DNA of 64,000 nucleotides from Nitrospinales bacterium (GCA_038154245.1 JAYOZP010000001.1:3022-67021), one strand, 5' to 3'; positions 1 through 64,000 are shown, counted from the first letter of the stretch. The notes: a model not told the origin generated them from the letters alone. Numbers and translations are program-made.

Positions 1-1
1 A

Positions 2-961
2 TACGCTTTTATGATTGAAAAATCATTACATATACTTAATTCAGATGGATTGTTTGGAATGATTGTACAACTGCCAATAGTATGTACGGATAGAATGATT
101 CCTTTGCAAGAAAAATTAGTATCGTGTACGAACAAACTTTGGTTTTCAAATTATGATGATCGACCAGCAAGATTATTTGATGGATTAGAGCATATACGAG
201 CAACTATATTTATTTCGAAAATGGGTAATAAAATTAATAACAATTCAACGAGAATATTTTCTACAAACTATAGAAGATGGTATTCCAATACCCGCCCTAA
301 TTTATTTGATGATTTTCTTTATGAAAATATTTCAGATATTTTACAGACAGGCGCAATACCGAAAATTGGAGATCCAATTCTTGCTAATATTTTTAGAAAA
401 ATTGTAAGGTTTTCAACTTTGGGACTTAACCTTTTAAATGGTAAGTTAATTTATTTTCACAATGCTCCCCAATATTGGGTTAGAGCTATGAACTTTGCTC
501 CCTACTTTTGGAATGAAAGAGACGGGGAAAAATTATCAACCCAAATAAAAAGGTTAAAATTAGAATCTCAAGAAAATGCTGACGCTACTGTGGCAGCTTT
601 GAATAGCTCAATATTTTATATTTGGTTTATCGCTCTATCTGATTGTCGTCATTTGAATTTGAGAGAAATAAAAACATTTCCTTTGGGACTAACCGAAATG
701 GATAGAGATTTAAAATCTAATTTTGGGGCGATAACCAGAAGCTTAATGAGGGACTTTGAGACCAATAAAAATCGAAAAAAATGTCAATATAAAAAGACCG
801 GCGAAGTGGTTTATGACGAGTATTTCCCAAAGTTATCAAAATCGATAATAGATCAAATAGATTTAAAGTTGGCAAAACATTTCGATTTCACAGATGAAGA
901 AGTTGATTTTATTATTAATTATGACATCAAATACCGTATGGGTATGGTTAATGGAAATTAA
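2..961 (+). CDS. C-terminal portion of a restriction-modification-type DNA methyltransferase (target-recognition region); the 5' end lies outside the window
   Basis: The frame is open from base 2, with no stop before the first ATG at 11. The block 'AALNSSIFYIWFIALSDCRHLNLREIKTFPL' and the N-terminal 'GLFGMIVQLP' resemble the conserved C-terminal half of Eco57I/TaqI-like N6-adenine methylases. Recognised by eye only. Confidence 0.5.
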   Translation, partial: YAFMIEKSLHILNSDGLFGMIVQLPIVCTDRMIPLQEKLVSCTNKLWFSNYDDRPARLFDGLEHIRATIFISKMGNKINNNSTRIFSTNYRRWYSNTRPNLFDDFLYENISDILQTGAIPKIGDPILANIFRKIVRFSTLGLNLLNGKLIYFHNAPQYWVRAMNFAPYFWNERDGEKLSTQIKRLKLESQENADATVAALNSSIFYIWFIALSDCRHLNLREIKTFPLGLTEMDRDLKSNFGAITRSLMRDFETNKNRKKCQYKKTGEVVYDEYFPKLSKSIIDQIDLKLAKHFDFTDEEVDFIINYDIKYRMGMVNGN

Positions 962-1514
962 TAGGTTCAAAATTATAACTAGGCAAAGAAAATCATTCGA
1001 TGTCCTAGGATATTCCCCTTTGTTGAAAAAGGCCAATAGGGTTGCTATTTTTTGTTCCAATAAATGCCCAGGTGAAATTATTCTGAAATGTCAAGATTGG
1101 GCGAACGGAATGATTCCTTCGGACACCGTAATTATTAGTGGATTTCATACCCCTGTTGAAAAGGAAGTTCTACGTATTTTATTGAGGAGCAATCACCCTA
1201 TTGTAATTTGTCCAGCCCGGTCTCTGGTCAAAATGCGGTTACCACCATTGTGGAAAAATGCCATTGAATCGGAAATTCTTTGTCTTGCTTCGGACTTTCC
1301 TCCCAAAATTACTAGGGCAACCAAGGAGACAGCAAAACAACGAAACCATTTCGTAGTCAACTTATCTAACTCGATTTTGATTCCTTACGCTGCCAATGGC
1401 AGTAAAACAGAAGCCTTAGCCAAAACCTTATTGGATAAAGAAACTCCTGTATACATATTTGACAGTTCTTATACCCAAAACTTAAAAAAACTGGGATGTA
1501 TAATGATATCTTAA
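951..1514 (+). CDS. Stand-alone DprA/Smf-like Rossmann (SLOG-superfamily) protein
   Basis: The block layout is colinear with the DprA core: 'RVAIFCSNKCPG ... VIISGFHTPVEKEVLRILL ... PIVICPARSL ... QRNHFVVNLSNSILIPYAANGSKTEALAKTLL..TPVYIF'. This matches GSR..., SG.A.GID..AH..AL, VL..G.., RN.ii..ls....v.ea...SG...Ta. I prefer the ATG at 951, which overlaps the upstream stop by 11 nt, over the ORF-track ATG at 894. Confidence 0.5.
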   Translation: MEINRFKIITRQRKSFDVLGYSPLLKKANRVAIFCSNKCPGEIILKCQDWANGMIPSDTVIISGFHTPVEKEVLRILLRSNHPIVICPARSLVKMRLPPLWKNAIESEILCLASDFPPKITRATKETAKQRNHFVVNLSNSILIPYAANGSKTEALAKTLLDKETPVYIFDSSYTQNLKKLGCIMIS

Positions 1515-1840
1515 ATTCATTAAATAAAGGTTTTAATTCTATAAAACTGAAGGATTAGTAGAAATAAGATAAACTCTAATTAACTTATGTGGTTCTTTTT
1601 TTGAAATTAAAAAATGACTCAGATAAATTGCGTTTAAGTTGGATTTGAAAAATCAGATTTGATTTCATAATTAAAAACCAATTTTGTGTAATTCCTGTGT
1701 AATCTTGCTTGGAAAAGTAATAAAAATTAAGGTGAAAGATAGAAGTTTGATCGCTCTGCGAAAACGCTTTTTCCATTTATAATTAATAAGTTAAGAAGTT
1801 TTGAGAAATCTTTAGAAAATAGGGCTTAAATACTGAAAAT

Positions 1841-1877
1841 CCTCGTGTCGGCGGTTCGATTCCGTCCCTCGGCACCT
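1841..1877 (+). other. Orphan tRNA 3'-end fragment (T-arm plus 3' acceptor strand), probably an att-type direct repeat
   Basis: 'ggcgg-ttcgatt-ccgtc' forms a T-stem/loop with the canonical TTCGAnT loop. It is followed by the 7-nt acceptor strand 'cctcggc' and 'a'. No complementary 5' acceptor strand 'gccgagg', D-arm or anticodon arm is present in the 90 nt upstream. Confidence 0.6.
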
Positions 1878-2009
1878 CTTATTTTCAAATATTTATACTT
1901 CTTTAAAACAGAGTTAGCCTCCCTCCGAGTTTTTCTCAAGGTTTCTTTTAATTACAAATTTAAGGAAGCATTTTCGGCAGGAGAAACAAAACTTTTTAGA
2001 ATTAATAGA

Positions 2010-3095
2010 CTAATTCAATCTCGCCTTCACAAAAGATTGGACAGTGCGTTTTATTAAATCTGGATATCCCTTCACGTCGTATAAAACACTCACATTTGTC
2101 GCACATTCAAAGGTGCAGTGACATTTAGTGCATCGAATCCATTTTTGAGTGTCTTTTACTTTCTGCGATTTCATTAACTCTTGCATATCATAATTGTAAT
2201 CTCTTAAATTACCCAAAGAGTCGTTTAAAATTTCGCAAGGCCTCACCTCGCCTCTTTCCGAAATAACAACCAATCTTTTTCCAGCAACGCAATCAAATTG
2301 ATATTTTTGATATAAATACTCATTAAAAATAAGGTCAAGGCTTCTTTGAGTAATAGCCCTGATAACGGGAGAGAACCTTCTTGATTCGGCGTTATTATAT
2401 AATTTTTCTCTCAACGTAATTGTTTCTCGGTAAAGTTTAGAATTTACATCTTTAACAGATTCATCTTGCACATTGCCGCGCGCAATCATCAGCATATGAT
2501 TGTCGGGCTTAAATTCATCATGCACCATATGAAAAAGATCTTGAATGGTTTCTTGATTATCGTTTTGAAGAACGGTGGCAAAATCTATCGTCAAGCGATC
2601 GTGCGCTTCGGCTAATGGTTTTAATTGGCGATGGGTTTCCTTTAATTTTTGATAATTGCCTGGAACTTTCCTTATTTGGTCGTGAAGAGGTTCGTGACCG
2701 TCTAAAGATAGAGATACTCTTAGGTGTGTGTTGGGACATTTTTTTACAATACTTGAAACGCATCCAACTATTTGGTCCGTATTAATGCCATTGGTTGGAA
2801 GCGTTATAAAACGAACACCATTATTTTTGGCAAATAACTCGCAAATTTCTGGTAAATCTTTCCGTAATGTTGGCTCTCCTCCCGCAATTGAAAGCTGGAT
2901 TAAGTTACCTGAACTTTCAGATATTTTGCGTATTTCATCAAAAGTTAGTTCTTTAGACCTTTCAGCGCTTTCAATTTCTTCTAAATAAAAGCACATTTTA
3001 CAACGTGCGTTGCATACAGCTGTAACGTACAAAATATAATAAATCGGATCTTGCTTTATGAATGTTGTATATAGATCCTTAATAATATTTATCAT
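2010..3095 (-). CDS. Radical SAM protein with a Cys-rich SPASM/twitch-like C-terminus
   Basis: CX3CX2C motif in 'VTAVCNARCKMCFY', 'SIAGGEPTL' SAM-binding block, and C-terminal 'CTKCHCTFEC' cluster. Confidence 0.75.
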   Translation of the reverse strand: MINIIKDLYTTFIKQDPIYYILYVTAVCNARCKMCFYLEEIESAERSKELTFDEIRKISESSGNLIQLSIAGGEPTLRKDLPEICELFAKNNGVRFITLPTNGINTDQIVGCVSSIVKKCPNTHLRVSLSLDGHEPLHDQIRKVPGNYQKLKETHRQLKPLAEAHDRLTIDFATVLQNDNQETIQDLFHMVHDEFKPDNHMLMIARGNVQDESVKDVNSKLYRETITLREKLYNNAESRRFSPVIRAITQRSLDLIFNEYLYQKYQFDCVAGKRLVVISERGEVRPCEILNDSLGNLRDYNYDMQELMKSQKVKDTQKWIRCTKCHCTFECATNVSVLYDVKGYPDLIKRTVQSFVKARLN

Positions 3096-3096
3096 C

Positions 3097-4104
3097 TTAA
3101 TTCTTAAAAATTAACTCTTCGCTGTTCATTCGAAAAATGAATTGTAATAAACCGAATAAAAACCCAACGCTAATCACAAAGGAGAAATAGATATTCAAAC
3201 CTATCATTACAATACCTTTCAAAACTCCTTTTTTGCTTAAACAGTGTAAAAAAAACTTAAAAAAAGTTTTAAGATAAATAAAAAAAAAGGAAAGAGGAAT
3301 TAACAACAAATAATCATAAAAAAATAAAGGAGAAAATAATATTGCCGGAAAAATACTGGCAGTCCCAAACCCCATATTACCCGAAGTAATACCTCCCGAT
3401 TCAAATTTTTTCCTACGCACAAAAATCTTTGCCCAATATGCGACTCTATTAAAATAAGTTTTCGTCAATTTTTTAAAGTCGGGGAAATGATGTTTTACGT
3501 AAAAAGATGGGACTAAAAAATTGGTATATTTTTTTATTAAACGATAACCGAATTCTTCATTCTCATAATCCATTCCCCATTTTAATAACTCGTTAAAACC
3601 ACCCAAATCATCAAACACCTTTTTTTTTATACACGCTCTTGAAGAATCAAACACTTCATAAGGAATGATCCCTTTAAAAGAGAAAAAGTAATTGTTAAAA
3701 ATTGCTTTATATTCTGGTACCGCCCCTTTATTTAAAGGTTCATAATGATAGATACCAGTGATCGCGTCCGCGTTTAATCTTTCTAATTCCTTTAAGGCAG
3801 AGTCTATAGAATCTGGGAAAACTGTTGTATCTGAGTCAAAGAAAAAAATGTACTCTCCCTTGGCGACCATTGCTCCTTTGTTTCTAGCCGTGGCGGGACC
3901 TTTATTTTCATTTTGTTTAACTAGCTTTATAGGACATTTGAGTTGCAAGTTCTCAACTAAAACAGGGGAGTTATCGGTCGAACAATCGTCCACAACGATT
4001 ATTTCTATATTTTTATAAGTACTTTCAGCGATTGATTTAATGCATTTTTCAATCGTATTTGCAGAATTATATGAAGGAATAACTACCGAAACTAAAGTCA
4101 TCAA
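3097..4104 (-). CDS. Family 2 glycosyltransferase with a C-terminal membrane region
   Basis: 'VSVVIPSYNSANTIEKCIKSI...IEIIVVDDCSTDNS' and 'FFFDSD' (DxD) are typical GT2 signatures. The C-terminal third is hydrophobic. There is a 1-nt gap to the downstream radical SAM gene. Confidence 0.8.
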   Translation of the reverse strand: MMTLVSVVIPSYNSANTIEKCIKSIAESTYKNIEIIVVDDCSTDNSPVLVENLQLKCPIKLVKQNENKGPATARNKGAMVAKGEYIFFFDSDTTVFPDSIDSALKELERLNADAITGIYHYEPLNKGAVPEYKAIFNNYFFSFKGIIPYEVFDSSRACIKKKVFDDLGGFNELLKWGMDYENEEFGYRLIKKYTNFLVPSFYVKHHFPDFKKLTKTYFNRVAYWAKIFVRRKKFESGGITSGNMGFGTASIFPAILFSPLFFYDYLLLIPLSFFFIYLKTFFKFFLHCLSKKGVLKGIVMIGLNIYFSFVISVGFLFGLLQFIFRMNSEELIFKN

Positions 4105-4121
4105 TAATCCTTTTAAATATT

Positions 4122-4226
4122 AATGAGGCCTCTAATAATAAACATTTATACTAATTTGCTATCGCCTAGCGCTTGATTTTTGGGGCTAGGCTCTTGGCAA
4201 TTTTGAATTTTTAGAGACTCCCTTAA
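4122..4226. repeat. Palindromic intergenic repeat, subfamily A, copy 1
   Basis: Ends 'gaggcctctaataat' and 'tttttagagactccc' are inverted repeats. Internal hairpin 'ttgctatcgcctagc...gctaggctcttggcaa'. It shares a 26-nt identical run, 'tcttggcaattttgaatttttagaga', with the copy at 51500. Confidence 0.85.
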
Positions 4227-4319
4227 TATAATGAATAAAATTTTCAGCGCTATTTTGGAAAAGTTTTTGTTTGAGGGGGTTAGCGGCAGGAGAAACAGAA
4301 AAGTCTTTCAGTAAGATTT

Positions 4320-4423
4320 AAGGATATCTCTAATAATTCAATATTTTTACTTGAGGCAACTCGTAAATCCTTATTTCATAAGGTCCGCTCGTAGCCAAAA
4401 ACTGTTTTTAGAGGTCCCCTTAA
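4320..4423. repeat. Palindromic intergenic repeat, subfamily B, copy 1
   Basis: It has the same end motifs ('atctctaataatt' ... 'tttttagaggtcccc') and the same length class. The internal blocks 'aggcaactcgt' and 'gctcgtagc' are shared with the copy at 13547. Confidence 0.75.
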
Positions 4424-4441
4424 CTTATTTTTTTGAATAAG

Positions 4442-5965
4442 TTATCTTGTCCTAACAACATTTTGGTACATCTGATAATTTTTATCGCTCGAATTTTTAG
4501 TTTTGTTATTTATTACGAGCGATCCAAAGGAGTCAGAAAGAATATTAAAGGCCATTCCCCCCTTCCGTTTTAATTCCTCCATTGAAGAAAGGGCTCTCGC
4601 TTCTTTCCAAATTCGTTTAGGACTAAAATAATATGAAAACAGGGCAAAATTCTTCATTTTAATGAGGTTTCTTCTATCCAAGTGGTCTTCAATTAAATGA
4701 GGAATTTCAAAATTTGGAACCGGTTTTTTTGTATATTCTAGCCAAAAATCAAAGGGTATCAATTTCTCTTCTAACCCCATGTCGTAAAGGGAAGTTCCTG
4801 CATAAGGAATTGTAACTGCAAAAGCGGCGTAATCAGTTTCAAGTTTTTTGGCAAAAGAAATCGTCTTTTTCATATCTTCGCGAGTTTCATCTGGGAAACC
4901 AAACATATAATAAGCCATGGTATCAAAGCCTGTAGATTTGGCGAGACCGATTGCATGTTCGGCTTCTTCCAAAGTAGTGGCTTTTCCTGTCGCATCTAGA
5001 ATTTTCTTGGAGCCTGTTTCAACTCCAAAATGAATCCGGTAACACCCTGCTTTTTTCATTAATTTATAAATATCAGGATCGGCTCTTTTTACTCTATCTC
5101 GAATGGCCCAATTGACTTTAATACCTCTATCGATGAGACCCTGGCAAATTTCCAAAACTCTTTTTTTCGACCAAGTGAAAGTATCGTCATAAACTTGAAC
5201 GTCGGAAATTCCTAAATCTGCAATAGCCTGAAACTCATCGACAACCTGTTCTGCTGTTCGGCAATACACCTTTTGAACATCCATTTTACAAAAGTTGCAC
5301 TTGTGTGGACAACCTCTGGAGGTCACCATAGTCGTTTCAAACAGATTCGGATTTAAAACGGAATTATATTGTTTATATGGCAATAAAAGCCGATCAGGAT
5401 GGGGAATTTTAGTAAGATCCTCTACCATTGCTAGGTCGTTAGCAGGTTCTAATATTTTGCCGTCTAATTTTCTATACAAACCTGGCAATTCTTCAACCAG
5501 CTTTCCTTCGCTTAAATTCTTAGCAACGTTTAGCAGAACGTCCTCGCCATCGCCACGAACCACATAATCTGCCTCAGAAAATTCTAGTGTTTCCTTCGGG
5601 AAAACAGAACAGTGAGGACCGCCAAGAATAACATTACAATCGGGAAGCTTATTTTTAATTAACTGCACAGTCTTCCAAACCGGGAACCAGAAGTCTGTCC
5701 AGGTAGTGAGCCCTACAAGGTCTGGTTTTAATTTAGCGATACGCTCTGCGGTTTCTTCGTTAGACAATTTTTCTAACTGAGCGTCGATACAAGTAATATT
5801 TTCAAAGCCTTGCGACCTCAAATAAGTGGCCAAAATCAGAATGGCAAGCGGGGGCTTATAACCAACTCCTCCTCCCTTATAATATGTAAAAAGAGACGTG
5901 ACTGCCTCGTCTGTGGAAGGCTGAACTAGTACAATTTTAAAGTTCTTATTTTGATGGAGATTCAA
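4442..5965 (-). CDS. B12-binding-domain radical SAM protein (class B type)
   Basis: N-terminal flavodoxin-like block 'KIVLVQPS...LVGLTTWT...ILGGPH' followed by 'TSRGCPHKCNFC' (CX3CX2C). Colinear paralogue of the proteins at 7525 and 20821. Confidence 0.8.
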   Translation of the reverse strand: MNLHQNKNFKIVLVQPSTDEAVTSLFTYYKGGGVGYKPPLAILILATYLRSQGFENITCIDAQLEKLSNEETAERIAKLKPDLVGLTTWTDFWFPVWKTVQLIKNKLPDCNVILGGPHCSVFPKETLEFSEADYVVRGDGEDVLLNVAKNLSEGKLVEELPGLYRKLDGKILEPANDLAMVEDLTKIPHPDRLLLPYKQYNSVLNPNLFETTMVTSRGCPHKCNFCKMDVQKVYCRTAEQVVDEFQAIADLGISDVQVYDDTFTWSKKRVLEICQGLIDRGIKVNWAIRDRVKRADPDIYKLMKKAGCYRIHFGVETGSKKILDATGKATTLEEAEHAIGLAKSTGFDTMAYYMFGFPDETREDMKKTISFAKKLETDYAAFAVTIPYAGTSLYDMGLEEKLIPFDFWLEYTKKPVPNFEIPHLIEDHLDRRNLIKMKNFALFSYYFSPKRIWKEARALSSMEELKRKGGMAFNILSDSFGSLVINNKTKNSSDKNYQMYQNVVRTR

Positions 5966-6141
5966 TTTGAATATCTTATTTAATGTAAGACTTTATTAGA
6001 GTAAATTTTGGGCTTATTAAATTTACCTGTAATCTTTAAAACGTTTAATCAATATACCATAACTATCTATCGGAGATTTCTATTAAAACTTTCACAAAAA
6101 CCCGCTGTTAACAAGCAAAAAAATATCCAAACAAAGTAAAG

Positions 6142-7110
6142 TTAGTGATCAGTTTTCAAATCAGAGTCTATTTTTTTTTCAATAAGGTTTTTTCGCCATT
6201 CTCTTCCTTGGTGGTAAGAAGCATTGATCTCCAGGAAATATCCCCAAAATGGAAGAAATGTACTGATTCCCATAAGCCATGCTAGAGAAAAACAAAATAA
6301 GATTTTTGAAACTACAGATAAGCCTTCGCCCAAGGTTATAAAAAATACAAGCGTGATACAGGCTAAAACAAAAAAGAAAAAAGCGACTTCGCAAAAAAAG
6401 TGAAACGGCCTAATTTGAGTGGTTGTGGCGGTTGAAAGAGCTATGATATCAAGAAGACCTCTATAACGAATCAGCTTGTACTTTGACTTACCAAACTTTC
6501 TTTTTTGATGATTCACTTCAACTTCTGAACACTTAAAGCCTTTGTGATTTATTATCACTGGAATGAGGCGATGCAAATCCCCCCGCAGATCCAACCATTT
6601 ATAAACTTTTTTAGTAAATGCCTTATAACCACAATTCACATCTTTGATTTTAAGGTTAAAAATCAAAGAAATTATTAAATTAAATACTTTGGAAATGAAT
6701 CGTTTTTTGAATTCATCTTTCCTATCCAAACGACGACCATTGACAAACTCGTACCCTTTTTCTAATTCTTGTAAAAGTTTTGGGATTTCCTCCGGAGGGT
6801 CTTGAAGATCAGCGTCGATTGTAATAGCAAATTCACCTTTTGCCTCGTCGAAACCTTGCATTAAAGCTAACGATTTCCCATGATTCTTATAATGACGCAA
6901 CACAGTAAGGTTTGGGTAATTTGAAGCTAACGATTCTAACTTCTCAAAGCTGCCATCCGTACTGCCATCATCAACGATAATTAACTCAAAAGGCCTATTC
7001 AATTCATCAAATACACTCTTGATGCGCGAACACAGTTCTTCGAGCGATTCATTCTCGTTAAATGCTGGAACAATTATACTTACCAAGGGGTAATCCATTA
7101 TGACGCTCAA
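6142..7110 (-). CDS. GT2 polyprenyl-phosphate glycosyltransferase-like protein (GtrB/ArnC/Dpm1-like) with two C-terminal TM helices
   Basis: 'VSIIVPAFNENESLEEL...LIIVDDGSTDGS', 'IDADLQDPPEEIPKLL', then a hydrophobic C-terminus. This architecture is typical of enzymes that load sugars onto polyprenyl phosphate. Confidence 0.75.
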   Translation of the reverse strand: MSVIMDYPLVSIIVPAFNENESLEELCSRIKSVFDELNRPFELIIVDDGSTDGSFEKLESLASNYPNLTVLRHYKNHGKSLALMQGFDEAKGEFAITIDADLQDPPEEIPKLLQELEKGYEFVNGRRLDRKDEFKKRFISKVFNLIISLIFNLKIKDVNCGYKAFTKKVYKWLDLRGDLHRLIPVIINHKGFKCSEVEVNHQKRKFGKSKYKLIRYRGLLDIIALSTATTTQIRPFHFFCEVAFFFFVLACITLVFFITLGEGLSVVSKILFCFSLAWLMGISTFLPFWGYFLEINASYHQGREWRKNLIEKKIDSDLKTDH

Positions 7111-7524
7111 TCTTCCCTCAACTTCAAAACGATTAGTTACTATCTTTCTATTTTCAAGTTTTGAGCGATCAAAACCTAAAAATAATTATGGGAGTGGCGT
7201 TTTTCAGCGCCCACTAATTCCTTCATTAACTTTAGTTTGTTTGCTACTATATAGTTGATTTTTTGCTTTAGTTTATCAAAGCTTGTTTTTTTAGCCCGCT
7301 TAATACCTTTCAAAATCAATACTTTATCAGATGGCCACTGTTTTTTAAATAAATCTTTTTAAACTACTATTGCCATACAAAATACTAGAAATTTTCCGCC
7401 CCACTTTAGGTCAATTTCTACTTTTTCAAACTAAGGGCGGATTTTTAAAAATAAGAGGCTTTTTAAGCCTAAATTATTTTTGATTATTTATTAAAAAGTC
7501 ATATAGAAATTAAGAACTTTCTGC

Positions 7525-9093
7525 ATGGAGAGAAATAATAATTCAAATCAACCTTTTGAATCTGGTTCTAATGAGACTATAAAAGCCAGGGTTGATGCGG
7601 CTTTTATATACCCTCCTTGGGCCGTTGTCGACGGCCGCGCATGGCTTCAAAATAGTCTTCCTCCATTAGGTATTTTATCGATTGCTTCCTATTTGGAATC
7701 TTTAAATTACATAGCAAAAATTTATGATATTCATGGGGCTTGTTTGGATGAGACGGAACTTCGACTATCGCTTCGACGCGATTCGCCGCGATACATTGGT
7801 ATATCTGTTCTCACCAGTATGGCAATTCCATCTCATAAAATTGCCCGAATTTGTAAAGAAGAGATCCCTGATGCAATTGTAGTTGTGGGTGGCGCCCATG
7901 CCGAAGCGGTTCCTGAGCTAATGTTGAAAAACAGCGCTATTGACGTTGTTGTCCGCGGAGACGGCGAAGAACCAATGCGCCAAATTATGGAAGGTATCCC
8001 TTTTTCCGAAATTGACGGGTTAAGTTTCCGACAGGGTAAAACTATTCAACATAATCCTGCTGGAGAAGTTTTAATGGATTTGGATAAATATCCCTTTCCA
8101 GCCTATCATTTAATTGATTTTAAAAATTATTTCCCGGGACCGGCAACTTATCGAAATCTTCCCGCCACAAATATGCTGGCGACGCGCGGTTGCCCAGGGG
8201 CTTGTGTGTTTTGCAATTCTGCCTTTACAACACTTCGGACACGCGATCCCGTAAAAGTGGCTGAGCAGATTAAAATGCTAGCCGAAAATTATGGTATTCG
8301 CCAAATTCAGTTTTATGACGACACTTTTACAGTAATGAAAAAGTTTGTTCTTAAATTTTGCCAAAAAATGGTGGAATTTAATTTAGATGTTTCTTGGAAT
8401 GCTTATATTCGAGGCGACTGTTTTTCCGATCAACTTGCGTCGGCAATGAAAAGCGCCGGATGTCATCAGGTAATTTTAGGTATTGAAACAGGTAATGAAA
8501 AAATTGCCGAACGGATGGGAAAACCTATTTCCAAAGAACGTTATTATGAAGCTATGAAAATAGCGAAGAATAATGGGCTAGAAGTGCGAGGATCATTCAT
8601 TATCGGACATATGGATGAAACATGGGAAACCATGGAAGATACTTTAAACTTTGCTCTGGACCTAGATTGCGATTTGTTACAGTTGGGAATTAATACACCT
8701 TACCCTGGCACCCAACTTTATAAAGAAGCTATTGAGAGAAATATGCTAATTCATCAAAATTGGTATGAATACGGGCAAGGCAAGGTATTAATTGAACAAC
8801 CTCAACTTACCAAAGAGGAAATTGAAAAGTTTTACCTTTACGCATTTAGAAAATTTTATTTACGCCCAAAATCAATACTTCGATTATTAAAGCGTTTAAC
8901 GAATATTAGAAATATTAGAGATTATTTGTTAGCCGCCTACGTTTTTTTACTTGGCAAAACCAGGAAAGATTGGAAAAAACTAGACTGCTGGATGGATCTT
9001 AAGGAACAAGATTATTGGGATCTCGAATTGGACAACCAAGATGAAGTATTACGGCTTACATACGAGTTACGTCAAAAAGAATTTATTACTTAG
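7525..9093 (+). CDS. B12-binding-domain radical SAM protein (class B type)
   Basis: 'ATRGCPGACVFC' CX3CX2C preceded by a B12-binding-like block 'IGISVLTS...VVVGGAH'. Colinear with the protein at 4442..5965. Confidence 0.8.
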   Translation: MERNNNSNQPFESGSNETIKARVDAAFIYPPWAVVDGRAWLQNSLPPLGILSIASYLESLNYIAKIYDIHGACLDETELRLSLRRDSPRYIGISVLTSMAIPSHKIARICKEEIPDAIVVVGGAHAEAVPELMLKNSAIDVVVRGDGEEPMRQIMEGIPFSEIDGLSFRQGKTIQHNPAGEVLMDLDKYPFPAYHLIDFKNYFPGPATYRNLPATNMLATRGCPGACVFCNSAFTTLRTRDPVKVAEQIKMLAENYGIRQIQFYDDTFTVMKKFVLKFCQKMVEFNLDVSWNAYIRGDCFSDQLASAMKSAGCHQVILGIETGNEKIAERMGKPISKERYYEAMKIAKNNGLEVRGSFIIGHMDETWETMEDTLNFALDLDCDLLQLGINTPYPGTQLYKEAIERNMLIHQNWYEYGQGKVLIEQPQLTKEEIEKFYLYAFRKFYLRPKSILRLLKRLTNIRNIRDYLLAAYVFLLGKTRKDWKKLDCWMDLKEQDYWDLELDNQDEVLRLTYELRQKEFIT

Positions 9094-9228
9094 AATATAA
9101 GATATATTTTTAGTCTTTTTTGCACATATCGATTCCCTCTACATTCAAACCTAAAAACTGCCGCCTTCTCTTAATCAAGAATCTAAACCTGCAAATATTT
9201 TTCGCATCATACCCACCTAACAATTAAG

Positions 9229-12174
9229 ATGACCGAAACCGCTAAAACTTTAGAAGACAATTCAAACTATAAAAATCCTATATTCATAAATTTAATTAGT
9301 TTTATTTTTATACTAGGAACAGCTTATATCGTTCTCCTAGGAGAACATATTAACGGCACGTTTCCATATTTCTATTTTGAAAATATTTTTAAACATTATT
9401 TCTTTCCTGAAACTCCTCGGCAAATTTGCGCCTTTCCGATTAAGTTTTGGGCTTTGTGGTTTCTTTTAAGTTCTTTTTTTTACATTACAAAAACCATAAA
9501 CAACCAAAAAGTTTTTCTGCAAAGCTCTATTTTATCTGGATTAATTTGTCATTTATTTTTAATTTTCCTCACTTTACAAAAAGACAGCCAATTTAATAGC
9601 TTTTATTGGCCAATCGAAGGCACTATTTCATTTAAAGGACCTTATATTAGTATTGTCTGCTTGGTCGTATTATTTTCTATCTACCTTTTTTCATTCAACA
9701 GTTTTATAAAAAAAAATCATCGTCTAGATGTTTTTTCGATTCCGATTAGATACCTACCAACAGTTCCCTTCATATTTCAATACAATTCACTAACAAATCT
9801 AAAACTAATCGCAGCATCAATAGCAACCATTTATTTTTGGGATCGATCAAATATAAAGATAAAGGCTTTTATAAAAAATATTAATGAAAAGACTTTTTGT
9901 TATTTCTTACTATCCTCAATTTTTATCTTTGGCTTTATCTTTCGATATATAAATTTAATTATTCTGTGGGATTTTGGCGGAGAACCAGAATTTTGTGGTC
10001 ATGCAGAAGACGGCCCTGAATATTGTGTAAAAATATACAAAATCATGAACGACAATGACTTCACTGGTCACGCAGAAAATAGCGTACTAAGTTCTGGTTA
10101 TCCCTATTTAATAGGTCTATTGATAAAAATTACAGACTCTATTTTTGGAGCAATGGTAATTCAAGCAATCATTGGATCATTAATCCCAATTATCATATTT
10201 TTTATTGTCAAAAAAATTATAAATCAAAAGACAGCGTTTTATACTGCGTTATTTTGCAGTCTCTCCTACAACTTAATATACCAATCAGTCGTCATCGGAA
10301 GAGCTGGCTTAGCTGTATTCGTATGGATATTTATTGTTTATCTAATTATTGGAATTCCCTCAAGAAATAATAACAATTTATCGCTTTTGGGGATCGGCTT
10401 GTTTGCGGGATTATGCGGCTTATTAAGTCCCGAATTATTACCACTAACTTTTTTAATATTGCTAATTCAATATAAACATCTTTTAAGAGGACTATTCAAA
10501 AATACCCTTATATTGATATTTGGTTTTACCCTAGCCCAATCTCATTTCCAATTTTTAGTTTATGAGAATTATAATGAAATTTGGGTATTTGGTAGACCAA
10601 ATAAACTGCATACAATCAGCGAACATTTTTCCGATAATCCTGTAGGCAGTTTATTAATCGAGAAAAAAATAAATTTTATTACCGAACCAATACAAAGCTT
10701 GTTCAATTTAATTAAAAACCCAATAGAAGTATTTCCCTTAGTGACAAAAAGGTTTTTGGTTGAGTTTTCATCTTATGTTTTTGACCATCAACCTTTTTAT
10801 TTTGATCCTGTTTTTTTGCAACAGGATACATATTTCTCAGGAACATTATTGTTTTACATTTTGCTAATTTTAACTATTGGAACCTTATGTTTCCTACGGG
10901 CTCAAAATATTACCAAGATTAACAAAATTATAATTGGAGTTGTAAGCGCTTACCATATCCTTTTTTTCACTTTGATCCATAGCGGTTGGGCTAGATTTGT
11001 TTCACAAAACCAACCTTTATACCTAGCTTTACTTGCCTTTGGTTTCGTTACAATAAGCGGTTGGTTTTTCCCGACAAAAAATAGAATTTCTAATAACGAA
11101 AGGGCGTTATTAGCTTCAAAAAATATAAAAAGCACAGCCATTCAAAATAACGAAAACCGAAACCCCATTATTTTTCGTTTGGGATTAGGAATAACGCTAC
11201 TTCTAATATTAATTTTACTTAAGAACCCTACTTTTAATCCTAGCGTTCCAATAGAAAAAAGCCAAATTTCTTTTGTCCGACATAACGGTAAAAAAATAAT
11301 TAACTACAAAAAATATTTTAAGTTGGGGATGGATTATTATGAGAAAAGAAAATATTCAGACGCTATAAAGGCCTTAAAGGTCTCAAGTAAATCTGAAAAT
11401 TATTTTGGCAACCTATATTACGCTCAATCCAACTTCTTACTAGGAGAATTATATTTCAAGTTAAACAACCTTGATAAATCCAAATTTTATTATGAAAAGG
11501 TTTTCACAACAAATAGTTTAGATTCGAAGCATTATTCTTTCGAGCGGTTCTTCGCTTCGGCGGCAAATGGCTTATCGGCTATTTATGGTAAAGATCGCGA
11601 TTTTGATAAATCAATAGAGTTTGCTCAAAAAAGCATCGAAATCAATCCTGATTTTGCTCCTTCCTATTTTAATTTAGCGAACGCATTACATATGAAAAAT
11701 CAATTAAAGGAAGCTTTGAAAAATTATCAGTTAGCAATAAAAATTCAGCCTGACTATAAAAGAGCTATTTTTAATCTTGCCTATTTAGAATCACAACTTG
11801 GGCTATTAGAAAAATCCGAATCACACTACTTGGACTTTATAGATTTAGATCCGAATAATGAAAAAACATATTATGGCTTGGCAACTGTATATGCCCTAAA
11901 AAAGCAACATCAAAAAGCAATTTCACATTACCAAAAGTCTCTGGCTGTTAATCCTAATTACGCGCCTGCACAAATAGATTTAGCAAAAACTTTATTATTT
12001 TCCGGACAAACTGACAAAGCTATCGTTAATTTCGAAAAAGCTCTTTTATTAAATCCTAATGCCGCTGATATTCACAAATACCTTGCTGAAATATATTTAA
12101 AGCTTAAAAATAATTCAAAAAAGGGGAATTTTCACCTTCAACGGTCTATTGATCTGGAAAACGAAAATAGATAG
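9229..12174 (+). CDS. Large polytopic membrane protein with a C-terminal TPR array (GT-C/ArnT-like architecture)
   Basis: About 650 aa of repeated hydrophobic helices followed by clear 34-aa TPR units ('AIKALKV...', 'NPDFAPSYFNLANAL', 'QPDYKRAIFNLAYL', 'NPNYAPAQIDLAKTL'). The glycosyltransferase assignment of the membrane part is inferred from architecture only. Confidence 0.55.
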   Translation: MTETAKTLEDNSNYKNPIFINLISFIFILGTAYIVLLGEHINGTFPYFYFENIFKHYFFPETPRQICAFPIKFWALWFLLSSFFYITKTINNQKVFLQSSILSGLICHLFLIFLTLQKDSQFNSFYWPIEGTISFKGPYISIVCLVVLFSIYLFSFNSFIKKNHRLDVFSIPIRYLPTVPFIFQYNSLTNLKLIAASIATIYFWDRSNIKIKAFIKNINEKTFCYFLLSSIFIFGFIFRYINLIILWDFGGEPEFCGHAEDGPEYCVKIYKIMNDNDFTGHAENSVLSSGYPYLIGLLIKITDSIFGAMVIQAIIGSLIPIIIFFIVKKIINQKTAFYTALFCSLSYNLIYQSVVIGRAGLAVFVWIFIVYLIIGIPSRNNNNLSLLGIGLFAGLCGLLSPELLPLTFLILLIQYKHLLRGLFKNTLILIFGFTLAQSHFQFLVYENYNEIWVFGRPNKLHTISEHFSDNPVGSLLIEKKINFITEPIQSLFNLIKNPIEVFPLVTKRFLVEFSSYVFDHQPFYFDPVFLQQDTYFSGTLLFYILLILTIGTLCFLRAQNITKINKIIIGVVSAYHILFFTLIHSGWARFVSQNQPLYLALLAFGFVTISGWFFPTKNRISNNERALLASKNIKSTAIQNNENRNPIIFRLGLGITLLLILILLKNPTFNPSVPIEKSQISFVRHNGKKIINYKKYFKLGMDYYEKRKYSDAIKALKVSSKSENYFGNLYYAQSNFLLGELYFKLNNLDKSKFYYEKVFTTNSLDSKHYSFERFFASAANGLSAIYGKDRDFDKSIEFAQKSIEINPDFAPSYFNLANALHMKNQLKEALKNYQLAIKIQPDYKRAIFNLAYLESQLGLLEKSESHYLDFIDLDPNNEKTYYGLATVYALKKQHQKAISHYQKSLAVNPNYAPAQIDLAKTLLFSGQTDKAIVNFEKALLLNPNAADIHKYLAEIYLKLKNNSKKGNFHLQRSIDLENENR

Positions 12175-12219
12175 CTACGCTTTATTTTATGGTTTGTTTT
12201 TTAAAAAAATAAAAAAGAA

Positions 12220-13023
12220 CTAATCAGGTCGGGTAGCCTTTTTAACAATAGCGCTGTCAAAATAATTTATCGACATTCCGGCGTCGAGCGTTATTCCTTG
12301 GGAATTAATCCCAGAAGACCTTTCGCTTAATAAAAAGACTGCCGCATTGGCTACCTCTTGTGTGGCGACGGCTTTTTTTCTTAACGTTAAATTTTCAGCG
12401 TGCATGTATGAATCCAAATAACCTGGAATACCCGCAGAAGCGGATGTTTTTAGCAAACCTGGATTGACAGAATTAAACCGAACCTCTGAAAACGAAGAAA
12501 AAGATTTGGCTAAAAAGCAGATTGCAGAATCAAGAGCCGCTTTGGCGGGGGCCATGTAGCCATAATTTTCCGCAGCCATTCGTGTTGTTGAAATCGAAAC
12601 GGTAACAACAGACGCTTTTGGAGCGAAAATTTGTTTGAAGGCGTTTGATAAATTAATGAGAGAGAAACAGCTGACATCTACGGCTTGTAAAAAATCCGCT
12701 TTGGAAGTTTCGTAAAACGGTTTTGGCCCTGCGGAATAATTAGCAAATGCGATAGAATGAACCATTCCATGTACAACCTGAATATCATCTGCAATGGCTT
12801 TCCCAAGTCGATTAATTTCTTCCTGATGCTCTACATCGCAAACATAAATGGCGGCAGGAGATAATTTCTTTGAAAGAGCTTCTTTCCTGGCCTCGGAACG
12901 AACAGTATAAATAACGTTCGCCCCTTCTGCTTCTAGGGTTTTCCCAATATGGTAGGCAACGCTTTTCTTATTAGCGACACCAAACACTAAAATATTTTTA
13001 TTTTCTAGATCGAGAAAACTCAT
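12220..13023 (-). CDS. fabI: Enoyl-[acyl-carrier-protein] reductase (NADH), FabI type
   Basis: '[20 protein letters not shown]' and the catalytic '[11 protein letters not shown]' Tyr/Lys spacing are typical of FabI. Confidence 0.8.
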
Positions 13024-13064
13024 GAAATTTTTTAAGGAACTTAGCTACCGCTAGTATTTTTAAG

Positions 13065-13502
13065 TCAAGGTTTAGTTGGTGAATTATCCAACAACATAGC
13101 GGCAAAATCTACGGTTAAGATTTTTTTTGAATCTGAAGTTATTTTTCCGGCCATGTAAGCGGCTCCGCCTGTTTTCTCTTTTAATTTAACTTCCGCCCGT
13201 AACAAATAGCCCGGGAAAGTGGGATTTTTTAGTTTAACGTTTTGGATTCTTGTGATTACAGGCGTATGATCGTTTCCCGAATTATTTTCGCGTACAGCCA
13301 TTAAAATGGCGCCCGACTGAAAAACAAATTCGCACATAATGACACCAGGCGTGATAGGTCGACCCGGAAAATGTCCTTTAAAAAAAGGTTCATCCTCTTT
13401 CAACAACCATTCCGTCACAATTAAATCCTCCGTTTGCTCAATAACACGGTCAATGAACAAGAAAGGAGGACGATGGGGAATATAATCTAAAAAATTATCC
13501 AT
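13065..13502 (-). CDS. fabZ: 3-hydroxyacyl-ACP dehydratase, FabZ-like hotdog fold
   Basis: 'IPHRPPFLFIDRV' and 'FFKGHFPGRPITPGVIMCE' match the FabZ signature blocks. Confidence 0.75.
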   Translation of the reverse strand: MDNFLDYIPHRPPFLFIDRVIEQTEDLIVTEWLLKEDEPFFKGHFPGRPITPGVIMCEFVFQSGAILMAVRENNSGNDHTPVITRIQNVKLKNPTFPGYLLRAEVKLKEKTGGAAYMAGKITSDSKKILTVDFAAMLLDNSPTKP

Positions 13503-13546
13503 TTATTCCGCAATTTTATTTGGCTAATAAGTACTCTAACATTTTT

Positions 13547-13646
13547 AGAGCGCCTCTAATATTTCGAAACTTTAGATTAAGGCAACTCGTTCGCCATTTA
13601 TATACAAGAATGGCTCGTAGCAATTTCTATTTTTATGAATTCTCTC
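13547..13646. repeat. Palindromic intergenic repeat, subfamily B, copy 2
   Basis: 'agagcgcctctaatatt' ... 'aaggcaactcgt' ... 'gccatt/aatggc' stem ... 'gctcgtagcaa' ... 'tttttatgaattctctc'. Same layout as the copy at 4320. Confidence 0.7.
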
Positions 13647-13749
13647 AAAAGAAAAATAAGGCGCCAAGCTTAACATATTCAATTAAGCCCTAAAACATGA
13701 TAATTTGCTCTTTCTGACGATTGGTTTTTATGAATTGTTGATTCTAAAA

Positions 13750-14706
13750 ATGCTTAAAAATAAAGTTATGACTTGGTTTCTCGTCTTCTTTTTCTTTTCA
13801 CTTTTTTGTTTACTAGGCTTCACTCATATTCGCGTTTATTTAACCGAAAAAGGAAATCCTCCAGAAGGCCATTTCGTTGAAATTAACGGTTTAAAAATTC
13901 ATTATGTTGAAAAAGGAAAAGGATTTCCTATCGTTTTACTGCATGGTGTGAGCAGTACTTTAAGCGACTTTACATACAGTCCAATATTTGAAGAATTATC
14001 AAAGAAAGCTAAAGTTATAGTTCCCGACCGCCCAGGCTATGGATATAGCGAACGTCCTAAAAAAACAATTTCTCCTGCAGATCAAGCTTCCATATTAAAG
14101 AAGTTTTTAAATCAAATAGGAGTTAAAAATCCAATCATTGTTGGATTTTCATGGAGTGGGTCCATCGCCGCCTCGTACGGATTGCAATTTCCAGAATTAA
14201 CGTCCGGCCTAATATTTATCAATGGCGCTACTTACCCTTGGCCTGCGCCAGTCGATTGGATATATAAAGCTGGAGTAAAACCTTTTTTCGGAACGGTTAT
14301 CGCAAACTTTCTTTTTGCGCCAATTGGGACATTGGTTTTAGAAAAAAATATAGCGGAAGTCTTTTGGCCGGGTTCTCCCCCGGAAAACTACAAAAATATC
14401 CCGATTGAGCTAATTTTTAGGCCTAAACAATTTTATGCCAATGCGGAAGACATGGTTGTTTTGAAACCTTTTTTAGCCGAACAAAGTAAGAATTACTCAA
14501 AAATTAAAACGCCTGTATCAATCATCGTTTCAGAGAACGACTTAATCGTTTCACCAACAATCCATTCCAAGGCTCTTAACGAAGCTGTAGAGAATTCACA
14601 ATTTATTTCCATTCCAGATGCGGGGCATCCTCTCCACCACAGCCATCCAGAAGAAGTGACAAAAGTAATTTTTGAAATGTTAGATGGGGTAACTCAACAT
14701 AGCTAA
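13750..14706 (+). CDS. Alpha/beta-fold hydrolase with an N-terminal TM anchor
   Basis: 'PIVLLHGV', nucleophile elbow 'GFSWSG' and C-terminal 'GHPLHHSHPEE'. The ATG at 13750 is preferred over the TTG at 13705. Confidence 0.7.
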   Translation: MLKNKVMTWFLVFFFFSLFCLLGFTHIRVYLTEKGNPPEGHFVEINGLKIHYVEKGKGFPIVLLHGVSSTLSDFTYSPIFEELSKKAKVIVPDRPGYGYSERPKKTISPADQASILKKFLNQIGVKNPIIVGFSWSGSIAASYGLQFPELTSGLIFINGATYPWPAPVDWIYKAGVKPFFGTVIANFLFAPIGTLVLEKNIAEVFWPGSPPENYKNIPIELIFRPKQFYANAEDMVVLKPFLAEQSKNYSKIKTPVSIIVSENDLIVSPTIHSKALNEAVENSQFISIPDAGHPLHHSHPEEVTKVIFEMLDGVTQHS

Positions 14707-14723
14707 TTTATTGAGTTTTGGGG

Positions 14724-15074
14724 TCAATCTGAGTAGGTAACTACGCTATCTCTAGGATACACCAAATGGCTTTCGCTCCATTGGTCTGAATTATCAGCAT
14801 CCCATTTCGAATCATCGTCTATCGATTTCATTCGAATGCCGCCGCTCCCTCCAAAAATCAGCAAAGCAACGCCGTCTCCGGATTCTTCAATGCGACAAGC
14901 AAATGCGGGACATGGGGTTTCTGTCTCCCCATCCCAACCAGTAATATGAACGGGAATTTCTTTTCCGTCTTTTTCGTATTGAATTGAAGAAATCTGCTTT
15001 GATTCAGAAATAACGTTGTACATCCGACCAACGCTTTCATCGCAATTAGAACAAGGTTCGACTTCTAAAAACAT
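14724..15074 (-). CDS. Hypothetical protein (116 aa)
   Basis: A long ORF in an AT-rich background with no competing ORF. No family recognised. Confidence 0.45.
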   Translation of the reverse strand: MFLEVEPCSNCDESVGRMYNVISESKQISSIQYEKDGKEIPVHITGWDGETETPCPAFACRIEESGDGVALLIFGGSGGIRMKSIDDDSKWDADNSDQWSESHLVYPRDSVVTYSD

Positions 15075-15077
15075 ATA

Positions 15078-15101
15078 AACCTCAGAAATAGGGTTGAGGT
15101 T
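15078..15101 (-). terminator. Hairpin between the HD-GYP gene and the downstream ORF (possible terminator or attenuator)
   Basis: 7-bp stem 'aacctca'/'tgaggtt' with a 10-nt loop. It begins 56 nt downstream of the HD-GYP stop and ends 3 nt from the ATG at 15074. On the minus strand it is followed by 'tatatgttttt'. Confidence 0.3.
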
Positions 15102-15156
15102 TTATTATAAGCCAATCAAAGCTGCGAAGAAAACAGATATAATTTAAAAATGATTA

Positions 15157-16167
15157 TTAGGATCTTGCGGTAATAGCTTTTATGAAAGCTTCCAAGAACT
15201 TAGGATCAAATTGTCCATGCATCTCTTTTTTCATCATCGAAAGAGCTTGAAGTGGAGTGAATGAATCACGATGATCTCTATCGCATGTCAACGAGCAAAA
15301 AACATCCATGATGGAGCAAATTTTTGAAAAAGGAGTGATCTTTTCTCCAGATATACCTGAAGGATATCCGGTTCCATCAAATTTTTCGTGGTGCTCAACC
15401 GCCATAGCTAAAATATTTTTGCTATAGCATTTCATATCATTAAGTATTTTTTTGCCGGCAGCTGGATGTTTTCTAATTGCTTTAAACTCAACATCAGATA
15501 ATCCCGACGTTTTTGTAATAATGTCGTAAGGAACTTCCTTTTTTCCAACATCGAATAACATAACGCCCAAACTCAATTCTCTTACCGACTCAGGATTCAT
15601 ATTTACTTTGATCCCTAAAAAAGCCGAAAGAAAACCAACATTTGCGGAATGGGTATAAACAGGCGGATCTTTATCTAACAACCCGAATAAACCGGTAAAG
15701 TTTAGGTTGGCTCCTCTTAATTCAGACTCCAAGACAGGAATCAAATCGTCTAAGTTTCGCAAAATTCTGGTTGACGCAATGTTAACAAAATATTCTTTAA
15801 GGATATTCCGGCAAACTATATAAATTTGTTTAATATTTTCAAGAGCGTGATTTTTTTGATTCAGCTTATCTTTTAGAGAATTTAAAATAAAATCTTTGTA
15901 ATAACGGATTAAGTCATTTTCATGGATATAAAACTTCTGACAATCGTCAGAATCCATCAGTTCTACAATTCTTTTATGGTTATCAGGAGAATAATCTGTA
16001 AATTTAAGAAATCGATCTTCTTCTCCCTCCACCTTGTAATAAATTTCAAATCCTTGTTCCCACCTTTGATCAAGAAAAGTAGGTTGAATTTCTCTGTAGA
16101 AATGGGCTATTGAATTCATGGAAGAGTTTGAAAGTTTACGAGTTATTCCGATAACGTGGGCATTCAT
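15157..16167 (-). CDS. HD-GYP domain protein (probable cyclic-di-GMP phosphodiesterase)
   Basis: 'HSANVGFL' (HD) and 'HHEKFDGTGYP' (GYP) motifs. Confidence 0.8.
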   Translation of the reverse strand: MNAHVIGITRKLSNSSMNSIAHFYREIQPTFLDQRWEQGFEIYYKVEGEEDRFLKFTDYSPDNHKRIVELMDSDDCQKFYIHENDLIRYYKDFILNSLKDKLNQKNHALENIKQIYIVCRNILKEYFVNIASTRILRNLDDLIPVLESELRGANLNFTGLFGLLDKDPPVYTHSANVGFLSAFLGIKVNMNPESVRELSLGVMLFDVGKKEVPYDIITKTSGLSDVEFKAIRKHPAAGKKILNDMKCYSKNILAMAVEHHEKFDGTGYPSGISGEKITPFSKICSIMDVFCSLTCDRDHRDSFTPLQALSMMKKEMHGQFDPKFLEAFIKAITARS

Positions 16168-16466
16168 TTGGGAACCATATAAGAAAAATTTTAGACTAGA
16201 ATTAAAATTAAGTCAAAGGGACAAACTAAATAAAAAAGCAGAAATAATAGTCCAAATAAAGACTTAATTTATTGAAAATTTCGAAGGACTAAATAAGCCT
16301 ACGGATTAGTATTCGGCTTATTTTGAAAAAACATTTAGTCTTTTTTGAATAAATCTCATTTTTTTAGCTTGCGTCCTTTTAAGGGTCGTTTTATCTTTTC
16401 ATAAATTTGTAAAATTCAAATTTAACGGGCAAAACAAGTACGTTACTGTCATCTTAAGGAGGAATT

Positions 16467-17207
16467 ATGAAATTGGTGTTAATCCGGCACGGCCAAAGCC
16501 AATGGAATCTTGAAAACCGATTTACTGGGTGGAAAGACGTTGATTTAACGGAACAAGGGCTGGAAGAAGCAAAAAAAGCGGCTCAATTACTTCGCAGCGA
16601 AGGCTTTACTTTCGACCTTGCTTTTACCTCTTATTTAAAAAGAGCCATCCGAACGCTTTGGACATTGCTAGACGGTTTAGATTTAATGTGGATTCCCGTC
16701 CATTCCTCCTGGCGCTTAAATGAAAGACACTATGGAGCGTTGCAAGGCCTAAACAAAACGGAGACAGCCGAAAAACATGGGGCAGAACAAGTCCACGTTT
16801 GGAGACGGAGTTATGATATTCCTCCTCCTGCTTTAGAAGATGGAGACGAACGGCTTTCCTTAGACGACCCAAGATATCAACTACTTGAAGAATCTGTATT
16901 GCCGCGAACCGAATCTTTAAAAACAACTGTCGATCGTTTTCTACCCTATTGGCAAGACGCTATCGTTCCCGAACTAAAACTAAAAAAGAAAATTTTAATT
17001 TGCGCTCATGGCAATAGTTTACGGGCTCTTATTAAGAATATTGACGGGATCAGCGACAAAGAAATTGCAGACCTAAATATACCAACGGGTATTCCATTAG
17101 TTTATGAATTAGACGATAACTTAAAACCGCTAAAACATTATTATTTGGGAGATCCTGAAGAAGCTAAAAAAGCTGCAGATTCGGTAGCCAACCAATCTAA
17201 ACAATAA
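16467..17207 (+). CDS. gpmA: 2,3-bisphosphoglycerate-dependent phosphoglycerate mutase
   Basis: '[20 protein letters not shown]' and '[15 protein letters not shown]'. Strong SD 'taaggagga' upstream. Confidence 0.9.
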
Positions 17208-17221
17208 CGCCGGTCAAACAA

Positions 17222-18781
17222 TTGCAATTCTTTAGAAATAGTATTTTAAAGTTCGACAAATTATTTCTTCTCATTGCAATATTTAGCCTATTTTTTTACG
17301 AGTGCGTCGCTCAAATTTCTTTGCAATTCAATTGGGGAGCAGGATATGCCGAAAGACCCATCCCCACCTACTTACTAATTTATTTCAATCTTTTTTTGCT
17401 TTATGCTCTTGCCATTCGGAACATTTGGAGAAGACCTAATCGTTCCGGTATTTTTCCGATCATTTTAGTTGGGGGCCTACTTTTTCGGGCCGTTTTAATC
17501 CCATCGCAACAAATTCAAGAAGACGACGTTTATCGCTATTTATGGGACGGGAAAGTATTTGCCCATGGAATCAACCCTTTTAAATACGCCCCCGAAGAAG
17601 TTTCTGAATTTAAAAAACTAAGAATCCAAAACCCAGATCAATTTAAGATCAGATATCCGGAGAAGAACGAGAAAGAGCTTTTAATCCTTTACGATCTGAA
17701 ATGGAAAAATGAGACTTCTCTGGTATTCCACGAGCGAATTAACCACCCCGATGTTCCAACTATATACCCTCCACTAGCGCAATATGTTTTTCGATTTGCA
17801 AGTTTTCTGCAATCGGATAGTATTGTCGCCCTCAGGTTAGTTTTTTTAATTTTCGATTTATTAACTCTATTTTTTATAGTCAAAATTTTAGATGCATTAA
17901 ATAAAAATCGAAACTGGTCGTTGATTTACTTTTGGTCGCCTTTAATCTTAAAAGAAACCTTTAATTCAACTCATCTCGACATAATTGGAATTTCTGTCCT
18001 AACAGGTTCTCTTTATTTTTATCTCCGATATCGATTCACTCTTGCATCGTTATTTTTGGCGTTAGGCGTCGTAGGCAAGCTTTACCCCATCATATTGGCT
18101 CCGATTTATTTAAAAGAAAATATTAAATATTTAATGAGCCAACCCGAAGTAAAAAACGTTTGGAAAGCCATTTCGATAAATATTTTGCTATTTGGAACTA
18201 CCATCTTTTTGTTCTATTTCCCTTTTATCCAAATAGGCAAAGGAGCTTTTGAAGGGTTAAAAGTCTTTACAACTTATTGGCAAAATAACGATAGTATCTT
18301 CGCTTTAATTTTATATTTTTACGAAAACATATTGGGTTTAAACGCTGAATTTAATTACCAAGAAGCTAACGTTTATATTTCTTACGATCTGGCTTCTTTA
18401 CTGAGTAAGGCAACGGTCGCTTTAATTCTTGTAGGAGCAACGCTATATTTTCTTTTACGAAAGGAAAAAAATTTAGAAGAAAACTATCGACTTTGGCCGC
18501 TTTTTGTAATTATGGGATTAGTGTTTCTATTAAGCCCAGTGCAAAACCCCTGGTATCTAAACTGGACAGTTCCTTTTCTTTGCATTTTTCCATTTCGATC
18601 TTGGATATTACTAACGGGGTTAATCGGACTTTATTACATGGGATTTTATTTTGACTATCAAGATAAAGGTCACTTAGAAATATATCTGCCTTGGTTCGAA
18701 TTCACTCCGTTTTATGCGTTGTTAATTTACGATTATTTTGTCAAAAAACGAGCTAAATCTAAAATTCTACAAGAAAACTAA
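17222..18781 (+). CDS. Polytopic membrane protein, GT-C-like (DUF2029/GT87-like mannosyltransferase architecture)
   Basis: More than ten predicted TM helices, with an acidic first-loop motif 'QEDDVYRYLWDGKVF' of the kind seen in GT-C enzymes. It uses a TTG start 14 nt after gpmA, and there is no nearby ATG. Confidence 0.5.
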   Translation: MQFFRNSILKFDKLFLLIAIFSLFFYECVAQISLQFNWGAGYAERPIPTYLLIYFNLFLLYALAIRNIWRRPNRSGIFPIILVGGLLFRAVLIPSQQIQEDDVYRYLWDGKVFAHGINPFKYAPEEVSEFKKLRIQNPDQFKIRYPEKNEKELLILYDLKWKNETSLVFHERINHPDVPTIYPPLAQYVFRFASFLQSDSIVALRLVFLIFDLLTLFFIVKILDALNKNRNWSLIYFWSPLILKETFNSTHLDIIGISVLTGSLYFYLRYRFTLASLFLALGVVGKLYPIILAPIYLKENIKYLMSQPEVKNVWKAISINILLFGTTIFLFYFPFIQIGKGAFEGLKVFTTYWQNNDSIFALILYFYENILGLNAEFNYQEANVYISYDLASLLSKATVALILVGATLYFLLRKEKNLEENYRLWPLFVIMGLVFLLSPVQNPWYLNWTVPFLCIFPFRSWILLTGLIGLYYMGFYFDYQDKGHLEIYLPWFEFTPFYALLIYDYFVKKRAKSKILQEN

Positions 18782-18948
18782 AACTTCTTAGCTACGTTTT
18801 TTCTTTTGTTCCGTTTTAGATGCCATTACGTTAAAATTACCTTAATCAAAAAATAATTTTACAAGCAAGGTTTCTAGAGGCTTTAAATTTTTTGAAGCTT
18901 TCCGAAGTTTACCTCGTTTTAATTTTTCTACTGTTAGAGGACAAAACC

Positions 18949-19611
18949 ATGAAAAAGAAAATCGGAGTAGTTCTTTCTGGTTGCGGCGTTTTTGACGGCG
19001 CGGAAATTCACGAATCAGTTTTAACTTTACTAGCTATTGATCGAGCCGGGGCAGAAGCGGTTTGTATGGCTCCAAATGTAGATCAAATGCATGTGATCAA
19101 TCATCTCAAAGGAGAGCCTACCGACGAGAAAAGAAATGTTTTGGTCGAATCGGCTAGAATAGCCCGTGGAGAAATTAAAGATATCGCCGAAGTAAAAGTC
19201 GACGACATTGACGGTTTGATCTTCCCAGGCGGTTTTGGAGCGGCTAAAAACTTGAGCGACTTTGCCGTTAATGGAGAAAATTGCACAGTTCACCCAGATG
19301 TAACTCGACTCGTACGAGACTTTGCCGCCAAGAAAAAACCTCAAGCCACATGTTGTATCGCTCCTGCGATGTATGCAAAGGTGTTTGATGGCGAATCAAT
19401 TTCGCCTACTTTGACAATTGGCACAGACAAAGATGTGGCAAGTAAAATTGAAATGATGGGAAGCAAACATCAAGAATGCGCCGCAACAGATATGATCTGC
19501 GACGAGGAAAATAAAATCGTATCCACTCCCGCTTATATGTCGGGTCAAAATATTTCGGAAGTGGCTGAGGGAATTGAAAAAACCGTCAACAAACTCGTGA
19601 GTATGCTTTAA
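18949..19611 (+). CDS. elbB: ElbB-type DJ-1/PfpI-family glyoxalase
   Basis: 'KKIGVVLSGCGVFDGAEIHESVLTLLAIDRAGAE' is the ElbB N-terminal signature. ATG at 18949 with SD 'agagga', preferred over the TTG at 18892. Confidence 0.75.
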   Translation: MKKKIGVVLSGCGVFDGAEIHESVLTLLAIDRAGAEAVCMAPNVDQMHVINHLKGEPTDEKRNVLVESARIARGEIKDIAEVKVDDIDGLIFPGGFGAAKNLSDFAVNGENCTVHPDVTRLVRDFAAKKKPQATCCIAPAMYAKVFDGESISPTLTIGTDKDVASKIEMMGSKHQECAATDMICDEENKIVSTPAYMSGQNISEVAEGIEKTVNKLVSML

Positions 19612-19652
19612 CGCGGTTATTTTTCAAGAAATAAAAATGTAAATCCTTTTTA

Positions 19653-19770
19653 TGCGGGCTAAGAAACTAGTCATACAGGTTCGACTAAACTTGTATAAGA
19701 ACAAAATCAGAAGATCTGTATAGAACCCCTCAAATTCCTAGAAGACTTAGTTTCTTAGCTACCCCCCGCA
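19653..19770. ncRNA. Candidate structured RNA (long interrupted hairpin), class unknown
   Basis: 'tgcggg' pairs with 'cccgca'. 'ctaagaaactagtc' pairs with 'gacttagtttcttag' (14 bp with one bulge). An inner 'atacag'/'ctgtat' stem is also present. It sits in a 264-bp gap between convergent genes. Confidence 0.25.
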
Positions 19771-19875
19771 TCCGGGTTAGCCGCTAAGAATTAAACGCGC
19801 TGACAATAAGCTCAGCGATTAACCCTATCTTCAAATCCTAAAAACCTGTACTAGGGTTTTCTTTATAAGTTTCAG

Positions 19876-20598
19876 CTAAAAATTTCTTCGAGCCATTCCA
19901 AAACCGTCGCCATCGATTAAGACTGTCCAGTATTTGGAATCGATCACTTCTTCTCGCCAAACTTTTGTGCATCCTGGATGTTCGGGACGATTAATATCGT
20001 GCATAATTAAAATTCCGCCCGAGCAAACCTTATTGGCCCAGGCGTCAAAATCCAATTTAACTCCACGCGGAAAAATAGGAGCGTATTCATCTAGGGGAAT
20101 TTTCCGTCGGCCTATTTTCCAACTTGTCATCCCATATGCTCTTTTCCATAAATCTGGGAACCTTAATGGACTTGTCTCTAAATAAGCATGCAATCCGTCA
20201 ATGAATAAAAATTCAATTGGTTTACGTTTCGAATCCCAACCTCCTGCAATCTCATGAGACAAACCTCTGAGTGGAATAACATATTTTTCTAATCCCCACT
20301 CTTCAACCATAGAATTCCAACGTTCCCAGATATCGAGATCTGACTCAATAACTCCTCCAGCTATTTTGTTCCAGTGGTCTATAGAATACAATCGACCTCC
20401 AGAATTTCGAACGCCGCTTCCAATTAACGCTGTACTACGTCCTAACCAGGAACCTATTTCAACCGAAATACCTTTAGAACTCTGTCCTATTTCAAATAGA
20501 ATTCTGGCGTGGTCCTCTGGTAAATGGGGCGAACCAATTTCTCGAGCTCGTTCCCAAACGGAATCGAACGTAGTAAGCTCGGTAATTTCCCCGAACAT
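19876..20598 (-). CDS. Class I SAM-dependent methyltransferase (Methyltransf_24/cephalosporin-hydroxylase-like)
   Basis: 'VEIGSWLGRSTALIG' (motif I), 'LFIDGLHAY' and 'GGILIMHD'. Confidence 0.6.
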   Translation of the reverse strand: MFGEITELTTFDSVWERAREIGSPHLPEDHARILFEIGQSSKGISVEIGSWLGRSTALIGSGVRNSGGRLYSIDHWNKIAGGVIESDLDIWERWNSMVEEWGLEKYVIPLRGLSHEIAGGWDSKRKPIEFLFIDGLHAYLETSPLRFPDLWKRAYGMTSWKIGRRKIPLDEYAPIFPRGVKLDFDAWANKVCSGGILIMHDINRPEHPGCTKVWREEVIDSKYWTVLIDGDGFGMARRNF

Positions 20599-20820
20599 CT
20601 TTTTCCCTCAATTATTTTTGAAATCTCCATTAAAATAAACGCAGTAATGTAAAAAATCTCGCCAGATTTTTAACCGCGCAGTTGTGGTTAACTTCCTCAT
20701 CGGCAGATTTCTAAAGATCTTTAATTTTTTTTTAAAAAAAATTATTTTTTTGCAGTAGTGGAGCGTTTTTTCCTCTAAACTACCGAAAAGAATAGATATA
20801 GAACTTTATATAGGTATTTA

Positions 20821-22209
20821 ATGGAAATCGTTTTAGTTTATCCCAACTTAACTCGCCTGGAACGCGTAACGCTTGGCCTAGGTTACGTCGCTTCATACGC
20901 TCAACAGAATGGCCATAGTTGCAGCTTCGTTGATTACACGTGGGGCGGCGGCGTTGAAAAAACTATAGATAAAGTGCGCGAAACCGGCGCAAAAGTAGTT
21001 GGCCTTTCCGTGAAAAGCGGCGAGGTAGACTTCTGTATCGAAATTTCCAAAAGAGTGAAAGCCGAATTTGGAGCCACCGTAGTTTGGGGCGGGGTACACC
21101 CCTCGATAGACTCAGAGGCCACTATCGCGCTCGATTGTGTCGATATCATCTGCGTAGGCGAAGGAGAGGAAGCTACCACTGAATTGCTAAACTCCATGGA
21201 AAAAGGGGAAATTGATACTTCCATTCCAAATCTATGGATAAAAAAAGACGGCCAAATTCATAAAAACCCAATACGCGATTTACAACAAAGCTTAGACGAT
21301 ATTCCTTTTCCTGATAGAGATTTACATGACACCCAACTTTATATTGAAAGATCGGGCACAATTGATCTGATAGCCGGAAGAGGATGTCCCTATCAATGTA
21401 GCTACTGCGTCGAACCTACTTATCAAGATGTCTTTAAAGGAAAGGGTCAATTTGTCCGTTACCGAAGTCCTGAAAGCCTAATGGACGAAATCGCAGACCT
21501 ACAACGAAGATTCAAGTTTTCAAACATCAACTTTGTGGATGATGTTTTTACTATCGATATTCGATGGTTGAGAAAATTTGCGCCGCTTTATAAGAAATAC
21601 TTCAAAATTCCATACACATGTAACGCGCGTATCGAAGCCATGCGAGAAGAGTCTTACCAACTCTTAAAGGACTCTGGATGTTCTTCTTTAGAAATGGGGA
21701 TTGAATCGGGAAGCGAACCGTTACGTCGCAAAGTTCTCGAACGAAAAATGACAAATGAGCGCATTATCGAAGCATTTGATCTGGCTCATAAGTATGGCTT
21801 AAAAACGATGTCTTTCAATATGGTGGGAATTCCTTACGAAACCAAAAAAGATATCGATCAAACTATTAAGTTAAACCGTCGGTTAAAACCTAGTTCCATC
21901 CAAGTTTCAATGTTTCAACCTTATCCTGGAACAGGTCTATACGACATCTGCGAGAAAAACAACTGGCTCAACGGCAAACCAATCCCATTTTCCTATTTCA
22001 TGGATACGGCAGTTACTTACCCACATCTCAGCACAGACGAGATCATTAAAATCAGACGATGGTTCCGCTTTAACGTTCTGCGAAAAATCGATCCAATCAA
22101 ATCGCTCGTGGTCTTGTTCTACGATTTAAATTACGAAAAGTTTTTTAAATTGTGGTCTTTTATTCCAAACCAAGTCAAGAAAATGGCTCTGGCTTTCTTT
22201 AAGTCTTAA
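20821..22209 (+). CDS. B12-binding-domain radical SAM protein (class B type)
   Basis: 'KVVGLSVKS...VVWGGVHPS' followed by 'AGRGCPYQCSYC'. Colinear with the proteins at 4442 and 7525. Confidence 0.8.
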   Translation: MEIVLVYPNLTRLERVTLGLGYVASYAQQNGHSCSFVDYTWGGGVEKTIDKVRETGAKVVGLSVKSGEVDFCIEISKRVKAEFGATVVWGGVHPSIDSEATIALDCVDIICVGEGEEATTELLNSMEKGEIDTSIPNLWIKKDGQIHKNPIRDLQQSLDDIPFPDRDLHDTQLYIERSGTIDLIAGRGCPYQCSYCVEPTYQDVFKGKGQFVRYRSPESLMDEIADLQRRFKFSNINFVDDVFTIDIRWLRKFAPLYKKYFKIPYTCNARIEAMREESYQLLKDSGCSSLEMGIESGSEPLRRKVLERKMTNERIIEAFDLAHKYGLKTMSFNMVGIPYETKKDIDQTIKLNRRLKPSSIQVSMFQPYPGTGLYDICEKNNWLNGKPIPFSYFMDTAVTYPHLSTDEIIKIRRWFRFNVLRKIDPIKSLVVLFYDLNYEKFFKLWSFIPNQVKKMALAFFKS

Positions 22210-22755
22210 TCAAAAAGACAATCAAGAGTGGGTACAACTCCATATTCAGGGTAAAACTATCATAGAATTTTTCATTACTGGTTGACTGTAAAGGTTTTCA
22301 TCACTTTTTTCGCCTCCCGTTTTACGTCGCTCAAATTCGCAATAATTTGGGAAACCTTTTCTATATTTACTTTTCTGAGGCGTAAATCAATTTCGCAATC
22401 ATGCCATAGATCAACTTCTCCATTTTCAAAATACCGTGAGGCGCTGGATTCCACTGCTTCATCGCTTCTTGAGACACTATTGCCAATTCTATTTCAAAAT
22501 CCCATAAAATTCCTAGACGCCAACCTTTCCCTAAAAGTTAGCAACTAACTGACATCGAAATAAAAGGAAAAGAGTTTTTTATAAAGACTTTCTATTAAAA
22601 CAAAATTGGCTAACTATTATTTCTTTCACGAGAAAAGTTAACCAGTTTTATAACTAGCCGCTGGAACCTTTACAGGAATTCATCTAAAAATCTCTTTTAC
22701 CTTTTTAGTTTCAAGATATTTTGATAAGATTATGTCTTTTTGGACATATATAAGA

Positions 22756-22784
22756 TTGACAATCTATGTCTAAATAGCCATAAT
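22756..22784 (+). promoter_or_regulatory. Sigma-70-type promoter for the toxin-antitoxin operon
   Basis: TTGACA (22756-22761), 17-nt spacer, CATAAT (22779-22784). An upstream 6-bp inverted repeat 'tatgtc...gacata' and a 'tatgtc' inside the spacer could be operator half-sites. Confidence 0.6.
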
Positions 22785-22800
22785 AATAGAAGGTAGAAAA

Positions 22801-23151
22801 ATTAAAAGTTTAGTTTGGGTTGGCGATTCCAAGAAAAGATTAAAGGCGTTTCCACAGCAAGTACAAAAGGATATAGGGTATGCGCTTCAATTTGCCCAAG
22901 TTGAGGATGTGCATCCATCCGCAAAGCATTTAAAGGGTTTTAAACCGGCAGTTATGGAAATTGTAGCGGACCATAAAACAGATACCTTTAGAGCGGTTTA
23001 TACAACGAAAACTGAGGAAATGGTTTATGTCCTGCATTGTTTTCAGAAGAAATCAAAGACAGGTATCAAAACGCCAAAAAAAGAAATAGACATTATCGAA
23101 GCGCGTTTGAGACAAGCCGTTGCAATAGATAAGGAGAGAAAAAATGGCTAA
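22801..23151 (+). CDS. Gp49/HigB-like (RelE superfamily) toxin, with a non-canonical start or an inactivated start codon
   Basis: 'VLHCFQKKSKTGIKTPKKEIDIIEARL' is the family hallmark. Family-like sequence, 'KSLVWVGDSKKRLKAFPQQVQKDIGYALQFAQ', continues in frame upstream of the ORF-track GTG at 22909. Between the upstream stop (22771) and that block there is no ATG, GTG or TTG. ATT at 22801 follows 'aggtag'. Confidence 0.6.
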   Translation: MKSLVWVGDSKKRLKAFPQQVQKDIGYALQFAQVEDVHPSAKHLKGFKPAVMEIVADHKTDTFRAVYTTKTEEMVYVLHCFQKKSKTGIKTPKKEIDIIEARLRQAVAIDKERKNG

Positions 23152-23473
23152 AAACAAAGACTATGAAGAAAGTTCCGGCAACGTTTTTAAAGACTTGGGA
23201 CTTTCAAACGCCGATGAAGAATTTTTAAAAGCAAATCTCGCCATCACTATCCATCGTATTATTAAAAAGCGCGGCCTGACTCAACAGCAAGCCGCAGAGC
23301 TTTTAGGCGTGGATCAACCGGAAGTTTCCAAACTTAAAAAAGGATTGTATTCCCGGTTTAAAGTGGAGAGGCTTTTTCAATTCTTAAATAAACTAGGTCG
23401 CAGAATTGAAATTAAGGTAAGAAAACCTAAGAAGGATGAACCTCTGCAAGCTTTTCAAGCCGTAGGGATATAA
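23144..23473 (+). CDS. XRE-family HTH antitoxin (HigA-like)
   Basis: 'RGLTQQQAAELLGVDQPEVSKLKKG' is a helix-turn-helix. It overlaps the toxin stop by 8 nt. The 'RFKVERLFQFLNKLG' tail is typical of partners of Gp49-like toxins. Confidence 0.75.
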   Translation: MAKNKDYEESSGNVFKDLGLSNADEEFLKANLAITIHRIIKKRGLTQQQAAELLGVDQPEVSKLKKGLYSRFKVERLFQFLNKLGRRIEIKVRKPKKDEPLQAFQAVGI

Positions 23474-23615
23474 AAAAATGATTTTCGAGTCAAACCTTTC
23501 GATAGCTTTCCTCTAAAAACATCCTCTCTTCTATTTTTGATTTTTCATTTTTGGTTTGTTTTTATGTATCATAAAGGACGTTATGGTACACAAAAGTTTC
23601 AATACATAAACATCT

Positions 23616-24278
23616 TCATTGGTTTATAGAAATTGCACATAGTTCTTCCAATTCTTTTCGTGCATTCTCATCATTTGATTCCTTATATAACCCAAATATT
23701 CTAGTATATTTTTGGTCAATCTCAGATGGTGCAGCTGAGAGTGTTTGAGTCATGTACAAACTCATAAGTGAACTTTTTGCAAAAAACTGGGCGAAAAAAT
23801 TTTCCCTGACTAGGCATTGGGCTATCCATTTTAGTGGAATCATAGCGGTAACTATCATCAATAGATACAATGTGGTCTCTTGCAATAACACTTTAAAATT
23901 ATCCCCAAAAATGAAAAGAACACTTTTGATTAAAATCACATAACCTAACAACTTGTACACCCAGAAATTACTTTCGTTAATGTGAGTCATTATTGCTGTT
24001 TTCATTTCAAATGACGGAAAAACAGCAATAAATGCCAAAGTTAAAGGTTCTTCAAATATTGTATATCCCAAGAAAAGAATAGATCCGGTCAATAATGCTC
24101 TCAGAACAAAGCCTCCAAGAAACATACCTGTGTTTACCAACAAAGCCATAAAATGAACTGTATAAAGTTGGGAATAAGAAGCCCTCAGCATTCCTTCCGC
24201 CCATATTTTGAATAAAATTGGCTCCACCATTTGCCAAATAGGGTTATTCTCTCCAGGAATTGTATATTTCTTAAACAT
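23616..24278 (-). CDS. Hypothetical polytopic membrane protein co-oriented with the integrase
   Basis: It has 5-6 hydrophobic helices. ATG at 24278 with SD 'gagga' 5 nt upstream, preferred over the TTG at 24323. Confidence 0.5.
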   Translation of the reverse strand: MFKKYTIPGENNPIWQMVEPILFKIWAEGMLRASYSQLYTVHFMALLVNTGMFLGGFVLRALLTGSILFLGYTIFEEPLTLAFIAVFPSFEMKTAIMTHINESNFWVYKLLGYVILIKSVLFIFGDNFKVLLQETTLYLLMIVTAMIPLKWIAQCLVRENFFAQFFAKSSLMSLYMTQTLSAAPSEIDQKYTRIFGLYKESNDENARKELEELCAISINQ

Positions 24279-24319
24279 TTTGTTCCTCACAAATAAGAAC
24301 GCTCCACAGCATCCCCATA

Positions 24320-25255
24320 TCAATAATTAACTGCAAAACTCGCGCTGTTTTTGTGGTTTGTTTTCCTCTTGTCATACATTTGCGTAGTATCAAGCCGCGC
24401 ATGAGAAACCGTCTTTTGCACGTCTTCAATATTCCAACCGTTTTCTAAAGCTTCCGTTACAAAGGTTGCCCTGGCCGAATGCGGCGAAACACCTTTAACT
24501 ATACCAACCTGGGCGCGATATTTGTTCCAAATAAGATCTAAATTCTGCGGCGTTAAATGCTTTCGCAAATGAGCGGAGCGGATCGCCAGGAACAACGGCG
24601 CGTCCGGTTCGTTGCCGTGGCCGGATGCCTCTAAATACCGTTCAATAGCTTTTTGCGCCTTTGGATTAACCGCAACACAGTTGCGCTTATCTCCCTTAAC
24701 GTGAAAATCCAAAACTTTGTATTCGCCGTCGTCAAAAAAATCTTTAACCTTCAGCTTGCCTACTTCGGCAATACGACAACCGCAATAAAAGAAAACATGC
24801 AAAATGGCGCTGTCTCTTAGCCCTTGTAATGTTGCGGTGTCCGGCACGTTAAGAAATTCCTGCACTTTGAACGGCGTAAGGGTTTTGGTTTTAACTTTAT
24901 CTCGTTTTTCTTTCGGTCGTTTAATGCCGAGCGTTGGATTGTGTTGAGCCAGTTGTTTTTCACAAAGATGGTTGAACAAAGAAGAAACCGCAGAAATACG
25001 ACCGCGAATAGTCGCGGAGCTTGCCCCGTTTTTTATGAGCACGTCGCGGTATGCGATCACGTGGGCCTGGTCAATTTCGTAAAGCTCGTCTGAAGTTTGG
25101 ATTTGATGAAACCCGATAAACTCCCTTATAGCGTTTTGATAGGTTTTGCGTGTCCGATCTGAAATGAAGTTAGCCAGCCAAACCGATTCTTGGGGAATTT
25201 CGGCAAGCATTTTTAACTTGGGCTGGTGGATTAGATCGGCGGGTTTTTGATTCAT
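24320..25255 (-). CDS. Tyrosine-type site-specific recombinase/integrase
   Basis: SAM-like N-domain followed by a catalytic domain with 'CGCRIAEV', 'HSARATFVT' and 'LDTTQMYDKR' (R...H-x-x-R...Y). Confidence 0.85.
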   Translation of the reverse strand: MNQKPADLIHQPKLKMLAEIPQESVWLANFISDRTRKTYQNAIREFIGFHQIQTSDELYEIDQAHVIAYRDVLIKNGASSATIRGRISAVSSLFNHLCEKQLAQHNPTLGIKRPKEKRDKVKTKTLTPFKVQEFLNVPDTATLQGLRDSAILHVFFYCGCRIAEVGKLKVKDFFDDGEYKVLDFHVKGDKRNCVAVNPKAQKAIERYLEASGHGNEPDAPLFLAIRSAHLRKHLTPQNLDLIWNKYRAQVGIVKGVSPHSARATFVTEALENGWNIEDVQKTVSHARLDTTQMYDKRKTNHKNSASFAVNY

Positions 25256-25308
25256 GGGTTTTATTGTGTGCTATCTCTGTTTCAAATTCTGAGAGAAGTA
25301 TAACACTC

Positions 25309-25340
25309 TTACTTGAGATAAAAAGGATTATCTCAAGTAA
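25309..25340. repeat. Perfect 13-bp inverted repeat with a 6-nt spacer
   Basis: 'ttacttgagataa' - 'aaagga' - 'ttatctcaagtaa'. It lies between the integrase start (25255) and the GT2 stop (25379). No adjacent T-run is present on either strand. Confidence 0.6.
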
Positions 25341-25378
25341 CTGAACTTTGTTTTAAAAGTTAATCATTTCGGCAAGGT

Positions 25379-26323
25379 TTAGGAACTGGCGGTAATACTT
25401 ATTTTTTCGATTTCGGCGTCTTCCACCGTGCGAGTGGATTGGATGTGGTAACGTCTTACCAACATCCTCATCAAAAACTTTAACGCGCCCAATTTGCTCT
25501 TAAACAAAACAGAACCTTGGCCGCGAGAACAAAAATATTGAATATCCTTAAACTGATGTTTCAATATAGTGGGGAGGTATCTAAAAAATAAACTGAGGGA
25601 ATAATTTTTAATTAAAACCAGCATATCATTCCGCTTACATAAATAAACATAACGGTCGCTATACAGCCCAACCGTTGCTGTCCCTATGTGATATACCTTG
25701 GCTTTTGGTAAGTAAACCGTTTTTAGTCCGCGCAATTGGCCGCGCATATTTAAATCGACATCTTCAGCAAAAATAAAAAAGTCTTCGTCAAATAAACCTA
25801 TCGATTCAAAAAAACTTCTTCGATAGATTCCGGCTCCAGCGCAGGCTCCAAAAACATACTCTTCTTTATCAAACTGACCAACGTCTTTTTCGCCCTGGCC
25901 TCGTCCTCCACCGGCTGACCAGATATGAAATAGATCGCCTGTGTTATAAAAAGCTTCTCGATCATGCAGAAACATCATCTTAGTTGTTCCCATACCGCAT
26001 TCAGGGTGTCGCTCCATCCCCGAATATAATTCGCTCAACCAATCTTCGGCAACTTCAATATCGTTGTTTAAAAGACAAATATATTCTCCCTTGGAGGCTT
26101 TGTAACCTTCATTGCACGCTATAGCAAATCCTAAGTTTTCGGGCAATTCCACCAATTTGACCCAAGGATACTTCTCCTTGATCATCTCTTTTGAACCATC
26201 GGTCGAGCCGTTATCGACAACAATCGTTTCAAAATCCTCGAAATCGGATTTCAACATAGAGTCCAGGCACATACCCACTAAATGAATCCCATTCCAGTTG
26301 GGAATGACAACGCTAATTTTCAT
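25379..26323 (-). CDS. Family 2 glycosyltransferase (rhamnosyltransferase-like)
   Basis: 'ISVVIPNWNG...IVVDNGSTDGS', 'LLNNDIEV' and 'EDVDLNMR'. Confidence 0.8.
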   Translation of the reverse strand: MKISVVIPNWNGIHLVGMCLDSMLKSDFEDFETIVVDNGSTDGSKEMIKEKYPWVKLVELPENLGFAIACNEGYKASKGEYICLLNNDIEVAEDWLSELYSGMERHPECGMGTTKMMFLHDREAFYNTGDLFHIWSAGGGRGQGEKDVGQFDKEEYVFGACAGAGIYRRSFFESIGLFDEDFFIFAEDVDLNMRGQLRGLKTVYLPKAKVYHIGTATVGLYSDRYVYLCKRNDMLVLIKNYSLSLFFRYLPTILKHQFKDIQYFCSRGQGSVLFKSKLGALKFLMRMLVRRYHIQSTRTVEDAEIEKISITASS

Positions 26324-26325
26324 AA

Positions 26326-29190
26326 TCAGTAACCTGTAGAAGGTTTAAGCCCTTTTAATTTACCAACAGCGTCTGATAATAATCTGGTCTCGGATTTCAG
26401 TTCTTTGGAGGCTGTTTCTAGCGCTAAATGATTTACATACTCAAAAACTGGAGCGTACAAATAGGCAAATATTTTTGAACTTAAATCGTTATCGATTAAA
26501 AACCTCCGGAACGCCACGGTTTTTTTTACGAAAGATTTTCCCGACTCGTCTACTTTTCTTAAAACACAATCTCTTTGGAGAGTTTCGAAAAATACTCGGT
26601 AAAACTTTAACGATCGATTGTATTGAGCTTGAAACGAAAGATTATGCGAATGAAAAACAGCCGCTTTAGGTTGGTACGCTATTTTGTACCCTTGACATTG
26701 CATGTTTCCAGCCCATACTCGATCTTCAGCCCAATCAATGGTTTCATCAAAGGGCGAGCGAATAAGATCAGATTTTCTCATAGCGGAATTAGCGTTGGAA
26801 AAGAAATTATCTTCAGCTCTTTCTAAGTAATGTTCGCCAAACGTATCGGCTAATATCTTTCGTTCAAATAAGCTGGCCCAACCTTCCATTGGCCTCTCAG
26901 AGCCATGAACGCCAGCTATCTTCGGATCGTTTAACGGTTCGATCAACGCCTTCAACCATCTTTCATTTTCGGGAACGGCATGAGCGCTGAGATTTACTAC
27001 GATTTCTCCTCGCGCAAGTTGAGCCCCCAAATTAAGCGCTTTGGCGTAATGAAACGATTCGGGCGATATACGAACAATTGTGATAGGAAACCGTTTTGCT
27101 ATTTCAATGGTTTGGTCTTTAGAGCCTGAATCAATTAAAACAACTTCCCAACTTGTCTCTTCTTGTTTTGAAATTACCGTCAACGTTTGTTCTAAAAATT
27201 TCTCTTCGTTTAAAGTTCGAATAATTATGGAAATTTTTGGAGAAATTTCTTTTTTAGAAGTCTGGATAATTTCATAATTTAACGGTGTTATAGAATGGAT
27301 TTTATCCGCTTGTGTTTTTTCTTTAAGCCAAGATTGAAACAAAGGCGAAGCTAGATTAAACAAAGAAAACATAGAGGAGTAAGCTCGCTCTTCCAATCCG
27401 AGAGCCCCTGATTCAACTTGTCTCAGCTTCCAATAGTAATCCCACGCGGATTGGTGATTTGGATTGAGGTGAACGCAATTCTTAAAATGTTGCAGAGCTC
27501 CTTCGCTGTTTCCTTCCTCTAATGAAATCGTACCCAAATGGAAATGGGCCCCAGCTGCATACACTAACGCGTCTTCATAGTCGTAAGCTATTTGCACAAT
27601 TTTTTGGAATTGCTCGCGAGCTTTTATGAAATCGCCTCGGCGCTTATACACCGACCCCATAACGTGGTAACAAGTCAACGCTTGGGGAAATTCATCTAAT
27701 ATTGATTCGGCTCCTTGGACAACTTGGTCATACTCTTCCATTTGAAAGAGAGGAGTTAGTTGATCTAATTTACCATCGGAAATTTCCCTATCCTTTTTCA
27801 ACATACGGGTTTTTTCTTGCGCTAAGGACTTGGGCCGCGTTGTCGTTTCAAAAGGTTGAGCCTCTTCAAAAGCTTGACGCATAGTATCTGCGGTTTCTAA
27901 AATTTGCTCGCGCGAATAATTAGGGTAACTCACCACGGTATCGCTAATGCCGTTAAATCTGTCTAGATCGTCGGTAACTAGCCATCCATTTTTGACCGCT
28001 TTCTTGTAAAAATCTGTTGCAGGATGCGGAACCGCAATAGAAGCTTGCCAGCTGGAAAGTAATCCTTTGGAAATTACTCTTTTTCCAAATTCAATGGTTT
28101 TACGATCTCCTTCAGGAGTCGAGCCAGAAGCTCCAAATAGAAAAGTGCCATACATTTCTATTCCCAACTTTTTGGCGACTTTCAAAATTTTCTCTAGTTC
28201 GTCGGATCGAGTTTTAACTAGTCCGATGCTCTGTCCAGTATCTTCGTCAACGCTTTCAATTCCGACTCGCAATTTGTAGTAACCAGCTTTTTTGATCGCC
28301 TCTAATATTTCTTCATCTAAGCGCTGATGGTTAGCCATTGCCTCGTAACGGAGATCGTTATTTCCGGACGAAATTAGCGCGTCGGAAAACTCCAGAATAT
28401 CTTTTTTGCGAATGATGTGAGTTTCTTCGTTAAAAAAACATCCTTCCATTTCTGGGTATTTGCGTCGAAGCGTTTCAATTTCGTTAACAATCCGAGAGGT
28501 TTTGCGAAACCTCCAATTGATATTTTCGTAATAAACCGTGCCAGCTACGCAAAAGTCGCAGGTGTATGGGCATCCTCTTGACGGATGAACCTCTATTTCT
28601 CGATACTTCGTCCAACGATGACCGCCAGAGTAGCTATAATCGATTCTTCTTATATCTTCATCTTCTGGATCTGGAAGCCAATCTAAATCCAATACTTTTC
28701 TATAAGACTTAGGGTATAAGCCTTCGATTGATTTGGGATCTTTCCCTTTTAAAATATCTAAAACCGTTTCTTCGAATTCGCCGACACAGGCATACTGAAA
28801 CCCGTCTTCTACAACCTTTTCAGGCCAGGCAGTTGGATATTGCCCCGTCATAATGACTTCTGCCCCTAGATTATTGCGCGCGTGACGAGCAACCTTTAGA
28901 GTTTCAGCATAAGAAACAGTGTCTACTTCAAAAATAACCCAATCTGGTTTTTCAAGATCTAGGTATTGCTTGTAATCTTCTGCCGTAAAACGCATCCATG
29001 CGCCATCTATCATCTTTATATGATCGTTTGGCAATTCGCGTTTTAGAAGGGTTGATAGGTATGCTAATTCGTATGGATAATAAATGAAAACCGGATAACC
29101 GGTAAACATACTGGTCCATCGGCTAGGAAATGGGCAAATATACCTATTTTCTGGCAACCTACCGGGAGGATTACAAACAAGTATCTTCAT
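26326..29190 (-). CDS. Tri-domain fusion: B12-binding-type radical SAM, then TPR, then GT2 glycosyltransferase
   Basis: N-terminal part: 'PSRGCPYTCDFC' with the downstream 'RVGIESVDE' and 'MYGTFLFG' blocks shared with the other class-B-like paralogues. Middle: TPR units ('ALTCYHVMGSVYKRRGDFIKAREQFQK', 'GALQHFKNCVHLNPNH'). C-terminal part: 'ISIIIRTLNEEKFL...VVLIDSGSKDQT' and 'NSAMRK...EDRVWA' (GT2). Confidence 0.75.
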   Translation of the reverse strand: MKILVCNPPGRLPENRYICPFPSRWTSMFTGYPVFIYYPYELAYLSTLLKRELPNDHIKMIDGAWMRFTAEDYKQYLDLEKPDWVIFEVDTVSYAETLKVARHARNNLGAEVIMTGQYPTAWPEKVVEDGFQYACVGEFEETVLDILKGKDPKSIEGLYPKSYRKVLDLDWLPDPEDEDIRRIDYSYSGGHRWTKYREIEVHPSRGCPYTCDFCVAGTVYYENINWRFRKTSRIVNEIETLRRKYPEMEGCFFNEETHIIRKKDILEFSDALISSGNNDLRYEAMANHQRLDEEILEAIKKAGYYKLRVGIESVDEDTGQSIGLVKTRSDELEKILKVAKKLGIEMYGTFLFGASGSTPEGDRKTIEFGKRVISKGLLSSWQASIAVPHPATDFYKKAVKNGWLVTDDLDRFNGISDTVVSYPNYSREQILETADTMRQAFEEAQPFETTTRPKSLAQEKTRMLKKDREISDGKLDQLTPLFQMEEYDQVVQGAESILDEFPQALTCYHVMGSVYKRRGDFIKAREQFQKIVQIAYDYEDALVYAAGAHFHLGTISLEEGNSEGALQHFKNCVHLNPNHQSAWDYYWKLRQVESGALGLEERAYSSMFSLFNLASPLFQSWLKEKTQADKIHSITPLNYEIIQTSKKEISPKISIIIRTLNEEKFLEQTLTVISKQEETSWEVVLIDSGSKDQTIEIAKRFPITIVRISPESFHYAKALNLGAQLARGEIVVNLSAHAVPENERWLKALIEPLNDPKIAGVHGSERPMEGWASLFERKILADTFGEHYLERAEDNFFSNANSAMRKSDLIRSPFDETIDWAEDRVWAGNMQCQGYKIAYQPKAAVFHSHNLSFQAQYNRSLKFYRVFFETLQRDCVLRKVDESGKSFVKKTVAFRRFLIDNDLSSKIFAYLYAPVFEYVNHLALETASKELKSETRLLSDAVGKLKGLKPSTGY

Positions 29191-29405
29191 TAATTTTACA
29201 AATCGCTTTATATCGGGTTTCTAAGGAATTTAAAAGCGAGATCCTTTGACTGCACTCGGAATGATGTGCGGCAGGAACTCAGTAGATCCAGTTTATAAAT
29301 TAAATATAGAAGGCGAATCCACCCAATCAAACCAAACCTATTATACTCTTTTCGGAAATTAACGTTGGAACCTTAAAAAATCATTCGTAAAAGCTGCAAA
29401 AACTA

Positions 29406-31559
29406 CTATTTTTTAAGGCCTTTCAGCATTTTCTTAGCGCCGCCATGATCAGGAATCAAGGTCAAACATGCTTTCAAAACTGGTTTCCGGTCTTTTTTTG
29501 GCGTTAAACGGGCCAACCGAAACAAAGCGGCAGCTCGCAACTTTTCATCGCGAAAAGTTTCAGAAAATTTCCTAAATAACTTCTTCGCTTCTTTCTTTTT
29601 TCCTAAATTTTCATAATTTGAAGCCAAAGCATAGCAAAGACCTTCGTTTTCTGGATCTCTGGATTGATAACCTTCTAATGTTTGGTAGATGGGTATCTGT
29701 TCTTTATCTAATTCTCCCATGGCTAGAGCAATTCGAGTACGAACCCATTCGTCTTTCCAGTTCTCCGCTTTATTCCAAGCTTTTTGATACAACTTTTTAG
29801 CGGAACTTTGTTTTCCCGTTTTCGCCAATGAATCAGCCAAGGGCAACCAGCATTCGTATCGCTCGGGCAAAGCCTTTTGGACCATTTTGAATACTCTGAC
29901 TGCCAAAGTGTGACTACCTCTTTGTTGAAGGAGTAAGCCCATACAAAATTGGGCTTCGGGAGTTTCTCCAGTTAACCTAATTTCTTCATTTATTAAAGCT
30001 TCGGCAGAATCTAAATCTCCATCGTTTATTAAATCTTTGGCGTTTAATAAATTTTGAAATTTTGGAGCACAACAAATCTCCGACATCTCATCCTTGTTTA
30101 AATCCGGAACGATGCCAAATAATGAAAAACGAAATATTGGATTATCCAATCCCTGACCAAATAACTTCATATGTTCTAATAAAGTTTCTTTGGCTCGATC
30201 CTTATCCCCAATCTTTAAATACCTCTTAGCAATGGTTGGGCGCAAATAAGGGTTTGCAGAAGCAGAACGAGAGAGTTCATCCAAAGTAATAGATTCTTGC
30301 GATAGATATGCATCCCAATCAAAATCTTCCGTTTTTTGAAATAATGAACTTCCAGATTTTGTATTCTGGAAAAAATTAATCAAGGGTCGACTAACTTTTT
30401 CCCAAGACAAACTTTTACTAGCTAAACTCATTCTCTTTTTTATTTGTCGAATTTTTTCCGGATTTTTTGCCCAATCTACCATGACCTTGGCCAACGCCCT
30501 GTCGTCGCCAAACGGAAGGGTTTCTCCCAATTCATTGTCCTTAATCCAATCGCCTAAAACGTTTCCGGGATTTGTTAAAACAGGTAAATTTGCCCAAACA
30601 TAATCAAGCAATCGGATTCTTTGAGAAAACCGATTTTCGATATGATCGGAGAACGTAACAATTCCGGCGTCGCATTCCGTTAAATAAAATTGACGATTTT
30701 CATATGGAATCCATTCTTTATAGAAAAAAACCGATTTATCTAATAACTTCCATTTTTTTGCTAATTTTTCCGAACGGATATAGGTTTGTGTCGGTTTTGT
30801 CTGCATGGGATTTGCAAAACCCGTAAAAACTAATTTAATTTCAGGATGGGTTTGGGAAATCTGGTTCAACGCCCTTAGCGGAGTCTCCACGTCGTACCAA
30901 TTTGCTAAAGTTCCTCCCCATAGAATAATAAAATCGTTCTCTTTTACTCCTGGCAATACTCCGCGAAAAAATCGCTTTCCTTTTTTCGGCTTGCCGCTAG
31001 GCATTCCAAATGGAACAACATCTACAATAGATTTAAACTCTGGATCTTTTGAATAAACCTCTGGATCAAGTTTGCCCATCAAAGTTAACGCGCCAAGATA
31101 ATAATCGCGGCTTCGTTCACTCGGACACACAAAAAAATCTCCCATCGCTAATTGGCGAGAAAGGTTCAAAACAGAGCTAGAAAAATGAACGTTCTTTTCC
31201 CAACGTTTCATTTCATCCAAAGGCTCTTTCTCCAAACCTTCAAAATACTCATGAACCAATAAATCCACGGCAATAGGGGTTTTATATTTCTTTGCGTAAT
31301 TTGCAATGGCTGTATGGTGAGCGTATATCGCATCGGCCCAGCGCACATGAGTTTCTAGAGTGTTTTGATATTCGTAGGAAATTTTTTGAATGGGGAATGT
31401 TTCTTTATGGTTGGTTATCTCGTATGGAGTCAGTAAACGAACTTCAAAGAAACGACTCAAAACACGGGCTATCTCTAATTGGCGTATTCCCAAACCGCCA
31501 ATTCTTCCCGTAACAGGTTCCGAAGCAAAAATAGCGATTCTACTTTTACGCTTCGGCAA
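29406..31559 (-). CDS. GT1/GT4-type (GT-B) glycosyltransferase fused to a C-terminal TPR-like module
   Basis: N-terminal 'IAIFASEPVTGRIGGLGIRQLEIARVL' and a later 'ILWGGTLANWYD...DAGIV' Rossmann pair. The C-terminal ~210 aa are colinear with the C-terminus of the upstream protein. Confidence 0.6.
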   Translation of the reverse strand: MPKRKSRIAIFASEPVTGRIGGLGIRQLEIARVLSRFFEVRLLTPYEITNHKETFPIQKISYEYQNTLETHVRWADAIYAHHTAIANYAKKYKTPIAVDLLVHEYFEGLEKEPLDEMKRWEKNVHFSSSVLNLSRQLAMGDFFVCPSERSRDYYLGALTLMGKLDPEVYSKDPEFKSIVDVVPFGMPSGKPKKGKRFFRGVLPGVKENDFIILWGGTLANWYDVETPLRALNQISQTHPEIKLVFTGFANPMQTKPTQTYIRSEKLAKKWKLLDKSVFFYKEWIPYENRQFYLTECDAGIVTFSDHIENRFSQRIRLLDYVWANLPVLTNPGNVLGDWIKDNELGETLPFGDDRALAKVMVDWAKNPEKIRQIKKRMSLASKSLSWEKVSRPLINFFQNTKSGSSLFQKTEDFDWDAYLSQESITLDELSRSASANPYLRPTIAKRYLKIGDKDRAKETLLEHMKLFGQGLDNPIFRFSLFGIVPDLNKDEMSEICCAPKFQNLLNAKDLINDGDLDSAEALINEEIRLTGETPEAQFCMGLLLQQRGSHTLAVRVFKMVQKALPERYECWLPLADSLAKTGKQSSAKKLYQKAWNKAENWKDEWVRTRIALAMGELDKEQIPIYQTLEGYQSRDPENEGLCYALASNYENLGKKKEAKKLFRKFSETFRDEKLRAAALFRLARLTPKKDRKPVLKACLTLIPDHGGAKKMLKGLKK

Positions 31560-33936
31560 AACGCTCCTCCAAGTTCTTTAGTTCTCTTATAGCGCCTGAA
31601 TGCAAAGGATTTAACTCAAGACATTTTTTGAGCATATCCTCTTTTTCTTCCGATTCAGTTAATCGCGCTAATCTAAACCATACAGCGGCTAAAAGATGGG
31701 ATCGTCGAAAAGTTTGAACAAAATTTTCAAATAAACTACGAGCCTGATTACTATTTCCCTCGCTCTCTAAAGCAGAAGCGTAAGCATAGGCCAATTGCTC
31801 GTTACCGGGATCTTTCTGAAAAAAATATTGTAATGAATCGGAACGAATCCGAATATTTTCATCTAATCGAGCCAAAGCCAAAGCGCATTGTGTGCGAATC
31901 CAATCCGCATCTTCGGTTTCATTTGCGCGATCCCAAAGCTCTAAATAAACATTTTTTGAATTATTAACATTCCCACACTTTTCTTTTACTTGCGCAAACT
32001 TTAACCAAACATCCATTCGAAATGGTTTCTTTCCAAGAAATTTTTGAAAAAGACTTGCCGCATATTGATTATTGCCTTTAACGCTTGCTAGCAATCCTTC
32101 GTGGAAATCTATTTCCGCATTTTGACCAAAAAGAGTTTTCTCCTCTTTTATTAATCGTTCCGCATCGTTTATCTTATTTTGTTTCAGGCTCATCGAGGCT
32201 AAAACCAAGCGTAAATGATTTGTTTCTGGACGCAGATCAATCAAATTTTCTAGAGTATTCATAGCCTTATCTATTTTTCCAGATTGGTCGTACAATTCGG
32301 CTAAATATTTAACAATTTCTGCATCATAAGGATTGGCTCTTAAGGCTCTCCTGCATTCTTTTATTCCTTTGGAAAAGCGTCCCATATAAGCGTCGCTCTT
32401 ATCTACTATTGGAATTAACGGAGCGTTTTCTGTCAATTCTGCCATTAGCTTTAGTTTTACGTCCGCAGAAAAAGATAACGGATTAATAACCTGACGTTCA
32501 TGACTTATCAAACGGTAAACAGGATAACGACCGTAAGCAATTTTTATCAATTGATACTTTAATCCAGTTATTACTTGCAACCGCTCCATATCAAAATTCG
32601 GATATGTTTTAATAAAATAGATTGGTTTATGCCGTAATAATCCCCCAATTACCGTATCAAAGTAATCCGCCAATATCGGTTCATCCCAGGGACCAATGCA
32701 ATAATGAACAAATTGGTCCGACGCTGGCAGATTGGTTTCATGATAAAGCTGAACAAAGTTTCCCCAAACAAATAACCGTTTATTCTCTTCTTTATTAATT
32801 CGAATCAATCGTCGTAGCGATTTACCTAAAATCGGTAAATAAATATACTGCTCAAATTTTTCACTCCGAGACAAAATACTCACATCATTTGCCTTAAATA
32901 AATAAGGCATCATTCGGTTTCCAGCCCATATTGAAGAAAGGATCAAGGTAACCGTTGAAATTATTCCAATCGTTTCGCCAATTTCCCAAAATCGATCAAC
33001 TCCCAAGCCAGTCGATATTGCTAAAAAAGCGGTTAAGGGGATGTAATGATAGCGAGAAAAACCCTTTTGACACACAATCATGAATAACGCGGTTGCCACT
33101 ACGACAATCATTAATACTCCATGAGGCTGATCAAAATTAAACGCTAGACTGGGCCAACCTAGCAACCACAAAGGTAATGTTTGTTTAGCAATTGTCGCAA
33201 TATCGTTAACGATACTCCCATAAATTCTTTTTAATTGGGCGCATCTTAAAGTCGCGGCAAGACGAAGTTTAAATTGCTTTTGTCCTTCTTCATCTAAATA
33301 TCCTAATCGCCATTCGATGAAATGGGATAATGCTAATGGGACAAAAGCAAATGTAGCGAAAGAAATTGCAGATTCCAATCCTTCCCAATAAATTGCTAGC
33401 CCCGTTAAAAAAACGGAGAATACTGGCACAGAACATTTGGCTACAGCGGCTATCCCAAATAGAAGTCCAGAAATCCAATACCATTCCGGTCCAAGCCCAA
33501 AACAATGCGTTCCCCAAATTACAAAAGGCAAAAATACTTGTTCGAAGTTAAAAGATTCTGTCGAAAACGCAGGCGCCATTCCTAAAATTGCGAATAGAGT
33601 TCCAGAAATCAAGGCTGAGTAGATATTCTCAGAAAAAATATAAACAGAGGCAAAGATACCAACTGATGAGAAGACATGACAAATCGTCAAAAAAATACGG
33701 ATTCTATAAATTCCTCTTTCTGGTTTAGAACCGTAAATAGCGTCTAATACTCGCATTCTCCAAATAGGATAAAAGGAATACATATCTTGTTTCCATTTCA
33801 ATCCTTTTGCGGCAAATCTTGCGCGATAGGTATAAGTCGCCATATCCTCGTCTATCGGGAAATCCAAAAAAGGAATTCGAGATAAAAAGGCGGTTATAAT
33901 TACTATCGCGGCGTATGCAAAAACTTCGATTGTCAT
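31546..33936 (-). CDS. Polytopic GT-C-like membrane protein fused to a C-terminal TPR-like module
   Basis: First-loop acidic motif 'FPIDEDMATYTY', about 10 TM helices, then TPR units ('ALRANPYDAEIVKYLAELY'). It overlaps the downstream gene by 14 nt. Confidence 0.55.
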   Translation of the reverse strand: MTIEVFAYAAIVIITAFLSRIPFLDFPIDEDMATYTYRARFAAKGLKWKQDMYSFYPIWRMRVLDAIYGSKPERGIYRIRIFLTICHVFSSVGIFASVYIFSENIYSALISGTLFAILGMAPAFSTESFNFEQVFLPFVIWGTHCFGLGPEWYWISGLLFGIAAVAKCSVPVFSVFLTGLAIYWEGLESAISFATFAFVPLALSHFIEWRLGYLDEEGQKQFKLRLAATLRCAQLKRIYGSIVNDIATIAKQTLPLWLLGWPSLAFNFDQPHGVLMIVVVATALFMIVCQKGFSRYHYIPLTAFLAISTGLGVDRFWEIGETIGIISTVTLILSSIWAGNRMMPYLFKANDVSILSRSEKFEQYIYLPILGKSLRRLIRINKEENKRLFVWGNFVQLYHETNLPASDQFVHYCIGPWDEPILADYFDTVIGGLLRHKPIYFIKTYPNFDMERLQVITGLKYQLIKIAYGRYPVYRLISHERQVINPLSFSADVKLKLMAELTENAPLIPIVDKSDAYMGRFSKGIKECRRALRANPYDAEIVKYLAELYDQSGKIDKAMNTLENLIDLRPETNHLRLVLASMSLKQNKINDAERLIKEEKTLFGQNAEIDFHEGLLASVKGNNQYAASLFQKFLGKKPFRMDVWLKFAQVKEKCGNVNNSKNVYLELWDRANETEDADWIRTQCALALARLDENIRIRSDSLQYFFQKDPGNEQLAYAYASALESEGNSNQARSLFENFVQTFRRSHLLAAVWFRLARLTESEEKEDMLKKCLELNPLHSGAIRELKNLEERFAEA

Positions 33937-34225
33937 ATTTGAAAATTCAACGAGTGTCTAGTTATTGAAATATTTATCAACCTATTATTTTCCATTCCAT
34001 AAATATTAAGAAACGGTTTTTGGAAAACTTATAAGTCCTTTTATTTTTTATTGGGTCGCTTAAAACTAACCCTATTGGTTATAATCGGCTTAATGGAGGT
34101 TTTCCTTTAGCTAAACGCTCAAGGTCCCGTTAGGGTAAAATCGAGTTTACCTCGAAGCTTTTCATTTTTCTAGAACTCTTAAGACCTTACCAAGCTTGAT
34201 TTTTATTCCAAACTATCCATAAATT

Positions 34226-36082
34226 ATGAAACCAACCTTCCAAAAACGTTGGATCGCTTTATTTTATTTGGCGCTTACTTTTACCTTATATCTTCCAACG
34301 CTTCCGGGAGAGTTTTATTTCGACGATGGTTTCTTTCTAGAAAACGAATTTATAACCGATCTCTCTAAATTACCTAAGCTATTTGAGGGAGGACAAACCA
34401 TTAGCCCTATGCGGGGGATTTCAACTTCTAGCTTTGCCCTAACATATTCTATTTTTGGTTGGTCTCCCTTAGCGTTTAGGTTGTTTAATATATTCATCCA
34501 TTTTGTGAATAGTTATTTAATCTGGTCTGTGGTCTTAGAACTACTATCCCGCACAAAGCAGGAATCCGAAAATTCGCCGCAAAACTCGACGACCAATTTC
34601 TGGATAGCTTTTTTTTCAGGATCCATATTTATATCTCATCCTGTTTTAACTTCTGGAGTGGCTTACATTTTTCAACGCAATGGAGAGTTAGCGACTTTAT
34701 TTTATCTATTAACATTCAAATTTTTCCTTAAAGGATTTCCACAAGATAAGAATCCTAATCCTATTTGGCTCTGTATAAGCGCCTTAACATATATTCTTTC
34801 TACATGGAGTAAAGAAATTGGCGTCACTTTTATCGCTGTCGCAATATGGTTTGAAATCACTTTACAACCTACTGAAGATCGCCTTCGCCGAATAAAACAT
34901 TTTCTTCCGTTAGTTTTTGCCTGTGCCTTTTCCCTGTTTATGGCATGGTTGACAATGGTCGACACTCCAATTTTAAAACGAACGATGTATGGAGATTGGG
35001 GCGTTTGGGCCAATGTAATAACACAGTGGAATGTTCTAGTAGAATACTTAAAAATCATTATTTGGCCCAGCTTGGCAGCGTTAAACATTGATCATGATTA
35101 CCCCATCAGTCTAACTCTGATGGATCATAAAGCATGGCTGTCTGGTTTGATTTTATTTTGTATTGCCGCTTTCGCCTTAACTGTGCGCAAGAATCAACCC
35201 CTATTAGCATTTTCTATAGGTTGGTTTTTCATCGCTCTTATCCCCGAATCAACAATCATTCCAATCAGCGAAGTAATGGTGGAATACAGACTCTATCTCC
35301 CCTCTTTTGGATGGATTTTAACGTTGGTTTTACTTTTAAATTTTTTCGTAAAAAAAATACCCCATAAAAATTCATTTCAAGTATCTGGATTTTTAATACT
35401 GATTATCTTTAGCTGTATAACTTGGCAAAGAAATCAAATCATGGGAACCGAATTACTTATTTGGAAAGACGCCGCTGAAAAAGGCCCTCTGAACATAAGA
35501 GCGCATACAGCTTATGCAACCTTTTTACAAAAGCAGGGAGAAAAAGAAAAAGCGCTTGCCGTTTTTAAAATAGCGGCAGACTTAAACGATATGAAACTCC
35601 CATTCAAACAACCATACCCAATACCACATAACGAGTGGGGTGTTTTTCTTCTTGGGCAAGGTAAACATGAAGCTGCAAAAGATCAGTTTATTTCGGCTCT
35701 AACTATCAACCCAAGGTACTTGCCCGCTTTAGAAAATTTGACCCGTATCATGGAAAAAACTCCTCTAGAAAATTACGAACGCGACCATCTAGCTGTTTTT
35801 CAAAAAATACCTTTATTCCCAAAAGGTCATTACAACCTTGGGAATTATTACCTGAATAACAAAGAATACGGAAAAGCTAAAGTGGAGTTTTTAACGGCCA
35901 TCGAACAAGATCAAAACTTTGCCGACGCGCATAATAATTTAGGAACAGTTTGGGGACTCATAGGGGACTACGAAAGAGCGGAGAAATCATTTCTAAAAAC
36001 TTTAGAAATAAGTCCTAAAAACTCAGGAGCAAAAGATAATTTAATGAAGTTAAAAAAGATGCAGAACCTTAAAACACCCTAA
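34226..36082 (+). CDS. TMTC-like protein: GT-C membrane domain (DUF1736-type) plus C-terminal TPR
   Basis: 'LPGEFYFDDGFFLENEFI' matches the 'F.(Y/F)DD....N..' first-loop motif of TMTC/PMT_2-like proteins. It has multiple TM helices and TPRs at the C-terminus ('NFADAHNNLGTVWGLIGDYERAEKSFLKTLEISP'). Confidence 0.6.
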   Translation: MKPTFQKRWIALFYLALTFTLYLPTLPGEFYFDDGFFLENEFITDLSKLPKLFEGGQTISPMRGISTSSFALTYSIFGWSPLAFRLFNIFIHFVNSYLIWSVVLELLSRTKQESENSPQNSTTNFWIAFFSGSIFISHPVLTSGVAYIFQRNGELATLFYLLTFKFFLKGFPQDKNPNPIWLCISALTYILSTWSKEIGVTFIAVAIWFEITLQPTEDRLRRIKHFLPLVFACAFSLFMAWLTMVDTPILKRTMYGDWGVWANVITQWNVLVEYLKIIIWPSLAALNIDHDYPISLTLMDHKAWLSGLILFCIAAFALTVRKNQPLLAFSIGWFFIALIPESTIIPISEVMVEYRLYLPSFGWILTLVLLLNFFVKKIPHKNSFQVSGFLILIIFSCITWQRNQIMGTELLIWKDAAEKGPLNIRAHTAYATFLQKQGEKEKALAVFKIAADLNDMKLPFKQPYPIPHNEWGVFLLGQGKHEAAKDQFISALTINPRYLPALENLTRIMEKTPLENYERDHLAVFQKIPLFPKGHYNLGNYYLNNKEYGKAKVEFLTAIEQDQNFADAHNNLGTVWGLIGDYERAEKSFLKTLEISPKNSGAKDNLMKLKKMQNLKTP

Positions 36083-36378
36083 GCAAACTCGTCGGCAAAC
36101 GTTCCAACGCCTTGCTCTTGCGAAGCTATAGAAGAGCTAGTTTCACGAGGCTGAGTTTGCGGTGGTTGAGTAAGAACATTTTGACTTTCCAGCGATGGAC
36201 CGTTTAATCTGTTAACTGATGTTGTAACTTGGACATCTTCGGCGGGGTCCGAAACAATCTCAAAATCTTGGGCTGAAATGTTGGCAAGATTAGACAATGC
36301 CGGTTCTGGCGTTCCTGGCAATTCAAATTGCGCGGGACCGAAAGATCTTGAAAAATCAGCGGTCGTCGATTCAGCCAT
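36079..36378 (-). CDS. Hypothetical acidic, S/T/Q/P-rich, probably disordered protein (99 aa)
   Basis: This is the only long ORF in a 390-bp gap of an AT-rich genome. It has no hydrophobic core and a weak SD. It overlaps the convergent stop at 36082 by 4 nt. Confidence 0.35.
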   Translation of the reverse strand: MAESTTADFSRSFGPAQFELPGTPEPALSNLANISAQDFEIVSDPAEDVQVTTSVNRLNGPSLESQNVLTQPPQTQPRETSSSIASQEQGVGTFADEFA

Positions 36379-36474
36379 GATCCATACCGTTTCTTATTAA
36401 GGGATATAGTATCAATTTACTTAACCTCGTCCCAAAATACAAGTATGTTTCGTTAGAGCTTTTTATTCAAATAC

Positions 36475-37950
36475 TTATTCAAGCGATTTTAATTTATCGA
36501 CTACGACTTGCCTCATAATTTCCTTGGGAGCCCCTACCCCAGTCCATTTTTCAAACTGTTCAGCGGCTTGATTAACAAATAATTCCACTCCTGGTATTGT
36601 AATGCAGCCTACTTCTTTGGCGTCCTTTATTAAGCGCGTTTCCAAAGGGTTATAAACGGCATCGAAAACAACCATATGCGGCTTTAACATATGTTTGGGG
36701 TATGGTGTTTTTGAAACGTCTGGCGTCATTCCCACTGGAGAACAATTGATTATGACATCAAATGAATATGCTCCTATTTCTCGGCTAGATATCACGCGAC
36801 AACCTAACTCCGAGGCTAAGGTTTCGCCACGCTCTTTGTTTTGATTATAGGTTACGGTCAAATCTCCACCTTTTTGCACAACTCCATATCCAATAGCCTT
36901 TGCGGTTCCGCCAGAACCAATAATGAGAGCTTTTTTACCTTTCAAGTCACAACGATCTTCAAAAGCCTTCATCGCTCCCGAATAATCAGTATTATAACCA
37001 ACCCAAATATTACGTTCGCGAACGACAGTGTTGGCCGCGCCGATAGAATCGGCGGCTCCATCAGTCATATCCATAAAGCGACGTACTTTTTCCTTATGCG
37101 GCATGGTTACACTTAAGCCTTCAAAGTAAGGTTCAAAAGCCGGGAAAAATTTCCCTATATCATGAACTAGGAATGGCAGATAAATATGCGGGAGGTTCTT
37201 TTTCTTAAACGCCGTATTATGAATTAAATAACCTAAACTTTTAGAAACAGGGTCGCCAACTACTCCAAAAATTTTATAATCAGGTCGTTCCAAATTTACT
37301 CGATAAACATCTCTTAAAACAGAAGCGGGAATTTGTCCAGGCGCGCTTTCTTTTCCGGTATCAAGAGAACCAAAGGTTAAAAAGCCTCCCATTATCGGAG
37401 ATAAAATCCGACTAATCTCCCCCTGATCTCCCATACAAAACGAAATTAATTTTTTTCCAGATTCATGGGCATGGCGCAATAAATTAAAAACGAGGATGTT
37501 ATCCGTAATGTTTTTTGCATAAGTAACAATCTTTATTATTTCTGCGGGAGTTTCGGACATCGTTTCGTAAAATTCGATTAACGATTCTGGAGTCAGAGAA
37601 AAATGATGGTAGGAAATAATTTTTTTGGTCTTACATTTTGTTTCTAAAATAGGTTGTAGAAATTCTCTAGGAGTTCCCGCTTCAATATCAATGTAATCTA
37701 CTTCAGCGTCTATAGCTTGCCTCAAAAATTTCACTCTCTCTTCTTCGCTTCCTTTAAATTGCCCTCCTTCTCGTTTGTTTCTATTTGTAACTATAACGGG
37801 TTTATCTATAGCCTTAAGTAAATCGGAAAGATTAACGTCGTCAATCAAATCTAACCGCAATTCAATAATATCGGCCACTTCTAAGGCTTTTGGAATATCT
37901 TCCAATGCGCGATTCATAGTTGGGCCAATAATGGGAACGCAAATCATCAA
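36475..37950 (-). CDS. aroDE: Bifunctional 3-dehydroquinate dehydratase (type I) / shikimate 5-dehydrogenase
   Basis: N-terminal 'ICVPIIG...ADIIELRLD' (AroD type I). C-terminal 'FGVVGDPVSKSLGYLIHN', 'LSVTMPHK' and 'IIGSGGTAKA' (AroE). Confidence 0.85.
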   Translation of the reverse strand: MMICVPIIGPTMNRALEDIPKALEVADIIELRLDLIDDVNLSDLLKAIDKPVIVTNRNKREGGQFKGSEEERVKFLRQAIDAEVDYIDIEAGTPREFLQPILETKCKTKKIISYHHFSLTPESLIEFYETMSETPAEIIKIVTYAKNITDNILVFNLLRHAHESGKKLISFCMGDQGEISRILSPIMGGFLTFGSLDTGKESAPGQIPASVLRDVYRVNLERPDYKIFGVVGDPVSKSLGYLIHNTAFKKKNLPHIYLPFLVHDIGKFFPAFEPYFEGLSVTMPHKEKVRRFMDMTDGAADSIGAANTVVRERNIWVGYNTDYSGAMKAFEDRCDLKGKKALIIGSGGTAKAIGYGVVQKGGDLTVTYNQNKERGETLASELGCRVISSREIGAYSFDVIINCSPVGMTPDVSKTPYPKHMLKPHMVVFDAVYNPLETRLIKDAKEVGCITIPGVELFVNQAAEQFEKWTGVGAPKEIMRQVVVDKLKSLE

Positions 37951-38024
37951 TTTATCCTTCTAAAAATTAAGGGTATTTATAAAAAGAGGTAAGGAAACTT
38001 CAAAATTAACTTAGAAATAAATTA

Positions 38025-40082
38025 TTATCGAGGACTTGCCGCAATATTTCCGCCATCAATCGTTAAAACGCTTCCGGTAGTTTTTTCAGCCAAAGTCAAA
38101 TGCAAAAATCCTTCGGCCACGTCGCAATCGTATACTTCTTGGGAAAGAAGATTATTTTTAAAATAATCGTCCGGCTGTAAATTTCTAGCCGCTGCGCGTT
38201 CTTTAATAAACTCTTCAGAAAACATTCCGGTGCGCACTCGGTCGGCATTCACGGCGTTTGCTCGAATATTATGCGATCCATAATCTAAAGCATACTGCTT
38301 TGTCAAAGCGACAACAGCGGCTTTAGGAAGCGCGTAAGGTCCAAAGTCTTTTCCCGGATTGAACGCAGCTTTAGAAGCGTTGAAAAGCAACACGCCTCCG
38401 GTCTTTTGCGCCATAAAAATTTTAACGGCTCTAGAGGCCAACGCTTGGTGCGCAAAAAAATTCAATTCAAAGCTATCGCGTAACGCTTTTGGATCTACAT
38501 GGCCAATACTGCCTTGCACTGCATTACCGGCATTCGAGATTAAAATATCTAATCCTCCATATGTTGCCAAGAGGATTGAAAAACTTTCGTCCAAAGCTTT
38601 TTCATCTGTAATATCCAAAGTTTGAATCGTTGCATGGCCTTTGGATAATTTTTTTAATTCTTCCGATGCGGCGGACAACTTTTCGCCATCTCTATCTAAC
38701 AAAAACAAATTCGCTCCATGCTGAGCAAATAAACGCGCTGTTCCCAGGCCAATCCCCGAAGCGGCTCCTGAAATCAAAACAACTTTTCCTTGAAGTTTAG
38801 GCGGTACGCTTTTTCCCAGCTTCGCTTGCTCCAACGACCAATATTCCATGTCGAATAAATCGTCGTCTTTCAATGGATCAAATTTGCCCACGCTAAACGC
38901 TTTACGAACAACTTGAAAGGAGCGCTCATAGACATCCGCAGCAATGCGGGTTTCCTTGACCGTTTTTCCAATCGTTACTAAACCAACGCCTGCAATCAGA
39001 GCAACTCTGGGTAAAGGATCTAATTCAGTTTTATCGACTCCTTTTTTCTCTTTGTTGCTTTTAAAGTAACAATGGTAGCTTTCGATATAATTATCTAAAG
39101 ACTGCGATATTTCTTCACGAAGAGCGTTGTCGTCGTCTAGATTCTTTGGATTTAGTAATAACGGTTTTTGCTTCGTTCGAATCACATGATCGGGAGTAAT
39201 TGTGCCAATTTGCGACCAGGTTGCACACTCCTCGCTATTTGCAAAAGATAGAGCGTCTGGATTTTCCCTATAATGAAGAGTCCAAGAAGCTTTGGTGTGT
39301 TCCTGGTAAAGACCTCTAAGGATAGGACTCACTTTTCCTAAAATCTCAGAAGCCTCTAACTTAGGCAATGTCTGTTGAGGACTATAAGATTTTAACTCAT
39401 GCTTTGACACATACTCTTCAGCCCGAGTCACCGCTTCGATATGATAGTCGTAGCTCTCTTTTGCGGTTTCTCCAAAAGTAAATAAACCGTGATTTATTAG
39501 CACCAATCCCTTTACAGAAGGATTTTTTTCGTAAGCTTCGGCAGCGGCTTTGGCTAATAAAAATCCTGGCATGATATACGGCACAACTCCGAGGAAATCG
39601 CCGTAAATTTCTTTACATAATTCAACGGCATTTGGTTGATTGGCTAAAACCAAAATTTCATCGGCATGCGAATGATCTATAAACTTGTGAGGCAAAAAAG
39701 CGTGTAAAAGAGTCTCGACCGATGGATTTGGAGACTTAGCGTCTAACAGATTTACTCGTTGATCGTTGACCATATCTTCATCGCTCAACGAATCTAACTC
39801 TCTTAATTTCAATATATAGTCCAGCTTTACTCCAGGAAGTCCCGGAGGCTCGATCGTGTCCAAATCCCAGCCGCTTCCTTTAACATATAAAACCTTAGTT
39901 TCCTCTCCCACTCTATTTTTTGTAGTCGATTTAACAGAGGTATTCCCTCCTCCATGAATCACTAAAGCCGGATTAGAACCTATCAAACGAGAGGTGTAGA
40001 CCCTTAAGGCAATATCCTCTGAAACGTCTGAATATTTATCGATAGCCGCTTGGGCTTCTTGATCATTCCATCTATTTTCCAT
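38025..40082 (-). CDS. Bifunctional class II aldolase / short-chain dehydrogenase (rhamnulose-1-phosphate aldolase/SDR type)
   Basis: 'MENRWNDQEAQ...RVYTSRLIG...HGGGNTSVK' N-terminus and a C-terminal SDR ('VVLISGAASGIGLG', 'Y..PKAA'). The ATG at 40082 removes the overlap with the upstream gene. Confidence 0.8.
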   Translation of the reverse strand: MENRWNDQEAQAAIDKYSDVSEDIALRVYTSRLIGSNPALVIHGGGNTSVKSTTKNRVGEETKVLYVKGSGWDLDTIEPPGLPGVKLDYILKLRELDSLSDEDMVNDQRVNLLDAKSPNPSVETLLHAFLPHKFIDHSHADEILVLANQPNAVELCKEIYGDFLGVVPYIMPGFLLAKAAAEAYEKNPSVKGLVLINHGLFTFGETAKESYDYHIEAVTRAEEYVSKHELKSYSPQQTLPKLEASEILGKVSPILRGLYQEHTKASWTLHYRENPDALSFANSEECATWSQIGTITPDHVIRTKQKPLLLNPKNLDDDNALREEISQSLDNYIESYHCYFKSNKEKKGVDKTELDPLPRVALIAGVGLVTIGKTVKETRIAADVYERSFQVVRKAFSVGKFDPLKDDDLFDMEYWSLEQAKLGKSVPPKLQGKVVLISGAASGIGLGTARLFAQHGANLFLLDRDGEKLSAASEELKKLSKGHATIQTLDITDEKALDESFSILLATYGGLDILISNAGNAVQGSIGHVDPKALRDSFELNFFAHQALASRAVKIFMAQKTGGVLLFNASKAAFNPGKDFGPYALPKAAVVALTKQYALDYGSHNIRANAVNADRVRTGMFSEEFIKERAAARNLQPDDYFKNNLLSQEVYDCDVAEGFLHLTLAEKTTGSVLTIDGGNIAASPR

Positions 40083-40143
40083 AACGAAATAAAATACCAA
40101 AACTAGGTTTAAAATTAAAGCGTGAAAACAAAAACTAACCGCT

Positions 40144-41793
40144 TCATCGTAAATCAAAAATTAGAATCGAACCATCCCCAACTACTGCGTCGGGTTTCCT
40201 TTGACGCAAAGGCGCATAGAAACCAGCTGGCCGATTATAAACTCCTTGTAGCAAGGTGGCGCTTACGGCAATCACACCTCTTAATTCCAATGTGGACGCC
40301 CCTGTCCATTTTTCCTGAAGAAAAAATGGTAATGCCTCAAACTTGACGCCATAAGCCTCGGGGTTGGCCGTTCCAAAATAACCCAAACGTATTACCTTGA
40401 TTTTATTGTCTTTTTGCCACCTAGCTAAAGCAGGAAGATCCTGCCCCCAATCTAGATTGGAGTCGACTAAGTGAAACCGTTTTCTTTCAGGAGGAATAAA
40501 TTGATTAAAATAAGAAATGTAATGGGGATGAGCGGCAAATACCTCAACAGCTAACCATCCAATTAATATGAATATACCAACCCTCAATTTAGGTAACTTT
40601 ACCAAAGCTCCCGCGAACAAAAATAAAAAAGGATAAACTGACAATAAATAACGTAAACCAAGATTAACCTTCTTTGTCGCTAATACCAAAATAAAACAAA
40701 TTAAAGCAAATCCAATCCACTTTATCTCTTTTCCAATTGGTTCTTTACTAATGAACCTCCAAACTAAGGCTGCAAGCAAAATAATCAACAAAGGAATTGG
40801 CGTTTTGTATACAAAGGCTTTAAAGAAAAAAACCAACCATCCTGCATCGGATATTCCTCCGTCTAAATAATAAACTCTCCCAGACTTAACGGAATTCAAT
40901 CCTAGCCTCAACCCTTCAAAATAATCCGGCATGGGAGCCAGTATTCCTGTTTCTCCAATACTACCTACGGAAAAACCATATAACCCCCAAACAATGAAGA
41001 AAGCTATGAAGGTAACTATCAACCAGGCAATAACCGCGTAAAAAACACCCCTAGCCTTATCTAACCGGTCTAAGACCATACCTGGCAAAAAATACAACGC
41101 TGGTCTAAACTTAATTCCTCCTAGAATCTGGGCTAAAATTAAAATCGCTAATGTAATTGGAATTAATAATAACGCAAGATGTTTAGAACCTATGGCGGCT
41201 CCCAAACATAGCCCAGCGATAATAGCCCTCTTAATTGATGGAGATCTTAAAAAGTTCCAAAACGCAAAATAATAAATAAATAAAAAAAACGTTAATCCCA
41301 AATCAGTAGTGACCAAACGGCTATGAGCTAAAATAGCTGGAGAAAAGCAATACAAGGCTAATGATAAAAGTCCTCCTTCATATCCATATAGCTCCCGCGA
41401 CCACCAAAAAACCATTATCCCCAGCAATACAGATAGGAAAACCGTAACAAACCGAGCTTGTATTATCATCGTTTTGCCATCGTTAGACCCAGACCATAAA
41501 ACTCTTCGCGAATAATGGAAAAAAGGATGCATTTCTGCATTTGCCGAAGGCAATGTAGGATTATTAATTAGGCTTACCGGCAATCCTTGCAAAAAATTAA
41601 CTAATGGAGGATGTTCTTTATTAAGAGTGAATTCTTTTTTCGATATCGGATACAAACCGCGTATTAAATGGTTGGTTTCATCAAATGTCGCCGATTTTTG
41701 AATCAAACTGGATATGGCCAATGAAACAAAAATTGTAAGTAACACAAAGACGGGTAAAAATTGATTTTTTTTAATGGCGGTTAAAAATTCCAC
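40144..41793 (-). CDS. ArnT/PMT-like (GT39/GT83-type) GT-C membrane glycosyltransferase
   Basis: 'SATFDETNHLIRGLY' acidic first-loop motif and about 12 TM helices in an ArnT-like layout. Confidence 0.65.
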   Translation of the reverse strand: MEFLTAIKKNQFLPVFVLLTIFVSLAISSLIQKSATFDETNHLIRGLYPISKKEFTLNKEHPPLVNFLQGLPVSLINNPTLPSANAEMHPFFHYSRRVLWSGSNDGKTMIIQARFVTVFLSVLLGIMVFWWSRELYGYEGGLLSLALYCFSPAILAHSRLVTTDLGLTFFLFIYYFAFWNFLRSPSIKRAIIAGLCLGAAIGSKHLALLLIPITLAILILAQILGGIKFRPALYFLPGMVLDRLDKARGVFYAVIAWLIVTFIAFFIVWGLYGFSVGSIGETGILAPMPDYFEGLRLGLNSVKSGRVYYLDGGISDAGWLVFFFKAFVYKTPIPLLIILLAALVWRFISKEPIGKEIKWIGFALICFILVLATKKVNLGLRYLLSVYPFLFLFAGALVKLPKLRVGIFILIGWLAVEVFAAHPHYISYFNQFIPPERKRFHLVDSNLDWGQDLPALARWQKDNKIKVIRLGYFGTANPEAYGVKFEALPFFLQEKWTGASTLELRGVIAVSATLLQGVYNRPAGFYAPLRQRKPDAVVGDGSILIFDLR

Positions 41794-41920
41794 AGAAGAA
41801 TCAATCGACTAAAATTTTGGAAGCAGAAGGGAAATATTTATTACTATCTTTACTAAATATTACTTCATCAAGTTTATTTATAAAAGTGTCATAACTTCTC
41901 TTTGGAAACAATGTATCTAG

Positions 41921-42733
41921 TTAAGACGGCAAAACAAAATCATATTCTCCAACTAAACCGTCTTTAAACTCTTCAGAAGAATTTTCTTTATATTCAACGA
42001 TAAGGCTTTCCTGTTCCTTTTTGGATAACCTATCGTCTCTGAGAATGAAATCTTGGTCATTAAATTTTTTTATCATTGCAGCATCGTTTATGGCATCTCC
42101 TTTAAAATAGAGCTGAGTAATCAATTGTCTTTTTCCGGGAACCATAACTAAAAAATGTAGATGCGGCGGTCTGAAAACCCTCCCCCTTGAATCGATTGGA
42201 TAATAACCGGGAACAATCGTTTTAAACCAATATTTTCCATTCTCATCTGCAATATTTCTTCCCCAATACTGAAAATTCTCGTCGTGAGTTCTTTCCACAC
42301 GTTGGTGAGTCTTAGGGTGAATAAAACTGGAATTTTCAGTATCTCCTCTATGATTGTATCTACCGGAAGCGGAAGCGTTCCACATAATAACAACGGCTCC
42401 TGGGGCGCCAACACATCCTTGTTTTTCTTGCGTTAGAACGCGCCCTTTTATATAAACAATTTGCCCTTTAGCTTTACCTGAATTACCTTTAATAAAGGTA
42501 AGATCGTTATCATTTGCGTCCCAAATAGGGAGTCGGGGGTCTAAGCTTTCTCGAATGGTATGAACTTCGTCTCCCTCGTCGGGAAAAAAGGGACCAATCG
42601 TTTGACGCGGAGTATCTTGAAGATCGCAAACTTTTGCTAAAGCAGTGGAAGCGACCATTGGAACCATCATCGCTCCCAAAGAACCTAAACCAAATTTCAA
42701 AAAACCCCTTCGAGAAAAATCTTTCGATTTCAT
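41921..42733 (-). CDS. Tat-exported intradiol ring-cleavage dioxygenase-family protein
   Basis: Twin-arginine leader 'SRRGFLKFGLGSLGA'. 'GYYPIDSRGRVFRPPHLHFLV' matches the dioxygenase C-terminal block. Confidence 0.65.
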   Translation of the reverse strand: MKSKDFSRRGFLKFGLGSLGAMMVPMVASTALAKVCDLQDTPRQTIGPFFPDEGDEVHTIRESLDPRLPIWDANDNDLTFIKGNSGKAKGQIVYIKGRVLTQEKQGCVGAPGAVVIMWNASASGRYNHRGDTENSSFIHPKTHQRVERTHDENFQYWGRNIADENGKYWFKTIVPGYYPIDSRGRVFRPPHLHFLVMVPGKRQLITQLYFKGDAINDAAMIKKFNDQDFILRDDRLSKKEQESLIVEYKENSSEEFKDGLVGEYDFVLPS

Positions 42734-42787
42734 TTTTAAAACCTCTTTAAATAATTTTCTGTTTGTCTTATAACTTATTATAACTTT

Positions 42788-42892
42788 AAGAGAGCCTCTA
42801 ATAATTCGTATTTTTATGGGTTTGCAATCGTCCAGCCCTTTAAATTAAGAGCTGAAATCATTGCAAATCTTAATTTTTGGAGATCCCCTAAA
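42788..42892. repeat. Palindromic intergenic repeat, diverged subfamily A copy
   Basis: 'aagagagcctctaataatt' ... 'ttgcaatcg...cattgcaa' hairpin ... 'tttttggagatcccc'. Confidence 0.7.
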
Positions 42893-42924
42893 ATTATCTT
42901 CCTAATTTGATGAGAAAAACGTAA

Positions 42925-43947
42925 ATGATAGCAATAGGTTATACAGGTGGAAAACCACTTAACGATCCCCAAGCTTTTGTTCAGTTTGAGCAAGAAACTG
43001 CCGAACCAAAAGATAGAGAGTTATTAATCGACGTTAGAGCAATTTCCATCAACCCAGTGGATACAAAGGTTCGAAATAATACTTCAGAACCTCAAAACCC
43101 TCCTCTTATTCTAGGGTGGGACGCCGCTGGTAAAGTAATATCAGTCGGCCCTGAAGCGCAATTATTTAAACCTGGCGATAAAGTATTTTACGCCGGATCT
43201 ATCGACCGCTCAGGTAGTAACAGCCAATTTCAAATTGTAGACGAGAGAATCGTCGGAAATATGCCTAAAACACTTAGTTTTGAAGAGGCTGCAGCTTTAC
43301 CTTTAACTTCCATCACCGCCTGGGAGGCCCTTTTTGATCGGCTCCGAATCCCAAAAAATAAATCGGGTAAAAGTATTTTGATAATAGGAGGCGCTGGAGG
43401 AGTTGGTTCTATTGCAATTCAACTAGCTAACAAAGTAGCAGGATTAAAAGTCATTGCCACTGCATCAAGACCTGAAACCAAAAAATGGTGCCATGATTTA
43501 GGAGCCCATCACGTCGTCAGCCATCACGAGAATATTCCAAATCAATTAAAAGCGATTGGCTTTGAAACAACAGATTACGCTTTAATTTTCAATGATACTG
43601 ACAAAAACTATCCCTCTGCGGCAGAAGTTATTGCTCCACAAGGAAAAATTTGCTCCATTGTAGAGAACCAATCCTCGTTAGATATGGGAATTCTTAAATC
43701 CAAAAGCGCTTCTTTTCATTGGGAATTTATGTTCACTCGACCGCTATATAAAACCGCCGATATGATCGAACAACATCATTTACTCAATGAAATTTCTCGG
43801 TTAATTGACACAAAAGCCATCCAAACCACAGTTAACCAAATCATGAGCCCAATTAATGTTGAAAACATACGTGAAGCGCATAATACTTTGGAAAAAGGCC
43901 GTACAATCGGCAAAATTGTTCTAAAAGAATGGCAGCCTCCAAGCTAA
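42925..43947 (+). CDS. Zinc-type alcohol dehydrogenase/quinone oxidoreductase family (MDR) protein
   Basis: 'LGWDAAGKV', 'GDKVFYAG' and 'ILIIGGAGGVGSIAIQLA' NAD(P)-binding glycine motif. Confidence 0.75.
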   Translation: MIAIGYTGGKPLNDPQAFVQFEQETAEPKDRELLIDVRAISINPVDTKVRNNTSEPQNPPLILGWDAAGKVISVGPEAQLFKPGDKVFYAGSIDRSGSNSQFQIVDERIVGNMPKTLSFEEAAALPLTSITAWEALFDRLRIPKNKSGKSILIIGGAGGVGSIAIQLANKVAGLKVIATASRPETKKWCHDLGAHHVVSHHENIPNQLKAIGFETTDYALIFNDTDKNYPSAAEVIAPQGKICSIVENQSSLDMGILKSKSASFHWEFMFTRPLYKTADMIEQHHLLNEISRLIDTKAIQTTVNQIMSPINVENIREAHNTLEKGRTIGKIVLKEWQPPS

Positions 43948-44035
43948 ACATTTTAAATTCAACGTATTACCCAAAAGTCAATTTTCTGCTTTTTTGTTGA
44001 GTGATAAACGCAGGTTAATATGCTATTCTTCACCC

Positions 44036-44284
44036 ATGCTGGCTAAGATTCACGTGACATTAAAAGACGGCGTTTTGGACACACAGGGGAAAGCCGTGCA
44101 CCACGCCCTTAACGATTTGGGCTATCAAGAGGTCAAAGGAGTGAATTTAGGGAAATACGTCGAAGTTCAATTAGATGGATTATCCCCGGCTGAAGCAGAA
44201 GAACGCGTTCGCGAAATGTGCCAAAATTTACTGGCAAATCCCGTCATCGAATCCTATCGATTTACCCTGGATTCCCAGGAATAA
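44036..44284 (+). CDS. purS: Phosphoribosylformylglycinamidine synthase subunit PurS
   Basis: 'KIHVTLKDGVLDTQGKAV...LANPVIESY'. ATG at 44036 preferred over the TTG at 43994. Confidence 0.85.
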   Translation: MLAKIHVTLKDGVLDTQGKAVHHALNDLGYQEVKGVNLGKYVEVQLDGLSPAEAEERVREMCQNLLANPVIESYRFTLDSQE

Positions 44285-44311
44285 TTCTTAAACTTTACGG
44301 ACCCAACGGAC

Positions 44312-44998
44312 ATGAAATGCGGTATCGTTGTTTTTCCCGGATCTAATTGCGATAGGGACTCTTTCCATATCCTAAAAGAAATATTAGGACTGGAAACCGA
44401 ATGGATTTGGCACAAAGAAAACTCTCTTAAAAAATTTGACTTAGTGGTTCTACCAGGAGGTTTCTCCTATGGAGATTATTTAAGGCCTGGAGCTATCTCG
44501 AAGTTTTCACCCATCATGAAATCCATAATAAAGTACGCTGAAAATGGCGGAAAATTACTTGGAATTTGTAATGGATTTCAAATCCTTGTGGAATGTGGAC
44601 TATTGCCAGGGGTTCTAATGCGTAATATTTCACACGCTTTTATTTGCGATACGGTACCCGTTCGATTAGAAAACGACCAAACTCCCTTTACGTCGAGCAG
44701 TTCCAAGGGTACGGTGTTAAAATTACCCATCGCTCACGCCGACGGGCGTTATTTCGCTGACGAAGATACAATTAAAGAACTAAACGATAACGATCAAATC
44801 GTTTTGCGTTATTGCGATTCATCTGGGACAGTTTCCGACGAAAATAATCCTAACGGCTCTGTGACTAACATTGCGGGAATTGTTAATAAAGCTAAAACAG
44901 TCTGCGGAATGATGCCTCATCCCGAAAGACAAGCGGACCCTCTGTGGCCAAATATAGACGGACAAGTTATTTTTAAGTCCCTCATTCAATCAACTTAA
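44312..44998 (+). CDS. purQ: Phosphoribosylformylglycinamidine synthase glutaminase subunit PurQ
   Basis: 'GIVVFPGSNCDRD', 'GICNGFQIL' and 'MPHPER'. Confidence 0.9.
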   Translation: MKCGIVVFPGSNCDRDSFHILKEILGLETEWIWHKENSLKKFDLVVLPGGFSYGDYLRPGAISKFSPIMKSIIKYAENGGKLLGICNGFQILVECGLLPGVLMRNISHAFICDTVPVRLENDQTPFTSSSSKGTVLKLPIAHADGRYFADEDTIKELNDNDQIVLRYCDSSGTVSDENNPNGSVTNIAGIVNKAKTVCGMMPHPERQADPLWPNIDGQVIFKSLIQST

Positions 44999-45007
44999 AT
45001 AGCTATT

Positions 45008-47239
45008 ATGCCTTTACCTCCATCTCCGCCAGTCAACATAGAGAATATCGAAAGCCTGGGTCTGACCTTGGGAGAATTCGAACGGATTCAAGACCTATTA
45101 GGCCGGAATCCTAACTGGACGGAGTTAGCAATCTTTTCTGTTATGTGGAGCGAACATTGCAGCTATAAAAGCTCTAAAATCCTTCTCAAAACATTGCCAA
45201 CTGAAGGACCGCGTGTGGTCCAAGGCCCTGGTGAAAACGCAGGCGTCGTAGATATTGGAGATGGGATGGTTGCAGTATTTAAAATTGAAAGCCACAACCA
45301 CCCATCTTTCATAGAACCTTTTCAAGGAGCAGCCACTGGAGTCGGAGGAATACTGCGCGATATTTTTACAATGGGAGCCCGACCAATAGCTCTTTTAAAT
45401 TCCCTCAGGTTTGGCGACCCCGACGAACCACATACACGCTATTTACTCAAAGGAGTTGTAAGCGGAATTTCCAGTTATGGAAATTGCGTAGGAGTTCCTA
45501 ACGTTGGAGGAGAAATCAACTTTGACTTCTGTTACGACAACAACAATTTAGTGAATGTTTTTTGCTTAGGCGTTGCTCAAAAAGATCGTATTTTTCTTGG
45601 AAAAGCTTCTGGAATCGGCAACTCAGTTTTATACGTAGGCTCAAAAACTGGCCGCGACGGAATCAAAGGAGCTAGTATGGCATCTGCTTCGTTTGAAAGT
45701 TCAACTGAAGAGATGAGACCAACCGTACAAGTAGGAGATCCATTTACGGAAAAACTTTTGATTGAAGCTTGTTTAGAAGCCATGCAACATGATTGGGTAG
45801 TTGGCATTCAAGATATGGGAGCCGCAGGCCTTACTTCTTCTTCATTTGAAATGGCGGATAGATCGGGAACGGGAATCGAACTAGATCTATCGAAAGTACC
45901 CATGAGGGAAACAGGAATGACTCCCTTTGAAATTTTACTTTCGGAATCTCAAGAGCGAATGCTATTTGTTATTGAAAATGGTCGCGAGGATGAAGCAAAG
46001 AAAATATTCGATAAATGGGATTTAGACGCTGTAGTGATTGGAAAAGTAACCGACACCGGGATAATGCGTATGACCATGGAAGGAGAAGAGGTCGTTAATT
46101 TACCAATTGATACCGTTGTCGAATCCGCGCCACAGCTAGTCCGCCCCACCAAAAAACCTTCTTATCTCGACGCGGTTGATAACCTGAATGTAAAATTGAT
46201 TCCAGAGTTAGAGCGCGGAGATGGAATTTTAAAATTATTATTGAAGTCGGTAAATATTGCGGATAAATCTTGGGCTTACAAACAATACGATCATATGGTA
46301 GGTATCAATACCTTAGTATTGCCAGGATCGGACGCAGCCGTCATTCGAGTAAAAGAGAGCCAGAAAGCTCTAGCTATTTCCGTCGATGGTAACAGTAGGT
46401 ATTGCCATCTAAATCCTTTCCGGGGAGCTCAAATTGCCGTTGCGGAATGTTTTAGAAATATTGCATGCTCTGGCGGAGTTCCAATTGGTCTCACAAATTG
46501 CCTTAATTTTGGAAACCCAGAAAAACCAGAAATCATGTGGCAATTTGAACAAGCTGTTGCGGGTATTGGGAATGTCTGTAACTATTTTAACGTACCCATC
46601 GTAAGTGGAAACGTAAGCTTATATAACGAGACAAAAGGTAAATCAATTTATCCAACGCCTATTGTTGCGGCGGTTGGCCTATTAGAGGACCAAACAAAAC
46701 ATTGCACTCAGTGGTTTAAGAACCCTGGAGATCGAATTGGACTTCTAGGATTAACCTTAGAAGAAATTGGCGGGACAGAATACCTAGAATCCTACTTAGA
46801 TCTCTGCCAAGGAAGCGTTCCCGCATTGGATATTCAATATGAGCGAAAAATCCAAGAACTGTGCATCGATTTAATCCAGGAAGATATAGCGCTATCCGCC
46901 CACGACTGTGCTGATGGCGGTTTAGCTGTAGCTCTTGCGGAGGCCTGTTTCACGGGTCCAGGAGAATCTTTAGGGGCTACAATAAATCTTTACGCCTCAA
47001 TACGGAACGACGCTTTACTTTTTGGCGAATCTCAATCGCGTATCGTCATTTCTTATTCGCCCGATAAAAAAGATATAATAGAAGAAAAAGCCAAGAACGC
47101 TGGATTGGATTTTTCTGATTTAGGAACAGTGGGAGGAACGGATCTCACAGTAAATCTAAATGATAAAGAGTTCATCAAAGAAAAAATATCAACGCTTGAA
47201 GAGGTTTGGAGGGAACCCTTGCAACGTTATGGAGGATAA
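45008..47239 (+). CDS. purL: Phosphoribosylformylglycinamidine synthase subunit PurL
   Basis: '[11 protein letters not shown]', 'ESHNHPS' and '[12 protein letters not shown]'. Its position after purS and purQ supports the call. Confidence 0.9.
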
Positions 47240-48632
47240 GTTTCACGAAGAATGCGGCGTTGTTGGAGTATTTGGCCATCCGGAAGCGGCAAACCTAGCT
47301 TATCTAGGTTTATACGCTCTCCAACATCGAGGGCAAGAAAGCGCAGGCATCGTCTCTTCAGACGAAAAGAAAGTACATGTCGAACTCGGGACCGGTCTAG
47401 TCGCCGACGTTTTTAGCGAAGAACGTTTATTGCAACTCCCTGGTAAAATTGCAATCGGCCACAACCGTTATTCAACCACGGGCGAAAGCCTTTTAAAAAA
47501 CGCCCAACCTTGTTTAATTGAATATCGAGGCGGCCCCTTAGCTTTAGCTCATAATGGCAATTTAGTAAATGCCGACTCTATCCGACACGATCTAGAATCG
47601 TCTGGTTCGATTTTTCAATCCACAAACGACAGCGAAGTAATTTTACATCTGATTGCTAAAAACCAGAATTCCAGTTTCATTGATAGCGTCTCTCAAGCTC
47701 TCACCCAAGTTAAGGGAGCTTACTCGCTTTTGCTATTAACTAAAGACGGAATTGTTGCCGCAAGAGATCCTAGCGGTTTTCGCCCTCTTTGTTTAGGGAA
47801 ATTGGACGGGGCCTATATTTTGGCTTCAGAAACCTGCGTCATGGATCTAGTTAACGCTGAATATATTCGAGAAATTGAACCTGGAGAAATTTTACAAATC
47901 GATAGTTCTGGTCTTAAGTCATTTTCGCCCCTTAGCGCACACCCGCAAAAAACTTGCGTCTTTGAACATATTTATTTCGCCCGACCAGACAGCCGAGTTT
48001 TTGGCGAGGAAGTTTATGGAACTCGGAAAGCTATGGGAAAGGCTTTAGCTGAAGAATGGCCCGCAGAAGCCGACATCGTAATTCCAGTGCCAGACTCTGG
48101 AAATATTTCAGCATTAGGATATTCGGAACAGCTTAACATTCCTTTTGAAATGGGCTTGATTCGTAATCACTATGTCGGGAGAACTTTTATTGAACCACAG
48201 TCGCAAATTCGCGATTTTGGAGTGCGCGTTAAACTTAACGCCGTTAAAAATATCGTGAAGGGAAAACGAGTTGTCGTCATTGACGATTCAATCGTTAGGG
48301 GAACAACCAGTCGCAAAATTGTGAAAATGGTTCGAGACTCGGGGGCCACCGAAGTTCATGTAAGAATCAGCTCGCCGCCAAGCTTATTCCCTTGCTTCTA
48401 TGGAATAGATACTCCAACCAAACAAGAACTAATCGCATCTTCTAAAACAGTCGAAGAAACGCGAGATTACATTATGGCAGACTCTCTACAATATATCAGT
48501 TTAGATAAAATGATGTCTGTCTTTAAACACAATCGCGATAAATATTGCAAAGCTTGTTTTGACGGAGACTATCCAATTCCAAAAGAAGCCGCTGAAATCA
48601 AGACAAATCAATTAGATTTATTCGGCAAGTAA
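47229..48632 (+). CDS. purF: Amidophosphoribosyltransferase with a short propeptide
   Basis: '[12 protein letters not shown]' (N-terminal nucleophile Cys after a short leader, as in the B. subtilis type), 'VPDSG' and 'DDSIVRGTT'. The ATG at 47229 overlaps the purL stop by 11 nt. Confidence 0.9.
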
Positions 48633-48667
48633 AATTTAAATCAACAACCGGTTTTGTCTTCTTTTCT

Positions 48668-51427
48668 TTATTCTACAGCAGACGCCGCCTCTTTCTCTTC
48701 TTTGGGTCCTTCCAATTTATCCACTTGCGCTGCGTCTAAAACTTTAGCTATTGATTCTAAATCTTTGCTATAAGTTTTTAACGAATCCTCGATTTTCTTT
48801 TGCGACTCTAGAGCTTTGCGAAAATAATCTTTAATCGCTAAGTAATCGGAGCGTTTTAAAACAACCGGTTCATTATTGAATTTCAAACTTTGTTCCAATT
48901 TCGCAACCGATTGACTTTGTTTTCCATTAGCTGGCAAACCTTTAAATAATTTTTGCAATGCCATCTCAAGAGTTCTCTCCATAGCAATTTGATCTTCATA
49001 GCCAACGATAACTCGCTTTAACTCAGGAATTTTTCCTGCATCAGCTTTTAAATACAATGGACGAACATAAATTAATGATTCTTCAATAGGAATAACTAAT
49101 AAGTTACCTTGTATAACGCTAGATCCCCTTTGATCCCAAAGCGAGATCTGCCTGGATACTTCAGCATCCTGGTTGATTCTGGCAACAATTTGATTAGGAC
49201 CGTAAACCAATCGTTGTTTTGGGAAGGTATAAACTCCTAACTTCCCATAATGTTCACCGTCGCTACGAGCGACCATCCAAGCCGATAAATTGCTTTTTCC
49301 TCTTGGCGTGAACGGCAACATTAAAATATATTCTTCATCCTTTCCACCTGGCAACTTCATTATGGTGTAATAAGGTTGCATCGACTTATTGTCAATTTCA
49401 GGAACTTCCCACTGATCTTCCTTATTGTAAAAAATTTGCGGAGTTTTCATATGGTATGTCGTATACACCAAAGTTTGAATCGCAAACAAATCTTTTGGGT
49501 ATCGGATATGGCTTTTTAGATCTTTGGGCATCTCAGACAAACTTTTAAACAAATCTGGAAAAACATTTTTATAAGTCGAGATAATAGGATCGCTAGGATC
49601 AGATATATAAAAATCCATATTCCCATTGTAAGCGTCAATAACGATCTTCACAGAGTTTCGAATATAGTTTCCTAAATTACGAATAGACTGAGAATATGGA
49701 AATCGCGAACTAATTGTATAGGCGTCGTACATCCAAAATAGTTTTCCCTCAGAAATTACCAAATAAGGATCTCGATCTAATTCCAAGAAGGGCGCAATCT
49801 TATGGACTCTTTCCGTAATATTTCTATACATCAAAACCTTGCTTTCTGAAACAATATCGTCAGAGAACAAAATTTTCATAGTTTTGAAACGTCCCGCTAA
49901 TAGAGCTTTACGAAAAATTGAACCCACTTCCACTCCACCAGTTCCAGCATAATTTTTGTAAACATTTTTTTTCCCAGCGGGATAATCAAACTCTTTTGAT
50001 TTTGTATTAACAAAAACATGATCGTTAGAAAGCTCTCCAAAATAAATCTCAGGCTGATCAATCTTGATATCGATACTGGATTTCGGAGGAATATCTTGAA
50101 TAAACAACACGGGGAGACCTTCTGGAGTGATCTGGTTTACCGGGCTTAACGCAACGCCATAACCATGAGTGAAGGTTAAATGTTCATTAATCCAGTTTCT
50201 ATTTGGCAAACTTGAGGAGAGTAATTCTCGCGGAGAAAGTAATGTTTGTCGGTAACTACCGTTAATTTTATAACGATCATTATCAACTCCATTAAATTCA
50301 TAATAGGTTCTAATTTCTTGAATTTGTCCCAATGTATCTAAGAGAGGCCCTTCATCCCACAATCTGATATTCTCGATCGTGGCTTTATTTTTCATGATAC
50401 TATTTGCCGTTAATGACGATTGACCAGACAATTCTTTAATTTCAGTATTCTCTAATCCATACGCAATAGAAGTAGCCGCTATAGTGTGTTCTATATAAGG
50501 GGTTTCTTTAATTAATTCATTAGGGCCCACCACAAACTTTTGTAATACACTTGGGTAAATATTACCGCCAACAAAGATAGCGCCCAAAACCCCCGCGATA
50601 ATGAATAATTTCTTAAAATCTTTTTCATAAATTTTAAGAAAACCTCCAATAGCTCCAATCAAAGCAATTAAAATCGATAAATTAAGCACAGGTAATCGAC
50701 CATTATCGTCTGCATAGCCGATACCACTAACAACGCTGTTGCTTTGAAACAATAATTCAAATCGAGCAAAAAAGGCGTTTGCGGCAAACATTAAAAAGGC
50801 CGCGCCGGCTAAGTAAGTTATCGCCCGTCTAGCATGCGGTAAAACAACAAAACCTGTTGGAGTTGCGTAAAAAATCCTTTTAAAAAAGTAGATGGCCCCA
50901 ATACCAATTGCTACCGTTATTAGCATTTCCCAAAAAACAGATTTAATGAAAATGAAAAATGGCAATGCAAAAAGATAAAATGAGTAGTCTTTTCCAAAAA
51001 TTGGATCGACCTGGCCAAACGACTCGTAATTAATATATTGAAGAACCAATTCCCAGTTTTTTGAGCCAACCATTCCAGTCATACCGGCTAAAACTAGAGG
51101 AACCACGAAAGTTAACGGACGTAGGTTTGAGCCAATTAAATCTAACAAGGGTAAATCGCGCCGAACAGCATCGGATAGAACAACCGGCAAATGCGACGTT
51201 TTAGCGTACGTAATCTTCAATATAGAAAACGTAAAAAGAAAAAATAAACCTCCTAAAAAAACGCCAAAACCAAATTGAGCGCTTAACGTTGTAAACAAAA
51301 CAGAGTCGTACCCGTATGTTTCGAACCAAAGCCAGTCAAAATAAAAATTTACTAACTTCTCGCCAAAAACAACAAAGAGGATCGTTATGGCTCCAAGCGT
51401 TACAATCAATTTTCTAGAAGGTTTCAT
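48668..51427 (-). CDS. UPF0182-family large membrane protein
   Basis: It is 919 aa, with an N-terminal 'YFDWLWFETYGYDSV' block, seven or more TM helices and a large extracytoplasmic domain. Confidence 0.75.
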   Translation of the reverse strand: MKPSRKLIVTLGAITILFVVFGEKLVNFYFDWLWFETYGYDSVLFTTLSAQFGFGVFLGGLFFLFTFSILKITYAKTSHLPVVLSDAVRRDLPLLDLIGSNLRPLTFVVPLVLAGMTGMVGSKNWELVLQYINYESFGQVDPIFGKDYSFYLFALPFFIFIKSVFWEMLITVAIGIGAIYFFKRIFYATPTGFVVLPHARRAITYLAGAAFLMFAANAFFARFELLFQSNSVVSGIGYADDNGRLPVLNLSILIALIGAIGGFLKIYEKDFKKLFIIAGVLGAIFVGGNIYPSVLQKFVVGPNELIKETPYIEHTIAATSIAYGLENTEIKELSGQSSLTANSIMKNKATIENIRLWDEGPLLDTLGQIQEIRTYYEFNGVDNDRYKINGSYRQTLLSPRELLSSSLPNRNWINEHLTFTHGYGVALSPVNQITPEGLPVLFIQDIPPKSSIDIKIDQPEIYFGELSNDHVFVNTKSKEFDYPAGKKNVYKNYAGTGGVEVGSIFRKALLAGRFKTMKILFSDDIVSESKVLMYRNITERVHKIAPFLELDRDPYLVISEGKLFWMYDAYTISSRFPYSQSIRNLGNYIRNSVKIVIDAYNGNMDFYISDPSDPIISTYKNVFPDLFKSLSEMPKDLKSHIRYPKDLFAIQTLVYTTYHMKTPQIFYNKEDQWEVPEIDNKSMQPYYTIMKLPGGKDEEYILMLPFTPRGKSNLSAWMVARSDGEHYGKLGVYTFPKQRLVYGPNQIVARINQDAEVSRQISLWDQRGSSVIQGNLLVIPIEESLIYVRPLYLKADAGKIPELKRVIVGYEDQIAMERTLEMALQKLFKGLPANGKQSQSVAKLEQSLKFNNEPVVLKRSDYLAIKDYFRKALESQKKIEDSLKTYSKDLESIAKVLDAAQVDKLEGPKEEKEAASAVE

Positions 51428-51499
51428 CGAAAACCCTTTTTTTAATGAAATAAAAATTAAGAACTACGTTAAATATCGTAAAAACTAACTACAAAAACT

Positions 51500-51603
51500 A
51501 AGAGAGCTTCTAATAATTTCCAGTTATACAAGCTTGCTATCGCCTGGCCCTTATTTTAAGGGTTAGGTTCTTGGCAATTTTGAATTTTTAGAGATCTCTT
51601 TAA
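51500..51603. repeat. Palindromic intergenic repeat, subfamily A, copy
   Basis: 'aagagagcttctaataat' ... 'ttgctatcgcctggccc...gggttaggttcttggcaa' ... 'tttttagagatctcttta'. Confidence 0.85.
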
Positions 51604-51633
51604 ATCACCGATGGACATCCACATAAAACAATT

Positions 51634-52188
51634 CTATTTTTCTTTCCATTTTATGGAACACCCCATACTAGGAGTTTGATCTTCAAAAACCATTTCATCG
51701 TTAACAATTAGCTGGATGGCTTCTTTAAGGTCTTGCCGAGTTACTTTTTCAGGGTGTTGCCAATCGTCGTCGATTCTACCTTGATAAAGCAAGGTCCTCT
51801 CTTGACCATAGACAAAAATATCCGGAGTACAAATTGCGTCATAAGCGACTGCAACTTCTTGCGTCTCGTCTAAAAGATAAGGGAATGGAATATTTTTTTC
51901 TTCCACTATTTTTTTCATATTTTCCATTGAATCGTCTGGATATTTTATAGTGTCGTTAGGATTAATCCCAATCAATTGGACTCCCTGATTTATCCATTCA
52001 TTTTGCAAATCAATCAACCTCTGCAAAATTGCTTTCACATATGGGCAATGATTGCACATGAAGATAATTACCAAGACTTTTTTGTCGCTAAAGCTATCTA
52101 GAGAATAACGCTTATCATCCGTACCTAATAAATCAAAATTTTTTGCAAGAGACCCCAACGGTCCCATGTTTGAATGCATAAGAGCCAT
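51634..52188 (-). CDS. Thioredoxin-fold thiol-disulfide oxidoreductase (redoxin/AhpC-TSA-like)
   Basis: 'VLVIIFMCNHCPYVK' CxxC motif in a redoxin-like context. Confidence 0.7.
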   Translation of the reverse strand: MALMHSNMGPLGSLAKNFDLLGTDDKRYSLDSFSDKKVLVIIFMCNHCPYVKAILQRLIDLQNEWINQGVQLIGINPNDTIKYPDDSMENMKKIVEEKNIPFPYLLDETQEVAVAYDAICTPDIFVYGQERTLLYQGRIDDDWQHPEKVTRQDLKEAIQLIVNDEMVFEDQTPSMGCSIKWKEK

Positions 52189-52331
52189 ACAATTTCCTCA
52201 AAAAAGCGATTGATGAAGTTATGCTAACATCAATACGACTAGCCCCTCAACAAAAATTCATATTGAAATAGGCCGCTAATCCTATTCTATTTTTGAATAA
52301 AATTTCGACAAAATACTTAAGAAAACAAAAA

Positions 52332-53720
52332 CTATTTTTCGAAACGAGAATAGACAAAAGAAACAGGTTGGGCAAAATTTGAAAAGGCAGAACGCATACG
52401 ATTTTCTTTATAACCCAGCTTTCGCAACTTCTTTTCCGCCGAAGTAATTTCAGCCTGAGTTAGATAGGCAACCGTATCGGGTATTCCATAAGGATCTAAT
52501 TTTTCAGAAAGCATTTCCATTTTTTTCACAAACTTTTTTGGAGAACCTGGCATTGGCGGATAATTCATCTGGTTTTTATAAGGGCTTTTATAGATTCCGT
52601 TGAAAGCGTTCAAAGTTTGCAACATCAATACGTCTCTCTCCCAAGGCTCCATCATAGCAACCTTAGGGTGCGATTGGAGAAGTTCCAAAACGCTTATCAC
52701 GGGATTCCTTAACTGAGATTCTACAAAATAATGTTGATACTGTTTAAAAGTATCGTTAAAACCTATCATTTTTCCAACGCTTTCCATCAAAGGAAAATTG
52801 ACCATAAAAGTATATTGTCCGCCATATAAATTAAAATAGGGACGTCCCATTTCTCTAACATCCTCAACAGATAACATACCGTAGTCCATACTTGTATAAC
52901 CCAGATTATCTTCCGCTAGGAGATTAAAAGCTGTTTCCAGCGTTTCAAAAGCTCCCATATTTACCGGAATTGGATTTTCATCGGTAAGTTGATCAAGATG
53001 AGATTGAATTTCGTTAGCATACGGCCAATCAGAAATATCCACTCTTTGATAGGTTCTTTCCCATTGAATCGCTCCTAAAAATAAAGGTAATTCGCGTAGC
53101 CGATCTAAATTTTTTTGATTGAAAAGATTAAGAAATTCATCCCAATCAATAGGAATTTGATTCGGATCTAAAAAAGGTTGGAGATATTCCTCATAAATCA
53201 AACCTTCATCCAACAGCAAAGCTTTGCAAGCCAGGTCGTCCCAAATCTCATTAGAAATAATTTTAAAAACCGAATTAGGCTTAAAACACCTCATAGCTTC
53301 GGCATCCACTCGGATTGGGGCAAATCGCTCTCGATGCTCCTGTAAGCGTGGATTATTTATTACCGCTTTTAATATCTCCGGGGAAAAGTCGCATAACACA
53401 TATTTTATGCGAGGATAAATAATTTCTTCTTCGTCGATCGCTTTTAACCTATCTAAAAATGAGGAAGCTAAATTCCCATTCCCCACTCCCCATTCCAAAA
53501 CAAAAAGGGTTTTACTTTTTTCTGTTTGAGTTATAGCTCGCTGATAAAACTCTTCCGCCAAACTATAGGCAAGACGATAGTCGCGACTGACATAAGTTTG
53601 AAAATGATCGTGAATTCCAGAACCAAGGGTTCCGTAGAAAATGGCATTGACGTGAGTCTGCCATTTATCGGAGGGTAAAAAATCGCCTAAAGGTAACAAG
53701 TTTTGGGGTAAACCGGCCAT
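52332..53720 (-). CDS. SAM-dependent methyltransferase, MidA/NDUFAF7 (DUF185)-like
   Basis: 'FVLEWGVGNGNLA' (motif I), 'VLCDFS' and 'IISNEIWDDLA' (compare the ANE..DALP block of DUF185). Confidence 0.5.
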   Translation of the reverse strand: MAGLPQNLLPLGDFLPSDKWQTHVNAIFYGTLGSGIHDHFQTYVSRDYRLAYSLAEEFYQRAITQTEKSKTLFVLEWGVGNGNLASSFLDRLKAIDEEEIIYPRIKYVLCDFSPEILKAVINNPRLQEHRERFAPIRVDAEAMRCFKPNSVFKIISNEIWDDLACKALLLDEGLIYEEYLQPFLDPNQIPIDWDEFLNLFNQKNLDRLRELPLFLGAIQWERTYQRVDISDWPYANEIQSHLDQLTDENPIPVNMGAFETLETAFNLLAEDNLGYTSMDYGMLSVEDVREMGRPYFNLYGGQYTFMVNFPLMESVGKMIGFNDTFKQYQHYFVESQLRNPVISVLELLQSHPKVAMMEPWERDVLMLQTLNAFNGIYKSPYKNQMNYPPMPGSPKKFVKKMEMLSEKLDPYGIPDTVAYLTQAEITSAEKKLRKLGYKENRMRSAFSNFAQPVSFVYSRFEK

Positions 53721-53740
53721 GAAAGGAAAAAATGGAAATT

Positions 53741-53844
53741 AAGAAAGCCTCTAATAATTAATATTTTTACTAGTTTGCTATCGCCTAGGCCTTTTTTAAA
53801 GGGCTAGGTTCTTGGCAAATTTTGATTTTTAGAGGTCCCTTCAA
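53741..53844. repeat. Palindromic intergenic repeat, subfamily A, copy
   Basis: 'aagaaagcctctaataatt' ... 'ttgctatcgcctaggcc...gggctaggttcttggcaa' ... 'tttttagaggtccc'. Confidence 0.85.
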
Positions 53845-53954
53845 TTTATACAACTTCTATTGGCCGCTATAAACTTCAAAAGAGCCTAGAGGTCTCATTA
53901 AATTATTTAAAAAACTTAAAGGCAAGGAGATAAGAAAATTAAATAAAACTACTA

Positions 53955-55004
53955 TTACAAGCCATCCGTATTTCTTACAGCCGACTCGGCAGTTTGGACC
54001 GTTTCAACCACCATATCGGATTTAACGTTGCCGCTAGCTTCATTAGAAAGAGTTTCAAATTTCTTAAACGCTTCTTGGGCTTGTTTGGTTCGACCAACTT
54101 CTTTATAGCAGTTATAAAGATTATACCAAGCGTAAGCATCGCCAGGATTGAGCTCGGCGGCAATTTTAAACTCTTTAATAGCGCTTTCAACTTTGTTTAA
54201 AGAACCATATAAACTACCAAGGTTTGTATGCGGTATTGAAGAGTCGGGGTCAAGCTCGGTAGCTTTCTTGAAACATAAAATGGCTTCCTCCACCATATTT
54301 TTAGCGGAATAAACGCTGCCTAAATTACAATGCCCCATTGGATCTTTTTCATCCATATCAACAACTACCATTGCCGCGGTTAAGGCTTCGTCAAAGTCTC
54401 CATGTTTAAAGTAAGCATTCGATAGCGCCGCTCTAAGTTCTTTATCTTCTGGAGAAAACATCAAAACCTTTTTTAGGACTTTGATTTGATCCGCGTTCTG
54501 ATCCAACATATCATAGGCTGCGGATAGATTTGCATAAGCGGTAATGTCTTCTGGATCCAAGTCGACTACTTTTTCAAATTCTTGAGCGGCTTTTTCGAAC
54601 ATGTCTTTTAGCATGTAAACACCGCCTAAATTAAAATGAATTTCTGGATCGTTATCGTCTAAAGCAACAGCCCGATTTAACTCCCAAATAGCCTCGTCTT
54701 CGCAATGAGTAAGCCCATATGCTGTTCCCAAGAGCTTATAAGCTCTAGCCCGCTTTTGGTCTCGACCTACAATAAGTTTTAACTCTTTAATTGCATCTTC
54801 ATAACTTCCACCGTCAATATAAAGCGTGGCTAACTCTGTAAGCAAATCAAGATTGTCCGGATCCTTTTGTAATTCCTTTTTAACCTGCCGTGTTTTTTTA
54901 ACAATGGCGGCTTCTCGTTTTATTTCATCAGGATCGCGAACTCCGAGTTCTTCGAAGATTTCGGGATGGATTTTCATTTTTATCCAATCGGGACTATCGG
55001 CCAT
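53955..55004 (-). CDS. TPR repeat protein (cytoplasmic)
   Basis: About eight consecutive 34-aa TPR units (for example 'DPEIHFNLGGVYMLKDMFEKAAQEFEKVVDLDP'). Confidence 0.8.
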   Translation of the reverse strand: MADSPDWIKMKIHPEIFEELGVRDPDEIKREAAIVKKTRQVKKELQKDPDNLDLLTELATLYIDGGSYEDAIKELKLIVGRDQKRARAYKLLGTAYGLTHCEDEAIWELNRAVALDDNDPEIHFNLGGVYMLKDMFEKAAQEFEKVVDLDPEDITAYANLSAAYDMLDQNADQIKVLKKVLMFSPEDKELRAALSNAYFKHGDFDEALTAAMVVVDMDEKDPMGHCNLGSVYSAKNMVEEAILCFKKATELDPDSSIPHTNLGSLYGSLNKVESAIKEFKIAAELNPGDAYAWYNLYNCYKEVGRTKQAQEAFKKFETLSNEASGNVKSDMVVETVQTAESAVRNTDGL

Positions 55005-55129
55005 TGAATTTGCTCCAAAACTATTGAAAATTAACTATATATTGTTTGGTGGAATACTATAATTCTAAAATATGGGTAATAGATGTGTCAAGGAAGTAAA
55101 CAAATATTATGCAAATATAAATACAATTT

Positions 55130-56932
55130 TTAGACGTCTACCAATTCCTCGTCGTTTGCCATATTCATGATTTCTTCTTTGCCAAATTTATCTAAATACA
55201 ATAAGAAGTGTTCTCTTGATAAAAACTTCCATATCTTACTAGAGGGATAATATTCATCAATTACTTGATTAAACCTCTCGTATATTTCCCCTACTTCGTT
55301 CTTGGTCATTCCGACTTTAATTTCAAAATCATACATTATCGACATATCGCGATCTGGATGCTTAATAACGCGGTCAATAGAAAATTTGGACGGATTATGA
55401 AAAACTGCAGAATCTTTTTCCAATGTGAAAGTAGATTGCCCTACAGAATGAATATTTCTCGAACGGGTTTCGCTGTTATCTATAATAAAATCAACCGTCT
55501 CAACCGCTTCCTCTTTTTCCTCAGTGGGAAACCCAAAAAACATATAAGTATGGTTCCAAATACCGGCCCGGCTAGCGTCCTCCAAAACTTGTTGCTCCGT
55601 AGCTTTGTCGGTGCCTTTTTCTATTAAAGATAAAATCCTATCGTTAGCGCTTTCCAACCCAAAGAAAAGCATAATAAAGCCAGCTTGGAACATTTCGTCG
55701 AATAACTTCTGGTTTTCTACCGTATTAGACTCAAACTTAATCATCGCCAGAGCTTTCATATCCAGCTTTTTATTCAATATGGCTTTAGACATCCGTTGAA
55801 ATGCATTGGGAGAAACAGCTTCGTCTGAAAAAGTGAAATGTCGAACACCGTGCCGTTCCGCGAAATATTCCAAGTCCTCCGCAACTCTTTCCTCATTTTC
55901 TTTGCGGTAATAAGAATCGTAGATAAAACTATGGGTGCAAAAAGTGCATTTCCCCCAATAACAACCTCGACTAGCCATATAAGGTAATACCGGATACGGC
56001 ATGAAGTATTTATCTAGAGGTAGTTGATCGAAGTTTGGGCGCGACAACTGCTCGTATGGAAGCGATTTAGCCGTTTCATTTTTTTTGACCACCCCTTCTT
56101 CCATATAAATCAAGTTTGGCACTGATTCTAAAGAACCTCCAGCCGATACTTGATTTATCAAACGCTCAAGAGGTAGTTCTCCTTCAAATAAAACGACGCT
56201 ATGAAAGTATTCTCTAAATAACGCTTGCTTGTCGTAAAGAACATCGGCGTGGCGGTTAAAAACGCTGCCTCCAATCGAAATATGAATATCGGGATAGCGT
56301 TCTCGGATAAATCGCGATAAAGTTAACGCCGGTATTACCTGGCCAACATGAATTATGGAAATTCCCACTAAACCATAGGAACTTAAATCCATATTTGGCA
56401 AAATAAAGTTTTGGAATAAATCGAAGTAAGGATTCCTTATTGGATCTTGCGTCGCTCCTAAAATACCCGGTAAGTGGTCTTCCGGAACTCCCTCCATATA
56501 TAAAGATTCTAGGTCCAATCGTGTCGGAAAATGAGCAAACGAAACTAATTGCATTGCAATTTTTAACGCCGTATACGCTTGCTTATAAATTGGAAATTGA
56601 AAAAACAATTCTTCCGAACGCAACACATTTTTAGCGCTTTCAACTTCAGACAGAACGTTCTCTAAATAATCCGTATCGGAAAGAATCTGGCGATAAACTT
56701 GTTTAACGTCTCTTTCACCAGGGGTTTGAGCGGGAGCGTCTAACCGGTATTTAATCTTATCTACGCAATATTCTAAATAGGGCCTTGATAGAAAAAAATC
56801 ATAGCTCTCTATATTTAAGTCGTATTGATCAACCTCCAGCCCTTTGCTCTCCAAATACCCCTTTAAAGTAGGAGCCGCTAAATACGGTTGGCTTGGAAAC
56901 CATTGAGGTGGAAATAAAAGAGCCGTCTTCAT
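55130..56932 (-). CDS. B12-binding-type radical SAM protein with a non-canonical CX4CX2C cluster spacing
   Basis: 'ASRGCYWGKCTFC' is encoded at 55937-55963. An N-terminal 'LVGISIIHV...ISIGGS' B12-binding-like block is present. Confidence 0.7.
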   Translation of the reverse strand: MKTALLFPPQWFPSQPYLAAPTLKGYLESKGLEVDQYDLNIESYDFFLSRPYLEYCVDKIKYRLDAPAQTPGERDVKQVYRQILSDTDYLENVLSEVESAKNVLRSEELFFQFPIYKQAYTALKIAMQLVSFAHFPTRLDLESLYMEGVPEDHLPGILGATQDPIRNPYFDLFQNFILPNMDLSSYGLVGISIIHVGQVIPALTLSRFIRERYPDIHISIGGSVFNRHADVLYDKQALFREYFHSVVLFEGELPLERLINQVSAGGSLESVPNLIYMEEGVVKKNETAKSLPYEQLSRPNFDQLPLDKYFMPYPVLPYMASRGCYWGKCTFCTHSFIYDSYYRKENEERVAEDLEYFAERHGVRHFTFSDEAVSPNAFQRMSKAILNKKLDMKALAMIKFESNTVENQKLFDEMFQAGFIMLFFGLESANDRILSLIEKGTDKATEQQVLEDASRAGIWNHTYMFFGFPTEEKEEAVETVDFIIDNSETRSRNIHSVGQSTFTLEKDSAVFHNPSKFSIDRVIKHPDRDMSIMYDFEIKVGMTKNEVGEIYERFNQVIDEYYPSSKIWKFLSREHFLLYLDKFGKEEIMNMANDEELVDV

Positions 56933-57208
56933 ACCGAAACCTTGTCGATAAATAAAATATAGGTTAGACAGTCGTAAAACTAACCGCGTCTTCTAAATTA
57001 ATCTATTTTACAAATACTTATTGAATATTAGAAATATTAACAGCAAAACGCACTTATTTAAACACGGAAATTTTTTAATAACCAAGGTAAGTTATTAAGA
57101 AAATATAACTTTAAATTCTCTCCTGGAAAATCTACTCATTACCCTTGAATTCCATGTAAGATTTTCGTATCGTACAACTCTATACCTCATACCAAAATTT
57201 ATTTTTAA

Positions 57209-60200
57209 ATGCAAAACTCTAAATCCATAAAAGTTTTTATCAGCTACAGCCATAACCCTGAAGAACATAAAAAACGAGTTCTTCGTCTCTCAGACCAGCT
57301 AAGAGAAAAAGGAGTACATTGCTGGATTGATCAATATGAAATGAATCCAGAAATAGGCTGGCATGTTTGGATGAAGGATCAAATTTCAAAATCCAACTTT
57401 GTTTTAGTTATTTGCACAGAAATCTATTTAAGAAGAAATGAAAAAAAGGAAAAACCTGGCCAAGGACTTGGGGTTTGTTGGGAAGGATTACAAATAGCGG
57501 CTGAAATTTATGAATCACAAGGGAGAAATTCCAAATTCATTCCAGTCATTTTTTCTGATAAAGATGCCCAGTATGTTCCGGCAGAACTAAAAAGCGCCAC
57601 CTTATTTAATTTAAACGATAAAGAAGGTTTTAAAGATTTGTTTCGGCTTTTAACGAATCAAAGCAAAATCATCCCTACGCCGGTTGCAGATACAGTGGAA
57701 GAGATGCCGCCAGAATCTTATTCGGAACCTGAAAATACTTTAGAAAAAAAAGAAAAAGAACTTTCCGAAAAAATAATTGTAAATCAGGAATCAACATCTT
57801 CTACTTCCTATATTAATTTTCTCTTTAGAGAAAATCCTTTTTTTACTGGGAGGAAAGATCTATTAGAAAAAATAAAAGAGAACTTAAACTCATCAAACTC
57901 AAATGAATCAGTATTGGCTTTGGGAGGACATGCAGGCGTTGGAAAAACTCAAATTGCTATTCAATTTGCTCATAGCGCGGATGGTCTTTATAAATTTATT
58001 TTGTGGGCTGAAGCCAAATCTGAAGCAGCATTGGCTCAAGAAATTTTACAATTTTTTCAAGCTTTGGAAATTCCAGGTTATGAATCTCAAAAACAAGAAG
58101 TTATTTTTTCCGTTTTCAAAAACTGGTTATCAAGCAACAGTGATTGGCTTTTGGTTTTAGACAACTTGGAAACATTCGATCTTTTTGAAAAAATTGTTCC
58201 CGTAAAGTTTAAGGGAAATGTCTTGATTACTACTCAATTAAACGATACGAGTTGGGTCAAAAAAATTTCCATTACCCCTTTTGAAGAAAATGATTGCGAA
58301 GGAATTACTTTATTATTACGACGTTCTGGAACAATTGAACAAAATGACTCTATTGAAAAAGCTGAAGATAACGAATTACAGGCTGCAAAAGATATTGATC
58401 GATTATTTGGCGGTTTACCTCTAGCGTTGGAACAAGCAGGGACTTTTACTAAAGTAACAGAAATAACCCTAAACAAATATTTAAGCCTTTTTGAAGCCCA
58501 TAGCAAAGAATTATTAGCACAAAAAACGAAAGAAACCAGTTACAAGAAATCAGTTACTCGTGCTTTTGAAATATCCCTTGAACAATCGAGAGAAAATAAT
58601 CCTATATCTTGGGAATTACTACAAATTTGCTCCTTTTTAGATCCTGATTTTATTCCTGAAAAACTATTTGAAAAAAGCCAAGAACTTTTCGATAAAAACT
58701 GGGCTGAGGCGTTTAAAGACGACCTTTCGCAAACTAAAACCATTGGCGACGCTTGTAAGTTTTCTCTTTTGAGACGCGATAAAAAACAAAAATCGTTGCA
58801 AATGCACCGTTTGATTCAACAGGTTTTTCGTGAGAGATTAGAAGATCCAAAACCGTGGGCAGAAAAAGCTCTAAAACTATTAAGCGCTTCCTTTCCCGAC
58901 CCCGAAGAGTTCAAAAACTGGGACCGATGCGGCCAGTTATTGCCATCAGTGCAAATTATGTTGCGTTGGATAAATAAATGGGAACTAAACTTTCCAGAAG
59001 CATTAATTCTATGTAATCGAGCTGGATACTATCGCATGACCCAGGGAGCTTATTTAGAAGCAGAAAGTTATTTTAGAAAGGCTTTCGCCATTTTCCACAC
59101 TAATCCACAAAATAATAAATCCGATTATGGAAGAACCCTTAATTTTTTGGGCGAGCTCAAGGTCTATCAAGGCTCTTATCAAAACGCAGAAAATTTTTTT
59201 AAACTTTCGGAAAAAACTTGGAAGAAAGTTTATTCAACAGAACATCCCGATATCGCCTTGGCTCTCAACAATAAAGCCGTAATTTACAATTATAGAGGAC
59301 GATATTTTGACTCCGAACCGCTATACAAACAGGCATTGGAAATGCGAAAAAAACTCCTTGGAGATGAACATCCCGATGTCGCTACCTCAATTGGAAATTT
59401 GGCTGGACTATATAAAAGTCAAGGACGATATAAAAACGCTGAACCACTCTATAAGCAAGCCTTAGAAATGCGAAAAAAAATCCTCGAGAATGAACATCCT
59501 GATATTGCAACCTCAATAGGGAGCTTAGCAGGACTTTATATAAACCTAGGACGATATAAAGAAGCCGAACCGCTATACAAACAGGCATTGGAAATGCGAA
59601 AAAAACTACTGGGAGAAGAACACCCCGATGTTGCTACCTCAATAGGAAGCTTGGCAGGACTCTATTCAAATCTAGGTCGCTATAAAGAAACAGAACCGCT
59701 CTACAAGCAATCGTTAGAAATGAGAAAAAAATTATTAGGTGATGAACATCCCGATGTCGCCACCTCCATAGGAAGCTTGGCAGGACTCTATTCAAACCTA
59801 GGTCGCTATAAAGAAGCTGAACCACTCTATAAACAAGCTCTAGAATTGCGAAAAAGACTCCTTGGAGAAGAACATCCCGATGTCGCCACTTCAAAGGAAA
59901 ATTTGGCCGTACTTTTTTCCGACCTGGGACGTTATAAAGAAGCAGAACAGCTCTACAAGCAATCGTTAGAAATGAGAAAAAAATTATTAGGTGATGAACA
60001 TCTCGATGTTGCTAATTCTAAGGCAAATTTGGCCACACTTTTTTCCGACCTGGGACGTTATAAAGAAGCAGAACAGCTCTATAAAGATGCTTTAGAAATG
60101 GAAAAAAAATTATTAGGTGATGAACATCCTAATATCGCCACTTCTATAGGGAATTTGGCTGGACTATATGCAGATCTGGGGCGCCATAAAGAAGCAGAAC

Positions 60201-60862
60201 AGGTTCATAAACAAGTATTAGAAATGCGAAAAAAATTATTAGGTGAAGAACATCCTCATATCGTCAATTCAAAAGCAAATTTGGCCGCACTATATACAAA
60301 ACTTAGGCGCTACAAAGAGGCGGAATCACTCTTCAAACAAGCGTTGGAAATGGGGAAAAAATTATTAGGTGAAGAACATCCTCATGTCGCTAGCTTAATG
60401 GGAAGTATGGCTCTACTTTTTATATACCAAGAACGCTATAAAGAGGCAGAACAACTTCAAAAACAAGCCTTAGCAATGGAAAAAAAATTATTAGGTGAAG
60501 AACATCCTAGTGTCGCCACCTCTTTAGGAAATTTTGCAGGATTTTATGATCAACAGGGCGACTATGAGAAAGCCGAGCCTCTATTCATACAATCTTTAGA
60601 AATAAAGAAAAAACTTTTAGGCAAAGAACATCCGGATATCCAAGGACTATTATGTAACTTGGGGAATTTATACTGGTCTAGGAAAGACTTTAAAAATGCT
60701 CAAGAGTATTTTCAAAAAGCTTTAGGCTTAAGCGAAGCTATTTGGGGATCTCAAAATTTAAAGACTACCAACTTACGAAAGGATCTAAAAATGGTTAAGA
60801 AAAAACGACCTATTTCAAAAAAGTCAAAAAATAAAAAAAGGGTAATTAAATTAAGGAAGTAA
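57209..60862 (+). CDS. STAND NTPase with SEFIR/TIR-like N-domain, NB-ARC and a TPR (KLC-type, 42-aa) array
   Basis: 'IKVFISYSHNPEEHKKRVLRLSDQLREKGVHCWIDQYE...FVLVICTEIY...KFIPVIF' (SEFIR/TIR-like). P-loop 'GGHAGVGKTQ', Walker B 'WLLVLDNLE', 'GGLPLALEQAG' (GLPL) and 'MHRLIQ' (MHD-like). These are followed by 13 repeats of 42 aa. Confidence 0.8.
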   Translation: MQNSKSIKVFISYSHNPEEHKKRVLRLSDQLREKGVHCWIDQYEMNPEIGWHVWMKDQISKSNFVLVICTEIYLRRNEKKEKPGQGLGVCWEGLQIAAEIYESQGRNSKFIPVIFSDKDAQYVPAELKSATLFNLNDKEGFKDLFRLLTNQSKIIPTPVADTVEEMPPESYSEPENTLEKKEKELSEKIIVNQESTSSTSYINFLFRENPFFTGRKDLLEKIKENLNSSNSNESVLALGGHAGVGKTQIAIQFAHSADGLYKFILWAEAKSEAALAQEILQFFQALEIPGYESQKQEVIFSVFKNWLSSNSDWLLVLDNLETFDLFEKIVPVKFKGNVLITTQLNDTSWVKKISITPFEENDCEGITLLLRRSGTIEQNDSIEKAEDNELQAAKDIDRLFGGLPLALEQAGTFTKVTEITLNKYLSLFEAHSKELLAQKTKETSYKKSVTRAFEISLEQSRENNPISWELLQICSFLDPDFIPEKLFEKSQELFDKNWAEAFKDDLSQTKTIGDACKFSLLRRDKKQKSLQMHRLIQQVFRERLEDPKPWAEKALKLLSASFPDPEEFKNWDRCGQLLPSVQIMLRWINKWELNFPEALILCNRAGYYRMTQGAYLEAESYFRKAFAIFHTNPQNNKSDYGRTLNFLGELKVYQGSYQNAENFFKLSEKTWKKVYSTEHPDIALALNNKAVIYNYRGRYFDSEPLYKQALEMRKKLLGDEHPDVATSIGNLAGLYKSQGRYKNAEPLYKQALEMRKKILENEHPDIATSIGSLAGLYINLGRYKEAEPLYKQALEMRKKLLGEEHPDVATSIGSLAGLYSNLGRYKETEPLYKQSLEMRKKLLGDEHPDVATSIGSLAGLYSNLGRYKEAEPLYKQALELRKRLLGEEHPDVATSKENLAVLFSDLGRYKEAEQLYKQSLEMRKKLLGDEHLDVANSKANLATLFSDLGRYKEAEQLYKDALEMEKKLLGDEHPNIATSIGNLAGLYADLGRHKEAEQVHKQVLEMRKKLLGEEHPHIVNSKANLAALYTKLRRYKEAESLFKQALEMGKKLLGEEHPHVASLMGSMALLFIYQERYKEAEQLQKQALAMEKKLLGEEHPSVATSLGNFAGFYDQQGDYEKAEPLFIQSLEIKKKLLGKEHPDIQGLLCNLGNLYWSRKDFKNAQEYFQKALGLSEAIWGSQNLKTTNLRKDLKMVKKKRPISKKSKNKKRVIKLRK
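59063..60700 (+). repeat. Thirteen in-phase 126-bp tandem coding repeats (42-aa TPR-pair units)
   Basis: Unit starts fall at 59063 + n*126. Central units share long identical nucleotide runs. For example, 'gaaccgctatacaaacaggcattggaaatgcgaaaaaaact' occurs at 59315 and 59567, and 'ctctacaagcaatcgttagaaatgagaaaaaaattattaggtgatgaacatc' occurs near 59700 and 59952. Confidence 0.9.
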
Positions 60863-60961
60863 TATTCTTTAGATAGAATTAAGGCAGGCAGTTCCATTCT
60901 CAATGAAGCAGTAAAACTAACACTAAAAAAGTTAATAGTTCAATTTCGCTAATTTATCTCT

Positions 60962-61777
60962 TTATTCGATTTCCGCAACTATCCTTAAAGGGGAGCCGCT
61001 TCCGCCTCCGATTTTCATTGGTAAGGCGATAACACGAAATCCTTTAGGAGGTAGCTTAGATAATTGACGCAGGTTTTCAAAGCCCGAAATATTGAATTCT
61101 CCAAAAACCTGATGAGCGAGAAATTTTTTAGATTGTCCAAAGTCCAAACTAGCTGTATCCAGTCCCACGGAGGAAACCTTACGCTTTTTAGCTAAGAATT
61201 GGGCGGCATCGACGCCAAATCCTGGAAAGTGTAGATTAGCCGTATCGCCTGGTTGGTCGGACCCGAGATATTTTCGTTTATCAGGCCAAAATCTCTCCCA
61301 ACCTGTCCGCACTAAAACGATGGTTCCTTCTGCAATGATTCCGTTATTGCTCTCCCACTCCAGAAGATCTTGTTCCGAGATTAAATAATCAGGATGTTCT
61401 TTGGCTTTATGACTCACGTCTACTAAAACACCTGGAGCTATGAGACGGTTCAATGGGATCTCGTCCACCCTCCAGCGTCCTTCCGCAAAATGAGCCGGAG
61501 CGTCTATATGGGTGCCGCCGTGTTCAGCTCCGCTAAAATTATTCGCCTCGTACCAAAAACCCGACTTCGTTTCCCCTTTATGAACTTCTTCCAAATGGAA
61601 GGGGCGACTCGTGGGCCAGTAAATCGTCGATTCATCAAAAGGATGCGTCAAATCAATGAATCTTGATTCCGCCCAAGTGGAAATGGGAAACAAATAACTT
61701 ATTGCCAAAGTCGCCAAATAAACAAATAGAATGTTACTCAGGTATTTGGACATTTTGGGAAAACAACTTCGCGTCAT
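60962..61777 (-). CDS. Secreted cyclase-family protein (kynurenine formamidase-like)
   Basis: 'GAEHGGTHIDAPAHF' metal-binding block and 'LVRTGW'. An N-terminal signal-like hydrophobic segment is present. Confidence 0.7.
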   Translation of the reverse strand: MTRSCFPKMSKYLSNILFVYLATLAISYLFPISTWAESRFIDLTHPFDESTIYWPTSRPFHLEEVHKGETKSGFWYEANNFSGAEHGGTHIDAPAHFAEGRWRVDEIPLNRLIAPGVLVDVSHKAKEHPDYLISEQDLLEWESNNGIIAEGTIVLVRTGWERFWPDKRKYLGSDQPGDTANLHFPGFGVDAAQFLAKKRKVSSVGLDTASLDFGQSKKFLAHQVFGEFNISGFENLRQLSKLPPKGFRVIALPMKIGGGSGSPLRIVAEIE

Positions 61778-61851
61778 CGCAATTAAGAACTAATTATGAA
61801 AAAGTTTAAGCTCGGAAATATCTAAAAGGCAAATAAACCTAAATTTAAAAC

Positions 61852-62703
61852 TCAATATTTTGCTTTTTTTACACATCTAAATCCGAAGGAAGGATTTTTC
61901 ATTTTGGGATCTACCCAATTACGAGCGGAGATAATAGAAAAACCTTGTTGAGTTCTCCATCCCCCACCCTTGACAAGCTGTTGATTAATTGAGCTTTCCG
62001 AACTTGGGGCTACCCATTCCCAAACGTTTCCCGTCATATCTTGAGCGCCGCTGGAAGCAACCCCCGAGGGATAAGAACCTACGTGAGCAACACCGTCAAA
62101 ACCATCATCGCTTCCCATTAAATTAGCCTTCTTGGGGTCATATCGATTGCCCCAGGGCCAAAGTTTTCTGACGGGACCTTGAGCCGCAGCTTCCCATTGA
62201 GCTTCCGTCGGTAATATTTTACCGGCCCAAAAGCAATAATCTTTGGCTTGAAACCATGTAACGCCAACTGCGGGACATTGTGGGCAAGAATTAATAAAAC
62301 GGGTTTCGTTGTATTTCGGATCAAATTTTTTAAATTGAGCGACGGTTATTTCAAAACGATCAATATAAAAAGCCAACAAATTAATCTGAGTACCGGAAGA
62401 GTTTGTTTTTCCCGAAGGCGGGGTTACAAAATACTTGCCCGAATCTACTAAAACCATTGAGCTTTGATCTTTGGGATTTACAATGGAAGGTAAAACTAAA
62501 CTTTGACGCTTCCCTGTCGATCTAGCCTTAGGTTTAGTTTTTTGTGGAGAATTTTGCGCAGTTTTAGAGGAAGATTTTTTTCCGGCTCGTTTTTTTTGGC
62601 TTTGGCTGTATTTATTTTTAGAGGATCTTCTTTTTTTATGTGGACCGCTTGAGCAGGAAAAAACAAATAACGCGCAGATAAAAATGGCAATTATTTTATT
62701 CAA
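61852..62703 (-). CDS. Lipoprotein with an FGE-sulfatase (SUMF1/C-type-lectin-fold) domain and a long basic linker
   Basis: Lipobox 'FVFSC', then about 60 aa rich in K/R/S, then 'VGVTWFQAKDYCFWAGKILPTEAQWEAAAQG', 'GNVWEW' and 'KGGGWR'. Confidence 0.75.
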   Translation of the reverse strand: MNKIIAIFICALFVFSCSSGPHKKRRSSKNKYSQSQKKRAGKKSSSKTAQNSPQKTKPKARSTGKRQSLVLPSIVNPKDQSSMVLVDSGKYFVTPPSGKTNSSGTQINLLAFYIDRFEITVAQFKKFDPKYNETRFINSCPQCPAVGVTWFQAKDYCFWAGKILPTEAQWEAAAQGPVRKLWPWGNRYDPKKANLMGSDDGFDGVAHVGSYPSGVASSGAQDMTGNVWEWVAPSSESSINQQLVKGGGWRTQQGFSIISARNWVDPKMKNPSFGFRCVKKAKY

Positions 62704-63140
62704 TTCTTATTGCGTTCCTTTTCCATATATTTATCAAATTTTCCCTTTAGGGAGTGGTATCGGTCGTAATTTTTTTTAGCTTCGGCTTTGTTACCCATCA
62801 TTTCAAAGGAATAACCTAAACTATAATAAGCGTCCATAAATGTAGGGTCGAGTTGAACCGCCGTTTGAAAAACGGCAACGGCTTGTGAATAAGATTCCTG
62901 AACATTATAAATTCCTCCTAAGCCATAATATGCTTGAGGATTTTTTTTATCCTTATCAATAGCGTTTAAAAACGATTCTAAAGCGCGCCCATAATCTTCG
63001 TTACGAGTAAATTTCAAACCATCTTCCACATATTGTTGGCTGGTTTTTTCTGCGCATTGGCTTAAAATCAACCCACAAACAATTAAAAAAACTAGGCGAG
63101 CTAATTTATTTAAAAAAAAATATTTCTTATCTATTGTCAT
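62700..63140 (-). CDS. Small TPR lipoprotein
   Basis: Lipobox 'ILSQC' and three TPR units. Its stop overlaps the FGE-domain gene start by 4 nt. Confidence 0.7.
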   Translation of the reverse strand: MTIDKKYFFLNKLARLVFLIVCGLILSQCAEKTSQQYVEDGLKFTRNEDYGRALESFLNAIDKDKKNPQAYYGLGGIYNVQESYSQAVAVFQTAVQLDPTFMDAYYSLGYSFEMMGNKAEAKKNYDRYHSLKGKFDKYMEKERNKN

Positions 63141-63320
63141 CGCGAAAAAAGAAGCCTGTCAGGAAGCCAAATAAAAAAACACTTAATTAGTTTTTTTATA
63201 GGAATTTGAAAATTTAGAAGCTTTAAAAGTCGTCTTAAAAACTTAAAATATCATAACACCAACCAGACCAAATTAAAACTGCGCTGGAATGGTCAAAACA
63301 AATAACAAACTAAAAGCTTA

Positions 63321-64000
63321 ATGGATCCCACAATTTTTCTAATTATTTTAATTTGTTCAATTCTATCAGCTTTGGCATGCGCGTTTTTCTTTTTCGATTG
63401 GTTCGGAATTTTTAAACTTAGACAATCAAATTCCCACCGCATACAAAAATTTAGACGCCTGGCTAACCTCTCTGAAAACTTCCCTCAAGAAAAACAAGCT
63501 TGTCAGATTATCTCTGATAAGATCGATCACCTAGACTCAACCTGGTTTCTTTCAGATGAAGAATGGAATGTTTACGAAAACGTTCATACTTTTCTTTCAA
63601 ATATCGCCTCCGCCTACAATCCAACTTCTAAAAATCCTATTTTAGAAGTTCGAGTAGGAAAATTAATCTCAGGTCTTAAAGCATTAAACTTAAAAATCTT
63701 AGAACTCTTGAGTCGCAAGGGTTTTCGAAAAATGGCCGACTTTCGCCTAAAACACGCTCTTGCCGTTCAAAAAGCGTGGAAAAAAAAGCAAGAGTGGGAA
63801 AGCTCTGGGTGGGGAACTTTTTTAAAAAGAACTCGATTTTACTTTATCGCCAAGTGGGCATACACAGCTTTTCGTTTTTTCGATATAAGTTTTTGGGCTA
63901 TTAAAACTCTCACAAGCCTAACCCATCACTATGCTTTTAAAACGTTGCTCATTAATTTATATCTAGAACTTGGGGAGTTTGGGCTTTCGATTTACCGCGA
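63321..64000 (+). CDS. Hypothetical membrane protein, 3' end outside the window
   Basis: The frame from the ATG at 63321 stays open to the window edge (226 codons, checked by hand). It has an N-terminal TM helix 'IFLIILICSILSALACAFFFF'. It is absent from the ORF track, presumably because no stop is reached. Confidence 0.5.
   Translation, partial: MDPTIFLIILICSILSALACAFFFFDWFGIFKLRQSNSHRIQKFRRLANLSENFPQEKQACQIISDKIDHLDSTWFLSDEEWNVYENVHTFLSNIASAYNPTSKNPILEVRVGKLISGLKALNLKILELLSRKGFRKMADFRLKHALAVQKAWKKKQEWESSGWGTFLKRTRFYFIAKWAYTAFRFFDISFWAIKTLTSLTHHYAFKTLLINLYLELGEFGLSIYR

Follow-up and report, generated by a model that had tools for sequence, protein, structure and literature searches.

A conserved radical SAM-TPR-GT2 fusion protein of Nitrospinota with a probable role in envelope glycan assembly

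A gene in a 64,000-nucleotide stretch of DNA from a Nitrospinales bacterium (GCA_038154245.1, JAYOZP010000001.1:3022-67021; the window in the following) raises the question whether one polypeptide can combine radical SAM chemistry with glycosyl transfer, and for which pathway. The open reading frame (26326..29190, (-) strand) was uninterrupted from an ATG start to the stop codon at 26326-26328 and encodes, with 954 codons plus stop, a Rossmann/B12-like, a radical SAM, a TPR and a GT2 domain. The initial annotation had described a single 954-aa polypeptide, and all strings that it quoted were located in the translation: 'CPYTCDFC' at residues 207-214, 'IIIRTLNEE' at residues 655-663 and 'IDSGSKD', inside the string '...VVLIDSGSKDQT', at residues 686-692. 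Profile searches and structure modelling agreed with this description, Radical_SAM, TPR and Glycos_transf_2 of Pfam all scoring at or above their cutoffs and the AF2 model (mean pLDDT 90.2) yielding both radical SAM-type and GT-A-type Foldseek matches. A transmembrane segment was not predicted for the fusion protein. Our literature search found no characterised enzyme with the radical SAM-TPR-GT2 architecture, as had been stated before. About seven clusters at 90 % identity have this architecture, which makes it rare without being unique; the protein is an uncharacterised variant of known enzyme kinds.

The fused reading frame is conserved. Three independent Nitrospinota MAGs (L003, L004 and L005), all of them GTDB species representatives, had the ORF intact (953-955 aa) and flanked by the same genes, and the fused ORF was recovered from at least five independent assemblies (NCBI, ENA, JGI, Logan) with 85-89 % identity. 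A second fused clade (L017), 63 % identical, had the same layout. Pairwise dN/dS values were calculated by region against the three MAG orthologues and amounted to about 0.01 in the N-terminal domain, 0.006-0.015 in the radical SAM core and 0.04-0.09 in the TPR domain, the GT2 core and the C-terminal helices (GT2 core alone 0.045-0.07). The junction, codons 585-652, had a ratio of about 0.15 in two of three comparisons; the third had a saturated dS and gave no ratio. In every region giving a ratio the fusion frame is under purifying selection, from end to end. A frameshift or mis-join near 27.3-27.9 kb, for which a check had been recommended, is excluded by the intact orthologues, the 63 %-identical clade and the dN/dS of the junction.

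Most Nitrospinota, which are marine nitrite-oxidising bacteria, carry the two halves as a split pair, a radical SAM-TPR gene (product ~600 aa) followed by a GT2 gene (~450-507 aa), in a cassette with the order membrane-TPR protein, GT4-TPR, radical SAM-TPR and GT2. The N-terminal ~590 residues of the fusion are orthologous to the stand-alone radical SAM-TPR protein and the C-terminal ~355 residues to the downstream GT2 minus its N-terminal domain of ~130-140 aa; with the downstream GT2s of the loci L001 and L002 the GT2 half shared 44-46 % identity. Split pairs (e.g., P0013/P0071 on a 4.24-Mb contig; GT2 QPJ60992.1 of 'Candidatus Nitronauta litoralis') reside in the same four-gene cassette and had 55-77 % identity in the radical SAM-TPR part and 40-51 % in the GT2 part. 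They are likewise uncharacterised, but differ from the fusion in comprising two polypeptides and in the extra domain of the GT2, whose conserved sequence (FCTAP..SWG.GPF..LPLNN..G.GY) was absent from both fused clades.

The TPR domain with ~3-4 repeats (residues 446-590; 27421..27855, (-)) was delimited by Pfam, model helices and alignment with split relatives. Pfam matches covered residues ~505-582 (TPR_2 with 35.1 bits against a cutoff of 27; TPR_1, TPR_12 and TPR_8 at or above their cutoffs), and the model displayed paired helical repeats (H465-H575). The domain had been taken for a linker, however it was found in all split ~600-aa radical SAM relatives, and judged by this alignment it already formed the C-terminal domain of the ancestral, stand-alone radical SAM protein. 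The real junction lies at about residue 590-600. Stand-alone radical SAM-TPR proteins terminate about residues 591-652 of the fusion, the junction and helical linker region (27235..27420, (-); alignment with stand-alone proteins, dN/dS), and from residue ~599 the fusion is homologous to the stand-alone GT2 from its residue ~130-144 onward. By sequence comparison the fusion gene is a merger of two adjacent genes of the Nitrospinota-wide cassette, an origin with which the 38-nt overlap of the split pair in L001 agrees. In trees, which were neighbour-joining only, none of the 100 bootstraps of the radical SAM half or of the GT2 half united the fused forms in one clade. The trees suggest that the fusion arose twice; a single ancient fusion that was later undone by fission or altered by domain replacement is the less parsimonious alternative.

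Immediately upstream of the fusion gene, a GT4 (Glycos_transf_1) with C-terminal TPRs is encoded (717 aa; 29406..31559, (-); Pfam, synteny). It precedes the radical SAM gene in L001, L002, L003-L005 and L017. The first cassette gene codes for a polytopic membrane protein with C-terminal TPRs (796 aa; 31546..33936, (-)), defined by TM scan, Pfam, alignment and a model with a pLDDT of 89.6, with about seven TM segments within its N-terminal ~330 aa and a family motif 'PF..FP.DED' that is nearly invariant after TM1. Precomputed PMT_2 assignments existed for two of 29 homologues and none was found for the window protein, hhalign against the PMT_2 protein of the window gave a probability of 1 %, and the sole non-TPR fold match was 7oci_F at rank 22 (query-normalised TM 0.37). 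On these weak hints the protein may be GT-C-like. Two nucleotides past the stop codon of the fusion gene starts a second GT2 of canonical type (314 aa; 25379..26323, (-); Pfam, synteny), which is kept downstream in both fused clades and has to be seen as a different GT2, since it shares just 24 % identity with the cassette GT2. Downstream, L002 encodes a GT9 and an MsbA-like ABC transporter, L001 and L017 a large NHL-repeat protein. The window contains additional radical SAM/GT pairs and PMT_2/GT87-like membrane glycosyltransferases.

The radical SAM half consists of a Rossmann-type, B12-binding-like domain (residues 1-160; 28711..29190, (-); PF02310 on the domain alone, paralogue motif comparison, dN/dS) and a partial TIM-barrel core (residues 161-445; 27856..28710, (-); PF04055, Foldseek, dN/dS). 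The [4Fe-4S]/SAM cluster motif CxxxCxxC (28549..28572, (-)) was assigned by alignment to C207-x3-C211-x2-C214, all three cysteines being invariant in 31 of 31 aligned family members. Radical_SAM (PF04055) matched residues 203-353 with E 1.9e-16 and 61.1 bits against a cutoff of 29.5. By cluster motif, profile score and fold the fusion is a member of the radical SAM superfamily. B12-binding (PF02310) was detected at residues 36-145 with 33.1 bits, the cutoff being 32.1, and not reported in the whole-protein Pfam scan; the support is marginal, because the match appeared only when the N-terminal 180 aa were scanned alone. Orthologues reached 39-44 bits. The domain carries a family-specific 'PSRW' strand insertion, and after β-4 the family has T-G-Q-(Y/H), whereas the clear B12-radical SAM paralogues of the window at 4442, 7525 and 20821 have G-G-x-H; the Gly-Gly expectation was taken from these paralogues and the PF02310 profile. 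The paralogues, to which the initial annotation had referred, are real, but distant, with 24-26 % identity over ~360 aa (E 1e-21 to 1e-23). A sequence motif that would be decisive for class B enzymes is not known (PMC13331322). The 64-kb window held no cobalamin riboswitch.

The best PDB sequence match of the N-terminal half was AprD4 (6fd2; phmmer E 5e-13), the radical SAM 1,2-diol dehydratase of apramycin biosynthesis, and this was also the best fold match (Foldseek E 2.8e-18, target-normalised TM 0.79 over ~468 columns). In AprD4, too, a Rossmann-like domain precedes the radical SAM barrel, and the reaction takes place on a sugar ring; at 19 % identity the resemblance is structural only, and AprD4 is a stand-alone enzyme of secondary metabolism without TPR or GT domain. 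It binds no cobalamin (PMC12931638). TsrM, MgmA (QCMT), OxsB, CysS and TokK followed with the same N-terminal Rossmann domain and radical SAM barrel (Foldseek E 1e-10 to 1e-15), their target-normalised TM of 0.41-0.67 being below that of AprD4; none of them has a TPR or GT domain. Of the earlier designation 'B12-type', the architecture of Rossmann domain and radical SAM barrel was retained, while the implied cobalamin was called into question by the marginal PF02310 match, the 'TGQ' in place of 'GG' and a best match that lacks cobalamin. Curated families were all matched far below their thresholds, among them the AprD4 family (NF033070; 59.2 bits, cutoff 500) and BchE (TIGR02026; 70.5 bits, cutoff 481).

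The GT2 half has the catalytic core of a GT-A fold (residues 653-860; 26611..27234, (-)), assigned by PF00535 (residues 654-764, E 3.1e-22, 79.7 bits, cutoff 23.3), motif alignment and Foldseek. The motifs of its GT2 subfamily are kept: IIRTxNE, IDSxSxD, LSAHAxP, FSNANSA, AED..W and (F/Y)HSHN. The C-terminal helical region (residues 861-954; 26329..26610, (-)), defined by the model and the homology to the C-terminus of stand-alone GT2s, was modelled with helices H853-H945 and had a pLDDT below 50 in its last ~20 residues (935-954). Solved enzymes with the same GT-A fold and N-terminal nucleotide-binding motifs, PcManGT (6yv7), WrtF (9omh), TarP (6h1j), TarS (5tzi) and chondroitin polymerase K4CP (2z86), were matched with Foldseek E of 1e-10 to 1e-12 and phmmer E of 1e-5 to 1e-9 at 14-21 % identity. 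The GT2 half differs from them in a Ser-Ala-His for the DXD (residues 735-737; 26980..26988, (-); K4CP and subfamily alignments), S735-A-H737 standing where K4CP has its DCD and DSD motifs, and has no transmembrane or processive-synthase features. As the canonical DXD is lacking, activity and metal dependence of this half are putative. The best NCBIfam matches were MftF, EpsD and PgaC-like models; neither MftF-type TIGR03965 (~62-65 bits, here 64.7, cutoff 280) nor arsenosugar-type TIGR04283 (54.8 bits, cutoff 182) was reached.

As the covalent fusion is genuine, radical SAM and GT2 domains act together rather than being clustered by chance. The earlier claim of one common pathway gained support from four independent lines, the adjacency of the split pair, the two fused clades, the purifying selection and other radical SAM-GT fusions. 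Distant radical SAM relatives are fused to GT domains in other orders, with GT4 (P0190) or GT2 (P0195, P0212) and in the order GT2+radical SAM (P0224, P0246, P0249, P0254); radical SAM-TPR proteins fused to methyltransferases (P0020, P0023, P0024) and GT2-GT2-radical SAM-methyltransferase fusions exist as well. P0190 is neighboured by GT2, GH5, GT2, GT4 and Wzy_C-TPR genes, and P0195 is located between a PilZ+GT4 gene and a GH8 gene. This polysaccharide-type context was seen at the distant fusions, whose radical SAM half is 37-41 % identical, and not at the Nitrospinota cassette itself.

We consider it rather probable that the merger of glycan-assembly cassette genes has produced a bifunctional cytoplasmic enzyme which glycosylates an envelope glycan and tailors its sugar by radical chemistry. 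The GT-A domain would transfer a sugar from a nucleotide sugar; the acceptor is probably a glycan of the envelope or the extracellular space, lipid-linked or still growing, with metal and nucleotide probably held by His737 and the conserved H847-S-H849 instead of a DXD. Conservation of the (F/Y)HSH extends from the cassette GT2s to wider, mostly shorter relatives without a radical SAM domain. On the [4Fe-4S] cluster at C207/C211/C214, SAM would be reductively cleaved, and the 5'-deoxyadenosyl radical would remove a hydrogen from a carbon of the sugar in the same intermediate before the tailoring step. A sugar-directed radical reaction is suggested, because the best PDB match, AprD4, acts on an aminoglycoside sugar and the best curated family is HpnJ. 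If this general model holds, the tailoring might be a non-methylating dehydration, deoxygenation or rearrangement of the AprD4/HpnJ type, at rather less than an even chance, or, at a slightly smaller chance, a cobalamin-dependent C-methylation; the remainder falls to other chemistry. The TPR domains of the three cassette proteins would bring the enzymes together as docking scaffolds. Before fusion, the GT2 was probably tethered to its radical SAM-TPR partner by the N-terminal domain that it has since lost, dispensable once the link was covalent.

The TPRs on three cassette proteins could equally point to a protein substrate. They might bind a protein or peptide, as in O-GlcNAc transferase and SPINDLY, the radical SAM domain might modify a side chain, as in RiPP enzymes or the class B enzyme Mmp10/MgmA, and the glycosyltransferases might glycosylate the same protein, e.g., a S-layer or surface protein. 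OGT and SPINDLY were among the PDB matches of the TPRs, the RiPP enzyme ApyD (NF050148) was the second-best NCBIfam match, MgmA, the glutamine C-methylase of MCR, was among the top fold matches, and the large NHL-repeat protein downstream in L001 and L017 could be a substrate. However, ApyD scored 71.1 bits against a cutoff of 750, and the cassettes of L001, L002 and L017 were without a conserved precursor-peptide-like small ORF, protease or exporter. The GH5, GH8, Wzy_C and PilZ genes that adjoin related fusions are typical of polysaccharide loci, and TPR scaffolds are also well known from exopolysaccharide machineries. A protein-directed enzyme appears improbable.

Less probable again is a catalytically inactive GT2 half that serves as nucleotide-sugar or glycan-binding module and recruits the radical SAM domain to its substrate. 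Ser735-Ala-His737 in place of the canonical DXD would fit such a loss, but S-[AG]-H was kept by every cassette GT2 and every wider relative in the alignment, and together with five other motifs it is strictly maintained over a large subfamily (573 matches at E<=1e-10) that includes GT2+cytidylyltransferase fusions and proteins of ~250-300 aa from other phyla. Such a pattern is in keeping with a working alternative active site, and on the alignments the Ser-Ala-His is a variant motif, not decay. The low dN/dS of the GT2 core speaks against inactivity as well. With a histidine in the third place of the DXD, Mn2+ can still be ligated, as GT27 enzymes show with their DXH motif.

A pathway for hopanoid or other lipid head groups, in which a polyol lipid would receive its sugar from the GT2 and the radical SAM domain would rearrange this sugar into a cyclitol-like head group, has a direct precedent in HpnI and HpnJ: the GT2 adds a hexosamine that is then remodelled by a class-B-like radical SAM enzyme, HpnJ having been proposed to contract the glucosamine ring on the glycosylated hopanoid (PMC9204698). 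HpnJ (TIGR03471) was the best curated family for the radical SAM half (residues 58-441, E 1.4e-40), but with 139.6 of the required 577.6 bits it missed the equivalog threshold, and the match is generic, since the other three B12-radical SAM paralogues of the window match as well or better (152-210 bits). HpnI was not among the best NCBIfam matches of the GT2 half. Genes of the shc, hpnG, hpnH and hpnK type were absent from the cassette in seven of seven loci (window, L001-L005, L017); one weak HpnH-like match was obtained for the ORF at 2010 (60 bits, cutoff 225). Unlike the fusion, HpnI and HpnJ are two TPR-free proteins. The fusion lacks a hopanoid gene context, and this pathway is very improbable.

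That two genes were joined by an assembly or sequencing artefact is refuted, in spite of the separate genes in most relatives and of the out-of-frame overlap of 38 nt in L001 that one indel could in principle join, by the independent assemblies, the second fused clade, the purifying selection and the ~130-140 missing GT2 residues, which imply a deletion-fusion and not a one-base slip.

Beyond the bifunctional glycan enzyme favoured here, the coupling of AprD4/HpnJ-like radical SAM enzymes to glycosyltransferases, fused or operonic, may represent an unrecognised, widespread strategy, in which radical tailoring of sugars, by C-methylation, deoxygenation or ring rearrangement, would take place once they are part of a lipid-linked or polymeric glycan, instead of on the nucleotide sugar. 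Two independent fusions in Nitrospinota and the radical SAM+GT4, radical SAM+GT2, GT2+radical SAM and GT2-GT2-radical SAM-methyltransferase proteins elsewhere lead to this generalisation, which we advance tentatively and regard as possible, yet on the unlikely side. If it is true, the main nitrite oxidisers of the ocean would owe to the Nitrospinota cassette an unusual envelope glycan that defines their lineage.

The minus-strand ORF at 26326..29190 encodes 954 amino acids with no interruption, and the three parts that the initial annotation had read into one continuous polypeptide are each supported by profiles: a radical SAM core (PF04055, residues 203-353, E 1.9e-16), a stretch of TPRs matched by several Pfam families at or above their cutoffs (residues ~505-582) and a GT2 domain (PF00535, residues 654-764, E 3.1e-22). 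Of the designation "B12-type radical SAM", the radical SAM part stands, while the B12-binding-like domain is marginal (PF02310, residues 36-145, 33.1 bits versus a cutoff of 32.1) and appears only if the N-terminal 180 residues are scanned by themselves; the orthologues score 39-44 bits. All three cysteines of the cluster motif C207-PYT-C211-DF-C214 are kept in 31 of 31 aligned relatives. Structure modelling, which the initial annotation had proposed, yielded a confident AlphaFold2 model (mean pLDDT 90.2, pTM 0.69, 52-sequence alignment) with an N-terminal alpha/beta domain, the radical SAM barrel, helical repeats (H465-H613), a GT-A domain and C-terminal helices. Transmembrane segments were not predicted in the fusion protein. 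The paralogues at 4442, 7525 and 20821, claimed as akin to the radical SAM half, are genuine, yet distant (24-26 % identity).

Most relatives (P0008-P0031, 55-77 % identity) are proteins of ~600 aa that comprise just the Rossmann, radical SAM and TPR parts; those few that bear names are annotated as Nitrospinota/Nitrospinae. The corresponding cassette was found throughout the Nitrospinota sampled. At the loci L001 (on a 4.24-Mb contig) and L002 (GCA_024275955.1) it consists, in this order, of genes for a TPR protein (~770-790 aa), a GT4(-TPR) protein (~550-810 aa), the radical SAM-TPR protein and a GT2 (465-507 aa), with a radical SAM/GT2 gene overlap of 38 nt in L001. Residues ~599-938 of the fusion are 44-46 % identical to this downstream GT2, from GT2 residue ~130-144 on, and the junction lies directly past the last TPR helix ("YWKL...", ~residue 590). 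The GT2 encoded next to the fusion in the window, on its downstream side (314 aa, 25379..26323, minus strand), is another enzyme, with 24 % identity to the cassette GT2. Since the split relatives already carry the TPR, it is not a linker made by the fusion, as had been assumed; judged from the alignments, it is the ancestral C-terminus of the radical SAM protein. All split GT2s share a conserved N-terminal domain of ~130-140 aa (FCTAP...SWG.GPF...LPLNN..G.GY) that is absent from both fused clades, thus the fusion is a deletion-fusion and not a one-base slip. This domain (L001 9772-10200; N-termini of P0068-P0103) matched no Pfam family and may be a docking domain for the radical SAM-TPR partner.

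Radical SAM enzymes are coupled to glycosyltransferases time and again. When 1.84 billion representatives were scanned exhaustively with HMMER, the exact architecture was confined to one 50%-identity cluster (P0005), and other fusions were of the types B12-radical SAM+GT4 (P0190), radical SAM+GT2 without TPR (P0195, P0212), GT2+B12-radical SAM (P0224, P0246, P0249, P0254) and GT2-GT2-B12-radical SAM-methyltransferase (P0241). These recurrent fusions, together with the adjacency of the split pair in a conserved cassette, bear out the earlier claim that the coupling is beyond chance. In the orthologous family, the TPR of three proteins from some Nitrospinota (P0020, at L002 8001-10643, P0023 and P0024) is followed by a class I SAM methyltransferase, with the GT2 gene still next; therefore, the C-terminus past the TPR is a hot spot for gaining pathway partners. 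The pairing is also a repeated theme in the window's genome. A SPASM-type radical SAM gene (2010..3095) adjoins a GT2 gene (3097..4104), a B12-radical SAM gene (4442..5965) adjoins another GT2 gene (6142..7110), and a further B12-radical SAM gene (7525..9093) adjoins the gene of a 981-aa PMT_2 (GT-C) protein with a long TPR tail (9229..12174). A weak GT87-like match is located at 17222. The gene of a 600-aa radical SAM protein (55130..56932, minus strand) directly precedes that of an all-TPR protein of 349 aa (53955..55004, minus strand), a further radical SAM-TPR association, as separate genes.

The context of the relatives and of the window points to glycan assembly. The L002 cassette is followed by genes for a GT9, an MsbA-like ABC transporter and a GT87 and preceded by Tol-Pal genes; upstream of the cassette at locus L017 are FkbH-like, SDR, MaoC and acyltransferase genes and another GT2. 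P0190 has GT2, GH5, GT2, GT4 and Wzy_C-TPR genes as neighbours, and P0195 is flanked by a PilZ+GT4 and a GH8 gene. We propose that the fusion works in the cytoplasm as a bifunctional enzyme, in a pathway for an envelope or extracellular glycan. That the fusion is real, how it originated, that it is conserved and that such coupling recurs is shown by the data, while substrate class, order of steps, cofactor content and reaction type are inferred. The GT-A domain would add a sugar and the radical SAM domain would tailor a sugar of the same intermediate, the TPRs would scaffold a complex with the GT4-TPR (717 aa, 29406..31559, minus strand) and membrane-TPR partners, and the N-terminal domain that the GT2 lost on fusion plausibly served as its non-covalent tether. 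A large NHL-repeat protein of 1198-1266 aa is encoded downstream of the cassette in two otherwise different genomes, at L001 11517-15317 directly after the GT2 and at L017 15092-18688, there together with another B12-radical SAM protein. It could be a substrate or partner of the cassette; an equivalent beside the cassette was not seen in the window, and action of the fusion on a protein or peptide substrate is unlikely.

The proposed membrane partner, the first cassette protein (31546..33936, minus strand), has ~7 transmembrane segments ahead of its TPR tail, an alpha/beta domain and, in the family alignment, a nearly invariant "PF..FP.DED" past the first transmembrane segment. This layout is reminiscent of GT-C enzymes, and the protein may be an undescribed GT-C-like transferase. 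Relatedness to GT-C enzymes was examined by Pfam searches (N-terminal half; 27 homologues), by hhalign against the PMT_2 proteins of the window and by an AlphaFold2 model with Foldseek. Pfam matched nothing in the membrane half, the hhalign comparison with the window's PMT_2 protein was negative, and the sole non-TPR fold match was 7oci_F at rank 22 (query-normalised TM 0.37). Precomputed PMT_2 matches are listed for just 2 of 29 homologues.

At the DXD position of the fusion's GT2 sits S735-A-H737, as might be seen in a pseudo-glycosyltransferase. All cassette GT2s keep the Ser-x-His motif along with IIRTxNE, IDSxSxD, FSNANSA, (A/G)ED..W and (F/Y)HSHN, and the same six motifs are kept in a wider subfamily (573 matches at E<=1e-10), which includes short enzymes of 250-300 aa from other phyla. 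Such conservation fits a working variant active site with Ser-x-His for DXD, in which His737 and H847/H849 are possible metal ligands; that the GT2 half is a pseudo-glycosyltransferase is quite improbable. A broad GT2 subfamily is predicted to work with Ser-x-His for DXD, a lesson for annotation. Many members of the wider L-S-[AG]-H subfamily are fused to a cytidylyltransferase (PF02348; e.g., P0117, P0125 and P0140, ~450 aa), a domain of the CMP-sugar synthetase type that may give a clue to the donor sugar's class.

The best curated family for the radical SAM half was HpnJ, with 139.6 bits versus a cutoff of 577.6. The other B12-radical SAM proteins of the window reach 152-210 bits with the same model, so the resemblance is generic. 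The reaction proposed for HpnJ is a contraction of the glucosamine ring in a glycosylated hopanoid (PMC9204698); a hopanoid-like lipid pathway for the fusion is, with this generic likeness, very unlikely. As family assignments HpnJ, BchE, ApyD, AprD4 and MftF were all rejected, being far under the curated cutoffs. AprD4 was the best PDB match to the radical SAM half by sequence (E 5e-13) and by fold (target-normalised TM 0.79), there followed by TsrM, MgmA, OxsB, CysS and TokK. AprD4 catalyses the dehydration of a sugar diol and, although it has a Rossmann-like domain, binds no cobalamin (PMC12931638), and HpnJ, BchE and OxsB are non-methylases (PMC9204698). The fusion family has "TGQ(Y/H)" where the clear B12 paralogues of the window show "GG.H"; for its radical SAM class no sequence rule for cobalamin binding is established (PMC13331322). 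The label "B12-binding radical SAM" is not proof of cobalamin use.

Independent assemblies, the anatomy of a deletion-fusion and the dN/dS values speak against a frameshift or mis-join at ~27.3-27.9 kb, for which the initial annotation had advised a check; this reading is rejected, leaving an assembly artefact a negligible chance. A word-indexed search recovered the full architecture in seven 90%-identity clusters (P0001-P0007) from NCBI, ENA, JGI and Logan assemblies. Intact ORFs of 953-955 aa are present in three Nitrospinota MAGs that are species representatives in GTDB (L003, L004, L005). In all three, the fusion is preceded by genes for proteins of 796 and 717 aa and followed by that for the 314-aa GT2. 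Codon-level comparison of the window with these three orthologues revealed purifying selection along the whole ORF, with dN/dS of 0.01 in the Rossmann domain (codons 1-160), 0.006-0.015 in the radical SAM core (161-445), 0.04-0.09 in the TPR (446-590), ~0.15 at the junction (585-652; from two of the three comparisons, junction dS being too saturated in the third), 0.045-0.07 in the GT2 core (653-860) and 0.08-0.09 in the C-terminal helices (861-954). The ratios are rough because dS is saturated; still, none is near 1.

P0006/P0007 form a more distant fused clade (63 % identity) with the same cassette. Identity between the two fused clades is ~75 % in the radical SAM half and drops to ~46 % in that of the GT2. 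In neighbour-joining trees of both the radical SAM-TPR and the GT2 parts the fused proteins were monophyletic in 0 of 100 bootstraps, and a single fusion event is therefore not the most parsimonious reading of these trees. Fused forms and the split P0008-P0011 made up one clade of the radical SAM tree in 100 of 100 replicates; P0006/7 joined the split GT2s P0068/69/78 in 73 of 100 replicates of the GT2 tree. The fusion thus probably arose twice.

The window contains a ~3.2-kb insertion (22210-25378) between the 314-aa GT2 gene and the B12-radical SAM gene at 20821, genes that are separated by only ~55-60 nt in L003 and L004; L005 has a different three-gene insertion at this spot. The insertion encodes a tyrosine recombinase/integrase (24320..25255, minus strand), a 235-aa membrane protein with no Pfam match (23616..24323, minus strand), a Gp49/HigB-like toxin (22909..23151, plus strand) and an HTH_37 antitoxin (23144..23473, plus strand). 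No tRNA was found there, and direct repeats of the att type around it were limited to short, chance-looking matches, none convincing. Three adjacent minus-strand genes at 36475-41793 code for a fused type I dehydroquinase/shikimate dehydrogenase (36475..37950), a fused class II aldolase/SDR protein (38025..40157) and a PMT_2-type membrane glycosyltransferase (40144..41793). A 1217-aa protein (57209-60862) combines TIR, NB-ARC (STAND NTPase) and TPR domains, as is typical for proteins of conflict or defence systems in prokaryotes. Over the whole window no Rfam family reached its gathering score, neither a riboswitch nor any other regulatory RNA being found ahead of the fusion, and promoter-like and terminator-like sites occurred at chance frequency.

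In the full-text papers searched we found no description of a radical SAM-glycosyltransferase fusion or of the Nitrospinota cassette, nor a characterised enzyme of this domain order, in agreement with the initial annotation. Public names of the proteins are generic ("radical SAM protein", "glycosyltransferase family 2 protein"). Each of the two domains is of a known kind; what is uncharacterised is their covalent architecture and the conserved cassette. A "Rosetta stone" fusion, apparently made twice, is about the strongest evidence for a shared intermediate that sequences by themselves can offer, and here it links glycosyl transfer with a radical SAM enzyme whose conservation is very strong (dN/dS ~0.01). 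Nitrospinota are the dominant marine nitrite oxidisers and mostly uncultured. Sugar tailoring by radical SAM enzymes has been characterised for small-molecule antibiotics (AprD4, GenK, DesII) and one lipid head group (HpnJ); to our knowledge, it has not been characterised for cell-envelope polysaccharides. The single-polypeptide version is tractable and offers biochemists a defined entry point into radical SAM sugar tailoring.
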